This document shows, one piece after another, positions 1 through 64,000 of a stretch of DNA of 64,000 nucleotides (positions within the stretch are counted from its first letter, which is position 1; each line of letters starts with the position of its first letter). The notes beneath the pieces were generated by a model. That model ran no database searches and had not been told where the DNA came from. It saw nothing but the letters and a program-made list of their open reading frames with translations. Source of the stretch: an uncultured Candidatus Actinomarina sp. Lineage in GTDB: Bacteria; Actinomycetota; Acidimicrobiia; Actinomarinales; Actinomarinaceae. Position numbers and translations under genes: made by a program. The stretch covers positions 211,569 through 275,568 of the forward strand of contig CACHBU010000001.1 in the NCBI GenBank assembly GCA_902578135.1, written 5' to 3'.

Positions 1-653
1 TCTTCGTTAATGTCGAAAAGGGTTTTTGCGACACCATATCCAATAAACACAGACCTGTCTAGGTCAGGATGAATTTTTAACTCTTCTAATATACCAACTA
101 CACCAAACCACTCGTTTTCAATTAGTATTTTTGTTGGCTTAGTTAAGTTATTAATTCCTAATCTTTGAGCTGTTACACTTCCTAAAACTGTTACTGGGAT
201 ATCAGATAATCCATCTTGTATAAATCTTCCATCGGCTAAATCTCCACCAATAACATCTAGAAGTTCGGCACTAGTAATTATTGTCGAGATGCCGCCACCT
301 TCAAATTCAGAAATAAAATTGCTTCTCCTGACTAATAGGTCTGTCTGTGTAGTTGAAGTAACTTCTTGAACGGGGCCGATTCTTTCAACCATTCCTAAAA
401 CACCTTTAGGAAGTTCTTCTTGGGTCCCAAAAAATCCAGCTTGTGGTGATGCTTTGACTAGATTTGTACCTAGAGATTCTAAAGTTGAAAGAAGATCTGC
501 TCTTCCAGATGCTGAAATTCCAGACACAGCAACTATTGCTGCAATACCGATACCTATTCCTATAGAGGTGAGTGTTGCTCTTCCTTTTCTTGCACGAACG
601 CCATACAGAGCTACAAAGAACAAATCTTTAGTTTTTAATCTTTTTCTTTTCAT
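1..653 (-). CDS. ABC transporter permease, MacB/FtsX-type (N-terminal part; gene runs off the window edge)
   Basis: Absent from the ORF track because it is open-ended. My translation from the ATG at 653-651 (ATGA overlap with the stop of the upstream ATPase) reads MKRKRLKTKDLFFVALYGVRARKGRATLTSIGIGIGIAAIVAV... This gives a basic N-terminus, TM1 and the start of an extracytoplasmic domain, as in MacB-like permeases. It follows the adaptor and ATPase genes. Confidence 0.75.
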   Translation of the reverse strand, partial: MKRKRLKTKDLFFVALYGVRARKGRATLTSIGIGIGIAAIVAVSGISASGRADLLSTLESLGTNLVKASPQAGFFGTQEELPKGVLGMVERIGPVQEVTSTTQTDLLVRRSNFISEFEGGGISTIITSAELLDVIGGDLADGRFIQDGLSDIPVTVLGSVTAQRLGINNLTKPTKILIENEWFGVVGILEELKIHPDLDRSVFIGYGVAKTLFDINE

Positions 654-1333
654 TTACTTACGATTTTTCCATCAACTAATTCAATAACTTTTTTAAACAT
701 ATTTGCATGTTCCTGGTTGTGGGTAATCATTATGACCGTTTTTCCTTGATTATTAAGGTCTTTTAAAATATTTAAAATATTTATACCAGATTCTTTATCA
801 AGATTTCCAGTTGGTTCGTCTGCTAACACAAATGCTGGATCTTGAACAAGTGCTCTTGCTATTGCGACTCTTTGCTGCTGTCCACCAGATAATTCTTTTG
901 GAAGGTGAGTTAATCTGTCAGCTAAACCTACTTGATCTAAAACTTCTTTTGCTTTTTCTAGTCTTTCAGTTCTAGAAATACCTTGATAAAGGAGTCCTTC
1001 AGCTACATTTTCTTGAGCAGTCAGTCCAGGTAAAAGAAAGAAGCTTTGAAAAATAAATCCTATTTTTTCTCCCCTAAATTTAGAAAGTTCATTATCAGAA
1101 AGTTTTGAAACATCGCTTTCTTCAATCTCAATTGACCCTTCTGTTATGCTATCCAGTAATCCAATCATGTTAAGTAAGGTTGATTTTCCACTTCCAGATT
1201 GACCCACTATCGCTACAAAGTCACCTTCCTTTACCTCAATAGATACTCCATCTAAAGCTCTTACGGGGGGTGGACCTTCGTAAACTTTGGAAATATTGTT
1301 TATAGATATTACAGTTTTAGTACTGGTTTTCAT
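650..1333 (-). CDS. ABC transporter ATP-binding protein (MacB/LolD-like)
   Basis: Walker A GQSGSGKST, signature LSGGQQQRVAIARAL, Walker B FVLADEPTGNLD, H-loop ITHN. It overlaps both neighbours by 4 nt. Confidence 0.92.
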   Translation of the reverse strand: MKTSTKTVISINNISKVYEGPPPVRALDGVSIEVKEGDFVAIVGQSGSGKSTLLNMIGLLDSITEGSIEIEESDVSKLSDNELSKFRGEKIGFIFQSFFLLPGLTAQENVAEGLLYQGISRTERLEKAKEVLDQVGLADRLTHLPKELSGGQQQRVAIARALVQDPAFVLADEPTGNLDKESGINILNILKDLNNQGKTVIMITHNQEHANMFKKVIELVDGKIVSK

Positions 1334-2895
1334 CTTGGAACGACTACGATTTGACCTTCTGAGATGTTACCTTTTACTTCAACAAAACCGTCTGTAAAAA
1401 CTCCTATTTCTACAGCAACGTAGCTGGTGTCAACTCCAGACTCTCCCTCGAAGGTACCTCCCTCGACTTCTCCATCATAAACTTCTAGGGCATAACCACC
1501 TTCTGCCAATGCAAGTAGTGCATTTACAGGAACATACAAGACATTTTGAGATACTTCAGTTGTTACAAATACTTTTACAGGTGCTTGATCGTAAGCTTCA
1601 ATTTCTTCGGGGTTAAGAACTTCTAACGTTACTTCTATAAATTCTCCTGCTTGAGTTTGTGTCACAACTTGATCAATGAATGTAATTACTGTTGGGACTC
1701 TTTCGTCTGTTGGAAGTTCTATCTGAACACTATCTCCAAGAGATACTGTTTCTTGGTCTGAGGCATCTACCTGAAAAACTACTTCTATTCCTGTTGAAGA
1801 AATATTATATAAAGGTGAATTTAAAGCTACAGCAGACCCTACGTCATTAATGTATGATCCAACAATAACTGAAGTTTTTGAAGCAAAAGCATTAGTAGGG
1901 CTAAATGTTTCTGATACAGCACTTAATTTTAATTCAACTAATTCTTCTCTTGCTTTTTGTAATTCAGCCTCTCTATTAACACCTTCATTGTAAGACTCAA
2001 GAGCTTCGTCATAAGCTTTCTGTGCATTTTCAATAGCTAGGGCTTCTGTAGCATCAATTCCAGATTCTTTTCCTGCTTCCCTGCTTTGTATACGTTCTTG
2101 TGCTTTAATGTCTTCTTCATAATCTGCCTTCTTCCCAGCTCGGGTTTCTTCAGACATGGATTCATACTTGAGCTCATCTATTAAATTACGAATTCTTTCA
2201 ATCTCTGCATCTGCAGCCTGCCAAGCAGCATTTTCTTTTGTTGCATTTTCTATTGCGTCATCTAATAGTTTTTTCTTATTATCAACTTCTTTGAGAGTTG
2301 TTCCTCCTTCAGCAACAATTTCTTCAAGGTTTTCGATTTCATTTTCTTTTTGGTTTATTAAAACTTGTTCGCTTGGAGTAATCTCTGATTTGGTTTCAAT
2401 TCCATAATCAATATATAATTTATTTAGCATTTGTGATGTTTCGGCGTCAAAAATATTATCTGGTACAAAAGAGCTTTCTGCGTAGCCTAAATAAACTAAA
2501 GCTTCTTCAACTTGTTTAACGTCAACACCAGGATCCGAATTTAAATCAAGAGTTCTATAAAAGGGAGTACTTCCTTCAAGCAGTATTACTGGTTTATTGT
2601 CAATAATGAAAAGTATCTCTCCAAAGTTAATTATTGTGCCTTCTTTAGGTAGAAAAGTAACAACTCCATTGGTTGGTGAGTTAAGAACTTTTTTGTCTGT
2701 CTGCCTTAATGTTCCGTTGTACTCTTCTTTTTTTGCTAAGTCACCTTTTTGTATGGCAACTGTAGTTAGTTCTAAAGTTTTATTATTAGAGGATGTGTCG
2801 ATATTTTGTGTGCCAAAATAGTATCCGCCATAAGCCAAACCAGCTAATGCAATTAGTATGGAGAGGTTTTTTAATTTAAATATATTTTTTATCAT
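1330..2895 (-). CDS. Membrane-anchored periplasmic adaptor (HlyD/MFP-like) with a peptidoglycan-binding-like segment and a long coiled coil
   Basis: N-terminal TM segment LSILIALAGLAYGGYYF. VKQVEEALVYLGY resembles a PG_binding_1 helix. A roughly 140 aa E/K/A-rich coiled coil follows. The C-terminus GFVEVKGNISEGQIVVVP is typical of MFP adaptors. The gene is translationally coupled to the ABC ATPase. Confidence 0.65.
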   Translation of the reverse strand: MIKNIFKLKNLSILIALAGLAYGGYYFGTQNIDTSSNNKTLELTTVAIQKGDLAKKEEYNGTLRQTDKKVLNSPTNGVVTFLPKEGTIINFGEILFIIDNKPVILLEGSTPFYRTLDLNSDPGVDVKQVEEALVYLGYAESSFVPDNIFDAETSQMLNKLYIDYGIETKSEITPSEQVLINQKENEIENLEEIVAEGGTTLKEVDNKKKLLDDAIENATKENAAWQAADAEIERIRNLIDELKYESMSEETRAGKKADYEEDIKAQERIQSREAGKESGIDATEALAIENAQKAYDEALESYNEGVNREAELQKAREELVELKLSAVSETFSPTNAFASKTSVIVGSYINDVGSAVALNSPLYNISSTGIEVVFQVDASDQETVSLGDSVQIELPTDERVPTVITFIDQVVTQTQAGEFIEVTLEVLNPEEIEAYDQAPVKVFVTTEVSQNVLYVPVNALLALAEGGYALEVYDGEVEGGTFEGESGVDTSYVAVEIGVFTDGFVEVKGNISEGQIVVVPR

Positions 2896-2958
2896 TGTTC
2901 TAATTCAATTAGTTTATTAAATCTACACGCTTTCTGTGAAATTATTTTATTAAGTTTT

Positions 2959-3558
2959 TTATTCATCCCATTCATCATCCTTTAATTCATCTGGAAGATT
3001 TTCTTCGCATGCTTGCCATGTTTGTACAATTGGGTCGTCTTCTCTAAGTTCCCAATCATCATCAATATAAGCATCTAACCTAACTTCTCGGTTGAAATAG
3101 TTTGGATCAGGTACTTTTGGATAGCCATTTTCTCGAAAACATTTTGCCATGAATAGGGATCTATCAATCTCTTTTGAAACCTGGACAGGATCTTCAAACT
3201 GATTTTCGTCAGCCACACCCCACAAGTTATACTTTAAAGCACATTCCTCAATAATACTCCAAAGTTCTTGTGCCTCTTGTTCAGTTATTGTTTCAAAATA
3301 TGAAGCTATAGTCGTATATAGGTCCAGAAAGTTTTTTGGCTCTTTAAATTTATAACCAGACTCATTTACACATTGGACAAGAACTAAAGGAGCATCTTCA
3401 TCTGAAATTTCTTCTCGTTCGTCTGCTAAGTCAACACCCAAAGCAATTGCCTCTTTACCTTTGTCGGTATCTGCAACAGAGATAACAGCTTGCTCGTCTT
3501 GTTGAAAAAAAGAGCATGCTGATAAAAAGATTAATACAACTGATGCTTTTTTATACAT
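2959..3558 (-). CDS. Secreted Cys-containing lipoprotein, tandem paralogue 3 of 3 (unknown function)
   Basis: I prefer the internal ATG at 3558 (MYKKASVVLIFLSAC, lipobox LSAC), which removes the overlap with the upstream gene. It shares two internal repeats with the two upstream ORFs: VQCVNESGYKFKEP and AKCFRENGYPKVPDP, plus EECALKYNLWG. Confidence 0.6.
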   Translation of the reverse strand: MYKKASVVLIFLSACSFFQQDEQAVISVADTDKGKEAIALGVDLADEREEISDEDAPLVLVQCVNESGYKFKEPKNFLDLYTTIASYFETITEQEAQELWSIIEECALKYNLWGVADENQFEDPVQVSKEIDRSLFMAKCFRENGYPKVPDPNYFNREVRLDAYIDDDWELREDDPIVQTWQACEENLPDELKDDEWDE

Positions 3559-3583
3559 AGGAAAATTATAAAGAAACCTAGTC

Positions 3584-4168
3584 TTATCCTCCACCTTGTT
3601 CTGGCGGTTCAAGTCCGAGGTCATCAAAGCACTCTGCAGCAGCTTCTCTAATTTGATCTTCAAGATATTGTCCAGACTGTACTAATCCAACAAGAATTGG
3701 CCTTAGGGGTCTGTCTGCACTTGGGTCTTCAACCTCTATACCTTTTTCCCTCAAACATTGAGCAAACTCAAGTTCTGTATCGAGCCTATCTGCAACATCT
3801 TCTGGATTTTCAAAATCTGCGTTATCTCCTAATGGTATATTGTTTTCTTCTGCACATGCTTGAATAGTCTCAAAAAGTTGTGTTCTTCCTTTTTCATTAG
3901 CTGCAAGAAAAATTGGCGTTAAAACACTTCTAAGACCTTGATCATTTTTTGGATCTTTGACGTCATAGCCATTGTCCCTTAAGCATCTTGCCATTAAAAG
4001 CTGGGCATCTTCAGGTGATAAATTGTCTTCAATAATATTTTCTACAATTGTTGTAACTGTAGTGACTGTAGATAGATCTTCTATGGAAACTACACCTTGT
4101 GAACTATCTGGAGCTGAACACGCAGCAATCAAAATAGACATAAAGATTATTAAGCAATTATTTTTCAT
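3584..4168 (-). CDS. Secreted Cys-containing lipoprotein, tandem paralogue 2 of 3 (unknown function)
   Basis: Signal peptide with lipobox IAAC. Repeats ARCLRDNGYDVKDP and AQCLREKGIEVEDP. The Cys motif IQACAEENNIPLG matches its neighbours. Confidence 0.6.
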   Translation of the reverse strand: MKNNCLIIFMSILIAACSAPDSSQGVVSIEDLSTVTTVTTIVENIIEDNLSPEDAQLLMARCLRDNGYDVKDPKNDQGLRSVLTPIFLAANEKGRTQLFETIQACAEENNIPLGDNADFENPEDVADRLDTELEFAQCLREKGIEVEDPSADRPLRPILVGLVQSGQYLEDQIREAAAECFDDLGLEPPEQGGG

Positions 4169-4664
4169 ATCCTAATTCACCATATCCACACTCTTTTAAT
4201 AATGGAGAAATTTCCTCTTTTGATTTATCTAATTCACTTAAATCTATTTTAGGTTCTTGTTGAGTTGGGTCTGAGACGTTGATGCCTTTTTCTCTTAAAC
4301 ATTTCGCTAGTTGAAGATTTTCATCATATAGTTTTGCAAGATCATCTGGGTTTGATGAAGATGAATCTGACCACAGATTATATTTATTTATACAATAATT
4401 AATGTCTTCTCCTAACTGTGATTCCTCATCTTTAGTATTACTTAATTGACTAATAGTTGTTTTCAAGTCTTGTATATCAAAAGGGGTTGCAATGTTGTAA
4501 CCCTTTTCTTTATTTAAACATTGAGTTAAAACAATCGGATAGTCTTCTTCTGCAATTACTAAAGAAGTGGTCGTGGTATCTGTTAGAGAAGCTACTCCTT
4601 CATTACTGGTTGTTGAGCATAAGTTTATAAAAAGAATAAAAATTAAAAGATTTACTTTTTTCAA
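4158..4664 (-). CDS. Secreted Cys-containing lipoprotein, tandem paralogue 1 of 3 (unknown function)
   Basis: Signal peptide with lipobox INLC. Repeats TQCLNKEKGYNIATP and AKCLREKGINVSDP. INYCINKYNLWS matches the ALKYNLWG motif of paralogue 3. Confidence 0.6.
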   Translation of the reverse strand: MKKVNLLIFILFINLCSTTSNEGVASLTDTTTTSLVIAEEDYPIVLTQCLNKEKGYNIATPFDIQDLKTTISQLSNTKDEESQLGEDINYCINKYNLWSDSSSSNPDDLAKLYDENLQLAKCLREKGINVSDPTQQEPKIDLSELDKSKEEISPLLKECGYGELGYEK

Positions 4665-4666
4665 AT

Positions 4667-5758
4667 TTATTTATTCCTTAAACCAAACAAGGGTCTTAAT
4701 AGTTTGATATTTTTTACAGCATGGTAAATAGTTAGAGATAAGAAACAAATTAAAAATAAAGCAATTGGAAATTTTATTATTGGATGAATGTTTGATCCAG
4801 CAAAAAAATACATGACTGCCATTTGTACCGGCAGGTGAACAATATATACAGGATAAACAGCTGTTTTGTAATATGTTAATTGTGGTGAATCTTTGTTTAG
4901 GTAAACTGCAGCAATGCCGAGAAGTGCAAAAATAAAATTAAAAGACTCAAAAGCTATCAGCCTGTTGTCTAAGGCGTAGTCTTCAAGGAAATTGTTAAAA
5001 AATCTGTAAAAATATGATGTTGCACCTAATCCTAGATGTAACCGCCAATTTTTTTTATTCGATTCCCAAAATGCATCCCCCTGAGAAGTGAGAATTATTC
5101 CTATAAAAAACCATAGAAAGCCAAGTAGAAAACCATGGTCTGTAAGCGCATATGAGTTGTAATAATCTCCATATGTTTCAGTTTTAAACCTTGATAGATT
5201 CAATAGGTGCCCCTCAGCTATTATGGGAATTGCGAATAAAAATATGCCTCCAGGTTTGTTGAGTAATGAAGCAATAAAGTTTTCTTTTGAGATAAAATTC
5301 AAAATCGGAATAAGAACTATGCAGTAAACAAAAATATTAATCAAAAACCATAGATGTAGCCCGTCATACTCTAAAACAAAGAAAACAGCTTCGCTAATTT
5401 CGTCTAGCCACCAATAGTTATAATATCTTCCGACAATCAAAGCAGAAGAGGTTGAAAATACAAGAGTTCCAAATAACCAGGGTAAGATAAGGATTTTTCC
5501 TCTCTCTTTGAATATCTGCATCTTAGTTCTTTTGCTAAATGAAAGCCTTAGAGCGACTCCTGCAATTAAGAAAACAAGGGGTATTCTCCAGTTGTTCATG
5601 ATGTTTAATAACGGCCATACACCCCCTGACATTCTTTTGTTCTGAACAAAGAGTATTTGTGGAGCAATCAAAGTGAATGAAATTCCGAGATGATAAAAAA
5701 TAAGAAGAAACATTGCTATGGATCGCAATGCATCAATATCATATCTTCTTTGATTCAT
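4667..5758 (-). CDS. Integral-membrane acyltransferase (acyltransferase-3/OpgC-like family)
   Basis: The N-terminus RRYDIDALRSIAMFLLIFYHLG matches the R-x-x-x-D-x-L-R...H signature of acyltransferase family 3. About 10 hydrophobic segments. Confidence 0.6.
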   Translation of the reverse strand: MNQRRYDIDALRSIAMFLLIFYHLGISFTLIAPQILFVQNKRMSGGVWPLLNIMNNWRIPLVFLIAGVALRLSFSKRTKMQIFKERGKILILPWLFGTLVFSTSSALIVGRYYNYWWLDEISEAVFFVLEYDGLHLWFLINIFVYCIVLIPILNFISKENFIASLLNKPGGIFLFAIPIIAEGHLLNLSRFKTETYGDYYNSYALTDHGFLLGFLWFFIGIILTSQGDAFWESNKKNWRLHLGLGATSYFYRFFNNFLEDYALDNRLIAFESFNFIFALLGIAAVYLNKDSPQLTYYKTAVYPVYIVHLPVQMAVMYFFAGSNIHPIIKFPIALFLICFLSLTIYHAVKNIKLLRPLFGLRNK

Positions 5759-5786
5759 ATGAACAATATTACAGCTTAAGAGGTGA

Positions 5787-6221
5787 TTAATTAAACTTCA
5801 GTTTTGCTTTAAGTTCTTCAGTAATGGGTGTTGGCTTCATTGTAGTTTGATCTGTGTAGACATGAACAGCCTCGCAAGAGCTAACTAAATCCCCTGCTTC
5901 TTTTAGAAACATTCCCATAATCCAAGTCATGCTCGAATTCCCTATTTCTTTTACTTTGACGCCAATTTCTATATCTTGATCAAAGTAAAGAGGTTTGTTG
6001 TACTGAACTAACACCTGTACGGTGTGAAAATCTTTTTTTGTCTCTTCGATATCGCTCAAGTAGTCGTAATTAACATGCTTAAAATAGGCAGTAATTGCTT
6101 GATCAAAAAATGCGACGTGATTAGCGTTGTGCATTACTCCTTGAGGATCTAGTTCGTAGTATCGAACTGTTGCCTCCCAAAAAACTTCAAATTGGTCTTT
6201 TGATAGTTTTATTTTTGACAC
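5787..6221 (-). CDS. Acyl-CoA thioesterase, hotdog fold (YbgC/4HBT-like)
   Basis: 144 aa. VRYYELDPQGVMHNANHVAFFDQA matches the catalytic Asp region of 4HBT/YbgC thioesterases. Confidence 0.7.
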   Translation of the reverse strand: MSKIKLSKDQFEVFWEATVRYYELDPQGVMHNANHVAFFDQAITAYFKHVNYDYLSDIEETKKDFHTVQVLVQYNKPLYFDQDIEIGVKVKEIGNSSMTWIMGMFLKEAGDLVSSCEAVHVYTDQTTMKPTPITEELKAKLKFN

Positions 6222-7424
6222 TTAAACAAATATTTGGGTTTTTGGTTGTATTCCGCCGGTAAGCGGCATGGCATATTCAAAAAAGTCATTTGTAACATAT
6301 GGTTTGGATTCGTCTAAAAATTCCTTAGGCATGTCTTTTGTGTGTTTAGCGACTTTGCTCAAATCTACAACATCAACATCGCAGTGGTATGTTTCTGACA
6401 GTTGTCTTTTAAGAACTACCGATCCACTCTGTAATTCTTTTGAAGAAACCACAGCATGGTGTCCAACCCTCTCAGCTTCTTCAGCGTCTATATCGGATAC
6501 ATCGGCTAAAAATGATCTCTGTAAATAACCAAAGGTGTCCGCCCTAACTCTTGCACCATCAATATGTTGCGAAACTATATTTGTTAATGTATCACCTAGC
6601 GCACCTGAGCCTGAAAGTTGGATGTTCCCATGGCTATCTTTTTTTCCTGCCAGTCCAGAGCCTGTTTCGCTAGCATATGTTTGAAGAAAATATTCACCAT
6701 CTTCGTTGTGAATTCCTTCAGAAACAGCAACTACACACCTTCCAAGCGAATCATATACTTCTTTAACTTCTTTCAAAAAGGTTTCAATGTTGAACACTTT
6801 TTCAGGGACATATACTAAATGCGGACCATCTTCTTCGGTAGATTTCCCCAAGGTACTTGCAGCAGTAAGCCACCCCGCATGTCTGCCCATTAAAACGTTT
6901 ATTTTAATACCTCTGAGACTCCTGTTGTCTGCATCATCGCCCTGAAAAGCATGAGCTACAAATCGAGCTGCTGAACCGTATCCGGGACAATGGTCTGTTT
7001 CACGTAAATCATTGTCAATTGTTTTAGGTATATGGAATGCTTTCATTTCATATCCTATAGATTTTGCCCCTTCAGAAACTAAATTAGCTGTTTCAGCCGA
7101 ATCATTACCTCCTATGTAGAAAAAGTTTCTGATATTCTGTTGTTCAAATATTGAAACAAGTTTTTCTATATCTGAATCAGTAGGCTTTTTTCTTACTGAA
7201 CCTAAAGCTGCAGCAGGTGTTTTTCCAATGCCATAAAGTTGTGCTTCAGAGAGATTTGAAAGATCTACAAAATCTTCATTGAGCATTCCTTCTAGTCCGT
7301 GCTTTGCTCCTAGGATTTCATCAAAATCTGATTTAGTTGCTTCTTTAATAAAGCCCACTAGTGATCTGTTTATGACAGCTGTTGGACCGCCTGATTGTCC
7401 AATAACTGCTTTGCCTAGTGGCAT
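6222..7424 (-). CDS. 6-phosphofructokinase family, probably the pyrophosphate-dependent type
   Basis: GQSGGPTAVINRSL, IGGNDSAETA, IPKTIDNDL and PGYGSAA motifs. The 400 aa length and GGND instead of GGDG fit the PPi-PFK clades. Donor specificity is not proven. Confidence 0.85.
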   Translation of the reverse strand: MPLGKAVIGQSGGPTAVINRSLVGFIKEATKSDFDEILGAKHGLEGMLNEDFVDLSNLSEAQLYGIGKTPAAALGSVRKKPTDSDIEKLVSIFEQQNIRNFFYIGGNDSAETANLVSEGAKSIGYEMKAFHIPKTIDNDLRETDHCPGYGSAARFVAHAFQGDDADNRSLRGIKINVLMGRHAGWLTAASTLGKSTEEDGPHLVYVPEKVFNIETFLKEVKEVYDSLGRCVVAVSEGIHNEDGEYFLQTYASETGSGLAGKKDSHGNIQLSGSGALGDTLTNIVSQHIDGARVRADTFGYLQRSFLADVSDIDAEEAERVGHHAVVSSKELQSGSVVLKRQLSETYHCDVDVVDLSKVAKHTKDMPKEFLDESKPYVTNDFFEYAMPLTGGIQPKTQIFV

Positions 7425-7427
7425 TTT

Positions 7428-8336
7428 CTAACTCCCGTTTTGATATACCGAAATAAAGCTTAAATAAGAATTGGCAATTTCTGAAACTGCTTCTTCTCTG
7501 GATTTATCACCACTGTGCCAACCTTTAAGTGAGTTCCAAAATATTGATCTTCCAATTGCAAATCCCTTGTAGCCATCTACAGATGAGCCTGCTCTGAGCC
7601 ATTCATTAACTTTTTCATCATTCGCTCCTCTTCCCAGAACAACTGCAATTACATCTTCTCTTCCGCCATCTTTAATAACTTTTGAAACATTTTCATTGTC
7701 TTCAACGGTGTCTAGGCCTTCAATCTTCCATATATCTGGATCAGCACCTTTTTCCCTCATTTCCTCAACAACCTGGATGGCAAGCTTAGGTCTTATCTCA
7801 GAGTCATATTTAGCCTGGTCTCCATCTACACTTGCTAGCTGTTCTTCAGTCGCAGGCACTAAAAACTCTAAAAGAAACTTTCTTTCGTTTTCATCTAGCC
7901 AGTCTGAAAGAGTTTTTATTCTTTCACCTTGAACCTGTCTAGTATAAGAATCGTCACTAGGATTCCAACGTACAAGTATCTTTACAAAATCTGCATTCAC
8001 TTCTTTTATTTTTTCACCGAAATCACTACCGTATTCAAAGTCAAAAATCTTTTGTCCTGACTTTTCAGCGGGGGCTGCAAACTTTATTCCCATTTCTTTA
8101 GCTTTTTCTTGAACTTGAAGACCAAAAGTCTCATCAACAAGAATTGCTGGATCTCCTCCATTTATACCTTTGTTTTGTGCTTCAAGAAAACCGTCAAAAA
8201 TAATGTCTTTCATGGAAGATACACGAGAAACTTCATCCTCGGTCGGAGCTCTGCCTTCAACACCAAGAAGACCTTTTGTTAGTGTGCCTCTGTGGTCAAA
8301 TGCAAGAATGTATAAGTCGTTTGAATACCCTTTCAT
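7428..8336 (-). CDS. LacD/DUF2090-like class I aldolase-fold protein (putative sugar-bisphosphate aldolase)
   Basis: I prefer the ATG at 8336 (MKGYSNDLYILAFDHRG). LAFDHRG, FLLEFLVP, WKIEG and GFAIGRSIFW resemble tagatose-bisphosphate aldolase/DUF2090 TIM barrels. The gene sits 3 nt upstream of the PFK gene. Confidence 0.55.
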   Translation of the reverse strand: MKGYSNDLYILAFDHRGTLTKGLLGVEGRAPTEDEVSRVSSMKDIIFDGFLEAQNKGINGGDPAILVDETFGLQVQEKAKEMGIKFAAPAEKSGQKIFDFEYGSDFGEKIKEVNADFVKILVRWNPSDDSYTRQVQGERIKTLSDWLDENERKFLLEFLVPATEEQLASVDGDQAKYDSEIRPKLAIQVVEEMREKGADPDIWKIEGLDTVEDNENVSKVIKDGGREDVIAVVLGRGANDEKVNEWLRAGSSVDGYKGFAIGRSIFWNSLKGWHSGDKSREEAVSEIANSYLSFISVYQNGS

Positions 8337-8346
8337 GAACTCTCCT

Positions 8347-9267
8347 TTATACTTTTGCCCTTGTACTGTCTCGTGTGAGTACAAATAGCATAATTACTAA
8401 AAACAATAATGATACTAATAGTAAATAGTCTGAATATGGGTTGGTTTCAGCACTTTCTTCAAAAGTAGCTGATAAAGTTTCAACAAGCTCTAGCGTTGTT
8501 GTTCCCCAGTTGCTGGCTAATGTATCATCCAAAAAATATACATTGGAACTCTGAACTGCATTTATGTTTTCCCAACCATCTCTAATTGAAAGGTCTTTAT
8601 TTAAATAGTCAGAGTGTCCTACAACAATAAAGTCGGGGTTTGCTTCTATTACCATTTCTTCAGTTAATGCGGGGTATCCGCTTCCGAAAGGATCCTCCTC
8701 GGAGTTAGCAATATTTATAATTCCAAGTGAGTTGTAAATTTCTCCAATTAATGAGTTTGCATTTACACTATAAATTCCATAGGAATAACCAATTTCGTGA
8801 TATACGGTAATATTTTCATAATTTGAATTGCTTATGATTCTATTAATTGCAAGCTTCATATCTCTTATTTGTGTTTCTGCAACAGTTTTTTTATCTACTA
8901 ATTCTCCAATAATTTGAATCTGAGAATACACATCTTCAAGATTTCTAGCAGGAGGTAAAAGGATATGGTTAATCTCTTGTGCTTCCAATCCTTCAATAAT
9001 GCCATTGAAATCAAAAGCAACTATTACCATATCTGCATCAAGGGGTGCGAGTTCTTCAGCTGTGACTGTGTATGCGTCAATTCTTTGGACTGGGAAGTCA
9101 ACTTCAGAAAAAGCATCAACAGCAATTAATGTATTTTCTGCACCTAATGATTGAATAATTTCAGTGTGGGTTGTAGACAATGAAATAATTTTTACTTCAT
9201 TCTTTTCTTGCGCTTGATTTGAACACATTGATACAAACAAGGCAAGAATAATAAGTTTCGTTTTCAT
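8347..9267 (-). CDS. Periplasmic-binding-protein family (BtuF/siderophore class), putative cobalamin-binding lipoprotein with a C-terminal hydrophobic anchor
   Basis: I prefer the ATG at 9267 with RBS AAAGGAA (MKTKLIILALFVSMC, lipobox). KIISLSTTHTEIIQSLGAENTLIAVD is the typical Peripla_BP_2 start. The C-terminus LLLVSLLFLVIMLFVL is a TM-like tail. A cobalamin riboswitch lies directly upstream. Confidence 0.7.
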   Translation of the reverse strand: MKTKLIILALFVSMCSNQAQEKNEVKIISLSTTHTEIIQSLGAENTLIAVDAFSEVDFPVQRIDAYTVTAEELAPLDADMVIVAFDFNGIIEGLEAQEINHILLPPARNLEDVYSQIQIIGELVDKKTVAETQIRDMKLAINRIISNSNYENITVYHEIGYSYGIYSVNANSLIGEIYNSLGIINIANSEEDPFGSGYPALTEEMVIEANPDFIVVGHSDYLNKDLSIRDGWENINAVQSSNVYFLDDTLASNWGTTTLELVETLSATFEESAETNPYSDYLLLVSLLFLVIMLFVLTRDSTRAKV

Positions 9268-9353
9268 ATTTTCCTTTCTTACCTTGAGAAAATAAAGAAA
9301 CTTCAAGAATTTATAGAAACTTCATTCCTTCTCTCGAGGACTGTTGTCTTAAC

Positions 9354-9434
9354 AATAATGAAGGCGACCTGACTTATCTTTCGAATTACAGTTGCGGGAC
9401 AGTGTTAGATTTTCACTAACTTCGCTCCATTATT
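9354..9434 (-). promoter_or_regulatory. Cobalamin (B12) riboswitch aptamer, compact form; the expression platform continues to about 9268
   Basis: The minus-strand read is AATAATGGAGCGAAGTTAGTGAAAATCTAACACTGTCCCGCAACTGTAATTCGAAAGATAAGTCAGGTCGCCTTCATTATT. It contains the conserved GTGAAAATC...CCCGCAACTGTAA core and a B12-box-like AAGTCAGGTCGCC. It is closed by P1 AATAATG/CATTATT. Confidence 0.85.
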
Positions 9435-9453
9435 CTTGATAAATAGTAGCAGA

Positions 9454-10059
9454 TTAGTTTTCTTCGTCTTCTTCGTTTTCTGTGTTTTTTAATGCATCCA
9501 TAAGAGTAGGTTCTTCAATATCTCTTGGGACGTCTGGTCTTGGTAAATCTTCATTAGGCAAACTTGCCTCTTCTGAGGATTCTTGTCTCACCTTTTTAAT
9601 TGAATTTACAATCGACATCAGAACTGTTTCTTTTTGTTCGTTTTTTTTCTGAGTTTTAAATTCCTCTTTTGTTGTCTTCTGAGGTGTTTCTAAATGAGAC
9701 TCCTCTAATACAACCACTTCAATACCCCCAACAAGGTCTGAAACGAGGTTGTAGAAAAAGGCGCCGATAGTAGCGAGGGCTGTTTGGGTCAGCATATAAA
9801 CTGCTGCTAAAGAAACTACACTTGTAAAGAGTGTTTCAATATTTCCGACAAGCGAGGCATCTTGATCAAGAAGCGCCAGTCTTCTTGCAATATCTTCAAG
9901 GCCTTGTGGAACTCCTGCGTTAACCAATAAAACCCACATTATTGATAATCCAAGCACCACAGTTAATGCAACAACAAAATTAAGTACTAGCGTGACTTTT
10001 AATACGGTCCAAGGGTCTATTTTTCTGATTATTCTTCTTACTCTGTTTACTCTGACCAT
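9454..10059 (-). CDS. DUF3566-like transmembrane protein (the conserved actinobacterial gene downstream of gyrA)
   Basis: RRIIRKIDPWTVLKVTLVLNFVVALTVVLGLSIMWVLL matches the DUF3566 N-terminal pattern. It sits immediately 3' of gyrA. Acidic tail. Confidence 0.75.
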   Translation of the reverse strand: MVRVNRVRRIIRKIDPWTVLKVTLVLNFVVALTVVLGLSIMWVLLVNAGVPQGLEDIARRLALLDQDASLVGNIETLFTSVVSLAAVYMLTQTALATIGAFFYNLVSDLVGGIEVVVLEESHLETPQKTTKEEFKTQKKNEQKETVLMSIVNSIKKVRQESSEEASLPNEDLPRPDVPRDIEEPTLMDALKNTENEEDEEN

Positions 10060-10061
10060 TT

Positions 10062-12563
10062 TTAGCTCTTTATAGGTATGAAAGCTGAAACTTCTTCTTC
10101 AGAAGACAGCTTCATAACCCTTACTCCTTGTGCTGATCTACTCATTTGTTTTATTTGCTTTACTGCACATCTTATTGCAGTACCGCCTGTACTCATAAGC
10201 ATAACCTCGGTATCTTCATCTACAGACCTTGCTCCAACTAAATTTCCTTTACTTTCCGTAATTTTAAGAGCTTTCACTCCCATGCCGCCTCTTCCTGCTC
10301 TTCTAAATTCATCAAGTTTCGTACGTTTCCCATATCCCTTAGCTGTAATAAATAGGAGAGTTTCATCTCTAGAGGTAGCTGCACCTACAACCTTGTCTCC
10401 CTCTCTAAGTTTTATTCCCCTCACACCCATTGCTGTTCTTCCTTGGGGTTTAAGGTTGGTCTCATCAAATCTAATTGCTTGCCCGTTTTGAGAAACAAGT
10501 ATGACATCTTCTTTGCCAGAGGTCGTTTTTACAGAAACAACCCTATCTTCGTCTTTTAGTTTTATTGCTTGTAAGGATTTGTAATTCGAATCAAAATCCT
10601 TAAAGCTAGATTTTTTAACTGTTCCTTTTTCTGTCATTATTAGTAAAAACTTCTCAGTTTCGTAGTCTCTTGTGTCAATAATTGCTTGCACCTTTTCGTC
10701 TTGTCCCATCGAAAGAACATTTTGAATTAAAGAACCCTTTGCTGTTCTGTTGGTTTTTGGAATTTCATGTGCTTTGGCCCGATATACTTTTCCGCGGTCT
10801 GTAAAGAATAAAAGATATGAGTGTACAGAAGTAGAAAGAAGGTGCTCTATGACATCTTCATTTGATGAAGCAGCTTTAACTCCTTTGCCGCCTCTGCCTT
10901 GCTTTTTGTATGAAGTTGATGGTACAGATTTTACATATCCATTTGCCGATACAGATACAATGATTTCTTCATCTTCAATAAGGTCTTCTATTGAAACCTC
11001 TCCAACGTCTGGAACAATTCTTGATCTTCTTTCGTCGCCAAACTTGTCGGTAATTGCTTCTAGTTCTTCGATTAAAATCTTATCTTGTTTTGCTCGACTT
11101 TTTAAAATTGAAGTTAGTTCTTTGATTGTTTCTTTTAGGTCTTTTTTTTCTTCTTCTAGTTTTTCCATTTCAAGCGCGGTTAGTCTCCTAAGGGGCATAT
11201 CCAATATGTGAGAAGCCTGTATCTCACTAAGTTTAAATTTTGTCATTAAAGATTTTCTTGCTGTGTCTACATCTTTTGAGGCTTTTATGACTTTAATAAT
11301 TTGGTCAATCTTTTTTAAAGCCAGAAGCAAGCCTTCTACTATATGGAGTCTGTTTTCGGCTTTTTGTAGTCTGTGTTTTGTTCTTCTTTGTATTACATCG
11401 ATTTGATGATCAATATAATATTTAATTAACTCAGGAACTGAAAGTACTTTTGGAACTCCTTCAACAAGAGCTACTGAGTTTACGGAAAAAGTGTCTTGTA
11501 GTTGAGTTTGTTTAAAAAGTTGATTAAGTACCACTTGTGGAACTGCATCTCTTTTTAGCTCGACAACTAATCTTGTTCCGTTCCTGTCACTGCTTTCGTT
11601 CCTAAGATCAGAAATTCCCAGGAGTTTCTTGTCTTGAACAAGTGTTGCAATTTTTTCCATAATTCGGTCTGTAGATGCTTGGTAGGGTAATTCTTTAACA
11701 ACTATTGCAGACCTACCTCTGCCTAGTTCTTCTACATCAGCAACAGCTCTTATTTTGATTGATCCTCTTCCTTTTAATATTGCTTCTTTAATTGTTGGTG
11801 TATCGACAACAAGACCACCCGTTGGGAAATCCGGTCCTTTAATTATTTTTAGATAGTCTTTTGGTTTTACATCCTTGTTTTCAACAGTGTATTTAACAGC
11901 TTCTGTTATCTCTCTAAGGTTATATGGCGGCATATTTGTTGCCATTGCTACAGCAATTCCTTCTGCACCGTTAACAAGGAGGTTTGGAAATCTTGCAGGT
12001 AAAACTTTAGGCTCTGATGTTTCGCCTGAATAGTTTGGTTCAAAATTTACAGTGTCCTCATCAATTCCATCCAATAATTGTGATGAGAGAGATGACATTC
12101 GTGACTCTGTGTATCTCATAGCTGCGGGTGGATCGTCGGGTGTTCCAAAGTTGCCTTGGGGCTCGATAAGTGGGTATCTTGTACTAAAGTTTTGTCCAAG
12201 CCTTACTAGTGTTCCATAAATTGCATCATTGCCGTGAGGGTGATAATTACCCATTACATCACCAACGACTTTTGAACATTTTCTAAATGGACCTGTTGGT
12301 CTTATACCCGTTTCATACATAGAATACAAAATTCTTCTCTGAACTGGCTTTAAACCGTCCTTAACATCTGGCAAGGCTCTTGATACAATTACAGACATTG
12401 CGTAGTCTAAAAAAGACTTCGATATTTCGTCTTCTACAGCAATAGTTCCGTTTGATGTGTTGTCAGTGTTTTTTTCTTCTTTTATAGATTTTTTAGCTGC
12501 TGGTTTTTTAGCTGCTGGTTTTTTAGCTGCTGGTTTTTTTGATGGTGGTTTTTTAGTTGGCAT
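10062..12563 (-). CDS. gyrA: DNA gyrase subunit A, with a Lys/Pro/Ala-rich N-terminal extension
   Basis: AMSVIVSRALPDVKDGLKPVQRRILY and the active-site region AAMRYTESRM, plus C-terminal beta-pinwheel repeats. The ATG overlaps the gyrB stop by 1 nt (TAATG). Confidence 0.97.
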   Translation of the reverse strand: MPTKKPPSKKPAAKKPAAKKPAAKKSIKEEKNTDNTSNGTIAVEDEISKSFLDYAMSVIVSRALPDVKDGLKPVQRRILYSMYETGIRPTGPFRKCSKVVGDVMGNYHPHGNDAIYGTLVRLGQNFSTRYPLIEPQGNFGTPDDPPAAMRYTESRMSSLSSQLLDGIDEDTVNFEPNYSGETSEPKVLPARFPNLLVNGAEGIAVAMATNMPPYNLREITEAVKYTVENKDVKPKDYLKIIKGPDFPTGGLVVDTPTIKEAILKGRGSIKIRAVADVEELGRGRSAIVVKELPYQASTDRIMEKIATLVQDKKLLGISDLRNESSDRNGTRLVVELKRDAVPQVVLNQLFKQTQLQDTFSVNSVALVEGVPKVLSVPELIKYYIDHQIDVIQRRTKHRLQKAENRLHIVEGLLLALKKIDQIIKVIKASKDVDTARKSLMTKFKLSEIQASHILDMPLRRLTALEMEKLEEEKKDLKETIKELTSILKSRAKQDKILIEELEAITDKFGDERRSRIVPDVGEVSIEDLIEDEEIIVSVSANGYVKSVPSTSYKKQGRGGKGVKAASSNEDVIEHLLSTSVHSYLLFFTDRGKVYRAKAHEIPKTNRTAKGSLIQNVLSMGQDEKVQAIIDTRDYETEKFLLIMTEKGTVKKSSFKDFDSNYKSLQAIKLKDEDRVVSVKTTSGKEDVILVSQNGQAIRFDETNLKPQGRTAMGVRGIKLREGDKVVGAATSRDETLLFITAKGYGKRTKLDEFRRAGRGGMGVKALKITESKGNLVGARSVDEDTEVMLMSTGGTAIRCAVKQIKQMSRSAQGVRVMKLSSEEEVSAFIPIKS
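12489..12533 (-). repeat. Perfect 15-nt x3 tandem repeat inside the gyrA 5' end
   Basis: TTTTTTAGCTGCTGG is repeated three times on the plus strand. On the coding strand this is CCAGCAGCTAAAAAA, encoding (PAAKK)x3. Confidence 0.95.
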
Positions 12564-14488
12564 TATACGTCGAGAAACCTCACGTCTTTAGCGTTCTTTT
12601 CAATAAAAAGTTTTCTTTTTGAAACATCATTTCCCATTAAAATTTCAAACATGTCAGAAGCTTTTGCCATCGCACCTTTAGCGTCTGCAAGCGTAACTTT
12701 AATTAGGGTTCTAGTCTCAGGATTCATTGCGGTGTCCCACAGCTCCCCAGCGTTCATTTCTCCCAACCCTTTGAATCTGCTTATATCAAACTTTTTGTTT
12801 TTGTTTTCTTTTTTAAATTTATTTAGTGCTTCGTCGTCTTTTAGGTATGTTATTCCTGATGATGCTTTTACTCGATATAACGGTGGTTCTGATATCCAGA
12901 CTTTTCCGCTTGTTATCAAACCTGGCATAAATTTAAAAAAGAACGTAAGAAGCAGTGTTCTAATATGTGCACCGTCAACATCAGCATCTGTTAAAAATAT
13001 TATTTTGTCATATCTTGACTCTTCTTCGTTGAACTGAAGCTTTATACCGGTACCAATAGCTTTAATAAGTGCGCTTATTTCTTCATTTTGAAGTGCTCTG
13101 TTTTCTGTAACTTTTTGAACGTTTATAATCTTTCCCCTGATTGGCAGAATTGCTTGAACTCTTGAGTCTCGTGCTTGTTTAGCAGGACCAGCTGCTGAGT
13201 CTCCTTCTACAATAAACAACTCACTTTCTGTTGGGTCTGTTGAAGAACAGTCTGCAAGTTTTCCTGGAAGACCTGAGGTCTCTAAAATGCTTTTACGCTT
13301 GGTGAGCTCTCTAGCTTTTTTTGCACTCATTCTTGCTTTTGCAGCAACTGCGCATCTTTCTACTATTGCTCTACCCTCTTTGGTGTTTTTGGTTAACCAT
13401 TTTGGAAATTCTTCATTAATTAGGACTTGAACCCTTGATTTCATTTCAGTATTTCCTAATTTTGTTTTTGTCTGTCCCTCGAATTGTGGTTCTTTTACTC
13501 TTACAGATACCACGCCTGTAAGCCCTTCTCTTATGTCGTCTCCCGTTAAAGATATGTCCGAATGAAGATTTCTTTTTTTTGCAAAGTCATTAATTGCTTT
13601 GGTAACAGCTGTTCTTAGCCCTTCTTCATGAGTGCCACCTTCTAGGGTGTGTATGTTGTTAGCAAAGCTTTTTATTGTTACGTCGTCTTCGTTTTTCCAT
13701 TGGAGTGCAACCTCAATTTCTGAATCTTTTGTTTGGTCTGAAAAAGAAATTATTTTTTGATGTAGTGGATCAAAACCGTCATTTAAATACTCAACAAAAT
13801 CTGTGAGGCCACCTTTATAGTGATATTCTTCTTTTGTAGGTGGCTTAACCCTGTTATCAACAAGTGTTATTTTCAAACCTTTGTTAAGAAATGCGGTTTG
13901 TCTAAGTCTTTCATCAACTATGTTGTAATCATATGTTTGAGTCTCATCAAATATTTCTGAATCTGCTAAAAAGTTAACTTTTGTACCTGTTTTTTTTGAA
14001 ATTTTTCCTTTTTTGATTTTGGATTTTGGTTTTCCCAAGTCAAAGTCTTGATTCCAAAAATGACCGTCTCTTTGAACCTCTACTTTAACGTATTTTGATA
14101 AAGCGTTAACAACAGATATTCCAACTCCATGCAATCCACCACTAACGGTATAGGCTCCCGATTCAAACTTTCCACCAGCATGAAGTGTTGTTAATACTGT
14201 TGTGAGTGCAGATATTTTTGTTTTGGGGTGCGGTTTTACTGGTATTCCGCTTCCGTCGTCTTCAACAGTAACTGAGCCATTTTTTTCTAGACTAACTTTT
14301 ATCTTAGAACATCTTCCAGCCATAGCTTCATCAACAGAGTTGTCTAAAACTTCCCAAATTAGGTGGTGTAATCCATTTGGACCTGTAGATCCAATATACA
14401 TTGCAGGGCGCTTTCTAACTGCTTCTAGACCCTCAAGAATTTTTATATCTTTTGAATCGTAACTATTATTTGAATCTTTTTTAGACAC
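12563..14488 (-). CDS. gyrB: DNA gyrase subunit B
   Basis: EGLEAVRKRPAMYIG, LHHLIWEVLDNSVDEA, EGDSAAGPAKQARD and PIRGKIINV. GTG start with GGAG RBS. Confidence 0.97.
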   Translation of the reverse strand: MSKKDSNNSYDSKDIKILEGLEAVRKRPAMYIGSTGPNGLHHLIWEVLDNSVDEAMAGRCSKIKVSLEKNGSVTVEDDGSGIPVKPHPKTKISALTTVLTTLHAGGKFESGAYTVSGGLHGVGISVVNALSKYVKVEVQRDGHFWNQDFDLGKPKSKIKKGKISKKTGTKVNFLADSEIFDETQTYDYNIVDERLRQTAFLNKGLKITLVDNRVKPPTKEEYHYKGGLTDFVEYLNDGFDPLHQKIISFSDQTKDSEIEVALQWKNEDDVTIKSFANNIHTLEGGTHEEGLRTAVTKAINDFAKKRNLHSDISLTGDDIREGLTGVVSVRVKEPQFEGQTKTKLGNTEMKSRVQVLINEEFPKWLTKNTKEGRAIVERCAVAAKARMSAKKARELTKRKSILETSGLPGKLADCSSTDPTESELFIVEGDSAAGPAKQARDSRVQAILPIRGKIINVQKVTENRALQNEEISALIKAIGTGIKLQFNEEESRYDKIIFLTDADVDGAHIRTLLLTFFFKFMPGLITSGKVWISEPPLYRVKASSGITYLKDDEALNKFKKENKNKKFDISRFKGLGEMNAGELWDTAMNPETRTLIKVTLADAKGAMAKASDMFEILMGNDVSKRKLFIEKNAKDVRFLDV

Positions 14489-14565
14489 GAACTATCTCCA
14501 AGATACGCTTCTTTTTGCTTATATTACAGCCCCTTGCTGAACTCTTATTTTACTAGATTTGCTGA

Positions 14566-14847
14566 TTATTGCTGGTTATTATCTACTTGAATATTCAGTT
14601 TTTTTAACTTTATTTTTGTATTTTTTTCTATATCAATTAATAGCTTTTCTTGTTGTAGTTCTATTAGATTTTTCAATCTTTTTGAGTCAACATAGAGGAT
14701 TAACTCATCCCCAACAACTGGTCCCGGTATTATTTCGCTGTAAAGGTTGGTTTTCTGGTTTTTAAAGTGTTTTCTAATCTTTTCGGATTTTGAAAAGTCA
14801 ATACCTGAATCGTTTGGATTGATTTTTTGGGGTTCTTTGTTGAACAT
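14566..14847 (-). CDS. Small DUF721/DciA-like protein (occupies the position of actinobacterial Rv0004)
   Basis: 93 aa. GDELILYVDSKRLKNLIELQQEKLLIDIEKNTKIKLKKLNIQV resembles the DUF721 core (L-x-V-x-V-x-S, then an ir-f-v type ending). Synteny between dnaN and gyrB supports it. The sequence similarity is weak. Confidence 0.4.
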   Translation of the reverse strand: MFNKEPQKINPNDSGIDFSKSEKIRKHFKNQKTNLYSEIIPGPVVGDELILYVDSKRLKNLIELQQEKLLIDIEKNTKIKLKKLNIQVDNNQQ

Positions 14848-15969
14848 TTATTGATTAGTTCTAACAGGCATTAATAAATACTTATAGTGTTCTTCTTCTC
14901 CTTGAATGACAGCTGGTTTGTCATTTCCAGAAAACCTCAGATAAGCTTTGTTTCCTTCCAAAACTTCAATGCCTTGAATTAGATAGTTTGGGTTAAACGA
15001 TGTTTCAAAACCAGAAACGTCCCCTACTTCAAGTCCTAATATTTTTATGTCTACCACTTCGTTGCCTCCACCAATATCTTTATTAGTAGACGAGATGTTA
15101 AGGGTTTTGTCATCCACTACCTTAAGGGTTACAGGTATAAAACCCTCTGCAACAACAGTTGATCTGTCTAGTGATTCCAATATAGATTTTTTATCAACTT
15201 CTATTGAAAAAAGATTTTCTTTAGGAAACAACATTTTATACTCTGGAAACGTTCCTTCTAGTTTTCTCACTGATGTGTAATATCTTTTGTTGTAAAAGTG
15301 AAGTTCTCTTTCTGTTGAGTTTATGTTTATTTCTTCTTCGCTGTCTTCAAATATTTTTATTGTTTCGTTTAAAGACCTAAATGAAACAATTCCTGCGTCG
15401 GAAATGGGAAGGTCAAAAACGGTATTGATTGCAAGCCTGTAGCTGTCGGTTGAAACGAGGTTTGTTTCGTTGTTTTCGTTATCAAAGAAGACTCCTGTGA
15501 GTATTGGTTTTCCTCCCTCTGGAGAGGCTGCTACACCTACTTTTTTTAGTGCATCAAAAAGGTTTGTTGTTTTAAGTTGTTTACCTTCAGAGATGTTGTG
15601 TTGTTCTTCTAGTAGTGTTTTGGGATAAGTTAAGTGATCTAGTTTTCTAAGCCTGTATTCTGTTTTTTTTGTTTCTACTTTGATCTCGTTCCCTATGTCT
15701 GAAAAGATAACTTCTCCTGAAGGTAGTTTCCTTACCACTTCTGAAAAAATTCTTGCATTAACGAGGCATTCTCCGTCGACAATAGACTCTACTTCAAAAC
15801 TGGCTTTTATAACTAGGTCCAGATCAGACCCTGTTAACTCACAAAGGTTTTCTTTATTTTTTATATAAAGACCTTGGAGTGCTGGGGTGGAGGGTTTAAT
15901 ATCAACAGCTTTTGACACTGTTAAAACATATTCTTTTATACTCTTGGTTGTTGTTTTAAATTTCAACAA
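14848..15969 (-). CDS. dnaN: DNA polymerase III beta sliding clamp
   Basis: 373 aa with three-domain clamp length and a C-terminal YLLMPVR motif. It lies directly downstream of dnaA. TTG start according to the ORF track. Confidence 0.92.
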   Translation of the reverse strand: MLKFKTTTKSIKEYVLTVSKAVDIKPSTPALQGLYIKNKENLCELTGSDLDLVIKASFEVESIVDGECLVNARIFSEVVRKLPSGEVIFSDIGNEIKVETKKTEYRLRKLDHLTYPKTLLEEQHNISEGKQLKTTNLFDALKKVGVAASPEGGKPILTGVFFDNENNETNLVSTDSYRLAINTVFDLPISDAGIVSFRSLNETIKIFEDSEEEININSTERELHFYNKRYYTSVRKLEGTFPEYKMLFPKENLFSIEVDKKSILESLDRSTVVAEGFIPVTLKVVDDKTLNISSTNKDIGGGNEVVDIKILGLEVGDVSGFETSFNPNYLIQGIEVLEGNKAYLRFSGNDKPAVIQGEEEHYKYLLMPVRTNQ

Positions 15970-16079
15970 ACACCTCTTGTTCTTCTATACATATAACAAT
16001 AATAAAGCTGTTTAAAGTGTTTAAAAAAACAGAAAACACCTTAAAAGGCTTTAAAAACACATTAGTAGTTTTCAACATT

Positions 16080-17420
16080 CTAAACACCAACAAACTTTGT
16101 TAAGTTATTGTCTATTTTGTTGTTGAAAATGTTAACTTCTTTTTTAAACAAACTTGAACCTTCGACTTTCTTTATAGAAGAGAGAACCGTTGAGTGAGAT
16201 CTGTTCCCTACGTATAAACCAATTTGGTTTAAGGAGTACTCAGTATGTTTCCTCATCAAATAAATAAACAGGTGCCTAGCGTTGCTTACAAGTTCACTTC
16301 TGTTTTTTGAAAGAACAAGCCTTTCGTCAACCTGATAAACCTCTGAACAGTATTTTAGAATAAACTCCGGAGTCAACTCCATTATCTTGTTGTTGCTATA
16401 CATTGAAACGAGCTCGGATATGTATTTGTTGTTACTTACACCAGTTTGTTTGTTAATAATTAGATTGTTAACAACACCATTTATTTCTCTAAAGCTTTGA
16501 AAGTCCAATGAAAGTAACATTTCTAAATCATTTTTAGAAAACAACAAACCTTCAAATTCAATATTGTTCTTTTTTAAGACTTCAGAAAAAATTTCCCTAT
16601 CAGGTTTTTCTATATCTGTTACTAGTCCGTTTAAAATTCTAGAAACCAAACGATCCGGAAAACCATTAAGTTCTTGGGGTTTCTGGTCGGATGCTAAAAC
16701 CACAGACTTTGAATTGTTTAAAAAATAGTTAATTGTATGAAAAAGCTCTTCAGAAACACCTTTTTTGCCTACAAAAAACTGAATATCATCTACTAATAAA
16801 ATGTCTACAGACCTAATTCTCTTTTTAAAGTTGTCAATATCATTATTTTTTATACCGGAAATATATGACTCAAGAAAAGATTCCGAGTCAATATAGAAAG
16901 AGGAATTACTTGACGACTCAATAGTTTTCAAAAGATGGGTTTTTCCAACACCCGGTTTACCATAAACAAAAAGTGGATTAAACCGTTTACCGGGTGCTAT
17001 AACGACATTTTTAGCTGCTGTTATTGCCAGATTATTACAACCACCAACAAAAAGCTCATCAAAAAAGGACAAATCATAATAAGTCTCAGCAACAATATCA
17101 TCTTGTTTTTTCTCAACTACGGTTGTTTCAACGCTTGACCTTTCATATACACTTGTTTTTTGAAAGTTTTTATCAACAACAAAAACACAATTAGCTTTGC
17201 TGTTATATTTAAGTTGATATACTGACTTAATTTTTGAATAGACCTTTTTCTCAATAGCTGATTTTATAAAATCAGATGAAACAACAATACAAAGGTCGTT
17301 CTCATCATTTATTTCAAAGCCAACCTGATCTAACCAATATCTATCTGTCTTGTTGGTCAAAGACTTTTCTAATAAAGCTTTAAACTCTTCAAGCAATACA
17401 GTATTTTCCCTACTCCCCAT
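16080..17420 (-). CDS. dnaA: Chromosomal replication initiator DnaA
   Basis: Walker A GKPGVGKTHLL, Walker B ILLVDDIQF, and the C-terminal DNA-binding signature RSHSTVLSSIKKV. Confidence 0.96.
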   Translation of the reverse strand: MGSRENTVLLEEFKALLEKSLTNKTDRYWLDQVGFEINDENDLCIVVSSDFIKSAIEKKVYSKIKSVYQLKYNSKANCVFVVDKNFQKTSVYERSSVETTVVEKKQDDIVAETYYDLSFFDELFVGGCNNLAITAAKNVVIAPGKRFNPLFVYGKPGVGKTHLLKTIESSSNSSFYIDSESFLESYISGIKNNDIDNFKKRIRSVDILLVDDIQFFVGKKGVSEELFHTINYFLNNSKSVVLASDQKPQELNGFPDRLVSRILNGLVTDIEKPDREIFSEVLKKNNIEFEGLLFSKNDLEMLLSLDFQSFREINGVVNNLIINKQTGVSNNKYISELVSMYSNNKIMELTPEFILKYCSEVYQVDERLVLSKNRSELVSNARHLFIYLMRKHTEYSLNQIGLYVGNRSHSTVLSSIKKVEGSSLFKKEVNIFNNKIDNNLTKFVGV

Positions 17421-17696
17421 AACCAGATATAAACTTAATTACCTAAACAAGATTTTCATAGAGTGTGAAAAACAGATTAAAATTTCACAAAGTGTTTAAA
17501 ACTTTGAAAAACCTCAATAAACATTGAGTAAAACCCTAAACAATTAATAAACATTAATTATTAATAAAGTTGTTTGTTAAAGCTAGTTAATTTGTTTTTC
17601 GCGAGCTAAAAATCTTTTTCGCGAACTAGTTAAAAATAAAATTTATTTTGTTTTGTTTAATTAATTTCTTCATTTATTCTTACAAACAGGTATTAA
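17421..17696. other. Candidate oriC / divergent dnaA-rpmH control region
   Basis: Gene orientation switches here. The spacer is very AT-rich. There is one perfect DnaA box (TGTGAAAAA at 17464-17472, the complement of TTTTTCACA) and a facing AATTTCACA at 17481-17489. GTGTTTAAAA at 17492-17501 also occurs in the dnaA-dnaN spacer at 16017-16026. Two TTTTTCGCGA repeats lie 20 bp apart. Confidence 0.45.
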
Positions 17697-17831
17697 ATGA
17701 AAAGAACATATCAACCTAGTAATAGAAAAAGAAGCAGAAAACACGGTTTTAGATCAAGAATGCGTACAAGAGCAGGACGCGAAATTCTTAAAAGAAGAAG
17801 AAAAAAGGGTCGTAAAATTCTGTCTGCCTAG
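17697..17831 (+). CDS. rpmH: 50S ribosomal protein L34
   Basis: Below the ORF-track size cut-off. My translation is [44 protein letters not shown]. Confidence 0.96.
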
Positions 17832-17834
17832 GTA

Positions 17835-18152
17835 GTGAGTGTGAAGTTCACTTCGCTGAATAAAAAAAATCATTTTGATAACCTGAAAAAAGAAGAACTT
17901 TGTATAGCCTCAAAAGGCCTAAAGGTTTTTGTTAAAGAAAACGGTACAACCTCTTCAAGACTTGGAATAAGTATTTCAAGCAAGCATGCAAATGCAGTTA
18001 ACAGAAATAAGTTTAAAAGAAGGATAAGGGAAGCAGTAAGGAGCCTATCAGAGAATAAAAATCTGGACATTTTAGTTGTTGGAAATAAAGATTCGTCAAA
18101 CCTAACATCATCTGAAATTTTGAAGATTTTTAAGTCTCACCCCTTACTCTAA
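17835..18152 (+). CDS. rnpA: Ribonuclease P protein component
   Basis: RLGISISSKHANAVNRNKFKRRIREA motif. GTG start 3 nt after rpmH. Confidence 0.85.
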   Translation: MSVKFTSLNKKNHFDNLKKEELCIASKGLKVFVKENGTTSSRLGISISSKHANAVNRNKFKRRIREAVRSLSENKNLDILVVGNKDSSNLTSSEILKIFKSHPLL

Positions 18153-18158
18153 AAAAGA

Positions 18159-18374
18159 ATGAAAATATTAGAGTTTTTTATTCAAGGATCAAGGTCTCTA
18201 CTCGCATTATTTGGTTTAGGTGGGGGCAACTGCATGTACTACCCATCATGTACAAGTGTTATCGTTGATAGTTTTGAAAAAAATGGGTTGATTAGGACTG
18301 TTTCAGTTATTTTCAGAAGAATATTCATTTGCAACCCAATATATAAGAAAATTGGTAAAAATTGGCAATATTAG
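18159..18374 (+). CDS. yidD: Membrane protein insertion efficiency factor YidD
   Basis: 71 aa. YYPSCTSVIVDSFEKNGLIRTVSVIFRRIFICNP fits the YidD Cys pattern. It lies between rnpA and yidC. Confidence 0.7.
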   Translation: MKILEFFIQGSRSLLALFGLGGGNCMYYPSCTSVIVDSFEKNGLIRTVSVIFRRIFICNPIYKKIGKNWQY

Positions 18375-19174
18375 AACCATTTGCGCTTGCTATAGGGTAT
18401 TTACTCTCTTATGTTTATGACTACACAGCATCATATGGATATTCAATTGTCATTTTGACAATAATAATTAACGTAATAATTTTCCCACTTACACTGAGAC
18501 AAACTAGATCAACAAAGAGAATGCAAGATGCTCAGTCAGACATAAAACGACTTCAAAAACAATACAAAGACAACAAAGAAGAACTCAACAAAGCAATGGC
18601 TGCAATGTATAAAGAAAAAGGCATTAATCCCCTTGGTTGCATACTTCCACTTTTAGTTCAAATGCCTATATGGTTTGCTCTTTTTAGAGTTCTAAGAGAG
18701 CCTTTGGCTTTTATACCAAGCTCATCTAACCTTTCAAACAGCCTAGCTGTCAGTACGAGCCTTAAATTTTTCAATATGGATCTCCAAATTCCACCCTCAG
18801 AAGTTGTTGAGTGGATTGAAAGAGTTCCTTATTTAGTGCTGATTTTATTGGTTATTCTTACTGCTTTATATCAGCAGAATCAGATAACTAAGAAGACTGG
18901 AAAAAGCGACAATCCTCAAGCACAACAAATGCAAATGGTAGGAAAAGTCATGCCTTTATTTTTCGGATTTATTTCTTGGACTTTACCAACAGGTTTAGTT
19001 GTCTACTTTCTAACAGGAAATATATTTCGTATTGGGCAACAAGCATTGATTGTAAAGCTTGATGATAAAGAAACTAATAAAAAAGAAGAAAACAAAAAAG
19101 AAAACGAGGAACAACAACAAAACCCTGTTCAAGAAAATTCTCGTAAAAACCGCAAAAAAAGAAGGAGAAAGTAA
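18362..19174 (+). CDS. yidC: Membrane protein insertase YidC/Oxa1 family
   Basis: PLGCILPLLVQMPIWFALFRVL and YFLTGNIFRIGQQ motifs, with a basic C-terminal tail. Confidence 0.88.
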   Translation: MAILEPFALAIGYLLSYVYDYTASYGYSIVILTIIINVIIFPLTLRQTRSTKRMQDAQSDIKRLQKQYKDNKEELNKAMAAMYKEKGINPLGCILPLLVQMPIWFALFRVLREPLAFIPSSSNLSNSLAVSTSLKFFNMDLQIPPSEVVEWIERVPYLVLILLVILTALYQQNQITKKTGKSDNPQAQQMQMVGKVMPLFFGFISWTLPTGLVVYFLTGNIFRIGQQALIVKLDDKETNKKEENKKENEEQQQNPVQENSRKNRKKRRRK

Positions 19175-19917
19175 TGGCTAACAACAAGTGGGTAGAGGTT
19201 GAAGCAAAATCTATAGATGACGCAATTAAAGCAGGATTAAACGAACTAAACCTTGAAGATGCAACGCAAGCAAATATAAATATTTTAAGAGAACCAGAAG
19301 GCGGTGTTTTTGGCGTGGGTGGAACTAAAGCACTTGTTCGGATTTCTGTAAGGAACGGAGGTTCTAGAAACTATAACAACAAAAATAAAAGAAATAACGG
19401 TAATAAAAACGGGTACAAAAAACAATATTCTCCTAAAAAGCCGCGTATAGAGGCCGATAAAGATGAACAGTTGAAGGTTTCTATTAACTTTTTAGAAGGT
19501 TTGGTAAAGTCTTTTGGACTTGATGGAAAAGTAGAAGGCACACTAGAAGACGAAAATCTAATTGTGAATGTAATAGGAGAACAAACAGAGGCATTAGTTG
19601 GAGAAAAAGGTTTTATTATAAGATCTATACACGAGCTGACAAGAACTGTAGTACAAAGAAAAACAGGCGCCGGAACAAGACTTAGGCTTGATGTCGCTGA
19701 TTATGCAACAAAACGCAAAGAAGCGCTGACAATATATGCAGAAAGATTGAGTAAACAAATTCTTGAAGACAAACAAGAAGTTATGTTAGAGCCAATGAAC
19801 TCTGTTGATAGAAAAACACTCCACGACGCCGCGGCAACGTTTGACGGAATTAGGTCTTATTCTGAAGGTAGAGAGCCGTATAGATCTGTTGTTTTTGCTC
19901 CTGAAGAGGAAGAATGA
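19174..19917 (+). CDS. jag: Jag/KhpB-type RNA-binding protein (Jag_N, KH, R3H)
   Basis: R3H region EPMNSVDRKTLHDAAATFDGIRSYSEGREPYRSVV. Conserved position after yidC. Confidence 0.82.
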   Translation: MANNKWVEVEAKSIDDAIKAGLNELNLEDATQANINILREPEGGVFGVGGTKALVRISVRNGGSRNYNNKNKRNNGNKNGYKKQYSPKKPRIEADKDEQLKVSINFLEGLVKSFGLDGKVEGTLEDENLIVNVIGEQTEALVGEKGFIIRSIHELTRTVVQRKTGAGTRLRLDVADYATKRKEALTIYAERLSKQILEDKQEVMLEPMNSVDRKTLHDAAATFDGIRSYSEGREPYRSVVFAPEEEE

Positions 19918-20510
19918 CCTTCGAGCCCCAAATTCCAGATTGGGGTAATGAGTACAAAAACTATCTTGAAAGGCTCAAAAGCTATCATGACTGGTTGTGC
20001 AAAACAGGCATAAACAATGGATTAATAAGTGAAAAGCCCTTGCAGTACATATGGGACGAATTCATAGTCCACTCGTTGTATTTTGGAAAAATACTGCAAA
20101 ATATTAAAAATAATGATAAAAATATATATGACCTAGGCACAGGCGGTGGAATTCCTGGAATTCCTATTGCTTTAACTAACCCAAACAAATTATTCACGCT
20201 TGTCGACATAAGCGAAAGTAGAGCTTTTGAACTTCAAAGGCTAAAAAATATATTAAATTTAGAAAATGTTGAAGTTCTTAATGAGAGTGCTGATGCAGTT
20301 TTAACAGATAACAACACGTACATTTCTCGCTGCTTTATCTCATCAAAAGACGTTTTGAAAAACATAAAACAATTAAAAAACGTAACATACATAGTCTCTT
20401 CAAACGGAGAAAATTTAAACGAAAATAAAGAAAAGTTTCACGTGAAACAAGAAAAATTCACCATTAATTCAACAAACATAAGACACATTGATGTTATAAA
20501 TGTTAAGTGA
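19914..20510 (+). CDS. rsmG: 16S rRNA (guanine527-N7)-methyltransferase
   Basis: SAM-binding motif DLGTGGGIPGIPIAL. Position between jag and parA. Confidence 0.85.
   Translation: MTFEPQIPDWGNEYKNYLERLKSYHDWLCKTGINNGLISEKPLQYIWDEFIVHSLYFGKILQNIKNNDKNIYDLGTGGGIPGIPIALTNPNKLFTLVDISESRAFELQRLKNILNLENVEVLNESADAVLTDNNTYISRCFISSKDVLKNIKQLKNVTYIVSSNGENLNENKEKFHVKQEKFTINSTNIRHIDVINVK
20434..20449. other. parS centromere-like site
   Basis: AGTTTCACGTGAAACA has one mismatch to the TGTTNCACGTGAAACA consensus. It is palindromic, sits inside the 3' end of rsmG and is 58 nt upstream of parA. Confidence 0.8.
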
Positions 20511-21262
20511 AGGTTATTACAATATTGTGCCAAAAAGGTGGAGTTGGTAAAACAACTTTTGTTGTAAATTTAGGAAAACTACTTTCACACAAAGGCCACA
20601 AAACTCTATTGATAGATACCGATCCTCAAGGAAATGTATCAACATACCTAAATTTTGATAAAAACTCTAAAGAAGCGCTAAACACAACAGATTTATTTGA
20701 AAACAGGCTAGATAAAGAAATTATGAAAGTTTCTGAAAGTCTTTATTTGATTCCTTCAAATAAATCAATAACTAAGCACAGTAATGAAAAAATTATAGGT
20801 GGATCAAAACTCATGAAACATAAAAACTTTTTTAGGGAAAAGGGCTTTGACTTAATTTTGATTGATACCCCACCAACGATAAGCTCTTTAACACAAGAGT
20901 CTTTAACAATAAGTGATTATTACTTGATACCATCAAAACCTGAATTTTTAGCTGTAGAAGGAGTTTCTCAAGCAATGGATTTTGCAAAGGAAACAATAAA
21001 TAACGTTATCAAAGCGGACCCTATATTTTTAGGTGTTGTTTTAAACCAAGTTGACACTAGAAGATCAAGCTTTCAGTCCTTTGAAAACGAACTCAGGTTT
21101 TTATTGGCTGACAAACTTTTTAATTCAAAAATTTCCCAATTAACTGAAATAGCTGACAGCCCATTCTATTCTAAGACCGTGCTTGATTTCAATGAAAACA
21201 GCAAAGCAAAGCTTGAATTTATTGAGCTTTCCGAAGAAATTTTTGAAAAAGTGGGATTATGA
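20507..21262 (+). CDS. parA: Chromosome partitioning ATPase ParA/Soj
   Basis: Deviant Walker A KGGVGKTT, DTDPQGN, and LIDTPP. Confidence 0.92.
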   Translation: MKVITILCQKGGVGKTTFVVNLGKLLSHKGHKTLLIDTDPQGNVSTYLNFDKNSKEALNTTDLFENRLDKEIMKVSESLYLIPSNKSITKHSNEKIIGGSKLMKHKNFFREKGFDLILIDTPPTISSLTQESLTISDYYLIPSKPEFLAVEGVSQAMDFAKETINNVIKADPIFLGVVLNQVDTRRSSFQSFENELRFLLADKLFNSKISQLTEIADSPFYSKTVLDFNENSKAKLEFIELSEEIFEKVGL

Positions 21263-22053
21263 AACGTACTTTAAGCGACCTAATAACCAATAGCGATACT
21301 AAAGATCTTGTGATAAAAAATGTGAATATTGACTCTATTAAGGAGAGTCCAACCCAGGCCCGTAAAAAGTTTGACCAAAAAAAATTAGAGGAATTAAGAG
21401 ATTCGATATCTAAAAATGGAATACTCCAACCACTTATTGTTCAGAAGCTTGAAAACAATCAATATGAACTGATTGCCGGCGAGAGAAGACTGAGAGCATC
21501 TAAAATGCTTAAATTAGAATCTGTTCCCTGTCTTATAAAGGACGTAAGTCAAAGAGATGCAGCAGTTCTCGGAATAGTTGAAAATATTCAAAGAAGCCAG
21601 TTAAATTCAATTGAAGAGGCTTTGGCTTATAAAAATCTAAAAGAAAACTATGAACTTTCTAACGATGAAATAGGCTTTTTAGTTGGTAAAAGTAGACCTC
21701 ATATTTCTAACATGCTTAGAATTTCTAACCTAAGCCCAAATGCTCAAAACGCTTTAAGTAATGAAGAGGTCTCGTTTGGCCAGATCAAACCAATTATAGT
21801 TTTAGAGCACAGCGTTCAAGATAAGATGCTGAAAGATATAATTGCATTAAATCTTTCTAGTAGAGATGTGGAAGAAAAAGTTCGTCAACTCCACAGTACT
21901 AACGCAGATGAAGAGTCTTATCATTATAAAAATATGTTGGAAAATCTACTTGGAACGAAGGTCACATTTAAAAAAAGCAAAAATAAAACAAAAATAAGTT
22001 TTACATTAAATTCAAAAGAAGACCTTGATTCGTTTATAAAAAAAATCTCTTAA
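21259..22053 (+). CDS. parB: Chromosome partitioning protein ParB/Spo0J
   Basis: LQPLIV, IAGERRLRAS (ParB box) and VENIQRSQLNSIEEA (HTH region). Confidence 0.92.
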   Translation: MKRTLSDLITNSDTKDLVIKNVNIDSIKESPTQARKKFDQKKLEELRDSISKNGILQPLIVQKLENNQYELIAGERRLRASKMLKLESVPCLIKDVSQRDAAVLGIVENIQRSQLNSIEEALAYKNLKENYELSNDEIGFLVGKSRPHISNMLRISNLSPNAQNALSNEEVSFGQIKPIIVLEHSVQDKMLKDIIALNLSSRDVEEKVRQLHSTNADEESYHYKNMLENLLGTKVTFKKSKNKTKISFTLNSKEDLDSFIKKIS

Positions 22054-23000
22054 TCTTTATAAATTTCTTTTAATTCCTCAAGAATGCAAGAAAGTAAATC
22101 GATTATTGCATATTGGTAAAAATTACCATTTATTACTAAAGTGACAGATTTAGTATTTTTTAAAACAGACAAAGACCTGCCCTCTGCAACAAACCCCATT
22201 GAGGATTCAATCTTTCTTGAGATTCTTTCACCAATTGAACTTGATGAATGTTTACCTTGGAAAAAATTTACTTTTAAATCTACAGAGTTTCTTAAACTCA
22301 AAAACAAAGTGGGATTAACTTTGTTTACGTACTCGATACTGTTTTCTTCATCATTGTCTTGTGTGATTTCTGAAGAAAAAGAAATATTTAAGTTGTTTTC
22401 ATTACAGAAGTCTTTTATTTTTTGATATAAACCTATCTGTTCTTTATAATCTCCACGGTTTTCTATGTCAAAACAGATTGAAAGATTGCTAGAACTCCCC
22501 TTAAAGGTTTTTACAGCCTCATTCAAAGAAGTATTCATTGTTGGCCTTAGCAATTTTTTAATTTCAGCTGCAGTTTCTAGGCCTACCGTACCATCAACGG
22601 ACAATCCTCTATTTTCCTGAAACAACTTAACAGATCTACTTACATTATTATCAAAAGTAGAATTTATCGGTTCAGAGTAAAAACCCAACCTAGAAAGATA
22701 TTCTTGAAGCTCTTCTACATCAGAACCATATAAAACTGGTTTTGACAATAAAAGAATCCTATCACCCAAAACATAACCATTGTTTAAGAGTTCAAGCCAT
22801 AAATGCTCTTTCGAAATAGTTTTTGAAAGGTTGTGATCTTCTATAAACAACTCTACAAGATTGATTAACTCTTCAACGTTTTTAGAACCAGGATAACCAC
22901 ATGAATTGAGTTTTATATTTATATCATCTAACTCTTCGTTTGAAAGTTCTTGTAAGTATTTTGTAAAGTTTAAATTAGTGGTCAAGCCATCTCTCAACAT
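22050..23000 (-). CDS. CwlM-like protein: peptidoglycan-binding domain plus a degenerate amidase-3-like domain
   Basis: LSRLGFYSEPINSTFDNNVSRSVKLFQENRGLSVDGTVGLETAAEI is a PG_binding_1 repeat. The C-terminal half aligns loosely with MurNAc-L-Ala amidase, but ICFDIENRG and LFLSLRNS replace the usual DPGHGG and ISIHAN metal ligands. It lies next to trxB, as cwlM does in mycobacteria. The start is uncertain (26-nt overlap with trxB). Confidence 0.55.
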   Translation of the reverse strand: MLRDGLTTNLNFTKYLQELSNEELDDINIKLNSCGYPGSKNVEELINLVELFIEDHNLSKTISKEHLWLELLNNGYVLGDRILLLSKPVLYGSDVEELQEYLSRLGFYSEPINSTFDNNVSRSVKLFQENRGLSVDGTVGLETAAEIKKLLRPTMNTSLNEAVKTFKGSSSNLSICFDIENRGDYKEQIGLYQKIKDFCNENNLNISFSSEITQDNDEENSIEYVNKVNPTLFLSLRNSVDLKVNFFQGKHSSSSIGERISRKIESSMGFVAEGRSLSVLKNTKSVTLVINGNFYQYAIIDLLSCILEELKEIYKD

Positions 23001-23904
23001 CCATTGCTGCTTGACACCCGGTACCAGCAGCAGTAATTGCTTGTCTGTATAAAGAATCTGCTACATCGCCAGCTGCAAACACACCAGGTACTGAAGTGCT
23101 TGTCTCCGTTGTGAACCCAGTTTTTATGTATCCTTTTTCATCAAGTTCTACAAGCTCGTCTAAAAATTTTACATTTGGATCATGACCTATGGCAACAAAC
23201 ACTCCATCAAGCTCTAATTCACTCGTTGTTTCGTTTTCTACATCTTTCAACTCAATTGATGAAACGCTCCCATCACCATTAATTTTTTCAACAGTTTTGT
23301 TCCAAACAACTTCTATTTGTTCATGATTTAGTACCCTGTCTTGCATTATTTGGCTTGCTCTAAACTGGTCTCTTCTGTGTATTACATAAACTTTTGATGC
23401 AAACTTTGTTAAAAACAGTGCCTCTTCCATTGCAGAATCACCGCCACCCACAACTGCAACAATCTTCTCTTTAAAGAAAAAACCATCACAGGTAGCACAT
23501 GCTGAAACGCCATATCCCTGTAATTCTTTTTCACCTTCTACTCCAAGCCATCTCGCTGATGCCCCAGATGCAATTATTACTGATTTAAACAGGTACTCTC
23601 CCTTAGAACTTGTTAGCTTAAAACCATTATCAAGTTTTTCTATTGAATCTATTGTTTCTGTTTTAATTTCTGTTCCAAACCTTTCAGCTTGTCCTTTAAA
23701 AACTTGCATTAATTCAGGACCCATAATGCCATCGACAAAACCTGGATAATTTTCAACATCTGTGGTCAACATCAACTGACCCCCAGATTCTAAACCTTCA
23801 AAAAGTACTGGAGAGAGACTTGCTCTTCCAGCATAAATTCCTGCAGTATATCCTGCCGGACCAGAACCAATAATTGCTACACTTTCCATTACTTTTTTCT
23901 CCAA
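22975..23904 (-). CDS. trxB: Thioredoxin-disulfide reductase
   Basis: FAD motif GSGPAGYTAG, redox centre CATCDG, NADPH motif GGGDSAMEEA. Confidence 0.96.
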   Translation of the reverse strand: MEKKVMESVAIIGSGPAGYTAGIYAGRASLSPVLFEGLESGGQLMLTTDVENYPGFVDGIMGPELMQVFKGQAERFGTEIKTETIDSIEKLDNGFKLTSSKGEYLFKSVIIASGASARWLGVEGEKELQGYGVSACATCDGFFFKEKIVAVVGGGDSAMEEALFLTKFASKVYVIHRRDQFRASQIMQDRVLNHEQIEVVWNKTVEKINGDGSVSSIELKDVENETTSELELDGVFVAIGHDPNVKFLDELVELDEKGYIKTGFTTETSTSVPGVFAAGDVADSLYRQAITAAGTGCQAAMDVERWLDH

Positions 23905-24170
23905 TAATTTCTTAAAGACATAATTAAGAAGAGTAGTCCTATTGAGGCAAAAGCAAAGCCTGTTGGATTAATTCCAAGAAGTAACCCAAGCCCCTGCATA
24001 ATTTTTATTATTCCAATAATAAGAAATCCCAAAGCCATTAAAAGCAAAACAACCAACAGAAATCCCATTGATGCAAACCCTGCAATTCTTTTTACAGGTT
24101 TAACAACTAACCTTTTAATAGTTTCAATTAAGCTTTCTACGGATTCTACAAAACTATCTTCTTGTTCCAT
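23889..24170 (-). CDS. Small two-TM membrane protein (holin-X-like size and topology; function unknown)
   Basis: 93 aa with two long hydrophobic segments and a basic C-terminus. It overlaps the trxB start by 16 nt. Confidence 0.5.
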   Translation of the reverse strand: MEQEDSFVESVESLIETIKRLVVKPVKRIAGFASMGFLLVVLLLMALGFLIIGIIKIMQGLGLLLGINPTGFAFASIGLLFLIMSLRNYWRKK

Positions 24171-24217
24171 ATATCTAATATTAAGCGTTCAAAAATTATT
24201 AATGTAGTTCTAAAAAT

Positions 24218-24940
24218 CTAACTAGTACTTAAGATTATGAAATTAGTTTTTGTAAATTCAAAACCATGTTTTGTATAGAGGCCTTTAGCAGCCTCGTTAT
24301 TCTCTTGTGTATTTAAACGTATATTTATGTATTTTTTTTCTTTGGCAAAGTTAAGAACACTATTAAGCAATTTGGAACCATGACCATTGTGTTGATATTC
24401 TGTACTAATTCCAAATCTTTGTAAGAATGAAAAGTTTCTTGTTGCTCCCAAAATCGCATACCCAATAAGACTATCTCCGCTATATTCTTTGAACAAAAAG
24501 TTTTGATTACAGCTATCAAGAGTTTCTACAAATGCCGCCCTTGAATTTTGCCAATAAGGGCTAAATATAGATCTATCAAGATCAATTAATTCATCGATAT
24601 TGTTTTTTGTAAAATTTTCATAATGCGAAGGCTCAATATTTTTTAGTTCTAAACTTCTTAAATTTATTGACAGAACATTTAATTTTTCAGCAGCATTCCA
24701 TCCAGATGACAACCAACTGTGGGTTTCATTTTCTTGAACCATTGATGAATTAAATTTAAACCCTGTATTTTCAGCTTCTAGTTTTATTCTCTTTAGAAGA
24801 CTCCTCCCACCATAAACTTTTTCAAAATAAATTATCGAAGTAACATCGTTCCATTTTCTTGTTTGGTAACTTCCAACCCAAGAACTGTGTTTGGTTTTCT
24901 CATCTGTTAAATACATACTTAAGTATCTTCTTATCTTCAT
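24218..24940 (-). CDS. GNAT family N-acetyltransferase
   Basis: The C-terminal half GYAILGATRNFSFLQRFGISTEYQHNGHGSKLLNSVLNFAKE...GLYTKHGFE is a GNAT acetyl-CoA-binding core. The start may be the internal Met at 24916. Confidence 0.7.
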   Translation of the reverse strand: MKIRRYLSMYLTDEKTKHSSWVGSYQTRKWNDVTSIIYFEKVYGGRSLLKRIKLEAENTGFKFNSSMVQENETHSWLSSGWNAAEKLNVLSINLRSLELKNIEPSHYENFTKNNIDELIDLDRSIFSPYWQNSRAAFVETLDSCNQNFLFKEYSGDSLIGYAILGATRNFSFLQRFGISTEYQHNGHGSKLLNSVLNFAKEKKYINIRLNTQENNEAAKGLYTKHGFEFTKTNFIILSTS

Positions 24941-25325
24941 CGTGTGTTAGGAGATTTTCAGCCGTTTCATAATCAACTAAAGCCACTTCCTCAATTTCAT
25001 CATCAGGTTCGCTATCAAACGCTTTCACTACATACATTTTGAAAAACCAAACTGTTTTCTTAACCTTTTCATTGTTAACCGATATTTCATAGCGTGATTC
25101 AGCCAAGGGCTTTTCATCAGATAGTTCTACGATAAAACCGGTTTCTTCTGATACTTCTCTTTTTGCAGCGTCCTTTGGTGTTTCACCTTCTTCCATGTGC
25201 CCTTTAGGAAAGCCCCAAAAGGATTTTGGATCATCTACATATTCACTTTTTCTGTTCTTAACAAGCAATACCTTGTCGTTATCTACAACAATTCCCCCAG
25301 CTGCAAAATCTACTTTTGAATTCAT
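24900..25325 (-). CDS. NUDIX hydrolase
   Basis: Nudix box GFPKGHMEEGETPKDAAKREVSEETG. Confidence 0.88.
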   Translation of the reverse strand: MNSKVDFAAGGIVVDNDKVLLVKNRKSEYVDDPKSFWGFPKGHMEEGETPKDAAKREVSEETGFIVELSDEKPLAESRYEISVNNEKVKKTVWFFKMYVVKAFDSEPDDEIEEVALVDYETAENLLTHDEDKKILKYVFNR

Positions 25326-25362
25326 ATTTCTTTTTATATAAAACTTCTTCTAAGCTATCCAT

Positions 25363-26736
25363 ATGGTACCAAGAACTCTTTTAGATTTAATTGAGAATAA
25401 TGGATATTTAAGATCTTTATCGAACCTCTACAGTTCAAATGGTTATGATTTTTATCTTGTTGGAGGTGCAGTAAGAGATGGTATTTTAGATATTCCAACA
25501 AAAGACTTTGATTTTACAACTAATGCCCCTCCAGAAGAATCTATAAAAATGCTAAATGATGGAGGATATAAAACCACAGAAGTGGGGATAGCATTTGGAA
25601 CCATTGAGCTACAACTTAAAAAAAACTCAATTCACATTACAACTTACAGGAAAGATACATACGAAAATTCTTCAAGAAACCCATCTATAGAATCAGCAGC
25701 AGATTTAAATACAGATCTTTCTAGAAGAGATTTCACAATTAATGCGATAGCTTATTCGATTAAGGAAAACGAACTTCTTGATCCGTTTTTTGGACTAAAA
25801 GATTTATCCTTAGGAACAATTAAAACACCGGACGATCCGATTATTTCTTTTTCAGATGACCCATTAAGAATGCTGAGGCTTTGTAGGTTCATTAGTACTC
25901 ACGGATTTTCACCCGATGATGATACATATACAGCAATGAGAAACAACGTTGAAAGAATCAAAATAGTATCAGTTGAAAGAATAAGAGATGAACTAAATAA
26001 ACTATTACTAGGAAATGATGCGCCAATGGGTATTCGTGCTTTAGTAGAGAGCGGTTTAAGTTCGTATATTATTCCAGAAATAAATGAACTTAAAATGGAA
26101 GTTGACCCAAAGCATCATCACAAAGATGTATACGAACACTCACTAGAAGTTTTAAGTGGAGTACCACCAAGACTTTCATTAAGAATGGGGGCACTCCTGC
26201 ATGATATTGCCAAACCGAACACTAAAGGAATAGAAAATGGCAAAGTACACTTTAGACACCACGAAGTTGTAGGTGCAAGGATGACAAAAAAGATATTAAA
26301 ACGATTGAAGTATGACAATAAAACAATTGAAGATGTAGCGCAACTTGTAGAACAGAGTGCACGCCCACATACGTTCAAGATGGGATGGACTGATTCCGCA
26401 GTAAGAAGGTATATTGTCGATGCTGGACACATGCTTGAGGACTTAAATGCCTTAGTAAGAGCAGATGTAACAACTAAAAACAAACAAAAAAAACGAGAGA
26501 TACATCAAACGCTTGATGAGTTGGAAAAAAGAATTGAGGAAGTTAAAGCTAAAGAGGAACTATCCAAAATTAGACCAGCTTTATCAGGAGATGAGATTAT
26601 GGAACATTTCAACATTCAACCTGGACCTAAAGTTGGAGTTATTATGAAAGCCCTATATGAACAAAGGATCAACGACGGTGAGGTGTCCAAAAAAGACGCT
26701 TTAAAACTTGCTGAGGAAATATATAAAAATTTATAA
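25363..26736 (+). CDS. cca: CCA-adding enzyme / poly(A) polymerase family nucleotidyltransferase with an HD domain
   Basis: LVGGAVRDGIL, RRDFTINA, and HD region HHKDVYEHS...LLHDIAKP. Divergent from the NUDIX gene, as in mycobacteria. Confidence 0.85.
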   Translation: MVPRTLLDLIENNGYLRSLSNLYSSNGYDFYLVGGAVRDGILDIPTKDFDFTTNAPPEESIKMLNDGGYKTTEVGIAFGTIELQLKKNSIHITTYRKDTYENSSRNPSIESAADLNTDLSRRDFTINAIAYSIKENELLDPFFGLKDLSLGTIKTPDDPIISFSDDPLRMLRLCRFISTHGFSPDDDTYTAMRNNVERIKIVSVERIRDELNKLLLGNDAPMGIRALVESGLSSYIIPEINELKMEVDPKHHHKDVYEHSLEVLSGVPPRLSLRMGALLHDIAKPNTKGIENGKVHFRHHEVVGARMTKKILKRLKYDNKTIEDVAQLVEQSARPHTFKMGWTDSAVRRYIVDAGHMLEDLNALVRADVTTKNKQKKREIHQTLDELEKRIEEVKAKEELSKIRPALSGDEIMEHFNIQPGPKVGVIMKALYEQRINDGEVSKKDALKLAEEIYKNL

Positions 26737-26772
26737 TTGTATAAATATACATTTGTTTGTATATTTATAAAT

Positions 26773-27234
26773 ATGACAAAAGCAACTATTCAAAGACAAA
26801 AGCTGATTGCTGACTTTATTGATTCTGGAAATATTTCATCACAGAATCAACTTAAAGGAATGCTTAAAAAGAATGGGACAGTTATTACGCAAGCCACTCT
26901 GTCAAGAGACTTAAATGAGCTTGGAGCTATAAAGAAAAGATTAAAAAATGGTAGGTTGGTTTACTTGTTACCAAAAAATCAAGATAATAACGCTCAATAC
27001 AAAATAGCCAAAAGAGCACTTCAAGACTTTGTTTTAGAAATAGAGCCAGTTTCTAACCAAGTTGTTGTTAAGACAACTACTGCTGCTGCTCAAGTAATCG
27101 CTGAGTCAATTGATAACTTGTACATTGAAGGTATAGTTGCATCAATTGCTGGAGACAATGTAGTTTTAATAATCACTCCAAATGAAAAGATAGCTAAAGA
27201 CGTAGCAAACACTATTGAGAACAACATAAACTAA
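26773..27234 (+). CDS. argR: Arginine repressor
   Basis: I prefer the ATG at 26773 (MTKATIQRQKLIADFI). Winged-helix region ISSQNQLKGMLKKNGTVITQATLSRDLNELGAIK. The C-terminal region GIVASIAGDNVVLII is the arginine-binding motif. Confidence 0.85.
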   Translation: MTKATIQRQKLIADFIDSGNISSQNQLKGMLKKNGTVITQATLSRDLNELGAIKKRLKNGRLVYLLPKNQDNNAQYKIAKRALQDFVLEIEPVSNQVVVKTTTAAAQVIAESIDNLYIEGIVASIAGDNVVLIITPNEKIAKDVANTIENNIN

Positions 27235-27238
27235 CTGA

Positions 27239-28045
27239 ATGCTCCTGTTTTCAAAATATGAGAATGCTTTTGACAATATTTTTATAAGCCAACCTGTTGT
27301 TGATATCGACATAGAAGACTCCAACTGTTTTATCGTAAGATTTCCGAAATTCAGAAGAATAACGCATTTTATTCTTTCTTTTGATGCAGAGAATCTTTTT
27401 TTAGACTCAAAAAGTGCATTTGGATACTCGTTTAACCTAGAGGAACTGCTTTTAAAGCATGAGAACAACAGCGAAAACGGTTACTTCGTCATGGGAGTTA
27501 CATCAAATAAAAATAGAAAAAAACAATACAACCCTTATCCGCCAAGTAGAAACAACAACTATGCAATCAGCCATATACAATCAATTGTTGAACAATACTT
27601 ACCTATAGTCTTAGCTGATTATGATGTTGAATTTAGCTCGACTAAAAGGATTGTTATGGGATCGTCAATGGGAGGTCTTATGTCAATAAAAACATCAATT
27701 TTATACCCCACCTTTGATAATGTTATTTCATTCTCTCCTGCATTTTGGTATGGATATACAGATTTTATAAATGACCTAAAGAACCTCAATAAGAAAGTTA
27801 TATGTAATATCTCCGTTGGTTCTGAAGAAGGTGAAATATTTGAAGATAAAACAAACAGTATCAAACCTGCTGAATGGGGTTTAGATTACACTAACAACAG
27901 TGACTTTTATGTTTCTGGTGTAAAAAAAATTAATGAAACTATCAAAGAAAACAATATTGAGACAAACTTTATTCAACTACCAAACGGGAAGCATAACGAA
28001 AATTCATGGAACCAAGTATTAGATAAATTCTTGATTTCTACATAA
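27239..28045 (+). CDS. Alpha/beta-hydrolase, putative esterase family
   Basis: Nucleophile elbow GSSMGGLMS, with a C-terminal GKHNENSW consistent with the catalytic His region. Confidence 0.6.
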   Translation: MLLFSKYENAFDNIFISQPVVDIDIEDSNCFIVRFPKFRRITHFILSFDAENLFLDSKSAFGYSFNLEELLLKHENNSENGYFVMGVTSNKNRKKQYNPYPPSRNNNYAISHIQSIVEQYLPIVLADYDVEFSSTKRIVMGSSMGGLMSIKTSILYPTFDNVISFSPAFWYGYTDFINDLKNLNKKVICNISVGSEEGEIFEDKTNSIKPAEWGLDYTNNSDFYVSGVKKINETIKENNIETNFIQLPNGKHNENSWNQVLDKFLIST

Positions 28046-28090
28046 AACACTAGCAATTTGGGACTGTTGTACATTATTCTTATTCAATAG

Positions 28091-29512
28091 ATGAATAATT
28101 CTACCGACGCAAGAAAACATTTAGCACAACAAATTGGAAATGGCGCAGTCCTAATTCATAGTGGAAAAATTACATACAGAAATAATGACACCTGGTATCC
28201 GTTCAGACAAGATTCAAATTTCTACTACTTAACTGAATGGCCTGAGCCACAAGCCCACGCTGTTATTGTAATTAAAGATTCAACGCCCGAACTGCATCTA
28301 TTTGTTCAGGATCGCAATGAAGAAATGGAAACATGGGAAGGAAAAAGAATTGGGCAGGAGGGTGCATTAGAAAAATATAATGCAAAAAAAGCTTATTCAT
28401 TTAATGATTACCAAAAAGAACTTGGAAACCTTCTTGAGGGTGTAACAGATGTATATTGCGATTATTCTTCTCCATTTTTTGAAAAATACGACAGAGATGG
28501 GTTAGCATACGCTATTCCTTATGACCAGAGAGGATCGGAGTTTAGTAAAGCAACTCTACATTCATTGTCTCCCTTGATTTCAGAATTACGATTAATTAAA
28601 AACAATGGCGAGTTGGAGCTATTAAAAACAGCCTGTGACATAACAGTATTAGGTCATATTGAAGCTATGAAACACACTGAGCCAGGAAAATATGAGTATC
28701 AGATTGCTGCCGAAATGGAAAAAGTATTTTATGACAATGGAGCAGAAAGACTAGGATATCCATCAATTGTTGCAGGAGGTGATAACTCTTGTATTCTCCA
28801 TTATTCAACAAATAGAGAAATTCTTAATGAAGGAGAACTCCTTTTAATTGATGCAGCAGCAGAGTACGGAATGTACTCCTCAGATGTAACCAGGACATTT
28901 CCAATACACAAGAAATTTTCTTCACCACAAAAAGATATATATAACGAAGTATTAAAAGCTCAGAATCTAGGAATAGAGGGAGTTGTTGTAGGCAACTCTA
29001 TGAAAAATCTCCATGAAGATACTATAAAATCATTATCTGAATCAATGGTGAATTTAGGTCTAGTTCCTTTAGGAGTAGACGAAACAATTTCAATGATGCA
29101 CTTTTTTGAATTTTTTATGCACGGTACAGGCCACTGGCTTGGACTTGATGTACATGATGCTGGAAGCACAGAGGTTGACGGTCAACCTAGACAATTCAAA
29201 GATGGAATGGTGACTACAGTTGAACCGGGAATTTATGTTCGTCCAACAAAACCTGTAATTGAATTTCCACTAATTGAACGAGATCCAAAAAAAATTAGAG
29301 AAAGAAGAAAACTGCTCGGTATGGAAAAAGCAACAATTCTGGAAAAAGAGGAAATTAGCAATGCAAAAACTATTAAGCATGAAATTCCGAAAGAACTTCT
29401 GGGTGTAGGAGTTAGGATAGAAGACGATATTATCTGCACTAATGACGGACCAGTAAACATGACCGAAAAAGCTCCAAAAACTATTGAGGAAATAGAAGCT
29501 ATTACTTCATAA
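28091..29512 (+). CDS. pepP: Xaa-Pro aminopeptidase (M24B)
   Basis: HGTGHWLGLDVHD, VEPGIY and IEDDI metal-ligand motifs, with an N-terminal AMP_N-like domain. Confidence 0.85.
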   Translation: MNNSTDARKHLAQQIGNGAVLIHSGKITYRNNDTWYPFRQDSNFYYLTEWPEPQAHAVIVIKDSTPELHLFVQDRNEEMETWEGKRIGQEGALEKYNAKKAYSFNDYQKELGNLLEGVTDVYCDYSSPFFEKYDRDGLAYAIPYDQRGSEFSKATLHSLSPLISELRLIKNNGELELLKTACDITVLGHIEAMKHTEPGKYEYQIAAEMEKVFYDNGAERLGYPSIVAGGDNSCILHYSTNREILNEGELLLIDAAAEYGMYSSDVTRTFPIHKKFSSPQKDIYNEVLKAQNLGIEGVVVGNSMKNLHEDTIKSLSESMVNLGLVPLGVDETISMMHFFEFFMHGTGHWLGLDVHDAGSTEVDGQPRQFKDGMVTTVEPGIYVRPTKPVIEFPLIERDPKKIRERRKLLGMEKATILEKEEISNAKTIKHEIPKELLGVGVRIEDDIICTNDGPVNMTEKAPKTIEEIEAITS

Positions 29513-29516
29513 GCAA

Positions 29517-30287
29517 ATGTCATCACCAAAATTAATTTATTCAATCTATGAAAATCGTCTACAAAATAGACTCAAAAAAGAAAACCTTCCCAAACATATA
29601 GGACTAATTCATGATGGTCACAGAAGATACGCAAGGAAAGAAGGCCTCTTAAGTTTCGAAGTATCTTATAAAATTGGAATGACCAGACTTAAAGAGTGTA
29701 TAGCGTGGTGTGATGATGTAGGGATTGACCACATAACCAGTTGGCTGTTGTCTAGAGAAAATTTAGCAAGGCCTAAAGAAGAACTAGAGCCATATTTTGA
29801 GATACTAAATGAGCTATTTGAAGATTTATTAATTGATGACGTTGTTGATAATTTTAAAATTGAATTTATTGGAAGCACAGATCTTCTTCCAGAATTCTTA
29901 CAGACAACCATTGAACAACTTGAAGAGGTCCGAGGGGGGGGTCAAAAAACTTTAACAATAGCCCTTGGATATGGTGGCAGACAAGAAATCCTTGATGCTA
30001 TTAAAGGATTGATCGACGATAACAGAAATGAAGAAAATGATTTCGATAGGTTGATTGAAAACGTTACTGATGAACAACTAAGACAACATCTTTATTCCCC
30101 AAAAGCCCCTGATATAGATTTGATAATAAGAACTAGTGGAGAATCTAGACTTTCTGGCTTCTTGCTTTGGCAAAGTGCTTATTCAGAAGTAATTTTTCAA
30201 GATGTATATTGGCCAGAATTTAGAAAAATTGATTTTCTTAGATGTCTTAGAGAATATTCACAAAGAGAGAGAAGATTCGGTCAATAA
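29517..30287 (+). CDS. uppS: Isoprenyl (Z-prenyl/undecaprenyl) diphosphate synthase
   Basis: HIGLIHDGHRRYA and DLIIRTSGESRLSGFLLWQSAYSE motifs. Confidence 0.9.
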   Translation: MSSPKLIYSIYENRLQNRLKKENLPKHIGLIHDGHRRYARKEGLLSFEVSYKIGMTRLKECIAWCDDVGIDHITSWLLSRENLARPKEELEPYFEILNELFEDLLIDDVVDNFKIEFIGSTDLLPEFLQTTIEQLEEVRGGGQKTLTIALGYGGRQEILDAIKGLIDDNRNEENDFDRLIENVTDEQLRQHLYSPKAPDIDLIIRTSGESRLSGFLLWQSAYSEVIFQDVYWPEFRKIDFLRCLREYSQRERRFGQ

Positions 30288-30362
30288 ATTTAATGTTACA
30301 TATAGTAGCATAAAAAAGAATAGATGATATTATGTTACTAAGTATTACATAAAGGAAAAACA

Positions 30363-30803
30363 TTGAATTTAGTTGGATTAAAAGAATTATCCGAACTGCT
30401 AGATGTTTCTTACGACACATTAAAAGTTTGGAAAAACAGAAATAGATTACCAGATCCATTTCAAGTTATTAGTGGAACACCAGTCTGGGACTGGGATGAA
30501 TCTGAGGAAGACTTTAGATCAATTCAAAAAAATGAAAACTCTGGTAGGCCAAGAAAACCTAAAATTTCTATAGCCGGTGGTTTGGTTGAGATTGATTTAA
30601 ATGAAAATAAAAAAGATAAAGACGGTAATGTTTCAATTAAGGTAATGGGCAAGTCATTTGTAGACATACAAACTGAATCTGCTGAATCTAATTCAAAATC
30701 AAAAAATGTTTCTATAAGAGTTTTAGGTAAAAAAGTAGTAGATATAAATACTGATGATTTCATTGAAGTTGATAAAGAGGATAAAAGTAGTGAAAACAGT
30801 TGA
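30363..30803 (+). CDS. Small HTH (MerR/excisionase-like) DNA-binding protein with an internally repeated tail
   Basis: TTG start with RBS AAAGGAAAA. The N-terminus LKELSELLDVSYDTLKVWKNRNRLPDP is an AlpA/MerR-type HTH. The tail carries the repeat NVSIKVMGKSFVDIQT / NVSIRVLGKKVVDINT. Confidence 0.5.
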   Translation: MNLVGLKELSELLDVSYDTLKVWKNRNRLPDPFQVISGTPVWDWDESEEDFRSIQKNENSGRPRKPKISIAGGLVEIDLNENKKDKDGNVSIKVMGKSFVDIQTESAESNSKSKNVSIRVLGKKVVDINTDDFIEVDKEDKSSENS

Positions 30804-30942
30804 AGTAAAAACTAGAAAAATTCCAGGAATAATAATTTCATTGCTACTTCTTTATCTGACTGCGGTAGTAAGCATTTTTGTTTTAAAAGTCGCCTTTTTC
30901 TTTGCAGCTATTGGGGTTATTTTTAAATCGTTAACTAAATGA
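30790..30942 (+). CDS. Small hydrophobic protein (hypothetical)
   Basis: GTG at 30790 in the frame of track ORF 30754-30942. One or two TM segments (IIISLLLLYLTAVVSIFVLKVAFFFAAIGVIF). The stop overlaps the next start (ATGA), which suggests translational coupling. Confidence 0.35.
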   Translation: MKTVEVKTRKIPGIIISLLLLYLTAVVSIFVLKVAFFFAAIGVIFKSLTK

Positions 30943-31505
30943 ACAATTCCCATACACCTTTAGCTAAGTTCATTCACTGGACTTTTACCGTGCTATACGC
31001 TTACGGAATATTTAAACAGGTGGAAGACCTTGAAGACCTTAACGACGTATCTTTGCTTAATTTCGAGATATTTTTTGCAATTGTTTTCTTAATTATTGTT
31101 TTGCTTAGATATTTTTACATGAAAGATGTTAAAACGCTTCTAGGTGCACATGAGGAAATGCACAAAGGTCATCTGTTTATAGCCAAAGCTACTCATAGGC
31201 TTGTTTATATTAGTTTGATAATGCTACCAACAACAGGTTTGTTAATTGCAGGAATGCTAGCAGCAGATATTCCAGGCATGCAAATAGCAATAGGTCTACA
31301 TGAATTTTCAGCTTTTTTAAGTTACGTGACAATAGCTATACACGTTGGCGCATCACTTTATTCAAGATTTAAAGGAGAAGGAGTGTGGAACGGTATGGTA
31401 CCTATCTGGAAAGAAGGTGGTAAAAATGAATCTGAGCTAATTTCACATTTAGAAAAAGCTGAAGATAAAGTTTACGAAACAATTGAAAAAACTTTAAGGT
31501 TATAA
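30939..31505 (+). CDS. Cytochrome b561-like membrane protein
   Basis: 188 aa with four TM segments. The N-terminal FIHWTF and later ATHRLVY, HEFSAF and AIHVGASLY give the His spacing expected for a di-haem b561/CybB protein. Confidence 0.5.
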   Translation: MNNSHTPLAKFIHWTFTVLYAYGIFKQVEDLEDLNDVSLLNFEIFFAIVFLIIVLLRYFYMKDVKTLLGAHEEMHKGHLFIAKATHRLVYISLIMLPTTGLLIAGMLAADIPGMQIAIGLHEFSAFLSYVTIAIHVGASLYSRFKGEGVWNGMVPIWKEGGKNESELISHLEKAEDKVYETIEKTLRL

Positions 31506-31528
31506 AACACTTAGTCTAATATCGATAT

Positions 31529-32791
31529 ATGCAAGATTTTCTAAATTCCACAAATTTTACTCAAATTTTTATTTCTCTCATATTGATCAAGTTTTTATTA
31601 GAAACTTATTTAAAAATAAGAAACCTTAAATCTATTGACAACAATAAAGACTCTGTACCGCCTAGATTTAAGGATGTTGTAACAGAAGAAGAGTACAAAA
31701 AATCAATCCTCTACAATACAGATCGAATTAAATTTCAGATATTTACTGCTTTATTTGGCTCAGTTGTTCTTGTCATTTTTACAATCGGGGGCCTACTTAA
31801 TTATTTAACTCAAGTTGTTATGGACATGACCTCATCAAATGTCTTGGGAGCAGTACTTCTTGGATTACTTTTAATAATTGTTGAAGAGATAATTTCAATT
31901 CCGATATCAATATATTCAACTTTTGTGATTGAAGAAAGACATGGTTTTAACAAAACAACCAGAAAAACATTTGTTACTGACATATTTAAAGGACTCCTTG
32001 TTTCTGGCGCAATATCTTCTATTCTTTATGCAACTGTAATTTTTATTATTATTAGCGCGGGTGATCTATGGTGGATTTATGCATTTGCTGCAGTCTTTAC
32101 CTTACAGGCCATAATTTTCTTTTTATACCCAGTATTAATTATGCCTTTATTCAATAAATTTGAACCATTAGATGACGAACAGTTTAAAAAACCAATTGAA
32201 AAATTATTAGAAAAAGTCGATTTTAAATCAAAAGGTTTATTTGTGATGAATGCAAGCTTGCGTAGCACACACGGTAATGCATTCTTCACAGGCTTTGGAA
32301 AAAACAAGAGAATTGTATTTTTTGATACACTTCTAAAAACAATTAACCCTGATGAAATGGAAGCAATACTTGGGCACGAATTGGGTCACTATAAACTAGG
32401 CCATGTTCGTAAAACATTAATCAGCTCTTTAGTTTTTGGTTTCCTAGGGTTTTATATTTTAAATGAAATATTTAAGAGCGATAATTTTTTCATAGCCCAT
32501 GGTTTAGAAAATTTAACAGTGTATTCAAAGTTTTTAATGTTTTATTTAGTTATTGGTTCCTATACATTCTTCACTAAACCTATAACATCTGCTTTATCTA
32601 GGAAGAGAGAATTTGAGGCAGACGATTTTTCCTTTCAATTTACTGACGGAGAACACATGATATCTGGTTTATTAAAACTCACTAAAGATAATGCTTCTAA
32701 TTTAACTCCCGATCCGCTTTTCAGTTCTTACTATTACTCACACCCTCCAATTGCTGAAAGGGTCGCAAGTATAGAAAATAAGTTACAATAG
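31529..32791 (+). CDS. M48 family zinc metalloprotease, Ste24/HtpX-like
   Basis: HELGHYKLGH (HEXXH) with the downstream REFEAD third ligand. The roughly 420 aa multi-TM architecture matches Ste24. Confidence 0.82.
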   Translation: MQDFLNSTNFTQIFISLILIKFLLETYLKIRNLKSIDNNKDSVPPRFKDVVTEEEYKKSILYNTDRIKFQIFTALFGSVVLVIFTIGGLLNYLTQVVMDMTSSNVLGAVLLGLLLIIVEEIISIPISIYSTFVIEERHGFNKTTRKTFVTDIFKGLLVSGAISSILYATVIFIIISAGDLWWIYAFAAVFTLQAIIFFLYPVLIMPLFNKFEPLDDEQFKKPIEKLLEKVDFKSKGLFVMNASLRSTHGNAFFTGFGKNKRIVFFDTLLKTINPDEMEAILGHELGHYKLGHVRKTLISSLVFGFLGFYILNEIFKSDNFFIAHGLENLTVYSKFLMFYLVIGSYTFFTKPITSALSRKREFEADDFSFQFTDGEHMISGLLKLTKDNASNLTPDPLFSSYYYSHPPIAERVASIENKLQ

Positions 32792-32801
32792 TAATTGAAA
32801 C

Positions 32802-33125
32802 ATGAGCACTGCAGACGAAATTAAAAAGTTAAATGAATTACTCAGAGATAGGGTTATATCTCAAGAAGAGTTTGACGCACAAAAAGATAAACTTCTTAAA
32901 AAAAGTAGCCCATCAGAAAGTGATTCTCAGTGGGTTGTAACTTTGCTTTTAGCATTTCTCCTAGGAGTTATAGGAGCGCACAGATTCTATGTCGGTAAAA
33001 CAGGGACTGGAATATTAATGCTTTTAACCTTTGGAGGCTTGGGAATATGGCTATTAATAGATTTAATCCTTATTATTACAGGACAATTTACTAACAAAAA
33101 CGGAGAAAAAATAGCTAGAATTTAG
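32802..33125 (+). CDS. SHOCT plus TM2 domain membrane protein
   Basis: LLRDRVISQEEFDAQKDKLL is SHOCT-like. LGVIGAHRFYVGKTGTGILMLLTFGGLGIWLLIDLILI is the TM2 domain signature. Confidence 0.75.
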   Translation: MSTADEIKKLNELLRDRVISQEEFDAQKDKLLKKSSPSESDSQWVVTLLLAFLLGVIGAHRFYVGKTGTGILMLLTFGGLGIWLLIDLILIITGQFTNKNGEKIARI

Positions 33126-35542
33126 TCATCTAGGCTTATCCAGTAAACCCCACCAGCTCTTGTGCCAGCGTACAAAATTCTTGTTTCAGGATTCAACTCT
33201 AAAGAAAATACTCCAGGGTGTAGTAATCCTTTATTGAAATCTACCCATGTTGTTCCACCATCAGTGCTTTTATAGATACCAAAATCTCCTAATGCACCCC
33301 TGTCTCCTGCAAGCCTAAAGTAATCGACTGTTGCTAAATAAAGCATATTGCTATCTTTTGGATCAACTGCAATATCACCCACGCCAAATGGTTCAGATAT
33401 TTGTGGTACATTAAGCTGTGTCCAGTTTGCTCCTCCATTAGTGCTTTTATAAAGCCCATCATCGTCAGTACCTAGGTAAAGAGTATTTGAATCATTTGGA
33501 TCAACAACTAAAACATTTGTCTCTAAAGTGTTTAAACCATTATTTATTTGTTCCCAGCTTGAACCTCTGTCTACACTTTTGAAAACACCTGCACCATCAC
33601 CTATTTTATCCGTGTAGTCTGTTTGACCCTGAGTAGTGGCATAGAACACATCACTATTATTTGGATCTATAACTAATTTGCTTACGTGAACATCACGAGT
33701 AAAACCATCGTCTGAGTTTCTCCAAGATTCACCTAAGTTTTCAGAACCTGTGATACCCACTCCTCTTTTAGCTGATTGATCGCCTCCACTACCTACTAAT
33801 ACTTTGTAGGGGCTTTCTGTCTCAACTATTATCCCGTGATAATGACAGTTTCCACCTCCTGGTTCTGGATCGTCACAGAGATCCGCACCACCAATAATTT
33901 CCCAGGATCCCCCAGCATTTTCGGACTTGTAGACACCACCACCAAATGTCGCAAATACAATATCTGGATCAATAGGGTGAGGAGCTATTTGCATTCCGTA
34001 CCAATTCTTGATTCCAAAAGAGGCAAAACCCCAATTTTTACCATTATCAATGCTTTTAAATATTCCAATATTGTAAGTTGTTGCATACATTGTTCCATCA
34101 GTAGCAGTTGCTATATCAACAACCTCAGAACCAACAAATCCAGTATTTGTCTCAATCCAACTACTTCCTTCGTCGTATGTTCTGTACACTCCTTGAAGTC
34201 CAGCCATAATTACTTCTGTACTATTTTCACCTGTCATTATTATTTCAACACCCACATCAGGAATTATTGGGTGTTCGCTAGTGCTTAGAAATTCTTCAGA
34301 AGAATTACCCCCATCTTTGCTAATAAACGTAACTCTTGAAAACACAGAATAAACTACATTTTCATTGAAATCATCTACATAAACACCACCTTCAGAAGGG
34401 TCTCCACTTACTCCATCTAGTAAAACCCAGCTATTTCCTCCATCAACACTTCTGTAAATTCCAGCACAATACCTAGCAACATCTTCTTCATAATCTGGGT
34501 CTTCATCTTCTAAATTAAAACAGTCGGCAAAAGTATATTTCCCAACTCTTACATAAACTACGTCTGAGTTCTCTGGATGAATAGCAATACCATTGACATC
34601 TGACCTATGAAAAGATTCACTTACTATTTTCCAAGTTTCTCCCGAGTCCTCGGTTTTTGCTACTAGGTTGTCAGTCCCAACAAAAATAGTGCTTGGATTT
34701 TGTGGATCGACATATACGGTTTCGATTCTATCAATTTCTTCTTCATCAAGCTCTTGTCCTTCTTCTAGCTCAATTTCTTCAAACACTCCTTTTGGCACGG
34801 GATTAGTTCTTGTCCACTGATCTCCCCAATCAGGAGAAATATAAACAGCTGAGTTTTCTATTGGAGAACAATCTCCATTTTCATCATCTTCACAGTCTTC
34901 TCCAAATGGTAAATATCTACCTGCTACATATAGAAAATCCATAGTTTTGTCTATAGCAATTCCTGTATATTCAACCACACCAGGCTCAAAATCTCCTATG
35001 GGATTCGTTTCTGTCCATGTGAGGCCTTTGTCGAGTGATATAAATAATTTTGAGTCCGATGTGTTTGATGCTTCTGTAATGAAAGCAACTCCATCTGGAT
35101 TATGTTTACCAACAACAACTCCAGCCATATTTCCGCCTATAGTTTTTTTCAATTCCCAAGTAAAAGTTTCTTTGTCAATAAAATATAAGTTACTATCGGC
35201 AAACCCAGAGTTATCTGTTGTAGTTGCCCAGTATCCATCTACAGTTTTAAATAAGCTTGTTACAGTTCCGCCAAATGGTCCATTTACTTGATTCCATTTA
35301 GAAGAACTTAGTGCGGGATCTGGTAAATCTGGTAATTCAGGAGGTATAAATTCTGTAACTTCATTATCAATTTCTTCTTCATCGCTATCTTCTTCATCCT
35401 CATTTTCTTCTTCAAAATCTTCACTTTCTTCATCAGAAGATATCTCAACCAATGTAGGACCAGAGGAATCACTACTTGAACAGGCAGAAACAACTAAAAA
35501 AAACAAGAATAAGACGATTAATTTATTACTTATTTTTAACAC
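33122..35542 (-). CDS. Large secreted lipoprotein with about 11 BNR/Asp-box repeats (sialidase/GH74/Ycf48-like beta-propellers)
   Basis: Lipobox VVSAC. A poly-acidic linker (EESEDFEEENEDEEDSDEEE). Repeated S-x-D-x-G-x-x-W motifs: SLDKGLTW, SPDWGDQW, TEDSGETW, SVDGGNSW, TYDEGSSW, SIDNGKNW, SENAGGSW, SENLGESW, SVDRGSSW, STNGGANW, STDGGTTW. Confidence 0.78.
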   Translation of the reverse strand: MLKISNKLIVLFLFFLVVSACSSSDSSGPTLVEISSDEESEDFEEENEDEEDSDEEEIDNEVTEFIPPELPDLPDPALSSSKWNQVNGPFGGTVTSLFKTVDGYWATTTDNSGFADSNLYFIDKETFTWELKKTIGGNMAGVVVGKHNPDGVAFITEASNTSDSKLFISLDKGLTWTETNPIGDFEPGVVEYTGIAIDKTMDFLYVAGRYLPFGEDCEDDENGDCSPIENSAVYISPDWGDQWTRTNPVPKGVFEEIELEEGQELDEEEIDRIETVYVDPQNPSTIFVGTDNLVAKTEDSGETWKIVSESFHRSDVNGIAIHPENSDVVYVRVGKYTFADCFNLEDEDPDYEEDVARYCAGIYRSVDGGNSWVLLDGVSGDPSEGGVYVDDFNENVVYSVFSRVTFISKDGGNSSEEFLSTSEHPIIPDVGVEIIMTGENSTEVIMAGLQGVYRTYDEGSSWIETNTGFVGSEVVDIATATDGTMYATTYNIGIFKSIDNGKNWGFASFGIKNWYGMQIAPHPIDPDIVFATFGGGVYKSENAGGSWEIIGGADLCDDPEPGGGNCHYHGIIVETESPYKVLVGSGGDQSAKRGVGITGSENLGESWRNSDDGFTRDVHVSKLVIDPNNSDVFYATTQGQTDYTDKIGDGAGVFKSVDRGSSWEQINNGLNTLETNVLVVDPNDSNTLYLGTDDDGLYKSTNGGANWTQLNVPQISEPFGVGDIAVDPKDSNMLYLATVDYFRLAGDRGALGDFGIYKSTDGGTTWVDFNKGLLHPGVFSLELNPETRILYAGTRAGGVYWISLDD

Positions 35543-35586
35543 TCACCGAAATATTACTAGTAAAAACTATACGTCGCTTGAATATT

Positions 35587-36822
35587 TTATGGAACACTCA
35601 GTACAAATAAAGCTTGCAATGTTAATGCCACAGTTATAAATAAGAAAATATATTGTGTTTTATCGCTTTTTTGATGCCCAAATATTTTAACCGACAGATC
35701 ATGAGCTAAAACCACACTTAGCATATGTCCTGCAAGGGTAACGATGACCATAACTGTCCATAAAACAATTGGCTCCAAAAAATAATCAACAGTAGTTTCT
35801 TGTGCGTTAAATAGGTTCCACCCAAAACCTAGAGGATCGTTAAGTCTGTATAACAATGTTTGAGACTCAAACAAAAGTAGCCCTAGGTAATGAGTTACAT
35901 GATATGCAAAAGCAATTGGCAGCATAGTGTGGCCAAATTTAAGCGAGATTTCATTAAGATCATAATTTTCTCCACTGACGCGTATCGCAAAATAACAAGC
36001 AAACCTATAAAAAATTATGACAATCAAATTCATTGAGAGAAAAGCCGTTGTTGAAAAAGATGTTTCATAGCTTCTGGTTCCAAATAAGTTGAACCAAAAT
36101 GTTGTTTCCCGCAGCCCGTCGTAAGTAACCGTTCCAATCATTAGAAGAATAAAGTATTCCATTCCTTTTAGCTGAGCCAGGTTGGAAAGGTTGTTTAAAA
36201 GACTTCTAAAAACAGGAGCTTTATGAGTAATCCTCATCTTGCTATAAAGATGATGTAGAACAAGCAAAGGATCAACTTCGATAATAGTTTTTTTGTAAAA
36301 CTTTTGTACAAGCGACACAACAACAATCAACAGTAAAAACACTATACCGATATGTCTTGGATTGCCGGGTTTAGTCCAAACTAGTTCAAACCAAGTTAAA
36401 CAAACAAACAGGAACGATGCAACATATACATTTTTAGAATCTCCTTCTTGATTCACAATTATTGACAAAGGATTGAACTTTGCATATAAATCACCAAAAA
36501 GAAGTCCAAGAACTGGAACTCCAATCCACAAGAAAACCCACAAAATTAGGGGAGTTACTGAAACCTTAGCTGCTTCATTATTTACTAAACCAGGAACAGT
36601 TAGTAAAACTAGTACCAGGAGACCTAGAAGCTTCCCACTTGAAGATTGCTTTGTTGAAAAAAGTTTCTCTTCAGAAGTTAAGATTGATTCTTTCCAAGAA
36701 ACCTTCAAAAAGACAAAAGTAACAACTACAGTCAAAACAGCAGCATTTAAAACCATATTAAAAGGAATGGGCAAGTCACCTACATTTATGATTCCGTGAC
36801 TTAAGTTTTGTTGAATTAACAT
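35587..36822 (-). CDS. Polytopic membrane protein, unknown function
   Basis: 411 aa with about 10 hydrophobic segments and an N-terminal HGIINVGDLPIPFN motif. No catalytic signature recognised. Confidence 0.6.
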   Translation of the reverse strand: MLIQQNLSHGIINVGDLPIPFNMVLNAAVLTVVVTFVFLKVSWKESILTSEEKLFSTKQSSSGKLLGLLVLVLLTVPGLVNNEAAKVSVTPLILWVFLWIGVPVLGLLFGDLYAKFNPLSIIVNQEGDSKNVYVASFLFVCLTWFELVWTKPGNPRHIGIVFLLLIVVVSLVQKFYKKTIIEVDPLLVLHHLYSKMRITHKAPVFRSLLNNLSNLAQLKGMEYFILLMIGTVTYDGLRETTFWFNLFGTRSYETSFSTTAFLSMNLIVIIFYRFACYFAIRVSGENYDLNEISLKFGHTMLPIAFAYHVTHYLGLLLFESQTLLYRLNDPLGFGWNLFNAQETTVDYFLEPIVLWTVMVIVTLAGHMLSVVLAHDLSVKIFGHQKSDKTQYIFLFITVALTLQALFVLSVP

Positions 36823-36896
36823 ATGATAACCTCATTATATGTTTTCCAATTACAAAATCTCCACTAGAATTAAAATGATTAAACAGGGAAATCATT

Positions 36897-37076
36897 ATGT
36901 GTATAGTTTGTAACATTACTCAAAACGAATTTATTGAAACAGCTTTAGCCGTAGAGAATGTTTTTGATGGTGAATACATGACAATACCGTTAAGAGCGAC
37001 ACCTGAGCAAGTTCATTCATTTGAAGTTATTCAATCTATGCTGTTGAACGCAAATTTGATAGCTTTAATCTTTTAA
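36897..37076 (+). CDS. Small hypothetical protein (59 aa) with an N-terminal CxxC
   Basis: My translation is MCIVCNITQNEFIETALAVENVFDGEYMTIPLRATPEQVHSFEVIQSMLLNANLIALIF. It is just under the ORF-track cut-off and fills an otherwise empty 256-nt gap. Confidence 0.3.
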   Translation: MCIVCNITQNEFIETALAVENVFDGEYMTIPLRATPEQVHSFEVIQSMLLNANLIALIF

Positions 37077-37078
37077 AC

Positions 37079-37516
37079 TTATTTGCAATTAGAACACTGA
37101 TCGGTACACGTACCAAACATTTCGACTCTGTGATCATTGATATGAAAATTAAACTTTCTTTCAATTTTTTTTATTTCTTCCGATAAAAGCTTTTCAAACT
37201 CATCGCTTAAACCAACATCAATAATCTCACCACAGTCACCACAAAATAAGTGATGATGATGTTCGGCATCATGCAGTAGTAGCTCAACAACTGTTGTGTT
37301 GTCTGGAGAGGTAAATTCGTTTAAAACATTTATTTTTTTAAGATCTCCTAGGACTCGATATAGCGTAGACTTTGCTACTTTATTTTCTAACTTTTTTTGC
37401 AGGTCGTCTATTGTTTGTGGATTCCGACTCTCCATGAGCGCTTCAAGAACAAGAATTCTTGGGTTTGTAATTGAAACATTATGATCTGATAAAATTTTTC
37501 TTGAACTCTCTGACAT
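37079..37516 (-). CDS. zur: Fur-family metalloregulator, probably Zur
   Basis: I prefer the ATG at 37516 (MSESSRKILSDHNVSITNPRILVLEAL). HTH region STLYRVLGDLKKINVL. Metal sites HDAEHHHHLFCGDCG and C-terminal CTDQCSNC. Divergent from a ZnuA-like operon. Confidence 0.8.
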   Translation of the reverse strand: MSESSRKILSDHNVSITNPRILVLEALMESRNPQTIDDLQKKLENKVAKSTLYRVLGDLKKINVLNEFTSPDNTTVVELLLHDAEHHHHLFCGDCGEIIDVGLSDEFEKLLSEEIKKIERKFNFHINDHRVEMFGTCTDQCSNCK

Positions 37517-37546
37517 ATTTTTATTATAGAATGCTGTGTCAAAAAA

Positions 37547-37563
37547 ATGAGATAAATTCTCAT
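37547..37563. promoter_or_regulatory. Zur/Fur-type operator palindrome 1
   Basis: ATGAGAtaaatTCTCAT, a perfect 6-5-6 inverted repeat in the zur/znuA divergent spacer. Confidence 0.6.
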
Positions 37564-37583
37564 CTATACTTGACAATAAAAAA

Positions 37584-37602
37584 AATGAGACTTATTCTCA
37601 TT
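37584..37602. promoter_or_regulatory. Zur/Fur-type operator palindrome 2, overlapping the putative znuA promoter
   Basis: AATGAGActtatTCTCATT, a perfect 7-5-7 inverted repeat. TTGACA at 37570-37575 with a TATTCT -10 candidate at 37593-37598 lying inside the palindrome. Confidence 0.6.
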
Positions 37603-37630
37603 TATTGTTATAAATTAGAAGGAGAAACTT

Positions 37631-38677
37631 TTGAAAAATAAATATAGTTTCAAATTTGGTGTAATCGTACTTTCTTTAGTATTGATAGCGTGTTCAGGCG
37701 GAAGTGCTGATGCAGGCTGTCCCGAAATAGACGGAAGAGAGATTAATGTTGTAGCGACAACACCAATGATTGGAGAATTTGTTAATCAAATAGGTGGAGA
37801 TAGTATAAACCTTACAGTTTTAATGCCGCCAGAAGCAAATCCCCATACGTACGAACCAGCTCCCCAGGATGCTGGAACAATTGCTGATGCAGATTTAGTT
37901 TTCTATACAGGGTTAATGTATGAACCAGCCCCACTCATAGAGTTGCTGGAAAACTCCGTCTGTGGTTCTGAAGCTTTGGCTGAGGTTGGCGAAAGTGTTT
38001 TTCCCATAGAGTTTAAAGAAGGTGGTCATGATGACCATCACGATGATCATGGAGAAAAAGGACATGATGACCATGACGAAGAGGGACATGATGACCATGA
38101 CGAAGAGGGACATGATGACCATAGTGGACATGAAGGCCACGGACACGGTGCATATGATCCTCACTTTTGGTTCGACCCAAATAGAGTCGCCTATGCAGCG
38201 GAATTTATAGAATCAAAATTAATTGAACGAGATCCAAGCAATACAGCTAGTTATCAAGCAGCTGGAGACGCTTACGGTAATGTTTTGAATAGCTTGACAG
38301 GACAGGTTTCACAATTAATTGCATCAATACCTTCTCAAAACCGAAAACTCATTACAACACATGAGTCTTTAGGTTATTTAGAAGCTAAATTCGGACTTGA
38401 AGTGCTTTCAACTATTATTCCTGATTTAGATTCTTCAAACGAGATATCACCTTCACAGCTTGTTGGTGTTATCGATGTAATTGAAGACAACAATATAAAG
38501 GTAATCTTTATTGAGGCTGAAGCTCCATCTGTTTACTCAGAAACAATTGTTGCAGAAACAGGAATAAAAGCCGTTGAAGGATTATGGGTGGAGACACTCA
38601 GGCCGGGTCAAACCTATCCAGAGTTCTTAATTACAGCTGTTGAATTAATTGTGGAGAATTTAACAAATACTGATTAA
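37631..38677 (+). CDS. znuA: Metal ABC transporter substrate-binding lipoprotein (ZnuA/TroA family) with a His/Asp-rich loop
   Basis: Lipobox LIACSG. NPHTYEP and DPHFWFDP metal-ligand motifs. The loop HDDHHDDHGEKGHDDHDEEGHDDHDEEGHDDHSGHEGHGHG is typical of zinc-specific ZnuA. Confidence 0.85.
   Translation: MKNKYSFKFGVIVLSLVLIACSGGSADAGCPEIDGREINVVATTPMIGEFVNQIGGDSINLTVLMPPEANPHTYEPAPQDAGTIADADLVFYTGLMYEPAPLIELLENSVCGSEALAEVGESVFPIEFKEGGHDDHHDDHGEKGHDDHDEEGHDDHDEEGHDDHSGHEGHGHGAYDPHFWFDPNRVAYAAEFIESKLIERDPSNTASYQAAGDAYGNVLNSLTGQVSQLIASIPSQNRKLITTHESLGYLEAKFGLEVLSTIIPDLDSSNEISPSQLVGVIDVIEDNNIKVIFIEAEAPSVYSETIVAETGIKAVEGLWVETLRPGQTYPEFLITAVELIVENLTNTD
38060..38123 (+). repeat. 24-nt tandem repeat (2.7 copies) encoding the GHDDHDEE units of the ZnuA loop
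   Basis: GGACATGATGACCATGACGAAGAG occurs perfectly at 38060 and 38084, with a partial third copy from 38108. Confidence 0.95.
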
Positions 38678-38722
38678 ATTTATTGTAGATAACTTTCGTT
38701 ACCCAATAAGAAAGAAATCACA

Positions 38723-39514
38723 ATGAATTCAACAACAGATAAAGTATTTGACAACACAGCAATCATCATATCTGATGGTTGCTGTGTTCAACTTGGGAAC
38801 ACTCAAGCATTAGATGACGTCACCTTTTCTATTACTAAAGGGAAAAAGGTTGCAGTAGTTGGACCAAATGGTGGTGGAAAGTCTACATTATTTAACGCAT
38901 TAGCTGGCCTAGTTCCGGTAGTTAATGGTTCTTTGAAAATTAACGGGCTGAGCCCACAAGATGCAAAAGGGTCAATTAGTTATGTTCCCCAGAGAGATTT
39001 AATAAATCGAAATTTTCCACTTTCGGTAAAACAAGTAGTTGAAATGGGTTTAGTAAGTAAATACTCTTTAAATCTTTTTTCAAGAAAGCAAATAAATTTA
39101 AAAATCAAAGAAGCACTTGAAAACGTAGGTCTATCTGAAAAAATAAATCAAAACATTAATAATTTATCTGGTGGCCAGTTCCAGAGAGTTTTAATAGCAA
39201 GAGGGCTTGCTCAGGATGCAGATATTTTACTATTAGATGAAGCTTTCAGCGCTGTCGATGTAGGCGCACAAGAAGACATCATGAGCTTAATAAGTGACAT
39301 TAACTTAGATGGAAAAACGATTTTAGTAGCGACTCATGATATAAACAATCTTGAAGAAAAATTTGATGAGGTTCTTTGTTTAAATAGACATTGCTGTGCT
39401 TACGGCAATCCATCTGAAGTCTTAACCAAAGATGTAATTAAAGAAATGTATGGTTCACACTACGAGATGTTCAAAAGCCACACTCCAGAGAGTCATGAAA
39501 AAAATAATGATTGA
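38723..39514 (+). CDS. znuC: Metal (Zn/Mn) ABC transporter ATP-binding protein
   Basis: Walker A GPNGGGKST, signature LSGGQFQRVLIARGL, Walker B ILLLDEAFSAVD. Confidence 0.88.
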   Translation: MNSTTDKVFDNTAIIISDGCCVQLGNTQALDDVTFSITKGKKVAVVGPNGGGKSTLFNALAGLVPVVNGSLKINGLSPQDAKGSISYVPQRDLINRNFPLSVKQVVEMGLVSKYSLNLFSRKQINLKIKEALENVGLSEKINQNINNLSGGQFQRVLIARGLAQDADILLLDEAFSAVDVGAQEDIMSLISDINLDGKTILVATHDINNLEEKFDEVLCLNRHCCAYGNPSEVLTKDVIKEMYGSHYEMFKSHTPESHEKNND

Positions 39515-40328
39515 GATAATAATTGATCCTTTTAAATATGAATTTATGATTCGTTCTCTTATTACAGCAACAGCTTCGGGAATTATGTTGTCAATACTGG
39601 GACCTTTTGCAATCAACAGAAATATGGGTTTTATGGCTGATGCAATGGCTCACGCCACACTCCCAATTATCGCAGTGGGTGTATTTTTAGGTTTTAGTAT
39701 TTCTGAATTAGGGGTTCCAGCATCTATATTGATTGCATTTTTTCTGGGTTATATAATTAAAAATTCAAATGTAGGCGAGGATACTGCAATAGGGATTATT
39801 TTTTCATCGTTTTTTGCATTAGGATTTATTCTGATTTCAATACTTAATGTAACAATTAACCTAGAGGATTTATTATTTGGACAGATACTAGCAGTTAGCA
39901 GCTTTGATGTATTTATAGTTACTGCAATGTGTATTTCCGTAGTCAGTTTGATCATAATATTTTTCAAACAGTTGCTTTTCTACTCTTTTGATCCGATTGG
40001 TGCTGAAGTTAAGGGTCTAAATACAAACTTTTTAAATTATTTATTTCTTGTAATATTGTCGGTGGCAATTGTAGCTTCTCTTCAAACTGTTGGTATTATT
40101 TTAGTTTTAAGTATGCTTCTTATTCCAGCTGCTGCATCGAAGCAGATAACAAATACATTTGTTTCTTCTATATACGTAAGTATTCTCTTTGGTGTATTTT
40201 CTTCAGTTTCAGGACTTTATCTTTCTTACTTTTTTAATTTACCTTCAGGACCAACCATGTCTATGGTTGCAACCTCCCTTTTTATTGTCTGCTTTTTTCT
40301 AAACAAATTAAAAAAAACAAAAATTTAA
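39507..40328 (+). CDS. znuB: Metal (Zn/Mn) ABC transporter permease (ABC-3 family)
   Basis: I prefer the ATG at 39507, which overlaps the znuC stop. About 8 TM segments. FMADAMAHATLP and LLIPAAAS are typical of ZnuB/TroCD permeases. Confidence 0.85.
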   Translation: MIEIIIDPFKYEFMIRSLITATASGIMLSILGPFAINRNMGFMADAMAHATLPIIAVGVFLGFSISELGVPASILIAFFLGYIIKNSNVGEDTAIGIIFSSFFALGFILISILNVTINLEDLLFGQILAVSSFDVFIVTAMCISVVSLIIIFFKQLLFYSFDPIGAEVKGLNTNFLNYLFLVILSVAIVASLQTVGIILVLSMLLIPAAASKQITNTFVSSIYVSILFGVFSSVSGLYLSYFFNLPSGPTMSMVATSLFIVCFFLNKLKKTKI

Positions 40329-40335
40329 TAAAATA

Positions 40336-40803
40336 ATGTACTCGATTTGGCTTACAAGTTCAGAGCATGACCGTGAGATTTACAACTTAATTCAAAGATT
40401 TGCAGATGAAGAGGGTCAAGATGCTTTTATTCCCCACGTAACACTAGTCACACAAATCTCTACCCAAGAAAAAGCAGCTGAAATTCTAAATCAAATTTTT
40501 AAGAACAAATGCAGTGTTCTCTTTGATCAGATTTCCGTTGGTAATACCTATTTCCAGAAACTTTTCCTAGAGTCTTCTGATAACTCATATTTTTTTAAAG
40601 CTATCTCAAATATTCAAGGTTGGCCAAGTTTATGGGTACCTCATTTATCGCTGTACTATGGGGATGAGTTACCCAAATCTTTTGACCTGGGGGAGCTCAA
40701 TAAACTCATCCCTGTAGCACTCACTTTTGACACTATTGCTGTTTACAAAACAGGACCTAAAGTGTCAGAATGGAAGGAGATAACCACTCTTTATTTGGAT
40801 TGA
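40336..40803 (+). CDS. 2H phosphoesterase superfamily protein (cyclic phosphodiesterase/LigT-like)
   Basis: Two H-x-[TS]-x motifs at the expected spacing: IPHVTLV and VPHLSLYY. Confidence 0.65.
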   Translation: MYSIWLTSSEHDREIYNLIQRFADEEGQDAFIPHVTLVTQISTQEKAAEILNQIFKNKCSVLFDQISVGNTYFQKLFLESSDNSYFFKAISNIQGWPSLWVPHLSLYYGDELPKSFDLGELNKLIPVALTFDTIAVYKTGPKVSEWKEITTLYLD

Positions 40804-40832
40804 TTCCAAAACAACAAATATATTGGTGATAC

Positions 40833-43067
40833 CTAAACAATTGCAAAACTTTCATTTGAAAAATCTATTGATAAGCTTTGCGATGTAGATATCATTGAAA
40901 AATTACTTTCACCAACACCAAGAATTGCTGGAATATTGTGCTCAGCACACCTTATCGCCATGTGAGAGTTTGGTCCCCCATATTGGGTAATCAAAGATTT
41001 GATTTTGTAATTAAAAATCCAATCCCATCCGGGATCTGCTGCTGGAATAACTACAATTTTATTATCGAGGTCATAAGGCTGATTTGAATAATTATCCAGA
41101 AGTAAAACTTTCCCAGAAACTGTTCCCTGTCCAATGTAATTTCCGTCTTTGCTCATTTCCTCATATAAATAAAAATCATCAGATGACGAGATTAAGTCAG
41201 GCATTAATGTATTTTTAAGATCTAAATTAATCGTATTCTCTTGGTTAAATTCAATATTTAGTCGTTGAAAAAGCTCTTCGTCGCTTATATTTTGCTCATC
41301 TATTTCATTTAAAATACCGTCAATTCCTTTTGTGTAGTAAAATTTTGAATTCTCTCTTGTTGCTATAGCGGTTTGAAACATTTCAACCCATGATGATGCC
41401 GTGTATGGAATATTGTTTAATTCAAAATATTTATCAATATTTGAAAATATAACTTTTTGCAATGAAATATTTTCATCTTGTGGTTCACTATTCTGAATCA
41501 ACAGCTCTGTAAACTCTAAATTATTTTTTAGATTAGATGAAGACAAATTATAGTTACCGGCCCTTATGTGTCCATAAATGTCTAAAAAGCTACTAAGACT
41601 TTTTTTTCCAAGTTTGACCTGATAAGCGTCCGACTTCATTTTCGTACTTATCGACTTTACTGACAACAGTAATGAGTTCTTTTGTGCTTCGGTAATTACA
41701 TCTTTTCTCAAAATATTGTTTACTTGAGCAAAATACACAAATCCCAACCTTGAATGATGTGTAAATGGCAATGCCATATTGTCTCTAATAAATTTTATAT
41801 TTTCTTTTTTAGAGTAATCAAAATTCCCATCAAGCAAAGAGAATGCTTTTAACATAGTTTTATTATTTTTTTCTAGGGTTGATTTGTTTAAGCTATTAAT
41901 TTCAATTAAATCCTGATGCCATTTATGAATCTCTTCTGGGCTAATAATGTCTTTATATTCAATAGCAAATTCATCCTCAGTATCAAACACATATGAAGAT
42001 CGAGAGATATTAAATTCAATTGAGTCATGTAAATGTGGATTCTCTTTCAATTTTTCTAATTGATGCTGTATTATTTTTTCACAGCTATCGACTTGTAAGC
42101 TTCGAGTTAAAAAACTATTTAAACTATGGTTTACATTTATGTAGGCCACATTGTTGAAAAGTTCCATTAATTTAGCCGGTTTATAATTTCTATAACCAAA
42201 TTCACCACGCTGTATATTCCATGTTGAGTCTGTAAACATAAATTTGTATAAGCCAAATGCAACATTGTCGGGTTTTTTACCAATCATTTCGGCTGGATTC
42301 ATGTCTGACATGTTGCTAAATAGCTGATTGACACCAAAACGATCGATCGTAGTTTCTTTTAAAGCTTCATATTTTTTGACATTCTGCTCAATAACTTTCT
42401 TCTCTGCAAATATCAAATCCTTATAAACTTTTTTCTCCATCAGAGGCCGTACTTGTAAAAGCAGAGGAGAAGAATTGCTATCTAGAACCATTTCAATGTC
42501 TAAATGTTTGTTCCCAAATAAATCTTCTAGTTTTGTCAGAATTTTTAGATATATAGAATATTCATCATATTTTTTTGGCAACTTGTTTATCGATCTATGA
42601 ACATAAAAATTTTTAATCTGATTGTATTTTCCAGATGTAACCGCATCAGTTTCTGGCCCATTATAAATTGAAAATGAACGATAAAGAGAGTCTGTTCCAA
42701 CCCTAAAAGATGTAAGCACAGATACGCTCTTTGCGTTTTTTATATAATCTTGCAAAATTACTGTTTGATTGGCATCTTTTTCATAGCTATTTAAAACCTG
42801 ATTCCATGATTCTTTTATATCGTCTATTCTTTCCTTGCTAATTGGTCCGATGGAAAGATATTTACCTGCATTAGATGAGCTTTCTAAGTCTTCATTAGAA
42901 CTATTGCTTCTTATCATTATTTCTTCTGAAAAATCATAAAGAATTTCGTTAATATTTCCTATATCTTCCAAAGAAAGCTCTCTAAAGTATGGAATTTCTA
43001 TATCCGTATGATTTGCTACAAACTCAAGGTTTTTAGCTTTATTACCATAATTTATTTGATCATCCAT
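40833..43067 (-). CDS. PEP-utilising-enzyme family phosphotransferase (ATP-grasp PPDK_N domain, large middle region, swivelling His domain; no PEP/pyruvate TIM barrel)
   Basis: N-terminal YGNKAKNLEFV and IRSNSSNEDLESSSNAGKYLSI (PPDK_N). C-terminal GGPNSHMAIRCAEHNIPAILGV (mobile phospho-His domain). The architecture resembles PEP synthase or rifampicin-phosphotransferase-type enzymes. Confidence 0.75.
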   Translation of the reverse strand: MDDQINYGNKAKNLEFVANHTDIEIPYFRELSLEDIGNINEILYDFSEEIMIRSNSSNEDLESSSNAGKYLSIGPISKERIDDIKESWNQVLNSYEKDANQTVILQDYIKNAKSVSVLTSFRVGTDSLYRSFSIYNGPETDAVTSGKYNQIKNFYVHRSINKLPKKYDEYSIYLKILTKLEDLFGNKHLDIEMVLDSNSSPLLLQVRPLMEKKVYKDLIFAEKKVIEQNVKKYEALKETTIDRFGVNQLFSNMSDMNPAEMIGKKPDNVAFGLYKFMFTDSTWNIQRGEFGYRNYKPAKLMELFNNVAYINVNHSLNSFLTRSLQVDSCEKIIQHQLEKLKENPHLHDSIEFNISRSSYVFDTEDEFAIEYKDIISPEEIHKWHQDLIEINSLNKSTLEKNNKTMLKAFSLLDGNFDYSKKENIKFIRDNMALPFTHHSRLGFVYFAQVNNILRKDVITEAQKNSLLLSVKSISTKMKSDAYQVKLGKKSLSSFLDIYGHIRAGNYNLSSSNLKNNLEFTELLIQNSEPQDENISLQKVIFSNIDKYFELNNIPYTASSWVEMFQTAIATRENSKFYYTKGIDGILNEIDEQNISDEELFQRLNIEFNQENTINLDLKNTLMPDLISSSDDFYLYEEMSKDGNYIGQGTVSGKVLLLDNYSNQPYDLDNKIVVIPAADPGWDWIFNYKIKSLITQYGGPNSHMAIRCAEHNIPAILGVGESNFSMISTSQSLSIDFSNESFAIV

Positions 43068-43074
43068 TTTTCAC

Positions 43075-44430
43075 CTATTTTTTGACTGACTCCAAAGCTA
43101 CTTGAACTTTTTCAGACGGAAATTCGTAATCAACCATCTCCCCACTCAAAAAGTTTTCATAAGCTTTCATATCAAAGTGACCATGTCCACACATTGCTGT
43201 CAAAACAGCAATACTTTCAGAATTTTGGTCGGCATCTTTCACGGCCCTAATTGCTGATGCAATTGCATGAGTTGCTTCTGGAGCAGGAACTATTCCTTCT
43301 GTTTTAGCAAAAAGTTGACCAGCTTCGAAACATTCTTTTTGGCCAATCGCTTCTGCTTCTATTGCTTTGTCTTCGTAAAGTGCACTCACAAGAGGAGCCA
43401 TTCCATGGTATCTTAATCCACCGGCATGAATAGGATCTGGGACAAAACTTGAACCAAGAGTGTGCATTTTGACAACAGGTGCCATACCTACTGAATCCCC
43501 AAAGTCATATGTGTAAACACCTTTAGTTAATGAAGGGCATGCCTCTGGTTCAACCGCACGAATAATAGTTTTTTGCTCTGTTTTCATATTGTTCCTAGCA
43601 AACGGTGAAAATAGCCCAGTAAAGTTTGAACCTCCACCAGTACAACCAACAATTATATCTGGGTAGTCATCAGCCATCTCCATTTGTTTCAGTGCCTCAA
43701 GACCAATTATTGATTGGTGCATTAGAACATGGTTTAGCACGCTTCCCAATGCGTATCTTGTTCCTTCTTCCTTCCTTGCAACCTCAATTGCTTCAGAGAT
43801 TGCTATTCCAAGGCTTCCTGGAGTATTTGGATCTTCTGACAAAAATTGTTTACCGATATCAGTCCTCTCAGACGGGCTTGGATGGACAGTAGCCCCATAT
43901 ATTTCCATCATTGTTTTTCTGTAAGGCTTTGACTCAAAAGATGCGGCTACCTGAAAAACTTCAAGTTCAATTCCAAAGGCTTGGCATGCAAATGACAAAG
44001 CTGAACCCCACTGACCAGCACCCGTTTCTGTAACCATTTTTTTTATTCCTTCTTCCGCGTTGTAATACGCTTGAGGAATTGCAGTATTTGGTTTGTGAGA
44101 ACCTGATGGTGACCCACCTTCGTATTTATAATATATTCTTGACTTTGTTCCTAAAGCTTTTTCAAGCCTTAAAGCCCTATACATTGGTGAAGGCCTGTAT
44201 AGCTTATACAAATCTAAAACGGGTTCAGGAATATCTATATAGCTTTGGTCAGATACTTCCTGCAAAATCAATCCCATTGGGAATAACGGTGCTAAATCCT
44301 CTGGGCCGATTGGATCCATTGTCTGTGGATTCAACTGCGGTGGTAAAGGATTTGGTAAATCAGGCACGATGTTGTACCACTGTTTTGGAATATCATTTTC
44401 ATCTAATAAAAATTTGTACTGTTCTTTCAT
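43075..44430 (-). CDS. trpB: Tryptophan synthase beta-chain-like protein, long TrpB2 type
   Basis: GGSPSGSHKPNTAIPQAYY (PLP lysine), GAGQWGSALS and GCTGGGSNFTGL. The 451 aa length fits TrpB2 rather than TrpB1. No trpA or other trp gene is nearby. Confidence 0.85.
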   Translation of the reverse strand: MKEQYKFLLDENDIPKQWYNIVPDLPNPLPPQLNPQTMDPIGPEDLAPLFPMGLILQEVSDQSYIDIPEPVLDLYKLYRPSPMYRALRLEKALGTKSRIYYKYEGGSPSGSHKPNTAIPQAYYNAEEGIKKMVTETGAGQWGSALSFACQAFGIELEVFQVAASFESKPYRKTMMEIYGATVHPSPSERTDIGKQFLSEDPNTPGSLGIAISEAIEVARKEEGTRYALGSVLNHVLMHQSIIGLEALKQMEMADDYPDIIVGCTGGGSNFTGLFSPFARNNMKTEQKTIIRAVEPEACPSLTKGVYTYDFGDSVGMAPVVKMHTLGSSFVPDPIHAGGLRYHGMAPLVSALYEDKAIEAEAIGQKECFEAGQLFAKTEGIVPAPEATHAIASAIRAVKDADQNSESIAVLTAMCGHGHFDMKAYENFLSGEMVDYEFPSEKVQVALESVKK

Positions 44431-44483
44431 CTTTACTCCTTTGTTTGGGTTGAGCCCGGAGTTTTAATTTCAGTGACAGTAAC

Positions 44484-44575
44484 AAAAAAACCGGGCTGTG
44501 CCCGGTTTAAGAACTAACTAGTGGGGCACCTACCTATGTAGTTGACCACCAATTCCAGCTAGTTACATTTTTCAT
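44484..44575 (-). promoter_or_regulatory. Trp-codon leader peptide (MKNVTSWNWWSTT, 44575-44534) plus a rho-independent attenuator (stem 44505-44491, U-tract 44490-44484)
   Basis: The minus strand reads ATGAAAAATGTAACTAGCTGGAATTGGTGGTCAACTACATAG...GGTGCCCCAC...AAACCGGGCACAGCCCGGTTTTTTT. There are three TGG codons among four consecutive codons. GTGCCC can pair with GGGCAC, the 5' arm of the terminator, as an antiterminator. Confidence 0.72.
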
Positions 44576-44653
44576 TACTTATAAGTTACCAAATAAGACT
44601 TAAGATGCAAAATTTATTTAAGTATAATTTTTAATTCTTCTATTCTTTATTAA

Positions 44654-45382
44654 ATGGAAAACATAATACAAGCTACAAAGTTAACCAAAATTTATGGAGA
44701 AAAAGAAACCAGTGTTACAGCACTCGACAATGTAGATGTCCAATTTAACGAAAATGAATTTACAGCAATAATGGGACCTTCTGGTTCTGGTAAGTCAACA
44801 TTGCTTCATTGTTTAGCAGGTTTAGACAGACCAACATCAGGACAAATATTCCTGAAAGATCAAGATATATCAACTTTAAACGACAAACAATTAACAAAAA
44901 TTAGAAGAGACAGTTTTGGATTTGTTTTTCAAGCTTTTAATTTAATACCAACCCTAACAGCTGAAGAGAATATAACCTTGCCAGCATCCATTTCAGGTAA
45001 AAAACCAGATATGGACTGGATTAAACAAGTTGTAGAAACAGTTGATATCGGTGACAGATTAACACATAGGCCCAATGAGTTATCTGGTGGTCAACAGCAG
45101 AGGGTTGCTGCTGCCAGAGCAATGGCAACAAAACCAGAGGTTATTTTTGCTGATGAGCCTTCAGGAAACTTAGACTCCAAATCAAGCAAAGAGCTCTTAA
45201 CTTTCATGAAATCTGTTGTGGAGGAATTAAACCAAACAATAATAATGGTGACACACGATCCATATGCTGCCTCTTATGCAAGCAGAGTAATTATGCTTAA
45301 AGATGGAAGTATTGCAAGCGATTTAAACGAACCAACTCAAGAAGAAATTGTTGCAGAGGTTACAGCACTCACTAATATCTGA
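44654..45382 (+). CDS. ABC transporter ATP-binding protein (MacB/FtsE-like)
   Basis: Walker A GPSGSGKST, signature LSGGQQQRVAAARAM, Walker B VIFADEPSGNLD, H-loop VTHD. Confidence 0.92.
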   Translation: MENIIQATKLTKIYGEKETSVTALDNVDVQFNENEFTAIMGPSGSGKSTLLHCLAGLDRPTSGQIFLKDQDISTLNDKQLTKIRRDSFGFVFQAFNLIPTLTAEENITLPASISGKKPDMDWIKQVVETVDIGDRLTHRPNELSGGQQQRVAAARAMATKPEVIFADEPSGNLDSKSSKELLTFMKSVVEELNQTIIMVTHDPYAASYASRVIMLKDGSIASDLNEPTQEEIVAEVTALTNI

Positions 45383-47997
45383 TGTTTGGTTTTACAAAAC
45401 GCCCTCTTTTTTTGATTGCATGGAAAAACTTAAAAACCTATCCCATTAGAATTTTTCTCACTACGTCTTCCATTATTCTTGGTGTCGCAGTAATAATTGC
45501 TTCAAATATATTTTCAGAAAGTAATAAATCTGCGTTCGATAACTTATTTTCAGGAATTTATGAAGGAGTTGACTTAGTTGTACAGCCGATTCAGGAAGAT
45601 TTTGCACAGGGCTTTAGTGGAGATGGAGGACAGGGTCCTATTTCTTTCGAGGTAAAAAAAATACCCGATAATAGAATTCAGGAGATTACAAACTTGCCTA
45701 GTGTAAGAGCTGCATGGGGTGAGGTTTTAGGTTTTGCACAATTCATAAAAATTGTAGATGGTGAAACAGTATTAATTTCAAATGGATTTGCTCCTACATT
45801 TGGTGCAGCATGGGATAGTAATCCATATGCACAACAGTGGTCACTTGTAGAGGGACAACCCCCAACAAACAAAAAAGAAGTTGTCATGGATGTCGTAACT
45901 GCTGAAAATCATAATTTCTTAGTCGGAGATAGGGTGACAGTTCTTGCCGGTGCGACACCTGCATCATTTACAATTGTTGGAATTGCAGAGTTTGCTAATG
46001 TTGGTGCACCAGGTGGCGCAACTTTTGCTTTATTTGAATTTAGAACTGCCCAAGCACTTCTTGATTCAAAAGGAGAAGTTGATCTTATCAATGTAGTTAT
46101 AGAAAACAATTTTGATATTAACGATGTAAAAAATGATATAACAAACCTAGATTCAGAAAATTTAAATGTAATTAACGCTCAAGAAGCTGCAGCCGAACAA
46201 GCTGATTCAATTAAGCAGGGTCTAGATTTTTTTAACACAATACTTAATGTTTTTGCAGGGATTGCAATTTTTGTTGGTGCTTTTATTATTCAAAATACCT
46301 TTAGAATACTTTTACTCCAAAGAACAAAAGAACTGTCTTTGCTTAGAGCGCTCGGCACATCCAAAAGACAGATTTATAGGTTGGTCATATCTGAGTCTTT
46401 GTTTATGTCAATAATTGGTTCAGGGCTCGGTATAGCTTTAGGTATTGGACTAGCAGTAGCAGTTAAAGAGGGGTTACAGTATTTTGAATTTGGTCTTCCT
46501 GACGGCCCTTTGGTTCTGACTACAGAAGCTGCAATCACAGGATTAATTATTGGTATTACAGTTACGATCTTTTCTTCTCTACTCCCTGCTAGAAAAGCTT
46601 CACAAGTAAGTCCAATGGAAGCAATCAGAGATAGTGTTTCAACCCCACAAAGAAAATCTTTACTTACAAGACTTTTGTTTGGCTCGATAATTTCTATTGT
46701 TGGATTTGGAGTACTGTTTGGAGTTTTGTACGACTTCTTAGATCTCCCAACCTTATCATCCTTGCAACAAGTTGGATTTGGTGCAGGTGTTATATTTATT
46801 GGAATCTCAGTTGTAACTCCGTCTATTACAAAGCCTTTTGTTTTTATATTTGATAAAATTTACAACTTATTATTTGGAATTTTAGGCAAATTAGCAACTG
46901 AAAACTCTAAAAGAACTCCAAGAAGAACTGCATCTACAGCTTCTGCTTTGATGATTGGCCTTACATTGATTTCTTTAGCAAATGTTATTACAACTTCGTT
47001 TAAGGCACAGGCAGAGTCTCTAATTAGCGAAGTTATTCTTGCAGACTATCAGGTGAGTGCAGCAAATGTTTTTGCTTCTCCAGGTATTCCAACAGGTTTG
47101 TCTGAGGAACTTTTACAGCTCGATGAAGTAACCAAGCTCTCAAGAACAAGAGCAACAGTTGTTGGATTTAACGATAGACCTTTGATTTTGGGTGCTGTTG
47201 ACGAGACTGTTTTTGATCTCGTAAAAACTGACGATGTATCAGGAGATAGAAAAGACTTTCTTGATGAGAACGCTATCGGAATATTAAAACAAACTGCGGA
47301 AAGAGAAGAGCTTTTTGTTGGAGACGAAGTTGTTTTAACAATTCCTGAAGAAGGGGAAAGAACATTTACAGTGTCTTACATATTTGACTGGACTACACAA
47401 CCTCCAGCAGAATTTTTTGTCTTACTTGAAAATAATTCTTTTTTTGCGGATGAGTCTTTAGACACAGAACTATATTTCAATGTTGATAAAAAAACTCCAG
47501 AGTTAGAAGAGAAAATTAATGCAATCGTTGATGAATATCCAGGAGTAGAAATAAGAGATGAAGATGGTCTGGTTGAAGAGGCAAACAACCAAATTCAGTT
47601 ACTTTTAAATGTAATATACGGATTCCTGTCGATATCTATTTTTGTAGCACTTTTTGGAATAACCAACACACTATCACTTTCTGTTTTTGAAAGAACAAGA
47701 GAAATAGGTCTTATGAGAGCTATAGGTACTTACAGAAAACAAATTAGAAGAATGATATTTATTGAATCATCGATAATTTCAATATTCGGAGCAGCATTAG
47801 GAACAAGTCTAGGTATATTTTTTGCTTGGAGCCTCATACAAACCCTTGCTGACGAAGGGTTCACTATGTTCGCAGTGTCTATCCCTCAGACAGCATTATG
47901 GATTGGAATTTCGATTATTGCAGGAGTAATCGCTGCAATACTTCCTGCAATTCGAGCATCCAGACAAAATATTCTTGAAGCTATCTCTTATGAGTAA
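45382..47997 (+). CDS. Double FtsX-domain ABC transporter permease (YbbP-like, about 10 TM)
   Basis: 871 aa with two FtsX-type 4-TM modules (RTKELSLLRALGTSKRQI and RTREIGLMRAIGTYRKQI), each preceded by a large extracytoplasmic domain. ATGA overlap with the ATPase gene. Confidence 0.85.
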   Translation: MFGFTKRPLFLIAWKNLKTYPIRIFLTTSSIILGVAVIIASNIFSESNKSAFDNLFSGIYEGVDLVVQPIQEDFAQGFSGDGGQGPISFEVKKIPDNRIQEITNLPSVRAAWGEVLGFAQFIKIVDGETVLISNGFAPTFGAAWDSNPYAQQWSLVEGQPPTNKKEVVMDVVTAENHNFLVGDRVTVLAGATPASFTIVGIAEFANVGAPGGATFALFEFRTAQALLDSKGEVDLINVVIENNFDINDVKNDITNLDSENLNVINAQEAAAEQADSIKQGLDFFNTILNVFAGIAIFVGAFIIQNTFRILLLQRTKELSLLRALGTSKRQIYRLVISESLFMSIIGSGLGIALGIGLAVAVKEGLQYFEFGLPDGPLVLTTEAAITGLIIGITVTIFSSLLPARKASQVSPMEAIRDSVSTPQRKSLLTRLLFGSIISIVGFGVLFGVLYDFLDLPTLSSLQQVGFGAGVIFIGISVVTPSITKPFVFIFDKIYNLLFGILGKLATENSKRTPRRTASTASALMIGLTLISLANVITTSFKAQAESLISEVILADYQVSAANVFASPGIPTGLSEELLQLDEVTKLSRTRATVVGFNDRPLILGAVDETVFDLVKTDDVSGDRKDFLDENAIGILKQTAEREELFVGDEVVLTIPEEGERTFTVSYIFDWTTQPPAEFFVLLENNSFFADESLDTELYFNVDKKTPELEEKINAIVDEYPGVEIRDEDGLVEEANNQIQLLLNVIYGFLSISIFVALFGITNTLSLSVFERTREIGLMRAIGTYRKQIRRMIFIESSIISIFGAALGTSLGIFFAWSLIQTLADEGFTMFAVSIPQTALWIGISIIAGVIAAILPAIRASRQNILEAISYE

Positions 47998-48022
47998 AAC
48001 ATACAGGACTTAAAATTATAAT

Positions 48023-49318
48023 ATGGCTCAACAAGAAATAATTAATTTGCTATCTGAGATGGTAAAAATTCCATCCATAAGTTCTGATAAAGATCATAGA
48101 GATGATGTGGATGCTTCGGCCCAATTCGTAGAAAACTTATTTGCGGACCTTGGTCTCAATACACAAGTTATAAAAGTACCAGGAGGAATGCCTGCTGTGG
48201 TCGCTCACACTGAGATTGATCCGGATAAAAAGACTGTACTTTTATATGCTCACCATGATGTTCAGCCTGTCGGAGATATAAGTTTATGGAACACTGACCC
48301 TTTTCAACCAGAAATGATTGATGGAAGACTATTTGGTAGAGGATCTGGAGATAATAAATCTGGAGTAGTGGTACATTACAACGTCATAAAACAATTAATT
48401 GATGTACTGCCTGTAAACATAAAAGTGTTTATTGAAGGTGAAGAAGAAATTGGGTCTCCAACAATGGCTTTATTCATAGAGCAAAACAGAGAGGCGCTTG
48501 AGGCAGATGTAATAATTATTGCTGATTCTGGAAATGTAAAAATTGGAGTACCAACCATTACAACAACCCTTAGAGGTTTAGTTGATGGAATTATTGAAGT
48601 TGATCAACCAATGAGGCCAATTCATTCAGGTGTTGGAGGAGGTGTTGTACCAGATGCTTTTATGGTACTTAGTAGAATCATTTCCTCGTTTCATGATGAC
48701 AAAGGAAATCTCATGATAGAAGGTTTAACTTCTACAGATATGAAAGTTACCGAACTTGAAGAGTCTTTTCTTAAAAAAATGCTTGGCTCAGATGATATTA
48801 CCCTTTTTGATACTGAAAGTATTTCAAAGAGACTCTGGTTAGAACCAGCTTTAGATGTACTTGCAATCGACGCCCCGCCAGTAAAAGAAGCTGTTAACTT
48901 AGTTATTCCAAAAGCTAGAGCAAAAGTCAGTTTAAGACTTCCACCAACAGAAGACCCAGACCATGCAATGAAAATGCTCGAGGAGCACATAATGAAAAAT
49001 ATTCCTTGGGATGCATCAGTTAAGTTTATTCCAAACTCTAAAGGCTCGGGAGTTGTGGCAGATCCAAACAAACCCTTCACTACAGAATTAGTAAATAGTT
49101 TTAACTCTACTTGGGAAAATGAAACTGCATATATAGGAGTAGGCGGATCAATTCCTTTTGCTAATGACTTTGTCAGAGAGTTTCCAAATGCAGAACTTGT
49201 TTTAATTGGAGCTGCTGATGAAGAACTAGGAAATGCTCATGCTCCAAATGAAAGCGTACAAATCGACCATATTGAGATGCTTATTGAAAGTCTTGTTAAG
49301 ACTTTGAAGAATATTTAG
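48023..49318 (+). CDS. M20 family metallopeptidase/dipeptidase
   Basis: LLYAHHDVQPVG, GRGSGDNKSG, EGEEEIGS, and a C-terminal HAPNE motif. Confidence 0.8.
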   Translation: MAQQEIINLLSEMVKIPSISSDKDHRDDVDASAQFVENLFADLGLNTQVIKVPGGMPAVVAHTEIDPDKKTVLLYAHHDVQPVGDISLWNTDPFQPEMIDGRLFGRGSGDNKSGVVVHYNVIKQLIDVLPVNIKVFIEGEEEIGSPTMALFIEQNREALEADVIIIADSGNVKIGVPTITTTLRGLVDGIIEVDQPMRPIHSGVGGGVVPDAFMVLSRIISSFHDDKGNLMIEGLTSTDMKVTELEESFLKKMLGSDDITLFDTESISKRLWLEPALDVLAIDAPPVKEAVNLVIPKARAKVSLRLPPTEDPDHAMKMLEEHIMKNIPWDASVKFIPNSKGSGVVADPNKPFTTELVNSFNSTWENETAYIGVGGSIPFANDFVREFPNAELVLIGAADEELGNAHAPNESVQIDHIEMLIESLVKTLKNI

Positions 49319-49335
49319 ACCCTAAAATTACACAA

Positions 49336-50367
49336 ATGGAAATAGGAATAGACTCCTTTGCTAAGAAGACTTTAACTAATGAAGGAGGCACTGTTGACGA
49401 TGATGCAAAGGCCATGTCGGAGCTCATTGAACGAATTGTACATGCCGATAAAGTTGGGATTGATGTTTTTGGTCTTGGGGAACACCATAGAGAAGAGTTT
49501 CTAGACTCTGCAGCTCATAATATACTCTCAGCTGCAGCATCAAAAACAGATAGTATACGATTAACTAGTGCAGTCGCAGTAATTAGTGCAATGGATCCAG
49601 TAAGATTATTTCAAAATTACTCAACATTAGATTTGATTTCTAACGGCAGAGCAGAAATAGTTGCAGGCAGAGGCTCTTTTACGGAGGCTTTTCCTTTATT
49701 TGGACTTGACTTTAGTGATTATGACGACCTCTATGCTGAAAAACTCGACCTTCTTTTGAAAATTAGAGATGAACAACAAGTTACTTGGGCCGGAAGATTT
49801 AGACCATCTTTAGAAAATCAGATTGTTTATCCGAGGCCTGTTCAAAAAAAATTACCAATATGGGTAGGTGTTGGAGGAACTCCCGCATCATTTGTGCGAG
49901 CAGGTTCCTTAGGCCTACCTCTTATGATTGCTGTAATTGGAGGTGAGACACATAGGTTTAGGCCGTTAGTTGATCTTTACTATAAAGCAGCTGAAGAGGC
50001 AGGCCATGAAAAATCTACCTTGAAAATAGGACTCCACTCACTTGGTTTTGTGGCAAACACAAAAGAAGAAGCAGTGGAAAAATACTATCCGGGTTATAGA
50101 GTATGGTTTAACCAAATTGGCAAAGAGCGCGGCTGGCCACCAGTTACTATGGAGAGATTTGAACAACAAATTGGTGACTTAGGAGCTTATGTTATTGGAG
50201 GTCCAGAAGAAGTTGCTGAGAAATTAGTACGACATAGTAAGGCTTTGGGAGGCATTTCACGCTTTACTTTTCAAATAGACAATGCTGGTCTGTCTCATGA
50301 TGACCTTCTTCAGACATTTACGCTTATCGGGCAAGAAGTAAAACCGTTAGTTCTCGAAAAGTCCTAG
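49336..50367 (+). CDS. LLM-class (luciferase-like) flavin/F420-dependent oxidoreductase
   Basis: GIDVFGLGEHH, a TIM-barrel LLM pattern and 343 aa length. Confidence 0.78.
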   Translation: MEIGIDSFAKKTLTNEGGTVDDDAKAMSELIERIVHADKVGIDVFGLGEHHREEFLDSAAHNILSAAASKTDSIRLTSAVAVISAMDPVRLFQNYSTLDLISNGRAEIVAGRGSFTEAFPLFGLDFSDYDDLYAEKLDLLLKIRDEQQVTWAGRFRPSLENQIVYPRPVQKKLPIWVGVGGTPASFVRAGSLGLPLMIAVIGGETHRFRPLVDLYYKAAEEAGHEKSTLKIGLHSLGFVANTKEEAVEKYYPGYRVWFNQIGKERGWPPVTMERFEQQIGDLGAYVIGGPEEVAEKLVRHSKALGGISRFTFQIDNAGLSHDDLLQTFTLIGQEVKPLVLEKS

Positions 50368-50368
50368 A

Positions 50369-50461
50369 TTTACACAAACTTTACACAAATTTAACAAAAT
50401 CCAGCACAAGCCCAATAAAAATTTTGTAGACTGACCATGTAATTTAGAGAAGTTAAATTAC
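50369..50461 (+). promoter_or_regulatory. Candidate control region of the 50.5-55.9 kb array: a direct repeat plus a 5' hairpin
   Basis: TTTACACAAA occurs twice with an 11-nt period (50369-50390). A possible promoter is TTAACA-17-AATAAA at 50391-50419. A hairpin GTAATTTA-gagaagt-TAAATTAC lies at 50439-50461. RBS AAAGGAG precedes the first gene. Confidence 0.35.
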
Positions 50462-50505
50462 GCCAACAAATTAATAAAAGGAGCTTATGGAAGGTAGGTT
50501 ATCAT

Positions 50506-51075
50506 ATGAAAACATTTTTTACGCAACCAATCGGTAATTTAGCAAGACAAAACGCTATTACATTTCTGGTCTTGAATCTTTTATTTGTAGCATTACAGCT
50601 ATCAGGCACAACAGCACTTGATGCACTTGAAGATTTGATAAACTTCATCTGGGGTTTCTCTCTCGCCACAATAGTTATTACTGCATATTATCTTGCTGAA
50701 GATCATGTTCCAGATTATTGGAGATCAGCACACAGCATTTTAGCTACAGTCATAATATTCGGAACATTTCTTGAAATTACTGAATTAGAGGATGGATTTC
50801 TACCAATGTACTTTTTTTGGGCATTTAATTCATTAATTTATAGCGTTACTCTCAGAGGTAATGGAGTATTTCGTCCAATTTATGAGAACATGACAATACT
50901 TGGAGCACTGTTTCTACTTATTGGAAGCTCAGCAACTTTATTTTTTGGCTTTGAGCCTTCAGATTCCTTTCAACAGTTTGGATTTATTGGATGGCTTGTT
51001 TTGATAATTGGTTTTAGTTTAGGAAATTATTTTGCCTGGGGCGATAAATCAACCACAAGCAATGAAGGGGAGTAA
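50506..51075 (+). CDS. Small polytopic membrane protein, family A member 1 (unknown function)
   Basis: 189 aa with about 5-6 hydrophobic segments. It shares the N-terminus MKTFFTQP, HVPDYWRSA and a C-terminal FAWGDK with the ORFs at 51423 and 52020. Confidence 0.7.
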   Translation: MKTFFTQPIGNLARQNAITFLVLNLLFVALQLSGTTALDALEDLINFIWGFSLATIVITAYYLAEDHVPDYWRSAHSILATVIIFGTFLEITELEDGFLPMYFFWAFNSLIYSVTLRGNGVFRPIYENMTILGALFLLIGSSATLFFGFEPSDSFQQFGFIGWLVLIIGFSLGNYFAWGDKSTTSNEGE

Positions 51076-51077
51076 AC

Positions 51078-51398
51078 ATGGCAATAACTAATTCAAGAGA
51101 ATTTACCATCAATGTTGGAAAGATAGCTGATGCAGAAAAGTGGCTTTCTGAAGGAGCAGATTTATGGAAAGAAATTACAGGCAAAGATGCTGTAATTTAC
51201 AAAGAGGGTTGGGGAGACCAATACAAGATGTTATTTGTCACTACATACGAATCAATGGGAGAGACTGAAGAAGTCGGAGAAAAAGTAATGGCTGACAAGA
51301 GAGTAACCGATTGGCTTCAAAATGGAATGACAAATGGCGATTTAATTTCTGGTGCTGTCGATCGTTTTTTTACAACAATTAAAGATACAAGGGAATAG
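51078..51398 (+). CDS. Single-domain ABM/NIPSNAP-sized soluble protein (unknown function)
   Basis: 106 aa, starting 2 nt after the previous stop with RBS GGGGAG. The pattern of alternating beta/alpha segments and the YESMGETEE motif is compatible with a ferredoxin-like ABM fold. This is my inference, not a profile hit. Confidence 0.6.
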   Translation: MAITNSREFTINVGKIADAEKWLSEGADLWKEITGKDAVIYKEGWGDQYKMLFVTTYESMGETEEVGEKVMADKRVTDWLQNGMTNGDLISGAVDRFFTTIKDTRE

Positions 51399-51422
51399 TT
51401 ATAAAGAACAGGAGTTAAATCG

Positions 51423-51980
51423 ATGAGATCATTTTTTGTACAACCAGATAAACAACAAGCTAAAGGATCTGCAGTCATGTTTATCTTTTCAGAGGTCTAC
51501 GGCTTTCTTGAGCTAGGAATAAATGGTTTAGATAAACTAATTGCGTTTTTTGGGGCAGTCGCTTTTGCTAATGTGATTTTGTTAAGTTACCAATTAGTCG
51601 AAAACAACAATGTTCCAAAAAGTTGGAAAACTGGAACAGCAATGATCGCAGCTGTGGCTTTAGGTTTTGGAATCTTTGATACAGCTTACATTGGAACGGA
51701 AGCTCCCATAAATACTGATGGAATTTACTTGTTTATATTGATAACGATAATTGGATTCAATGTTGTTGCTGAAGGCGTTGTTTCAAACATATGGAGGTAC
51801 ATGGCAATAACTGGCTCATTAGGTCTGCTTTTTTTTATAGGATCTGATTATTTCTTTGATGGCTCATTCCTTGATAATTTGCCTGAATGGGTATTTCCTA
51901 TCGGCTTAGTTTTTTATGTTTCATGGCTTCTTGGAATAGGGGTTGGAACATATACAGCTTGGAACAAGAGAGAAGATTAA
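51423..51980 (+). CDS. Small polytopic membrane protein, family A member 2
   Basis: 185 aa. MRSFFVQP, NVPKSWKTGTAMIAA, SNIWRYMAI and a C-terminal TAWNKRED. Clear paralogue of the ORF at 52020. Confidence 0.72.
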   Translation: MRSFFVQPDKQQAKGSAVMFIFSEVYGFLELGINGLDKLIAFFGAVAFANVILLSYQLVENNNVPKSWKTGTAMIAAVALGFGIFDTAYIGTEAPINTDGIYLFILITIIGFNVVAEGVVSNIWRYMAITGSLGLLFFIGSDYFFDGSFLDNLPEWVFPIGLVFYVSWLLGIGVGTYTAWNKRED

Positions 51981-52019
51981 AAAGAAAGATAATATTAGAA
52001 AAAGGAGAAAGAAAATAAA

Positions 52020-52556
52020 ATGAAAAAGTTCTTTATACAGGACGCTAAAGAAGGATCACAACAAGCAGCCTACATGTTTATAGCTATAAATGTTGTTTGG
52101 TTTGTTGGAGGCATAGCTGAACTAGATTATGGAGTTTTTGAAAATGTACTTCAATTATTCTGGTCCTTCTCACTTGTAGGAATACTTTTAGGATTGAAAG
52201 ACCTTCAAGGAGATACAGTTCCTGAAGATTGGAGACAGGGATACACAATGATTGCTGCGGCAGTGTTTGTTGCATCACTTCTTGGTGTTAATGAAGATCT
52301 AAACACTTCTGGGGTTTGGACATTTTTTGGATTTGTAATACTAGGTTTAGGTGTAACCTCTGAAGGTGTAATCGATAATATTTGGAGATATGCAGCAATC
52401 ATTGCTGGATTGTTTGGAATTGTTGGAGCAGGTAGTGAATTTATTACTGGAACTAGTATCATTGCAGACGACTCTCCATTGCAGTTTGTCGGTTTCATAA
52501 CGTTTATTGCAGGTGTTGGAATAGGTCCACTACTTGCTTGGAATAAAAAAGAGTAG
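52020..52556 (+). CDS. Small polytopic membrane protein, family A member 3
   Basis: 178 aa. MKKFFIQD, TVPEDWRQGYTMIAA, DNIWRYAAI and a C-terminal LAWNKKE. Confidence 0.72.
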   Translation: MKKFFIQDAKEGSQQAAYMFIAINVVWFVGGIAELDYGVFENVLQLFWSFSLVGILLGLKDLQGDTVPEDWRQGYTMIAAAVFVASLLGVNEDLNTSGVWTFFGFVILGLGVTSEGVIDNIWRYAAIIAGLFGIVGAGSEFITGTSIIADDSPLQFVGFITFIAGVGIGPLLAWNKKE

Positions 52557-52559
52557 TTT

Positions 52560-53201
52560 ATGTATGTAAGACTAGGATTAGCGAACCCCAAAGAGGGTAT
52601 GGCAGAAGACGCTTTAAATTACTTTAGGGACGTAGCAATACCAGTATACGATCAGGTAAGCGGACTATTAGGAGCTGCTGCTTGCATTAATAATGAAGGA
52701 CAGCTTATGGCTTGGACAACATGGGCTAATAATGAAGCTAAAGAAGCAGCTATGGCTGAATTCCAACAGAATCTTGCTGGACTTGCTGAACTGTTGAGTG
52801 AACCTCCAACTATTCTTGAGGGCCCAATGGTAGCTGGACAACAATACATTATGGTACCTAAAGATGGTGAAGAACCATTTTTTGCAAGATTTGTAATGGG
52901 TGGAGGCACACAAGAAGAAAAAACTTACGACGACATCGCTGATTTTATGACAAATACTGTTTACACAGCATATGAAAATGTGGAGGGTATTTATGCTTCT
53001 GGAGCTTGCAAAATAGATGAAAACAGTGGGTTTAGTTTTAACTTTTGGACAAGCCATGATGCCGCGCACGCGGCTTCAGAAGTAATTTCATCTGTTGTTT
53101 CAGATGCAGTCGCAAGCTTGATAAAAGAAGCTCCCAAAGAACTTACCGGTGAATGCAACGTTTGGAAAAATTATGTTGATTTTCCAGTAGGAAAAATTTA
53201 A
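52560..53201 (+). CDS. Tandem ABM-like (double ferredoxin-fold) soluble protein, family B member 1
   Basis: 213 aa, N-terminus MYVRL. Two repeats each carry a W-x-x-W-x-[SN]-x-[ED]-A type motif (MAWTTWANNEAKEA; FNFWTSHDAAHA), as in ABM domains. Linker EPPTILEGPMVAGQQY. C-terminus CNVWKNYVDFPVGK. Confidence 0.72.
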   Translation: MYVRLGLANPKEGMAEDALNYFRDVAIPVYDQVSGLLGAAACINNEGQLMAWTTWANNEAKEAAMAEFQQNLAGLAELLSEPPTILEGPMVAGQQYIMVPKDGEEPFFARFVMGGGTQEEKTYDDIADFMTNTVYTAYENVEGIYASGACKIDENSGFSFNFWTSHDAAHAASEVISSVVSDAVASLIKEAPKELTGECNVWKNYVDFPVGKI

Positions 53202-53227
53202 TACTATTGATTTGTTAAAGGAGGAAA

Positions 53228-53878
53228 ATGTATTTTAGATTAACTCAAGTCGATGTACAAGAAGGAAAAATGGATGAAACTATTGCTTACGCATCAGGTG
53301 TCATGGATTCATTTGTTGATACACCAGGACTATATCAGATTTGTATAGCTGAAATGAGTAATGGCCAAATGACTTCATGGACAACATGGGCAAGCGAAGA
53401 TGCAATGAATGCTGCAGGCCCTCAAATTCAAGAAGCTTTGGGAGGATTGGCAGATTATATTGCTGGCCCGCCAACTATTTCACATGGTCCAATGAATGCT
53501 GGGCAAATTTACCAAAACTTAATGAAGGGTGAGAGAGACGGAGAGCCTTTTGTCGCTCGACTTGGCTTTGGAGCCGAATACCAAGATGGCAAACTAGAAG
53601 AAGCAACTGATTGGGTACAGAATACTGTGTATGCTGGCTATGAAGGCACCCCAGGACTAATGGGTGCATTAGCTGCCGATGTTGGGGGTTCAGTGGTAAC
53701 AATGAGCACCTGGGAAAATCAGGAATCTTTAGATGCTTCACAAGAAAAGTTTCAAGAAATCATGGAAGATGCCATGAAATATGTAAAAAATCCTCCAACA
53801 GTTGTGACTGGTGTTTGCAACCTTTGGAGAAATAACGTGAGTTTTCCAGCAGGAAAATTATCACAGTGGAACAAATAA
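53228..53878 (+). CDS. Tandem ABM-like soluble protein, family B member 2
   Basis: 216 aa. MYFRL, SWTTWASEDAMNAA, GPPTISHGPMNAGQIY, MSTWENQESLDAS, CNLWRNNVSFPAGK. Strong RBS AAAGGAGGAAA. Confidence 0.75.
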   Translation: MYFRLTQVDVQEGKMDETIAYASGVMDSFVDTPGLYQICIAEMSNGQMTSWTTWASEDAMNAAGPQIQEALGGLADYIAGPPTISHGPMNAGQIYQNLMKGERDGEPFVARLGFGAEYQDGKLEEATDWVQNTVYAGYEGTPGLMGALAADVGGSVVTMSTWENQESLDASQEKFQEIMEDAMKYVKNPPTVVTGVCNLWRNNVSFPAGKLSQWNK

Positions 53879-53890
53879 GAAAGGAAATAT

Positions 53891-54517
53891 ATGTTAAGTA
53901 CTAAAGAAGTAGCAATTGGGTCAAGCATGGCTAGAATTTTTGTTATTGGAATAATTCCTAATTTCTTAATTCAGGCACTTGCTATTGATCCAACAGTCGT
54001 TGATTACAACGAAACATGGGGACCAGTTATCTCGACACTAAATGTGATTACTGGGTTTGCATTGTTATTTGTTTTTGCTCTAACAACTAAGTTGTTTGGA
54101 GACGACAATAATCCATATGTAAGAATTACTGGAACAATAGCTTTTGTTACTCAGTGCATTTTTGTTCAAGATGCATTTGCAGGACCCTTAGCTTCAAATA
54201 GCGACAATGCTTTTTTGACAACTAATCAAGTTTTGCAAACAACAGGAACCAATGGTCCTGTTTGGGCTCTTTTTCTTGGAATATTTACAATTACTGTTTT
54301 GCGAAGCAGTAAGGTAGATCTCTTACCAAGCTGGGGTGTTATTGCAGGATATGGAGCAGCCATTTTAGTAATGACTAATGGTTTAGGTTCAGCCTTTGGT
54401 TTAATTCCTGATGCTGCAAATTTGATTATCTTGATATTAGGCGGAGTGATACTTTACCCTGCTACAGTTTGGGCACTAGGTGTTTCATTTAGAGCATCTT
54501 TAAACACAGCAGAATAA
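53891..54517 (+). CDS. Polytopic membrane protein (divergent; possibly a distant family A member)
   Basis: 208 aa with about 6 hydrophobic segments. It is embedded between B-family genes. I see no shared motif with A1-A3, only similar size and topology. Confidence 0.62.
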   Translation: MLSTKEVAIGSSMARIFVIGIIPNFLIQALAIDPTVVDYNETWGPVISTLNVITGFALLFVFALTTKLFGDDNNPYVRITGTIAFVTQCIFVQDAFAGPLASNSDNAFLTTNQVLQTTGTNGPVWALFLGIFTITVLRSSKVDLLPSWGVIAGYGAAILVMTNGLGSAFGLIPDAANLIILILGGVILYPATVWALGVSFRASLNTAE

Positions 54518-54556
54518 GTCTGAGGAAATTATTCCGTAGAGTAAAAAATTAAAAAA

Positions 54557-55201
54557 ATGTATGCAGTAGCAGTTAGTATTTTATTTCAAGACGGGAAGCT
54601 TGATGAACTCAAAGAGTTCTTTGAAAATACAGGCTTCCCAGCTTTAGAAATTCTTAAAGGAGACTTGTATTCAATAGCCTTTTTTAATCCAAAAGACAAT
54701 GTAAACCTAGGCATTGCTTTTATGAAGGACAAAGAGACTGCAGATAAATTTGCACAAATTAGAAACGAGAACTTGATGCAAATACAAGATCTGCTTGCTA
54801 GTTTCCCAAGGGTTTATGAAGGTGAACTATTGACTGGCAAGACCCTTAAAGACTCCCTTGTTGCAGAACCAAGAGAATCTTTGTTTTTAGCATTCGCAAA
54901 GTTGGATGTAAAAAATGCTGACGAATATATGAATCTCCAAAAAGAAATTTATCTACCAAAACTAGAAAAAGATGAGGGAATTATTTCTTACGGATCAATT
55001 AAAATCGATGATAACACAATTGTTTTGTTCGAGTTTTGGACTTCACATGATGCAAAACACAGTTTCGATGAAAAACTTAATGCTGATGAAAATGTATATG
55101 AAAAATTCATGCCATTGATGGATGGATTTACAGATTACTATGGTGAACCGTTTGCCATGAGGCAATTTACCGACTTTAAAGCAGGAGAATCAATTAATTA
55201 A
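54557..55201 (+). CDS. Tandem ABM-like soluble protein, family B member 3 (most divergent)
   Basis: 214 aa. MYAVAV, SFPRVYEGELLTGKTL, LFEFWTSHDAKHSF and a C-terminal FTDFKAGES, collinear with B1, B2 and B4. Confidence 0.68.
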   Translation: MYAVAVSILFQDGKLDELKEFFENTGFPALEILKGDLYSIAFFNPKDNVNLGIAFMKDKETADKFAQIRNENLMQIQDLLASFPRVYEGELLTGKTLKDSLVAEPRESLFLAFAKLDVKNADEYMNLQKEIYLPKLEKDEGIISYGSIKIDDNTIVLFEFWTSHDAKHSFDEKLNADENVYEKFMPLMDGFTDYYGEPFAMRQFTDFKAGESIN

Positions 55202-55216
55202 AAAAGAAAGGAAATT

Positions 55217-55852
55217 ATGTACTTTAGAATAACGATTCCATCTCTTCAGGATGGAAAAAAAGACGAAGCTATATCTTTTGTTAAAGAAAAAGTTATGCCT
55301 GAGTTTGATGGGACACCCGGACTTCTAACGATGATGGCAGCTATTACAGGGGAGACTTCTGGCGTTAATTTGGCTGCTTATGAAAGTAAGGAAGCTGTAG
55401 AAGCCGTGGAAGAAAAAATACAAGGAGTATTATCAGAAGCAGCTGGAATGATGTCAGCACCTCCTGTAATTTATCAAGGGGATGCAGTTTATGGTAAGGT
55501 CTATCAGACTATGGCTAAGGACAGTACAAGACCAAGCTATTTGAGGTTGGTTGTTGGTGTTGCAAAAGACACAGACGCAGTATTGAGCTTTCTTAAAGAA
55601 AAAGTAGAACCAATTTATGAAGAGTCTGAAGGCCTTCAAGTAACAGGGGCGGTTTTTGACGGAAGTAGCGCTATTAGTTGGAACTTCTGGGATTCTGAGG
55701 AAGAAATGAATGCAGCTGTTGAAAAATTACAAGCAGCACTAGATAGTGAATCAGAGTCTGAACTGTTTGATGGAAGCACTATAGCTTATATGGGACCTGT
55801 GTATGCAGGTAAGTTGTTTATTGATTTTAATGAGGGAGATACTCCAACATAA
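55217..55852 (+). CDS. Tandem ABM-like soluble protein, family B member 4
   Basis: 211 aa. MYFRI, GTPGLL (as in B2), APPVIYQGDAVYGKVY, SWNFWDSEEEMNAA and a C-terminal FIDFNEGD. Confidence 0.72.
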   Translation: MYFRITIPSLQDGKKDEAISFVKEKVMPEFDGTPGLLTMMAAITGETSGVNLAAYESKEAVEAVEEKIQGVLSEAAGMMSAPPVIYQGDAVYGKVYQTMAKDSTRPSYLRLVVGVAKDTDAVLSFLKEKVEPIYEESEGLQVTGAVFDGSSAISWNFWDSEEEMNAAVEKLQAALDSESESELFDGSTIAYMGPVYAGKLFIDFNEGDTPT

Positions 55853-55884
55853 ATCTAAGTGAATAGATAACGCATAGAAAAAAA

Positions 55885-55912
55885 GGGATTTTTTTTAAAA
55901 TCCCTTTTTTTT
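55885..55912 (+). terminator. Rho-independent terminator closing the nine-gene array
   Basis: GGGATTTT-tttt-AAAATCCC followed by T8, and preceded by an A-run, so it could act in both directions. Confidence 0.78.
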
Positions 55913-55938
55913 ATATTGAAAATATTTAGCATATTTCT

Positions 55939-56064
55939 ATGTTTAGAAAGATAACACTTACAAGAGTAATACTTATTTTGTTGCTTCTCTATATACTTTT
56001 TTCTGAAGATGACACAGCAAGAAGATTTAAACAACTTCCTGAACTATTATTAAATTATTTTTAA
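55939..56064 (+). CDS. Very small hydrophobic protein (41 aa, hypothetical)
   Basis: My translation is MFRKITLTRVILILLLLYILFSEDDTAARRFKQLPELLLNYF, with one TM segment. It ends 9 nt before the next gene. Support is weak. Confidence 0.25.
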   Translation: MFRKITLTRVILILLLLYILFSEDDTARRFKQLPELLLNYF

Positions 56065-56073
56065 ACTGAGTTT

Positions 56074-56445
56074 ATGAATTTAAAAGATTTTTCAAATGTC
56101 GAATACATAAATCTAATCACATACAAAAAAGACAAAACGCCCATTACAACACCAGTATGGGTTGCAGATTTTTCAAACTCATTAGTTGTAACAACAAGCC
56201 TTAACGCTGGAAAAGTAAAGAGGGTTCGAAACAACGGTAAAGCAACAATTTATACCACCAACCAAAACGGCTCTAAAAAGTTATCAGAAAGCCTTGACCT
56301 AAAAGCATCTCTTATAGAGGATGCGGATATCAAAAAGCAGGCTGCAGATATAATCAGGAAAAAATATGGCATGATGGCAAAAATGATTATGAAAGGACCT
56401 GATAAGAATCGGGCAATTATAAAACTAGAAGAAAGGAGAGGGTAA
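56074..56445 (+). CDS. PPOX-class (pyridoxamine-5'-phosphate-oxidase-like) flavin/F420-binding split-barrel protein
   Basis: 123 aa. INLITYKKDKTPITTPVWV...GKVKRVRNNGKATI fits the small actinobacterial PPOX/F420 family pattern. Confidence 0.6.
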   Translation: MNLKDFSNVEYINLITYKKDKTPITTPVWVADFSNSLVVTTSLNAGKVKRVRNNGKATIYTTNQNGSKKLSESLDLKASLIEDADIKKQAADIIRKKYGMMAKMIMKGPDKNRAIIKLEERRG

Positions 56446-56484
56446 TGTTTTGTCCAGAATGCGGATGTGAAGATGAAAATTAAT

Positions 56485-56976
56485 TTATGAAAACCAACGA
56501 TGTTTTCCAAATTGGTTTCTAGGTACTGCTGTTCCTTTATCTAGGTACCATTTGAAACCTCCTACAACAGAATTTAAATAAGATGTTAATTTAGGATTTA
56601 TGTATAAATAATATGGTAAAAAAGCAATAAACTTAGGCCATTCCCTAAAGAAGAAAGGGTATACAGTTATTTTTAACTCGGATCCTAGATAATGCTCTGT
56701 AATTCTCCATTCAACATAAGACTTTGGACCACGTTTTGTTCCAATCCACAAATTATAACCAGTACCCTCAAACCATTCTGAAAACTCTCTGATAAATGTG
56801 AGGCCATTTAAATACACGAGTTTATCTTTATGGCTTTCTTCGTTCCAAATTAATATTTCATTTTCTTTACAAAATGGATGTGTATTGTTTAGATTATTTT
56901 CTTTTGAAATAGCATTCCATAACTCGCCAGGTTTTTGAGAAAATACCTGACTACAAGATGAGTTAAAACCTTTCAT
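56485..56976 (-). CDS. SRPBCC/START-like small protein (tentative)
   Basis: I prefer the ATG at 56976 (MKGFNSSCSQVF). The size and the pattern PGELWNAISK...YVEWRI...LKITVYP resemble polyketide-cyclase/SRPBCC folds. No catalytic motif. Confidence 0.45.
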   Translation of the reverse strand: MKGFNSSCSQVFSQKPGELWNAISKENNLNNTHPFCKENEILIWNEESHKDKLVYLNGLTFIREFSEWFEGTGYNLWIGTKRGPKSYVEWRITEHYLGSELKITVYPFFFREWPKFIAFLPYYLYINPKLTSYLNSVVGGFKWYLDKGTAVPRNQFGKHRWFS

Positions 56977-57300
56977 TTTATAAATATAAATCATCTTTAT
57001 AAAAATAAAAAAATATGTCACAAATAAAATTTAGAACCCACTACTTTGGGCATAGGTCAACCACCTATGGAAGTGTGTTTGAGTGATTTTCAACGCATAC
57101 ACGTGATTGACCTTTTACTACATTATAATTTTTTCTTCACAACCTTGCAAGATTGTGATTTTATTTTCACAAAAGCTCTCAATTTGTGAAAATGTAGTTT
57201 TAAATGTATTCCAGAACACTGATTTGTACAATGATTATGGGGAGATTATATCTTCAAATACTTAGTGAAAACTTTGGGGGAAGATTTCACAGGTTATTTT

Positions 57301-57330
57301 AACAAACCGGACTTAAATCCGGTTTGTTTT
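57301..57330. terminator. Hairpin terminator immediately after the permease gene (possibly bidirectional)
   Basis: AACAAACCGGA-cttaa-ATCCGGTTTGTT followed by TTTT on the plus strand. It starts 1 nt beyond the stop codon of the minus-strand gene at 57331. Confidence 0.55.
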
Positions 57331-58497
57331 TTATATGAGAACTAGAGAAAACCCGAGAACCACGCACATCAAAAGACCATAATACGCTATGGAGACTGAG
57401 TATAGTCTTTGGTTTTTGTGTAAGTTGATCACACTTAAATTAGTAAGTGAATAATAAATGAGAATAAAGAATGCACTGAGCTTTATTGCGTTTGTAATAT
57501 TTATGGTATAAATTCCTACAACCACTGTTAGTAAAACAAACAATTCTGAAACATATGCCGAGTTATTTTTATTATGTATTTTTGAAAACACATTTGGAAG
57601 AATACCGTCTCTTGACATTGCAACATATATTCTGCTTATCGCTGGAAGTAAAGCAAGAAATACTGAAGCAGTAGCAATCGTAGATGCAAAAACTATTAGA
57701 AATGAAAAATTAGACATTACTGATACATCCATTGCGATAAGCAAGGGAGTGTTTGAGTTTGCAACAACTTCTGGCCCTATGATTGCTAGCGCTAGCCAAT
57801 TTACCAAAAGATAAATTGTAACTGTTACACCTAAGCCAGTAAGTATTGAACTAGGGATTATTTTTTCAGGATTTTTTACTTCTTCTCCGTATGTTGCAAG
57901 TCTTGAATAACCTGTAAAAGCAAAAAACCATATAGCTGCTGATAAAAACAAATTACTAGTACTAAAGCCTTCAAGTAAAGGAATAGCAATATTTGTTGAA
58001 GGTGTCATAAGTATTGCAATACAGAAAAAAGCTAAAATGGATATCACTATAAGAACAAACCATCTTGCTAAAGTTGCTGTCTTTGTAATTCCTTGGTATC
58101 CAATTAAAAAGACAATTACAGATAAACCCACACCAAGTTCTTTGCCATAAATCGGAGAAATGTAATTTCCAAGAGTTAAAGCAATAGCAACACAACTAAC
58201 TGTCTTTCCTAATATAAATACAATTCCAGCAATATTTCCAGGCAGTTTCCCCAACACTTTGTTTGCATACAAGTAGGTTCCACCAGTTTGTGGATATAAC
58301 GATGCGAGCTGAGCAGATGATGAGGCATTTGCAAATGCAAGAGTGCTTGCGAGCAATAATCCTAAAATGGATGAGTAAGAACTAATTTTTGAAGTAGGAG
58401 CTAAATTATAAAATAATCCCGCACCAATCATTGAACTCAAACCTAGATATAAAGAATTTCTCTTAGTTAATGTTCTTGAAAAATTATTTTCTTTCAT
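57331..58497 (-). CDS. APC-superfamily amino acid permease
   Basis: 388 aa with about 11-12 TM segments. N-terminal GLSSMIGAGLFY motif and the GGTYLYA motif typical of APC transporters. Confidence 0.78.
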   Translation of the reverse strand: MKENNFSRTLTKRNSLYLGLSSMIGAGLFYNLAPTSKISSYSSILGLLLASTLAFANASSSAQLASLYPQTGGTYLYANKVLGKLPGNIAGIVFILGKTVSCVAIALTLGNYISPIYGKELGVGLSVIVFLIGYQGITKTATLARWFVLIVISILAFFCIAILMTPSTNIAIPLLEGFSTSNLFLSAAIWFFAFTGYSRLATYGEEVKNPEKIIPSSILTGLGVTVTIYLLVNWLALAIIGPEVVANSNTPLLIAMDVSVMSNFSFLIVFASTIATASVFLALLPAISRIYVAMSRDGILPNVFSKIHNKNNSAYVSELFVLLTVVVGIYTINITNAIKLSAFFILIYYSLTNLSVINLHKNQRLYSVSIAYYGLLMCVVLGFSLVLI

Positions 58498-58575
58498 GAG
58501 TAAATTTTAATTTAGTTTTAGTAATTTCAAGAATAAGAAATAAAACAATTGTTTAAAATAAGCTATAGATAAAAA

Positions 58576-59553
58576 ATGTTTAATAAATTGTCACCAACAC
58601 CCATTACAAATCAAACTCATAGAAGACTATTAATATTTTCTATGATCTGGTTCTTTTCAGGAGCATGGATTGATTCAAGCGCACATACATATCTCATAGA
58701 TGACATTGAGACATTCTTTACACCTTGGCATGGTGTACTTTATACAGGATATGCTTTTTCAGTTTTGGTAGTCATGTATATAAAAAATAAAATGAAGGAT
58801 TATAAATTTGATATAGGTGTTCTAGGCGCAGTTGTTTTTGGAATAGGTGGTGCATCAGATGCTATATGGCACACATTACTTGGAATAGAAACTGGAGTAG
58901 AGCCTCTTATTACCCCATCTCATCTCATGTTATTTCTTGGATCATTTCTGATGTTAGATTATGTTTTTACTACAAGGCCATCAAAAGAGAGTTTGGATTA
59001 TGCATCAATATTTTCTGTAGCGACAAGTTATGGGTTAGTTATGTTTATAACACTATTTATAAATCCATTTTTAAATATTTGGTCTTTTGTCGAAAGAGAA
59101 GATGAACTTGCTGCCGGCGGTGTAATACTGCAGGCAATGCTTGCCAGTTTTATATTTGTTTATGTAGTGCGTTTTAAAGTTTCACCAAAACAGATGTCAC
59201 TGGTTTATTTAATTTCTTTTTTGTATATTTCAATAAATCCAAGCCTTGGTGAATTTAATCGAACAATTCTAATTTGTGTCTCTGGTTCATTAATGTCTGC
59301 ACTTATATATCAAATCACTAAATGGTATCAAACAACAAATCATGATAGAAAAATTCAAGTTAGTGCGGCCTTAGTCGCTGGCTCTTATGGCTTAGTATTC
59401 GTGATACATTTATTGGCTTTTTCTGCACTTAATGGAGTTGATCTCTCATGGCGTTTTTACGGCCTTGGAGGCTTGATTACAACACCACTTTTATTTGGGT
59501 ATATGTTAGGAAACTTAGGTGTGAGTCCAACGTCTGGTGAAGTAGTTAGGTAA
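58576..59553 (+). CDS. Polytopic membrane protein, unknown function
   Basis: 325 aa with about 9 hydrophobic segments. Conserved-looking His motifs SSAHTYL, FFTPWHGVLYTGY, DAIWHTLLG and TPSHLMLFLG. Confidence 0.55.
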   Translation: MFNKLSPTPITNQTHRRLLIFSMIWFFSGAWIDSSAHTYLIDDIETFFTPWHGVLYTGYAFSVLVVMYIKNKMKDYKFDIGVLGAVVFGIGGASDAIWHTLLGIETGVEPLITPSHLMLFLGSFLMLDYVFTTRPSKESLDYASIFSVATSYGLVMFITLFINPFLNIWSFVEREDELAAGGVILQAMLASFIFVYVVRFKVSPKQMSLVYLISFLYISINPSLGEFNRTILICVSGSLMSALIYQITKWYQTTNHDRKIQVSAALVAGSYGLVFVIHLLAFSALNGVDLSWRFYGLGGLITTPLLFGYMLGNLGVSPTSGEVVR

Positions 59554-60406
59554 TCTTTTTAAACTTTCTTAAATAAATAAACCTGTTTATTTTAAATAAG
59601 CCCTTCTTTCTTAAGCTCTCAACCTTATATCTCAACTGTTTAATAGCAACATCATTATTACTACTAAGTTCAGAAACTTTTACTGGTTTTCCTATTTTGA
59701 TTGAAATGTGTTTGTCTCTTTTATTCAATAGCTCATTGAGTTGTGAAACATCTCTTAATTGTTTGTTTATATAAGAAGCAAAATAAAAGAACCAGGAATT
59801 TTTACCCTCAACATGTACAGGAATTAGTGGAAAATTATTTTTTTTAGCAAGCACTATTGGAGTTTTCTCCCACTCTCTATCCCATAACCCAAATAATGTA
59901 AGTTTTGAGAGTCTTCCAGAAGGGAAAATTACTCCAGGTCTCTCATCATTAAAAAAAGTATGAAGTCTTTCTAGAGTAGCCTTAGTTGCAGAGTGTGTCT
60001 CTTTTTCTTTATTCCACACAACAGGTGCCATTACGTTATGGAATGAACCAAGCAAGTAAACAAAGAGTTCATTTGCAAAGAAAAAGGCATCTTTCCTCAC
60101 TTTATACAGCTGACTATATAAAGCTATTGCGTCTGCCGCACCCATAGGATGGTTAGCCACCAGAAGACAACTTCCATCACTAGGTATATTTTCCAAACCC
60201 TCAACAGAGCAGTTATTAGTGTATTGATCTCCTAACCAATTAAACGCCTCAGCACCAGATAAGTCTTGTATGTAATCTCCTGCGTAAATTGTTTCATCAA
60301 ACCTCAAAAGTTTTTTAAGGATGTTAAAAATCAATGAGGATATAAAATTTTTCTTAGCTAACCATGGTGCTCGCTCTTTAATAAGATGATTAATTTTTTC
60401 TTCCAT
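59546..60406 (-). CDS. Lysophospholipid/glycerolipid acyltransferase family protein (PlsC superfamily, HP-x-G-x-x-D type)
   Basis: LLVANHPMGAADAIAL acyltransferase motif I. VIFPSGRLS resembles motif III/IV. Confidence 0.6.
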   Translation of the reverse strand: MEEKINHLIKERAPWLAKKNFISSLIFNILKKLLRFDETIYAGDYIQDLSGAEAFNWLGDQYTNNCSVEGLENIPSDGSCLLVANHPMGAADAIALYSQLYKVRKDAFFFANELFVYLLGSFHNVMAPVVWNKEKETHSATKATLERLHTFFNDERPGVIFPSGRLSKLTLFGLWDREWEKTPIVLAKKNNFPLIPVHVEGKNSWFFYFASYINKQLRDVSQLNELLNKRDKHISIKIGKPVKVSELSSNNDVAIKQLRYKVESLRKKGLFKINRFIYLRKFKKIT

Positions 60407-61074
60407 TACGCTTTAAATCTACTTTTCTTCCCTTTAATTCCATCAAACTTAAGTCTCAGATTTTTAATAACACTTTCTGTATCTCCTTCAATATTGAAAG
60501 ATTCTAAGATATTAAATATTTCATTCTCATAATCTATCTGTACTGGCATTACTTCTGCATTGAGTTCTTTTGCAATAAATAGAAAGCTTGTTCTAAATCT
60601 TGTCGCGTCAAACCTTCCTTCTGGTGTGACGATCAGTAAAAAAGAATCTCTTTTTTTCAGCTCTTCAATTACAGAATCGTACTGTCCACTATTTCCTTTT
60701 CTATCAACTGGAATTGCTCCAAACTTTCTAAAGATTATTTCCTGTAACCATCCAAGTGGCCATCTAATTCCTTGATCGTCTATATCTTTAGATTTTTCAA
60801 ATGGATTAGGTATTCTTCTCATTGTCCATTTTGCAGACAGATAACAAACATCAACATCCAGTGCGAGAATTATTAAAATCATTAAGTACTCATCTTTACC
60901 GGATTGATGTGGTGCTGCGACAAGAACAACTCTTTTGTTATCTAAAAAATTACCTACAGGTCGTATATTTTCAAATAGAAGTAGAAATCTAGCAAGATAT
61001 TTCAAGAAGAACCTTTTTTTTCGAGGGGTAAGAGAGCTAACAGTTATATCTGGAAGAATTTTAGTATATGTCAT
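60406..61074 (-). CDS. 1-acyl-sn-glycerol-3-phosphate acyltransferase-like protein (PlsC family)
   Basis: H-x4-D motif VAAPHQSGKDEY and VTPEGRF (motif III). The stop overlaps the start of the downstream acyltransferase by 1 nt. Confidence 0.62.
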   Translation of the reverse strand: MTYTKILPDITVSSLTPRKKRFFLKYLARFLLLFENIRPVGNFLDNKRVVLVAAPHQSGKDEYLMILIILALDVDVCYLSAKWTMRRIPNPFEKSKDIDDQGIRWPLGWLQEIIFRKFGAIPVDRKGNSGQYDSVIEELKKRDSFLLIVTPEGRFDATRFRTSFLFIAKELNAEVMPVQIDYENEIFNILESFNIEGDTESVIKNLRLKFDGIKGKKSRFKA

Positions 61075-61093
61075 TTTCCTCTAAGTTAATATT

Positions 61094-61789
61094 TTAGTAG
61101 GTTTGCTCCTCTGGATTTTCTATAAAAGACACATTATTAAACTCTTTAAGCCTAAAAAAGTGACCGTCTGATATTTCAGTAGATTTTAACCTTGTATGAC
61201 CTGTGTGTCTTGGTAGGAATTTTTTCCATGTCCACGCATAAAGTGGCATATTTAAAAAATATGACAGTAAAACAGACATTGTTCCAGCGTGTGAAATTAT
61301 CATTAAATTTTCTACAGAATCATTTTTTATTTCAAATTTCTTATCAAATGCATCATCTGTACACACAATTCCTAAGCTTTTTAATTCCTTTTCAAGATTG
61401 GTGATTATATTCTTAGCAAAATCCTGCATATACACTCCATGGTTACTAACAGACCACTCTTCAAACGTTTGACTATTTCTTTTTTCAAAAAAACTCATTA
61501 TCTCATCGGTGCTTTTTCCATACAAAGCAACCTCGTCTTTATCTTCCATTTCTTTTAGCCACTCGAAAGTCTTTATCTCTTTTGCAACTTCATTTTCTTC
61601 AAAGGGTACAAGTGTTTGTGCGGTTCTGTTTAAAGGAGAAACCCAGAGCTGATCGATGCTACCTTTTGGAAACTGGTCAGCAGATTTTTTAGCCTGAACA
61701 CTTCCAAGTTCGGTGAGGCCAGGGTTTCTTGTATATTCATCGTTTAGCATCCATTCAGGCTGTCCATGACGTATAAGTACAATTTCCAT
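61094..61789 (-). CDS. Histidine phosphatase family protein (phosphoglycerate-mutase-like)
   Basis: The N-terminal VLIRHGQPEW (RHG motif) and the later ISHAGTM. Confidence 0.8.
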   Translation of the reverse strand: MEIVLIRHGQPEWMLNDEYTRNPGLTELGSVQAKKSADQFPKGSIDQLWVSPLNRTAQTLVPFEENEVAKEIKTFEWLKEMEDKDEVALYGKSTDEIMSFFEKRNSQTFEEWSVSNHGVYMQDFAKNIITNLEKELKSLGIVCTDDAFDKKFEIKNDSVENLMIISHAGTMSVLLSYFLNMPLYAWTWKKFLPRHTGHTRLKSTEISDGHFFRLKEFNNVSFIENPEEQTY

Positions 61790-61854
61790 ACCAAAACAAT
61801 AGCTAAATTAGGTTATTCTGATACCTAAAGATAAAAAATATAAAGAGAGAAAAA

Positions 61855-62082
61855 TTGATAAGACCTTTTCTATTTGGAGTGACATTAACATATCTAGCCT
61901 TAGATAATATTCTTGATGGGCCGTTTAGAGAATTTCTCAAAACCTACTTTGATCTAAAAGAGTTTGGCACTAACACTAGAGAAGAGTATTTGTATTATCT
62001 ACTTCTTTTTCTTGGACTTTTTCAAATTATAGTTTCAATTAAAGAAGCCTTTAGGTCTGATAACACTTTAGAAGAAGAGTAA
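61855..62082 (+). CDS. Small hypothetical membrane protein
   Basis: 75 aa with a TTG start according to the track and two hydrophobic segments. No recognisable motif. Confidence 0.3.
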   Translation: MIRPFLFGVTLTYLALDNILDGPFREFLKTYFDLKEFGTNTREEYLYYLLLFLGLFQIIVSIKEAFRSDNTLEEE

Positions 62083-62146
62083 ACCTCGCGAAAAATAGAT
62101 TAAAAAATATTTTGCTTAGGGCTTAAAAGAAGCCTATATTTATATA

Positions 62147-62233
62147 ACTATCGGAAAAGAAATCGAAAGATAGAAAAGAAGATAGTATAAAAATCCCGAA
62201 GGGCCGAGAGGTCAATCGGGATTTTTGCTTTTT
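62147..62233 (+). ncRNA. Structured small RNA-like unit, copy 1 (unknown class)
   Basis: Upstream CTCGCGAA (62085), -35 TTGCTT (62112), 17-nt spacer, -10 TATATT (62135). The transcript would contain P1 ACTATC/GATAGT and an ATC-GAAA-GAT hairpin. It ends in a long terminator helix AAAATCCCGA...TCGGGATTTT that encloses GGCC-GAGA-GGTC, followed by a U-tract. Confidence 0.5.
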
Positions 62234-62329
62234 ATAGGTAAACTTTTATAAAATTTATGTATAAAAGTTCGCGAAAAAAACTATCAAAAATTTCTTGCCA
62301 AAAGATAAAATCTACACTAATTTTATATA

Positions 62330-62412
62330 ACTATCAGAAATGAAGTCGCAAGACCTAATAGAAGATAGTTCGAAAATCCCGGAGGGTCGCAAGATCAATC
62401 GGGATTTTCACT
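62330..62412 (+). ncRNA. Structured small RNA-like unit, copy 2 (183 nt downstream of copy 1)
   Basis: Same layout as copy 1: TTCGCGAA (62268), -35 TTGCCA (62295), -10 TAATTT (62318). It has P1 ACTATC/GATAGT and a GTC-GCAA-GAC hairpin. The terminator helix AAAATCCCGG...TCGGGATTTT encloses GGTC-GCAA-GATC. The inner helices differ from copy 1 by compensatory changes. Confidence 0.5.
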
Positions 62413-62589
62413 TTATATAACCTTTTTTCTTGAAAAAAATGCAAAAAGACTCCCTGTGGCTGTAATTTTTTGTTTTATCGCCCTTTTGAAGTGGCTCAAA
62501 GCACGAAAGGAAGTCCTACTCTTATTTTAGTGGTTTACCGTTTATTTTTATCATTTGGGCAAAAATTAGGATGATTTATACTTAAATTC

Positions 62590-63357
62590 ATGAATATTGG
62601 TGCTCATATACCCTCAAAAAACGCAATTGAAGAGATAAAACTCCGAAAAGGTGATACTTTTCAGATATTTATATCCAGTCCACAAATGTGGAAAAGCCCA
62701 AAACCTCGAGAAGATGTCGATGTTTTACAAGATTATGAAGGACCAATATATGTCCACGCACCATATTTAATAAATGTTGCTACTCCAAATAATAAAGTGC
62801 GTCATCCAAGCAGGAAACTATTAAAAGACACATGTAAAGTTGCTGCCAGTTTCGGCGCTAAAGGAGTCATTGTTCACGGAGGGTCTGTTGGAGAAGGTGG
62901 AGACATTGGTGTTGGTTATGACAACTGGAGAAAAGCTATAGAACATGTTGAAGATACTGGAATGCGAGTACTGGTAGAAAATACAGCTGGTGGAAAAAAC
63001 TCAGTTGCCAGATACATGGACTCTATTGAGAGACTTTGGGAAGTAATTGGCCATTTAAACGTCGGGCTCTGTCTAGATACATGTCATACATGGGCAGGAG
63101 GAATTCCTACAGAAAAAGCAGTAAAGGGATTTAAAAAACTTGTTAAGAAGATAGACCTTGTTCATTTCAATGACTCAAAAGATGGCTTTGAAAGCTCAAG
63201 AGATCGTCATGAGAACTTGGGCAAAGGACAGATTCCGAAAGCTGAACTTGAATATGTTATTAAAAACTGTAAAACAGATATTGTTGTTGAAACTCCTGGA
63301 GGACTAGAAGCGCAAAAGAAAGACATTGCGTGGATTAAACGTCGCTTAAAGAAATGA
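62590..63357 (+). CDS. nfo: Deoxyribonuclease IV (AP endonuclease family 2)
   Basis: VHAPYLINVATPN, VIVHGGS, VLVENTAG, CLDTCHTWAGG, HFNDSKD...RDRHENLGKG metal-ligand motifs. Confidence 0.9.
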   Translation: MNIGAHIPSKNAIEEIKLRKGDTFQIFISSPQMWKSPKPREDVDVLQDYEGPIYVHAPYLINVATPNNKVRHPSRKLLKDTCKVAASFGAKGVIVHGGSVGEGGDIGVGYDNWRKAIEHVEDTGMRVLVENTAGGKNSVARYMDSIERLWEVIGHLNVGLCLDTCHTWAGGIPTEKAVKGFKKLVKKIDLVHFNDSKDGFESSRDRHENLGKGQIPKAELEYVIKNCKTDIVVETPGGLEAQKKDIAWIKRRLKK

Positions 63358-64000
63358 ACTATTTACCATCTAACCTTGAATTCAGAGATGGAGTCGCTTT
63401 TATCGGAGAGACTTCACTACTTGATGTCGCCAAAGAGTACGGGACTCCCCTCTACGTCTATGACTGGGAGCACCTACGAGATAATATAGATTATTTTACG
63501 AATGCTTTTGGAGAGGAGACCTATTTTAGATATGCAGCAAAAGCTTTTATCTGTAAAGCCTTAGTCAAAGAACTTGATGACAAAGGTTGGGGAGTAGATG
63601 TTGTCTCAGGTGGGGAGATGGCAACAGTCCAAGCTGTTACTGGAACCTTAGAAAACTCTTTATTTAATGGAACCTTTAAACATAAAGATGAGATTGAGTT
63701 CTTTATGCAACATAATGGTGGCCATATCTCTGTAGATAATCGTTTTGAGATTCCAATGCTTGAAGAAGTTGCAAGTAAATTAGACAGAAAACAACCAGTC
63801 ATTATGCGTATAAACCTAGATGTTGGAGCCGAGACCCATCCAATGGTATTGACTTCAGGGTACGACCAACAGTTTGGTATATCTATTGGTTTTGCTGAAG
63901 AGGCATTACAACAAATATATAACTCAAAACATTTACTCTTTTCTGGAGTTCACGTCCATATTGGAAGCCAGATAAAAGATCCAGATCGGTACAAAAAAGC
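63354..64000 (+). CDS. lysA: Diaminopimelate decarboxylase (N-terminal part; runs off the window edge)
   Basis: Absent from the ORF track because it is open-ended. My translation from the ATG at 63354 (ATGA overlap with the nfo stop) reads MNYLPSNLEFRDGVAFIGETSLLDVAKEYGTPLYVYDWEHL...YAAKAF...DVVSGGE...HVHIGSQI. This is the PLP Orn/DAP/Arg decarboxylase family 2 pattern. Confidence 0.85.
   Translation, partial: MNYLPSNLEFRDGVAFIGETSLLDVAKEYGTPLYVYDWEHLRDNIDYFTNAFGEETYFRYAAKAFICKALVKELDDKGWGVDVVSGGEMATVQAVTGTLENSLFNGTFKHKDEIEFFMQHNGGHISVDNRFEIPMLEEVASKLDRKQPVIMRINLDVGAETHPMVLTSGYDQQFGISIGFAEEALQQIYNSKHLLFSGVHVHIGSQIKDPDRYKK

What the first reader, a model, noticed from the sequence alone, without database searches (positions are those of the whole stretch)
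40833..44430. trpB2 co-transcribed with a PEP-utilising-family phosphotransferase that lacks a PEP/pyruvate domain
The 451-aa TrpB2-type beta-subunit homologue is followed 7 nt later by a 744-aa protein. That protein has a PPDK_N ATP-grasp domain, a roughly 400-aa uncharacterised middle region and a C-terminal swivelling phospho-histidine domain. This is the architecture of small-molecule kinases such as rifampicin phosphotransferase, not of PEP synthase proper. No trpA or other trp genes are in the window. From memory (to be verified), biochemical work on TrpB2 enzymes reported a preference for O-phospho-L-serine over L-serine. An attached ATP-dependent phosphotransferase under the same Trp attenuator could therefore supply a phosphorylated co-substrate. 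For example, it could convert serine to phosphoserine, or phosphorylate an indole-related compound. This would amount to a two-gene indole-salvage module. That functional link is my hypothesis.
Basis: inference. Interest (0 to 1): 0.62.

Follow-up and report, generated by a model that had tools for sequence, protein, structure and literature searches.

The report
Trp-starvation operon: TrpB2 plus remodelled kinase
In the abundant marine bacterium Candidatus Actinomarina, which cannot make tryptophan, a tryptophan-sensing RNA switch controls an indole-to-tryptophan salvage enzyme (TrpB2) and, in some strains, a kinase derived from glutamine kinases; the kinase is an optional add-on, not TrpB2's obligate partner.

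Summary
A 451-aa TrpB2 gene (43075-44430, minus strand) lies 7 nt upstream of a 744-aa gene (40833-43067). That protein has an ATP-grasp domain, a helical middle domain and a swivelling phospho-histidine domain, and its fold best matches rifampin phosphotransferase. Both genes follow a leader-peptide attenuator (MKNVTSWNWWSTT plus terminator) found in 72 related loci.

The host is Candidatus Actinomarina, reported to lack the whole trp pathway. TrpB2 is therefore most likely a Trp-starvation-induced route from indole to Trp.

The 744-aa protein descends from the L-glutamine kinase family (Cj1418-type, NCBIfam PRK05849).
- In other bacteria, 65 of 75 family loci also carry an amidohydrolase and a cytidylyltransferase. 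None of 75 has trpB2 nearby.
- The Actinomarina clade has lost both partners. It has also replaced 39 of 138 family-conserved residues, many within or beside conserved motifs of the helical domain. It probably has a new substrate.

The proposed obligate two-gene module is not supported. The slot behind the attenuator holds trpB2 alone (27 contigs), both genes (14), the kinase alone (4) or neither (1). Kinase-only lineages are abundant and under purifying selection (dN/dS 0.10-0.19).

The kinase is tied to tryptophan but can be selected on its own. Its substrate is unresolved; serine-to-phosphoserine is possible but disfavoured.

The parts
44534..44575 (-). Leader peptide ORF, MKNVTSWNWWSTT plus stop (3 Trp codons in 13)
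   Evidence: Read directly. The same W-N-W-W core occurs in 72 related loci, 28 distinct sequences in two classes. A variant, MYKLNSWNWPDSHM, precedes trpB2 in a more distant relative.
44484..44529 (-). Attenuator RNA. Antiterminator arm GUGCCC (44524-44529) can pair with GGGCAC (44498-44503), which overlaps the terminator hairpin AAACCGGGC-ACA-GCCCGGUUU (44488-44508). A T-run follows.
   Evidence: The terminator scan found a 9-bp stem with 6 G-C pairs and a T-run. The fold has z = -3.4. The antiterminator pair covaries: GUGCCC:GGGCAC becomes CUGCCC:GGGCAG in kinase-only lineages. No Rfam family matches.
43075..44430 (-). trpB2: stand-alone TrpB2-type PLP-dependent tryptophan synthase beta homologue (451 aa)
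   Evidence: NF009057 701 bits and TIGR01415 609.5 bits, both above cutoff. PALP domain. The closest solved structures are chains deposited as tryptophan synthase beta chain 1 or 2: 6HUL_B, 4QYS, 6HTE. The GSHK PLP-lysine motif is conserved. dN/dS 0.01-0.07.
40833..43067 (-). 744-aa His-phosphotransferase, a remodelled member of the L-glutamine kinase (PRK05849) family. Approximate domains: ATP-grasp residues 1-240 (nt 42348-43067); helical substrate domain residues 241-630 (nt 41178-42347); swivelling phospho-His domain residues 631-744 (nt 40836-41177).
   Evidence: NF004508 scores 488.5 bits over the full length, just under the cutoff of 501. The possible ribosome-binding site AGGTGA overlaps the trpB2 stop codon.
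40962..40964 (-). Codon of His702, the predicted phospho-carrier histidine in the motif GGPNSHMAIR
   Evidence: Invariant in alignments of 23 and 58 family members. Lies inside the PF00391 match.

Best explanation
This is a tryptophan-starvation operon of Candidatus Actinomarina, a streamlined marine actinobacterium that lacks the trp pathway.

**Regulation (inferred from sequence and conservation).** A 13-codon leader peptide contains W-N-W-W. When charged tRNA-Trp is scarce, the ribosome stalls there. An antiterminator helix then forms in place of the terminator, and transcription continues into the genes.

**TrpB2 (family assignment shown; reaction inferred from biochemistry of family members).** TrpB2 condenses scavenged indole with O-phospho-L-serine, or less efficiently with L-serine, to make tryptophan.

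**The 744-aa protein (architecture shown; chemistry inferred from the family).** It is a three-domain phosphotransferase. Its ATP-grasp domain loads phosphate onto His702 of the swivelling domain. That domain carries the phosphate to a substrate bound in the helical domain. The expected products are AMP, phosphate and the phosphorylated substrate.

The protein descends from the L-glutamine kinases that start phosphoramidate (MeOPN-type) glycan decoration. It has lost that pathway's two partner genes. It has also replaced about 40 family-conserved residues, many within or beside conserved motifs of the helical domain. It therefore most likely phosphorylates a different small polar molecule, not glutamine.

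**Relation between the two genes.** The kinase is an optional passenger of the attenuator that can be selected on its own. It gives some benefit under low tryptophan that does not require an adjacent trpB2. The substrate cannot be named from sequence. L-serine is the most concrete single candidate, at roughly 0.2.
For: **Host.** Kinase loci L006-L010 and the TrpB2 copy with 100% amino-acid identity are in Candidatus Actinomarina single-cell genomes and MAGs (SAGs/MAGs). The genus is reported auxotrophic for Trp, with trp genes in 0 of 84 complete genomes.

**Attenuator.**. It precedes trpB2 alone, the kinase alone, or both, and it precedes trpB2 in a more distant relative.

**Kinase family.**
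- 2432 relatives; the nearest outside Actinomarina is 41% identical.
- One relative, P0375, is a C26/GATase + NTP-transferase + kinase fusion.
- One homologue is named 'glutamine kinase' by JGI.
- Of 75 non-Actinomarina loci, 70 have a Cj1417-like gene, 67 a Cj1416-like gene and 65 both. None of 6 Actinomarina loci has either. The nearest outgroup, P0241, also has both.

**Remodelling.**
- 99 of 138 conserved positions are kept, including His702 and conserved positions of the N-terminal ATP-grasp region.
- 39 are changed, including residues that are 100% invariant in canonical members: W256M, R313N, K349S, P321T, G116S, A439S, Y513L.
- The replacements are the same in all 7 Actinomarina sequences where present, although these sequences are only 67-72% identical overall.

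**Fold.** pLDDT 88.5; full-length match to rifampin phosphotransferase.

**Separability.**
- 55 leader-bearing metagenome contigs: 27 trpB2 only, 14 both, 4 kinase only, 1 neither, 9 cut off.
- Four SAGs carry the kinase-only form, and 118 protein clusters lie closest to it.
- Kinase dN/dS is 0.10-0.19 in kinase-only lineages and 0.11-0.16 in paired ones.

**Expression.** Seawater metatranscriptome contigs cover both genes and cross the junction.
Against: - No biochemical data exist for any protein of this clade.
- I could not obtain model coordinates, so I have not shown that the changed residues line the substrate pocket.
- Kinase-only genomes might carry trpB2 elsewhere. They are incomplete single-cell genomes and I could not search them.
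- One lineage (L008) has the same remodelled kinase in another context without the Trp leader. The link to tryptophan is therefore not universal in the subfamily.
- Attenuation itself is inferred. The antiterminator is only 6 bp with one covarying pair.
- The RNA-seq contigs could contain contaminating DNA.
Confidence: 0.6

Rival explanations
1. The kinase is an ATP-dependent L-serine kinase that makes O-phosphoserine for TrpB2, and the two genes form a dedicated indole-salvage module.
For: - The genes are 7 nt apart behind one Trp attenuator.
- RNA contigs cross the junction.
- TrpB2 enzymes prefer O-phosphoserine (Busch 2014).
- The ancestral enzyme acts on a free amino acid.
- The residues gained at remodelled sites are mostly polar (Asn, Ser, Asp, Tyr), which fits a small polar substrate.
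- The preprint's main text says serC is absent. If so, the normal route to phosphoserine would be missing.
Against: - TrpB2 alone is the commonest arrangement: 27 contigs against 14 paired.
- Kinase-only lineages are abundant and under purifying selection.
- Observed counts of both, trpB2-only, kinase-only and neither are 14, 27, 4 and 1. My hand calculation from the marginals gives about 16, 25, 2 and 3 under independence, so there is no sign of dependence.
- No other taxon pairs the two families: 0 of 75.
- The preprint's supplementary table lists serA and serC in 84 of 84 genomes and serB in 0 of 84. That would supply phosphoserine without a kinase.
- The clade lost the invariant charged residues R313, K349 and D311. 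If these anchor the amino-acid backbone, any alpha-amino acid is a less obvious substrate.
Confidence: 0.2
2. The kinase is a resistance or detoxification enzyme. It phosphorylates and inactivates a tryptophan antimetabolite or an inhibitor of tryptophanyl-tRNA synthetase. The attenuator acts as the sensor, because such a compound lowers charged tRNA-Trp.
For: - The closest solved fold is an antibiotic-inactivating kinase, rifampin phosphotransferase.
- This gives the kinase a complete function without TrpB2, which fits the kinase-only lineages.
- It also explains why the two genes can be gained and lost separately.
- From memory, not checked here: an indolmycin-resistant TrpRS gene of Streptomyces coelicolor is controlled by a Trp leader attenuator, and indolmycin is made by a marine Pseudoalteromonas.
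Against: - No candidate compound is known.
- The family's known substrate is a small amino acid.
- The substitutions are mostly polar, and several replace glycine with bulkier residues. That does not suggest a larger hydrophobic pocket.
- Dedicated resistance genes are unusual in 1.1-Mb streamlined genomes.
- There is no direct evidence.
Confidence: 0.12
3. The protein is still an ordinary L-glutamine kinase for phosphoramidate decoration of surface glycans. Its position behind the Trp attenuator is an accident of genome rearrangement.
For: - Full-length similarity to PRK05849, 488.5 bits.
- 99 of 138 conserved positions are kept, including the conserved positions of the ATP-grasp region and the phospho-His motif.
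- The genus has a hypervariable island thought to carry surface-modification genes.
Against: - The Cj1416-like and Cj1417-like partners found in 65 of 75 other loci are absent from all 6 Actinomarina loci.
- Seven residues that are 100% invariant in canonical members are replaced. The replacements are conserved across the clade.
- When trpB2 was deleted, the leader was kept directly upstream of the kinase with a purine-rich ribosome-binding site. This happened in at least two lineages (L001 type and L100).
Confidence: 0.06
4. The kinase gene is a decaying or neutral hitch-hiker with no current function.
For: - It is absent from most leader loci.
- One single-cell genome carries it with at least three frameshifts.
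- One contig has lost both genes.
Against: - dN/dS is 0.07-0.19 across deep divergence.
- Full-length 744-aa ORFs occur in well over 100 protein clusters.
- The replaced residues are themselves conserved.
- The gene is transcribed in seawater.
Confidence: 0.02

Closest known systems
L-glutamine kinase Cj1418 of Campylobacter jejuni (EC 2.7.3.13), first step of O-methyl phosphoramidate capsule modification; NCBIfam PRK05849/NF004508
   Same: - Full-length homology: 488.5 bits to the family model and about 30% identity to members, one of which JGI names glutamine kinase.
- The same three-domain layout.
- The same GGxNSHMAIR phospho-histidine motif.
- The conserved positions of the N-terminal ATP-grasp region.
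   Different: - The score falls just under the curated cutoff.
- There is no Cj1417-like amidohydrolase or Cj1416-like cytidylyltransferase nearby: 0 of 6 loci, against 65 of 75 elsewhere.
- 39 of 138 conserved positions are replaced. Examples: MxDWNPAE becomes MSDMNPAE; IDVR becomes INVN; HDK becomes HDS; HLRPGTYD becomes HIRAGNYN.
- Expression is controlled by a Trp attenuator.
- I did not have the Cj1418 sequence itself. The link rests on annotation, the fusion protein P0375 and the conserved gene triad.
Rifampin phosphotransferase RPH-Lm (PDB 5HV1, 5FBS)
   Same: Best structural match over the whole length (Foldseek E 1e-19 to 1e-20): ATP-grasp domain, helical substrate domain and swivelling His domain.
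   Different: Only 14-15% identity. The RPH family model scores 20.5 bits against a cutoff of 999. TM-score is about 0.4 because the domains are oriented differently. Nothing indicates a rifamycin substrate.
TrpB2 enzymes (Thermotoga maritima, Sulfolobus solfataricus, Thermococcus kodakarensis, Arabidopsis)
   Same: - Above-cutoff member of the TrpB2 models.
- The closest solved structures are 6HUL_B, 4QYS and 6HTE, deposited as tryptophan synthase beta chain 1 or 2; they score 382-424 bits against 121 bits or less for the other TrpB chains.
- Stand-alone gene with no trpA.
- Literature assigns such enzymes to indole salvage, with high affinity for indole and a preference for O-phosphoserine.
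   Different: Here TrpB2 is the only trp gene left in a Trp auxotroph. It has its own Trp leader-peptide attenuator. In some strains it is followed by a kinase.
Ribosome-mediated trp attenuators (E. coli trpL; actinobacterial trp leaders) - from general knowledge
   Same: A short leader ORF with clustered Trp codons, mutually exclusive antiterminator and terminator helices, and a T-run.
   Different: It controls a salvage gene and a kinase in an organism with no trp biosynthetic operon. No Rfam model matches.
ADP-dependent serine kinase SerK of Thermococcus kodakarensis - from memory; the known free-serine kinase
   Same: It would be a functional analogue only if the serine-kinase hypothesis is right.
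   Different: An unrelated protein family as I recall it. No homology was tested here.

Membership tests
TrpB2 (TrpB-like PLP-dependent enzyme, NF009057 / TIGR01415) | Full-length match above the curated cutoffs and below the cutoff for true TrpB | tested here: met
   NF009057 701 bits (cutoff 366). TIGR01415 609.5 bits (cutoff 518.85). TIGR00263 142 bits (cutoff 392).
TrpB2 (TrpB-like PLP-dependent enzyme, NF009057 / TIGR01415) | PLP-binding lysine in the GSHK motif | tested here: met
   SGSHKPNTA aligns with GSHKINTA of PDB 6HUL_B.
TrpB2 (TrpB-like PLP-dependent enzyme, NF009057 / TIGR01415) | Stand-alone gene, not paired with trpA | tested here: met
   No trpA among the neighbours. trpA is reported in 0 of 84 genomes of the genus.
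TrpB2 (TrpB-like PLP-dependent enzyme, NF009057 / TIGR01415) | Indole plus O-phosphoserine gives Trp, with preference over L-serine | not testable with these tools
   Property of characterised members (Busch 2014, cited). Needs an enzyme assay.
L-glutamine kinase (Cj1418-type, NF004508/PRK05849) | Full-length match above the curated cutoff | tested here: not met
   488.5 bits against a cutoff of 501, aligned over residues 6-742. It is a homologue that falls just outside the equivalog threshold.
L-glutamine kinase (Cj1418-type, NF004508/PRK05849) | ATP-grasp, helical and swivelling-His domains with a conserved phospho-carrier histidine | tested here: met
   His702 is invariant.
L-glutamine kinase (Cj1418-type, NF004508/PRK05849) | Genomic linkage to a Cj1417-like amidohydrolase and a Cj1416-like cytidylyltransferase | tested here: not met
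   0 of 6 Actinomarina loci. Elsewhere: 70 of 75, 67 of 75, and 65 of 75 with both.
L-glutamine kinase (Cj1418-type, NF004508/PRK05849) | Family-invariant residues of the helical domain are conserved | tested here: not met
   39 of 138 conserved positions are changed, including the 100%-invariant W256, R313, K349, P321, A439 and Y513 of the helical domain (G116 of the ATP-grasp region is also changed).
L-glutamine kinase (Cj1418-type, NF004508/PRK05849) | [quoted passage not shown] | not testable with these tools
   Needs an enzyme assay.
Rifampin phosphotransferase (NF041857) | Sequence membership | tested here: not met
   20.5 bits against a cutoff of 999, C-terminal domain only. The fold similarity is real.
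PEP synthase / pyruvate phosphate dikinase | C-terminal PEP/pyruvate-binding TIM-barrel domain | tested here: not met
   No Pfam hit. The protein ends with the swivelling domain. PEP synthase models score at most 30 bits against cutoffs of about 600-980.
Leader-peptide (ribosome-mediated) trp attenuator | Short ORF with clustered Trp codons, followed by an intrinsic terminator upstream of the regulated gene | tested here: met
   Conserved in 72 loci.
Leader-peptide (ribosome-mediated) trp attenuator | Alternative antiterminator helix that excludes the terminator | tested here: inconclusive
   A 6-bp GUGCCC:GGGCAC pairing overlaps the 5' arm of the terminator. It shows one compensatory change (CUGCCC:GGGCAG) and one intermediate with a mismatch. 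The helix is short and the support is thin.
Leader-peptide (ribosome-mediated) trp attenuator | Read-through increases when tryptophan is limiting | not testable with these tools
   The only hint is that contig word depth is 2-4 times higher over the leader than over trpB2 in 3 of 4 metatranscriptomes.

The most novel reading that the evidence does not exclude
The remodelled kinase has a new enzymatic activity devoted to tryptophan acquisition or protection in a Trp auxotroph. Two versions are open. It could be the first free L-serine kinase of the PEP-utilizer/ATP-grasp superfamily, feeding an O-phosphoserine-dependent TrpB2. Or it could be a kinase that inactivates a tryptophan antimetabolite, with the trp attenuator acting as the sensor.
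Probability: 0.3. Interest if true: 0.75.

Novelty: new variant of a known kind. Interest (0 to 1): 0.56.

Why it matters
Actinomarina is among the most abundant photoheterotrophs of the surface ocean. It is described as universally auxotrophic for tryptophan.

- **Ecology.** A Trp-regulated TrpB2 means many strains can probably meet their tryptophan need from dissolved indole. Published pathway reconstructions missed this capacity: the tabulated reconstruction covered only the canonical trp KOs, with no TrpB2-type orthologue and no mention of trpB or indole. This changes which exometabolites should support the organism's growth and cultivation.
- **Population genetics.** Strains differ in whether they carry TrpB2, the kinase, both or neither behind the same switch. 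That makes this a clean natural experiment in trading off accessory genes in a 1.1-Mb genome.
- **Enzymology.** A glutamine-kinase descendant that has lost its pathway partners, has remodelled conserved motifs of its helical domain and has gained amino-acid-specific regulation is a well-defined target for discovering a new activity.

Tried and rejected
- **Rfam.** A scan of the whole window and a permissive scan of the leader found no T-box or known leader family.
- **PDB sequence search with the kinase.** It found only the swivelling domain.
- **Primary papers.** I could not read the glutamine-kinase papers or the TrpB2 paper; they are not held. The mechanistic detail of Cj1418 and the phosphoserine-binding residues of TrpB2 therefore rest on citing papers and memory.
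- **Third homology search with a profile.** It mostly returned the same close relatives.
- **Finding trpB2 elsewhere in kinase-only genomes.**
  - Cluster look-up gave no assembly accessions.
  - A DNA-run search with L110 returned only metagenomes.
- **A possible second trpB2 locus (L150).** It turned out to be the orthologous gene of a more distant genus with a different gene order.
- **L152.** The region upstream of trpB2 is masked.
- **L008.** Its neighbours (hydrolases and a DUF417-like membrane protein) gave no functional clue.
- **Model coordinates.** They were not available, so I could not map the changed residues onto the pocket.
- **PEP synthase or PPDK.** Considered and rejected: there is no PEP/pyruvate domain.

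Full report
**1. Observation**

The minus strand carries a 451-aa ORF (43075-44430) and a 744-aa ORF (40833-43067), 7 nt apart.

The first ORF is a TrpB2-type enzyme.
- NF009057 scores 701 bits and TIGR01415 609.5 bits, both above cutoff.
- True TrpB (TIGR00263) scores only 142 bits against a cutoff of 392.
- The PLP-lysine motif GSHK aligns with the closest solved structure, 6HUL_B; 4QYS and 6HTE follow, all three deposited as tryptophan synthase beta chains.

The second ORF ends in a PEP-utilizers swivelling domain (residues 669-736, E 2.5e-13) and has no PEP/pyruvate domain.
- Its own PPDK_N hit is sub-threshold (18.7 bits). Homologues pass the threshold.
- An AlphaFold2 model built on 58 sequences is confident (pLDDT 88.5, pTM 0.87).
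- The best PDB matches are rifampin phosphotransferase over the whole length (E 1e-19 to 1e-20), followed by ATP-grasp enzymes for the N-terminal third.

**2. Organism and setting**

A genome scan placed the locus in Candidatus Actinomarina. SAG AG-410-M23 has a TrpB2 with 100% amino-acid identity and a 94% identical kinase. The window also holds dnaA, dnaN, gyrB, gyrA, yidC, jag and rsmG, so the locus lies about 25 kb from the replication origin.

Two papers describe the order or genus as auxotrophic for tryptophan. In 84 complete genomes, each of the seven trp-pathway orthologues tabulated (anthranilate synthase I and II, PRA isomerase, IGP synthase, tryptophan synthase alpha and beta among those read) was found in 0 of 84. 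The passages and tables I searched list no TrpB2-type orthologue and do not mention trpB or indole.

**3. The attenuator**

Upstream of trpB2 lies a leader ORF, MKNVTSWNWWSTT (44534-44575). It is followed by a 9-bp G+C-rich hairpin and a T-run (44488-44508). The region folds better than shuffled sequence (z = -3.4).

GUGCCC (44524-44529) can pair with GGGCAC (44498-44503). That pairing would block the 5' arm of the terminator.

I collected 72 related loci, giving 28 distinct leader sequences in two classes. The W-N-W-W core (the motif used to collect the loci) and the terminator arms are identical in all of them. The proposed antiterminator pair changes in a compensatory way, to CUGCCC:GGGCAG, in one lineage. 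A more distant relative has MYKLNSWNWPDSHM plus a terminator in front of its trpB2. The pairing of leader and trpB2 is therefore old. No Rfam family matches.

This is a classical ribosome-mediated trp attenuator by anatomy. Its response to tryptophan is inferred, not shown.

**4. What the kinase is**

An exhaustive search found 2432 relatives. Outside Actinomarina the best is only 41% identical. Several lines place the protein in the L-glutamine kinase family:
- NCBIfam PRK05849 aligns over the full length at 488.5 bits, just under its cutoff of 501.
- One relative (P0375) is a fusion of a C26/GATase domain, an NTP-transferase domain and the kinase.
- JGI names one homologue 'glutamine kinase'.
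- Of 75 loci from other phyla, 70 have a C26/GATase gene, usually immediately downstream of the kinase, 67 have an NTP-transferase gene, and 65 have both.
- The closest outgroup has the same triad plus a glycosyltransferase.

This is the Cj1418-Cj1417-Cj1416 set, which together with Cj1415 makes CDP-phosphoramidate 3'-phosphate from glutamine, ATP and CTP in Campylobacter.

The Actinomarina proteins have neither partner (0 of 6 loci). Of 138 positions conserved in at least 85% of canonical members, they keep 99. These include the phospho-carrier His702 and conserved positions of the ATP-grasp region. They change 39, including residues that are invariant in all 75 canonical sequences (W256M, R313N, K349S, P321T, G116S, A439S, Y513L).

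Many of the changes fall inside or next to conserved motifs of the helical domain:

| Canonical motif | Actinomarina motif |
|---|---|
| MxDWNPAE | MSDMNPAE |
| IDVR | INVN |
| HDK | HDS |
| HLRPGTYD | HIRAGNYN |

The new residues are the same in all seven Actinomarina sequences where present, although these are only 67-72% identical overall. That pattern indicates a changed specificity kept by selection, not decay.

**5. Do the two genes belong together?**

From the kinase side, trpB2 lies within 8 kb in 0 of 75 loci outside Actinomarina. It is immediately upstream in 4 of the 5 Actinomarina species representatives (4 of 6 loci when SAG L001 is counted).

Within the genus, the same syntenic slot lies between an ABC/MacB-type transporter and a CPDase-like/ZnuABC/Fur block. 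It occurs in four states, all behind the leader.

| State | Content behind the leader | Contigs (of 55) |
|---|---|---|
| A | trpB2 + kinase | 14 |
| B | kinase only | 4 |
| C | trpB2 only | 27 |
| D | neither, with a remnant of the trpB2 3' end | 1 |
| - | cut off, not classifiable | 9 |

My hand calculation from these marginals gives about 16, 2, 25 and 3 for A, B, C and D if the two genes were present independently of each other. The observed counts are close to that.

State B is not a rare accident.
- Four SAGs carry it.
- 118 protein clusters lie closest to it.
- It fills 80-90% of sampled words in many ocean metagenomes.
- It arose at least twice: in the L001 lineage and in L100, whose kinase is 95% identical to the window's.
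- In the L001-type junction that I read, the deletion left the leader and a purine-rich ribosome-binding site directly in front of the kinase.
- Kinase dN/dS is 0.10-0.19 in state B and 0.11-0.16 in state A.

The two genes also have different histories. Between the window and L007, trpB2 has dS 1.18 but the kinase only 0.34. Between the window and L009, TrpB2 is 91.6% identical but the kinase only 71%. The kinase allele has therefore been exchanged between lineages.

One SAG has the kinase broken by at least three frameshifts. One lineage (L008) has the remodelled kinase elsewhere, without a leader.

**6. Expression**

Seawater metatranscriptomes hold up to 30% of the locus's sampled words. 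Their contigs cover both genes, and two contigs cross the trpB2-kinase junction (43021-43223 and 42987-43407). Word depth over the leader is 2-4 times that over trpB2 in three of four runs. This is consistent with co-transcription and attenuation. It is weak evidence, because contig depth is crude and contaminating DNA cannot be excluded.

**7. Interpretation**

TrpB2 in a Trp auxotroph, under a Trp attenuator, is best read as inducible salvage of indole to Trp. Characterised TrpB2 enzymes have high affinity for indole and prefer O-phosphoserine.

The kinase is clearly tied to tryptophan status, but it is not TrpB2's obligate helper.

The phosphoserine-supply idea hinges partly on whether the cell already makes phosphoserine. 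The preprint contradicts itself on this point.
- The main text says serA and serB are present and serC is absent.
- The supplementary table gives serA in 84 of 84 genomes, serC in 84 of 84 and serB in 0 of 84.

If the table is right, phosphoserine is made endogenously and may even accumulate, so no kinase would be needed. If the text is right, the serine-kinase idea gains weight.

Taking all the evidence together, I put the serine-kinase model at about 0.2. I put a TrpB2-independent, tryptophan-linked role with a new substrate at about 0.6. Within that, an antimetabolite-inactivating role is a speculative but coherent option at about 0.12.

**8. Novelty**

All the parts belong to known kinds: TrpB2, a leader-peptide attenuator, and a glutamine-kinase/RPH-type phosphotransferase. 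Three things are new:
- a subfamily of that kinase with a remodelled helical (presumed substrate-binding) domain and no pathway partners;
- its control by a Trp attenuator;
- the strain-level presence or absence of TrpB2 and the kinase in a lineage described as uniformly Trp-auxotrophic.

I found no paper describing any of this.

**9. Limits**

- There is no biochemistry for any protein of this clade.
- I had no access to model coordinates.
- The Cj1418 sequence itself was not available for direct comparison.
- Only the best 80 of 592 genome hits were examined.
- Kinase-only genomes could not be searched in full.
- I did not annotate every ORF of the window.

Noticed in passing
window 9314-9450 (-): An AdoCbl (B12) riboswitch (63.3 bits, above gathering score) lies directly upstream of a periplasmic-binding-protein gene (8347-9306, Peripla_BP_2). 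Downstream are a DUF2090 gene and a phosphofructokinase-family gene. This is probably a B12-regulated uptake component.
   Followed up: partly
window 10062-20510: The replication-origin gene set is here: dnaA (16080-17420, -), dnaN, gyrB and gyrA on one side, and yidC, jag and rsmG on the other. GC skew changes sign near 17-18 kb. The trpB2 locus is therefore about 25 kb from oriC.
   Followed up: partly
bioRxiv 10.64898/2026.04.03.716425, main text versus supplementary table: The preprint's text says serA and serB are present and serC is absent. Its supplementary table lists K00831 (serC) in 84 of 84 genomes and K01079 (serB) in 0 of 84. The difference decides whether O-phosphoserine is available to TrpB2.
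   Followed up: partly
L146 4943-7184 (SAG GCA_902620175.1): The kinase downstream of trpB2 is split into three ORFs by at least three frameshifts, although it is 95-98% identical to the intact L009 protein. It is a likely pseudogene, or else assembly error.
   Followed up: partly
L092 (metagenome contig PYIJ01120734.1), about 130-170 nt after the W-N-W-W codons of the leader: The leader and terminator are intact but both genes are gone. Only a short remnant resembling the 3' end of trpB2 remains before the convergent CPDase-like gene.
   Followed up: partly
window versus L007 and L009 (trpB2 and kinase genes): The gene histories disagree. Window against L007: trpB2 dS 1.18 but kinase dS 0.34. 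Window against L009: TrpB2 91.6% identical but kinase 71%. This suggests recombinational exchange of the kinase allele between Actinomarina lineages.
   Followed up: partly
L008 7516-10229 (SAG AG-913-G17): The same remodelled kinase subfamily (757 aa, GTG start) occurs without any Trp leader. It starts 3 nt after a 145-aa membrane ORF with a weak DUF417 match, among hydrolase genes.
   Followed up: partly
P0375 and the roughly 1000-aa family members (for example L031, L033, L052): One relative fuses Cj1417-like, Cj1416-like and kinase domains in a single 1288-aa protein. Many family members of about 1000 aa carry an extra N-terminal region, which in several of them shows weak similarity to a second nucleotidyltransferase domain.
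   Followed up: partly
L002-L005 7325-7906 (-): TrpB2-only genomes of one lineage carry an extra YbaK/tRNA_edit-family gene between the ABC transporter and the leader. The gene call overlaps the leader ORF.
   Followed up: no
protein cluster of P0121: A 90%-identity cluster whose representative is a 451-aa TrpB2 also lists members of 744 aa, the length of the kinase. This may be a clustering artefact from the adjacent genes.
   Followed up: no
window 40336-40803 (+): A small CPDase-like / 2H-phosphoesterase gene converges on the kinase, 29 nt away. It is conserved in all four locus states, so it belongs to the flanking ZnuABC/Fur block and not to the operon.
   Followed up: partly

What the first reader, a model, noticed from the sequence alone, without database searches (positions are those of the whole stretch)
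44484..44575. Classical-looking ribosome-mediated Trp attenuator (leader peptide MKNVTSWNWWSTT) in front of an orphan trpB2
A 13-codon ORF lies 103 nt upstream of trpB2 on the minus strand. It contains TGG-AAT-TGG-TGG, three Trp codons in four positions, although Trp is normally among the rarest residues. Its stop is followed by the small helix CTAC-ATAG-GTAG extended by flanking pairs, then GGTGCCCC, then the terminator CCGGGC-ACA-GCCCGG plus U7. GTGCCC is complementary to GGGCAC in the 5' arm of the terminator, which gives the alternative antiterminator needed for attenuation. This ties expression of trpB2 and the downstream phosphotransferase directly to charged tRNA-Trp availability. That is functional evidence that this orphan pair really acts in Trp supply or salvage.
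Basis: seen in the sequence. Interest (0 to 1): 0.6.

Follow-up and report, generated by a model that had tools for sequence, protein, structure and literature searches.

The report
Tryptophan-sensing leader switch before trpB2
A 13-codon, tryptophan-rich mini-gene followed by competing RNA hairpins and a transcription stop signal sits in front of the lone tryptophan-synthase-like gene (trpB2) of the abundant marine bacterium Candidatus Actinomarina; the switch is a textbook type, but it implies that this reported tryptophan auxotroph turns on a one-enzyme salvage route when charged tRNA-Trp runs short.

Summary
ATG 44575 to TAG 44534 (minus strand) encodes MKNVTSWNWWSTT, followed by CUAC-AUAG-GUAG, GGUGCCCC and the terminator CCGGGC-ACA-GCCCGG-U7 (ends 44484), 103 nt before trpB2.

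It is the only short ORF in the 64-kb window with 3 Trp in 4 codons (0.045 expected). The window is Ca. Actinomarina. The leader, with W-x-W-W (one lineage only WW), terminator and antiterminator, is present in all 23 congeneric trpB2 loci and in none of 57 trpB2 loci from other phyla.

Constrained folds of 26 distinct variants all behave as classical attenuation requires:
- With no ribosome, hairpin 1:2 forms and termination follows.
- With a ribosome stalled on a Trp codon, the antiterminator GUGCCC:GGGCAC forms.
- With a ribosome at the stop codon, the antiterminator is masked.

Hairpin 1:2 shows compensatory changes. The promoter (TTGnnn-16-TAnnnT-7-ATG, no Shine-Dalgarno) indicates a leaderless leader ORF, as in Streptomyces.

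Caveats:
- The 744-aa downstream kinase-like gene is optional (10 of 23 loci).
- Nine Actinomarina genomes keep an intact leader but no trpB2 within the 4.6-8 kb locus.
- Nothing was tested experimentally.

Verdict: a real attenuator and a new member of a known kind, of modest interest.

The parts
44583..44610 (-). Putative promoter. The -35 box is TTGCAT (44610-44605), followed by a 16-nt spacer and a TGG-extended -10 box TAACTT (44588-44583). Seven nt separate the -10 box from the leader ATG, and there is no Shine-Dalgarno sequence.
   Evidence: The pattern TTGnnn-16-TAnnnT-7(8)-ATG is kept in every lineage although the bases differ: TAACTT, TACCTT, TATGTT, TACATT, TATCTT, TAGATT, TAGAGT, TATTCT. 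The strict sigma-70 scan did not call it. In 4 of 8 runs, metatranscriptome contigs stop 8-34 nt inside the leader ORF. In 3 runs contigs cross the ATG.
44534..44575 (-). Leader ORF trpL-like, MKNVTSWNWWSTT*. Trp codons lie at 44557-44555, 44551-44549 and 44548-44546.
   Evidence: The start codon, reading frame, W-x-W-W motif (WW only in L012) and stop codon are kept in all 26 distinct variants, which encode 15 different peptides.
44512..44564 (-). Segment 1:2 hairpin (anti-antiterminator). AACUAGCUGG..UGG.GG pairs with CC.CCA.CUAGUUAGUU. The Trp codons lie in the 5' arm and GUGCCCC in the 3' arm.
   Evidence: It is the minimum-free-energy (MFE) structure at -21.2 kcal/mol. The consensus structure is kept in both lineage groups. 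Three pairs show compensatory double changes, and the covariation score is 0.237 against 0.126 in shuffles, with 0 of 500 shuffles as high.
44530..44541 (-). Small hairpin CUAC-AUAG-GUAG that holds the stop codon.
   Evidence: 97% of cells paired, with one compensatory C-G to U-A change.
44524..44529 (-). Segment 2, the antiterminator 5' strand GUGCCC. It starts 4 nt after the stop codon.
44498..44503 (-). Segment 3, GGGCAC. It covers the terminator 5' arm and part of the loop, and is the partner of segment 2.
   Evidence: 96.8% of cells pair across 26 variants, against 26-54% when the partner is slid. The changes are U-A to U-G (6 variants), C-G to U-G (12) and G-C to G-U (1), all of which keep pairing.
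44484..44508 (-). Intrinsic terminator AAACCGGGC-ACA-GCCCGGUUU plus a U-run (segments 3:4), -14.3 kcal/mol.
44444..44477 (-). Conserved spacer element GTCACTGAAATTAAAACTCCGGGCTCAACCCAAA. Its CUCC pairs with the trpB2 Shine-Dalgarno GGAG. Its role is unclear.
   Evidence: It is present in group A and orphan loci and absent in group B. On the + strand it reads as terminator-like.
43075..44430 (-). trpB2, a TrpB-like PLP enzyme of 451 aa and the regulated gene. Its Shine-Dalgarno AAGGAG lies at 44441-44436.
   Evidence: Pfam PALP. NCBIfam NF009057 at 701 bits (cut-off 366) and TIGR01415 at 609 bits (cut-off 519).
40833..43067 (-). A 744-aa protein of the PEP-utilizer mobile-domain family (PRK05849-like), 7 nt after trpB2. 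It is probably co-transcribed here but is an optional gene.
   Evidence: It is present in 10 of 23 trpB2 loci.

Best explanation
This is a ribosome-mediated (leader-peptide) transcription attenuator that senses charged tRNA-Trp and gates transcription of trpB2, and in this strain also the 744-aa gene behind it.

Proposed sequence of events:
1. Transcription starts at or within 1-2 nt of the leader AUG, giving a leaderless mRNA. A 70S ribosome begins translating the 13-codon ORF.
2. If Trp-tRNA is plentiful, the ribosome runs to the UAG stop. Its footprint then covers GUGCCC, which starts 4 nt past the stop. Segment 3 stays free, the terminator CCGGGC/GCCCGG-U7 forms and RNA polymerase stops.
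3. If nobody translates, hairpin 1:2 locks GUGCCC against the Trp codons. The result is the same: termination.
4. If Trp-tRNA is scarce, the ribosome stalls on UGG codon 7, 9 or 10. This covers segment 1 and frees GUGCCC. GUGCCC pairs with GGGCAC as soon as that emerges and pre-empts the terminator stem, so polymerase reads into trpB2.
5. TrpB2 then makes Trp from scavenged indole, using serine or O-phosphoserine, in an organism that lacks the rest of the pathway.

Shown here: the sequence features, their conservation, their covariation and the predicted three-state folding.

Inferred: translation of the ORF, the transcription start, stalling, Trp-dependent read-through and the TrpB2 substrate.
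For: - Sequence and rarity.
- Conservation: the leader ORF plus terminator is in 23 of 23 Actinomarina trpB2 loci whose TrpB2 identity runs from 100% down to 85%. There are 15 different leader peptides among the 26 distinct variants; 25 keep W-x-W-W and L012 keeps only WW.
- Specificity: 57 trpB2 loci from other phyla lack such a leader.
- Co-transcriptional model, with the RNA truncated before the terminator 3' arm, for 26 distinct variants. With no ribosome, 1:2 forms at -13 to -25 kcal/mol and segment 3 is unpaired in 25 of 26. With a ribosome on W9 or W10, the antiterminator forms at -5 to -13 in 26 of 26. With a ribosome at the stop, only 0 to -3.6 kcal/mol of residual structure remains.
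- Energies sit in the classical order: 1:2 at -21.2, 2:3 at -10.2, 3:4 at -14.3.
- Antiterminator: 96.8% paired, and all three variable positions change in a pair-preserving way.
- Hairpin 1:2: three compensatory pairs, with a covariation score above 500 of 500 shuffles and far above the slid controls.
- Regulated gene: a bona fide TrpB2.
- Promoter geometry is conserved and fits the TAnnnT -10 box and leaderless trpL of Streptomyces lividans (PMC8079986).
- Metatranscriptomes: the region is transcribed and contigs span the terminator into trpB2. Leader contigs are 2-4 times deeper than the trpB2 body in X1 and X2. In X3, X5, X7 and X9 coverage ends 8-34 nt inside the ORF with nothing upstream.
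- Context: Trp attenuators with double or triple UGG are known in Corynebacterium and Streptomyces (PMC1262725).
Against: - There is no experiment, no ribosome profiling and no mapped transcription start site or 3' end. Only assembled metatranscriptome contigs were available. They are unstranded, and three runs have contigs that cross the leader ATG.
- At equilibrium the terminator (-14.3) beats the 6-bp antiterminator in every ribosome state. The switch therefore works only kinetically. This also holds for E. coli trp, but it remains an assumption here.
- The antiterminator has no double-sided compensatory change. In three variants (L005, L010, L011) its terminal pair is lost, and in L021 it is weak (-5.1).
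- Group A hairpin 1:2 shows only one-sided changes.
- Nine genomes keep the complete element with no trpB2 in the 4.6-8 kb locus. Conservation is therefore not tied strictly to trpB2.
- The sequences are closely related (one genus), so conservation partly reflects shared ancestry.
Confidence: 0.85

Rival explanations
1. The leader is primarily an autonomous small RNA and/or small peptide gene: a roughly 92-nt leaderless transcript ending at its own terminator. Control of trpB2 would be secondary or historical. This resembles the attenuator-derived sRNA rnTrpL and peptide peTrpL of Sinorhizobium.
For: - Nine Actinomarina species-level genomes keep the promoter, ORF, W-x-W-W, antiterminator, terminator and spacer element but have no trpB2 in the locus.
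- All nine still pass the three-state fold test.
- The MLKTNNWNWWNLLT lineage is much diverged from trpB2-linked leaders yet is intact.
- RNA contigs on the orphan L186 end at the U-run 3490-3493 in two runs.
- A precedent exists in PMC6614838 and PMC7298713.
Against: - Four of the orphans are nearly identical to trpB2-linked siblings and share a single deletion junction. They can be recent relics.
- No target or trans function is suggested by anything seen.
- Peptide residues other than Trp vary freely, giving 15 different peptides, which argues against a functional peptide.
- trpB2 might lie elsewhere in those incomplete genomes, as in the metagenome-assembled genome (MAG) that holds both L021 and L186.
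- The two functions are not mutually exclusive.
Confidence: 0.08
2. The Trp-rich ORF is a coincidence. The hairpins are just an ordinary terminator or insulator between divergent and convergent transcription units, and trpB2 has its own promoter downstream.
For: - The sigma-70 scan did not call the upstream promoter.
- Group A has a 57-nt spacer between the terminator U-run and the trpB2 ATG that could hide a promoter.
- The spacer element reads as a terminator on the opposite strand.
Against: - No co-directional gene lies upstream for the terminator to end; the neighbouring gene is divergent.
- Chance expectation for such an ORF is 0.045 per 64 kb.
- The ORF, frame and Trp codons are kept across 26 variants while neighbouring codons change and co-vary with the 3' arm.
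- In group B the U-run is followed within 8 nt by the Shine-Dalgarno sequence, leaving no room for a promoter.
- RNA contigs span the terminator into trpB2.
Confidence: 0.03
3. The leader RNA is read by something other than the ribosome: a TRAP-like protein, uncharged tRNA (T-box) or a small-molecule riboswitch.
For: - The window's leader contains five UAG triplets.
- These mechanisms control trp genes in Firmicutes.
Against: - (G/U)AG triplets number 0-5 and are not conserved, whereas TRAP needs 9-11.
- A permissive Rfam scan (E up to 10) gave no T-box, riboswitch or any other hit on the leader.
- The conserved, in-frame Trp codons and stop placement have no role in those mechanisms.
Confidence: 0.02

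Closest known systems
Leaderless trpL attenuators of Actinobacteria. Examples are Streptomyces lividans/coelicolor trpL1-trpE (MFAHSTRNWWWTAHPAAH; PMC8079986), the Corynebacterium and Streptomyces trp attenuators, and C. diphtheriae trpB2A (PMC1262725).
   Same: - Same phylum.
- A short leader ORF with two or three UGG codons.
- A TAnnnT -10 box, with the transcript predicted to start at the AUG and no Shine-Dalgarno sequence.
- A G+C-rich terminator with a U-run and an antiterminator sharing a G+C-rich triple segment.
- It can precede a single gene rather than a whole operon.
   Different: - There is no detectable sequence similarity.
- The genome here has 33-37% G+C.
- The regulated gene is the only trp gene left in a reported Trp auxotroph, so the switch gates salvage rather than de novo synthesis.
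- The Trp codons are arranged W-x-W-W.
- The element is also found without a downstream gene in some genomes.
E. coli / enterobacterial trp operon leader (trpL; Rfam Trp_leader RF00513)
   Same: - The same four-segment logic (1:2, 2:3, 3:4), with tandem Trp codons in segment 1.
- A stop codon placed so that a terminating ribosome masks segment 2.
- A terminator more stable than the antiterminator, so control is kinetic.
   Different: - There is no match to the Rfam model, even at E up to 10.
- The E. coli leader has a 5' UTR and a Shine-Dalgarno sequence, and it regulates trpEDCBA.
- The antiterminator here is shorter: 6 bp, or 9 bp with an inner helix in group B.
Polycysteine leaderless short ORFs of mycobacteria (bioRxiv 10.1101/834739)
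   Same: A leaderless, amino-acid-codon-rich mini-ORF in an actinobacterium that controls downstream genes in response to supply of that amino acid.
   Different: That system has no intrinsic terminator and is thought to act through other routes. Here a canonical terminator/antiterminator pair is present.
Sinorhizobium meliloti trpL attenuator with the trans-acting sRNA rnTrpL and peptide peTrpL (PMC6614838, PMC7298713)
   Same: A Trp attenuator whose terminated product is a discrete small RNA. This is a possible model for the orphan copies.
   Different: No evidence of any trans target was found here, and the lineage and sequence are unrelated.

Membership tests
Leader-peptide (ribosome-mediated) transcription attenuator, trp type | Short ORF with clustered codons of the sensed amino acid | tested here: met
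   MKNVTSWNWWSTT has 3 Trp in 4 codons. It is the only such ORF in 64 kb, against 0.045 expected. The feature is conserved in 26 variants.
Leader-peptide (ribosome-mediated) transcription attenuator, trp type | Intrinsic terminator between the leader ORF and the structural gene | tested here: met
   A 9-bp stem with 6 G-C pairs plus U7, at -14.3 kcal/mol. 97.8% of cells are paired across variants.
Leader-peptide (ribosome-mediated) transcription attenuator, trp type | Antiterminator that uses the terminator's 5' strand | tested here: met
   GUGCCC:GGGCAC is the minimum-free-energy structure when a ribosome covers the Trp codons, in 26 of 26 variants. 96.8% of cells are paired, with only pair-preserving changes. 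No double compensatory change is seen.
Leader-peptide (ribosome-mediated) transcription attenuator, trp type | Anti-antiterminator (1:2) in which the regulatory codons pair with segment 2 | tested here: met
   The Trp codons pair with CCCCA (group A) or CCUAGUUC (group B). Three pairs are compensatory and the covariation score beats 500 of 500 shuffles.
Leader-peptide (ribosome-mediated) transcription attenuator, trp type | Stop codon placed so that a terminating ribosome masks segment 2 | tested here: met
   GUGCC(C) starts 4 nt (group A) or 0 nt (group B) after the stop codon. With a ribosome at the stop, residual structure is 0 to -3.6 kcal/mol.
Leader-peptide (ribosome-mediated) transcription attenuator, trp type | Regulated gene belongs to metabolism of the sensed amino acid | tested here: met
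   TrpB2 matches NF009057 at 701 bits and TIGR01415 at 609 bits, both above their cut-offs.
Leader-peptide (ribosome-mediated) transcription attenuator, trp type | Leader ORF is translated and read-through rises on Trp starvation | not testable with these tools
   Only assembled metatranscriptome contigs were available. They show transcription, read-through and deeper leader coverage in 2 runs, but give no condition dependence.
Actinobacterial leaderless leader ORFs | TAnnnT -10 box 6-8 nt before the start codon, no Shine-Dalgarno sequence, and a transcription start at the AUG | tested here: inconclusive
   The sequence pattern is met in every lineage. Contig ends lie 8-34 nt inside the ORF with zero coverage upstream in 4 runs, but contigs cross the ATG in 3 runs and the data are unstranded.
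Rfam Trp_leader (RF00513) and other curated RNA families | Match to the covariance model | tested here: not met
   A permissive cmscan (E up to 10) of 43000-46000 gave no hit on the leader. The element works like this family but is not a sequence member of it.
TRAP-regulated trp leaders | 9-11 (G/U)AG repeats spaced by 2-3 nt | tested here: not met
   There are 0-5 triplets and they are not conserved.
TrpB2 (TrpB-like PLP enzyme) | Full-length match above the curated cut-off | tested here: met
   NF009057 at 701.4 bits against a cut-off of 366. It scores below the cut-off for canonical TrpB TIGR00263 (142 against 392).

The most novel reading that the evidence does not exclude
The attenuator may be more than a cis switch. 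Its terminated product, a roughly 92-nt leaderless RNA and/or its 13-14-aa peptide, could have a trans-acting role in the Trp-starvation response of Actinomarina. That would explain why at least nine species-level genomes keep a structurally perfect, transcribed copy with no trpB2 behind it, and why one MAG carries both an orphan copy and a trpB2-linked copy.
Probability: 0.1. Interest if true: 0.6.

Novelty: new member of a known kind. Interest (0 to 1): 0.35.

Why it matters
Ca. Actinomarina is among the most abundant photoheterotrophs of the surface ocean. Two papers describe it as universally auxotrophic for tryptophan (PMC7771536; bioRxiv 10.64898/2026.04.03.716425). A term search of the bioRxiv paper found no mention of trpB, indole, attenuation or a leader, and my narrower term search of PMC7771536 turned up nothing on them.

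A Trp-codon attenuator in front of the lone trpB2 is regulatory evidence that the gene serves Trp supply and is switched on by Trp-tRNA shortage. Many lineages would then be conditional indole-salvagers rather than strict Trp importers. That bears on cross-feeding models and on cultivation media, for example supplying indole.

The element also extends leaderless leader-peptide attenuation to a low-G+C, extremely streamlined actinobacterium, which implies that tight transcription-translation coupling is retained there.

The mechanism itself is textbook, so the wider interest is modest.

Tried and rejected
- **Rfam.** A permissive scan gave no family for the leader.
- **Loose collection pattern.** It yielded only two useful new loci, L084 and L186.
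- **Shine-Dalgarno release idea.** I proposed that the freed terminator 3' arm (GCCCGG) pairs with the downstream CCGGGC of the spacer element and releases the trpB2 Shine-Dalgarno sequence in antiterminated transcripts. Folding does not support this. GGAG stays paired with CUCC in all states. The idea is dropped.
- **TRAP, T-box and riboswitch readings.** Rejected.
- **Equilibrium folding of the full leader.** It never shows the antiterminator. Only the co-transcriptional truncation does.
- **Strict sigma-70 scan.** It does not call the proposed promoter.
- **Raw reads.** No raw-read RNA runs were available, only contigs, so 5' and 3' ends and strandedness could not be measured.

Full report
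**Observation.**
On the minus strand, ATG at 44575 opens a 13-codon ORF, MKNVTSWNWWSTT, whose stop TAG lies at 44536-44534. It is followed by these features:
- the helix CUAC-AUAG-GUAG (44541-44530);
- GGUGCCCC;
- a 20-nt A/U-rich stretch;
- the terminator AAACCGGGC-ACA-GCCCGGUUU with seven U in all (44508-44484).

The ORF ends 103 nt before the trpB2 ATG at 44430. The consensus scan calls the terminator. This is the only short ATG ORF in the whole 64-kb window, on either strand, with at least three Trp in four codons. Markov simulations expect 0.045 per window, and Trp makes up 0.98% of residues in long ORFs.

**Organism and genes.**
The TrpB2 protein retrieves 100%-identical loci from single-cell genomes named Candidatus Actinomarina / OCS155. 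The window is therefore from this low-G+C marine actinobacterium.
- The gene at 43075-44430 is a bona fide TrpB2. It matches NCBIfam NF009057 at 701 bits (cut-off 366) and TIGR01415 at 609 bits (cut-off 519). It scores well below the cut-off for canonical TrpB.
- The gene 7 nt downstream (40833-43067) is a full-length PRK05849-like protein (488 bits, just under the cut-off of 501). Its only Pfam hit is a C-terminal PEP-utilizer mobile domain.
- Upstream lies a divergent ABC ATPase gene (44654+). The terminator therefore does not end any co-directional upstream gene.

Two papers report that Trp biosynthesis is absent from all Actinomarinales genomes, including 84 complete ones (PMC7771536; bioRxiv 10.64898/2026.04.03.716425). 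A term search of the bioRxiv paper found no mention of trpB, indole, attenuation or a leader. For PMC7771536 I searched only 'tryptophan', 'auxotroph' and 'amino acid biosynthesis'. I could not verify the orphan status in this genome, because the whole-genome tools were shut.

**Comparative evidence.**
All 23 Actinomarina trpB2 loci (TrpB2 identity 100% down to 85%) carry the leader. Two architectures occur.
- Group A, which includes the window, has a 13-codon ORF and a 57-nt spacer between the terminator U-run and the trpB2 ATG (55 to 60 nt across group A).
- Group B has a 14-codon ORF (for example MYKVTNWNWWTLHM), and its terminator is followed almost at once by the Shine-Dalgarno sequence.

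With additional loci there are 26 distinct leader sequences encoding 15 different peptides. The ATG, the frame and a stop three to four codons after WW are always kept. The pattern W-x-W-W is kept in all but L012, which has only WW. The other residues vary freely.

In contrast, 57 trpB2 loci from other phyla show no such leader. A few have chance-level W-containing ORFs, and one is a possible independent case in a Rhodospirillales locus (L064).

**Structure and mechanism.**
The free leader folds (z = -3.4) into a long hairpin. In it the Trp codons (5' arm) pair with CCCCA of GGUGCCCCA (3' arm). The terminator follows.

Folding the full leader at equilibrium always gives the terminator (-14.3 kcal/mol), whatever the ribosome position. 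The switch must therefore be kinetic, as in E. coli. When the RNA is truncated just before the terminator's 3' arm, to mimic the moment of decision, all 26 variants behave as the classical model demands:

| Ribosome state | Predicted structure | Outcome |
|---|---|---|
| No ribosome | Hairpin 1:2 (-13 to -25 kcal/mol); segment 3 unpaired in 25 of 26 | Terminator can form |
| Covering up to 11 nt past a Trp codon in the A site | GUGCCC:GGGCAC antiterminator (-5 to -13 kcal/mol; extended by a 3-bp inner helix in group B) | Read-through |
| At the stop codon | GUGCC occluded; only 0 to -3.6 kcal/mol of structure remains | Terminator can form |

GUGCC begins 4 nt (group A) or 0 nt (group B) after the stop codon.

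**Covariation.**
- Antiterminator: 96.8% of cells pair across the 26 variants, against 26-54% for slid partners. The three variable positions change only in pair-preserving ways: U-A to U-G, C-G to U-G, and G-C to G-U. There is no double compensatory change.
- Terminator: essentially invariant.
- Hairpin 1:2 in group B-type leaders: three pairs have double compensatory changes. The covariation score is 0.237 against 0.126 +/- 0.015 in shuffles, with 0 of 500 shuffles as high. 95.7% of cells are paired, against 37-54% when slid.
- Hairpin 1:2 in group A: only one-sided changes.

The sequences come from one genus, so this support is real but not overwhelming.

**Promoter and leaderless start.**
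In every lineage the leader ATG is preceded by TTGnnn, 16 nt, TAnnnT, and then 7 nt (8 in L021). The bases themselves differ between lineages, and there is no Shine-Dalgarno sequence. trpB2 itself has a strong AAGGAG. This is the actinobacterial TAnnnT -10 geometry. It matches the leaderless trpL and other leader ORFs mapped in Streptomyces lividans (PMC8079986).

Only assembled, unstranded metatranscriptome contigs were available. They show the following:
- The locus is transcribed.
- Contigs span the terminator into trpB2.
- In X1 and X2 the leader contigs are 2-4 times deeper than the trpB2 body.
- In X3, X5, X7 and X9 coverage stops 8-34 nt inside the ORF with none upstream. One contig is adapter-flanked at 44567.
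- In X1, X2 and X6 some contigs cross the ATG.

The leaderless start is therefore likely but not shown.

1. The 744-aa gene is present after trpB2 in only 10 of 23 loci. Elsewhere trpB2 is monocistronic and overlaps the 3' end of a convergent CPDase-like gene. The identity pattern of the 744-aa gene is discordant with that of TrpB2, which suggests recombination. It is an optional passenger of the attenuated transcript.
2. Nine Actinomarina genomes have the complete promoter, leader, terminator and spacer element but no trpB2 within the 4.6-8 kb fetched. The convergent CPDase-like gene is next in eight of them; in L084 the next gene is a different convergent 549-aa ORF.
   - Four of the nine share one deletion junction on two different promoter backgrounds and are nearly identical to trpB2-linked siblings.
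   - Four others form a diverged lineage (MLKTNNWNWWNLLT).
   - One contig of that lineage (L186) belongs to the same metagenome-assembled genome (MAG) as L021. In L021 a related leader plus trpB2 sits in a different genomic context.
   - All nine orphans still pass the three-state fold test.
   - RNA contigs on L186 end at the U-run.

These orphans may be recent relics, or the terminated leader RNA or peptide may have a role of its own. I cannot decide between these.

**Alternatives.**
- A TRAP-type mechanism is excluded: (G/U)AG triplets number 0-5 and are not conserved.
- T-box and riboswitch families give no Rfam hit even at E up to 10.
- A chance ORF next to an ordinary terminator is contradicted by the conservation, by the covariation, and by the lack of promoter space in group B.
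- My own idea of a coupled Shine-Dalgarno-release helix was not supported by folding.

**Comparison with known systems.**
Functionally this is a classical trp leader-peptide attenuator. The nearest relatives in kind are the leaderless trpL attenuators of Streptomyces and Corynebacterium (PMC1262725, PMC8079986). It is not a sequence member of Rfam Trp_leader.

What is particular here:
- The host is a streamlined, low-G+C marine actinobacterium.
- The target is the sole surviving trp gene of a reported auxotroph, so the switch gates salvage. From general knowledge, TrpB2 enzymes bind indole tightly and some use O-phosphoserine (Hettwer & Sterner 2002; Busch et al. 2014). I am citing these from memory and did not check them here.
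- Orphan copies exist.

Earlier notes of this scan on other Actinomarina genomes reach the same reading. They are not independent evidence, but I re-tested their main claims here.

**Verdict.**
This is a real feature and a new member of a known kind. My confidence in ribosome-mediated Trp attenuation of trpB2 is about 0.85, and the interest is modest at 0.35.

Noticed in passing
L084:4868-4959(-); L186:3398-3491; L232, L259, L307, L215, L234, L291, L300 (leader plus terminator positions as): Nine Actinomarina genomes have orphan attenuators. The promoter, W-x-W-W leader ORF, antiterminator, terminator and spacer element are all intact, but no trpB2 follows. The next gene is the convergent CPDase-like gene in eight of them and a different 549-aa ORF in L084. 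L215, L234, L291 and L300 share one deletion junction. RNA contigs on L186 end at the U-run.
   Followed up: partly
window 44444-44477 (-): A 34-nt spacer element, GTCACTGAAATTAAAACTCCGGGCTCAACCCAAA, is conserved in group A and orphan loci and absent in group B. On the + strand it reads as a terminator-like hairpin. In eight of the nine orphan loci it abuts the stop of the convergent CPDase-like gene. Its CUCC is predicted to sequester the trpB2 Shine-Dalgarno GGAG in all states.
   Followed up: partly
window 40833-43067 (-): The 744-aa PRK05849-like gene with a PEP-utilizer mobile domain follows trpB2 in only 10 of 23 loci. Its identity pattern (91% to group B loci, 71% to some group A loci) is discordant with TrpB2 identity. 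This suggests a flexible gene moved by recombination.
   Followed up: partly
L021 and L186 (both contigs of MAG SRP077602_co4_282): One MAG holds a leader plus trpB2 in a different genomic context (L021, no ABC or CPDase neighbours) and also an orphan leader at the usual ABC/CPDase site (L186). Either the leader-trpB2 module moved as a unit, or the bin mixes strains.
   Followed up: no
L064:2915-2990 (Rhodospirillales trpB2 locus): A mini-ORF MNCGWHWG* lies 83 nt upstream of trpB2, with the hairpin UGUGGUUGG/CCAAUUAACCACA over its Trp codons. It may be an independent, minimal Trp attenuator in an alphaproteobacterium.
   Followed up: no
window 44654 (+) and window-wide: The divergent ABC ATPase gene has TATTCT followed by 7 nt and then ATG, with no Shine-Dalgarno sequence. 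About 14 of 61 ORFs in the window have TAnnnT 6-8 nt before the start codon, and many lack a Shine-Dalgarno sequence. Leaderless mRNAs may be common in this genome.
   Followed up: no
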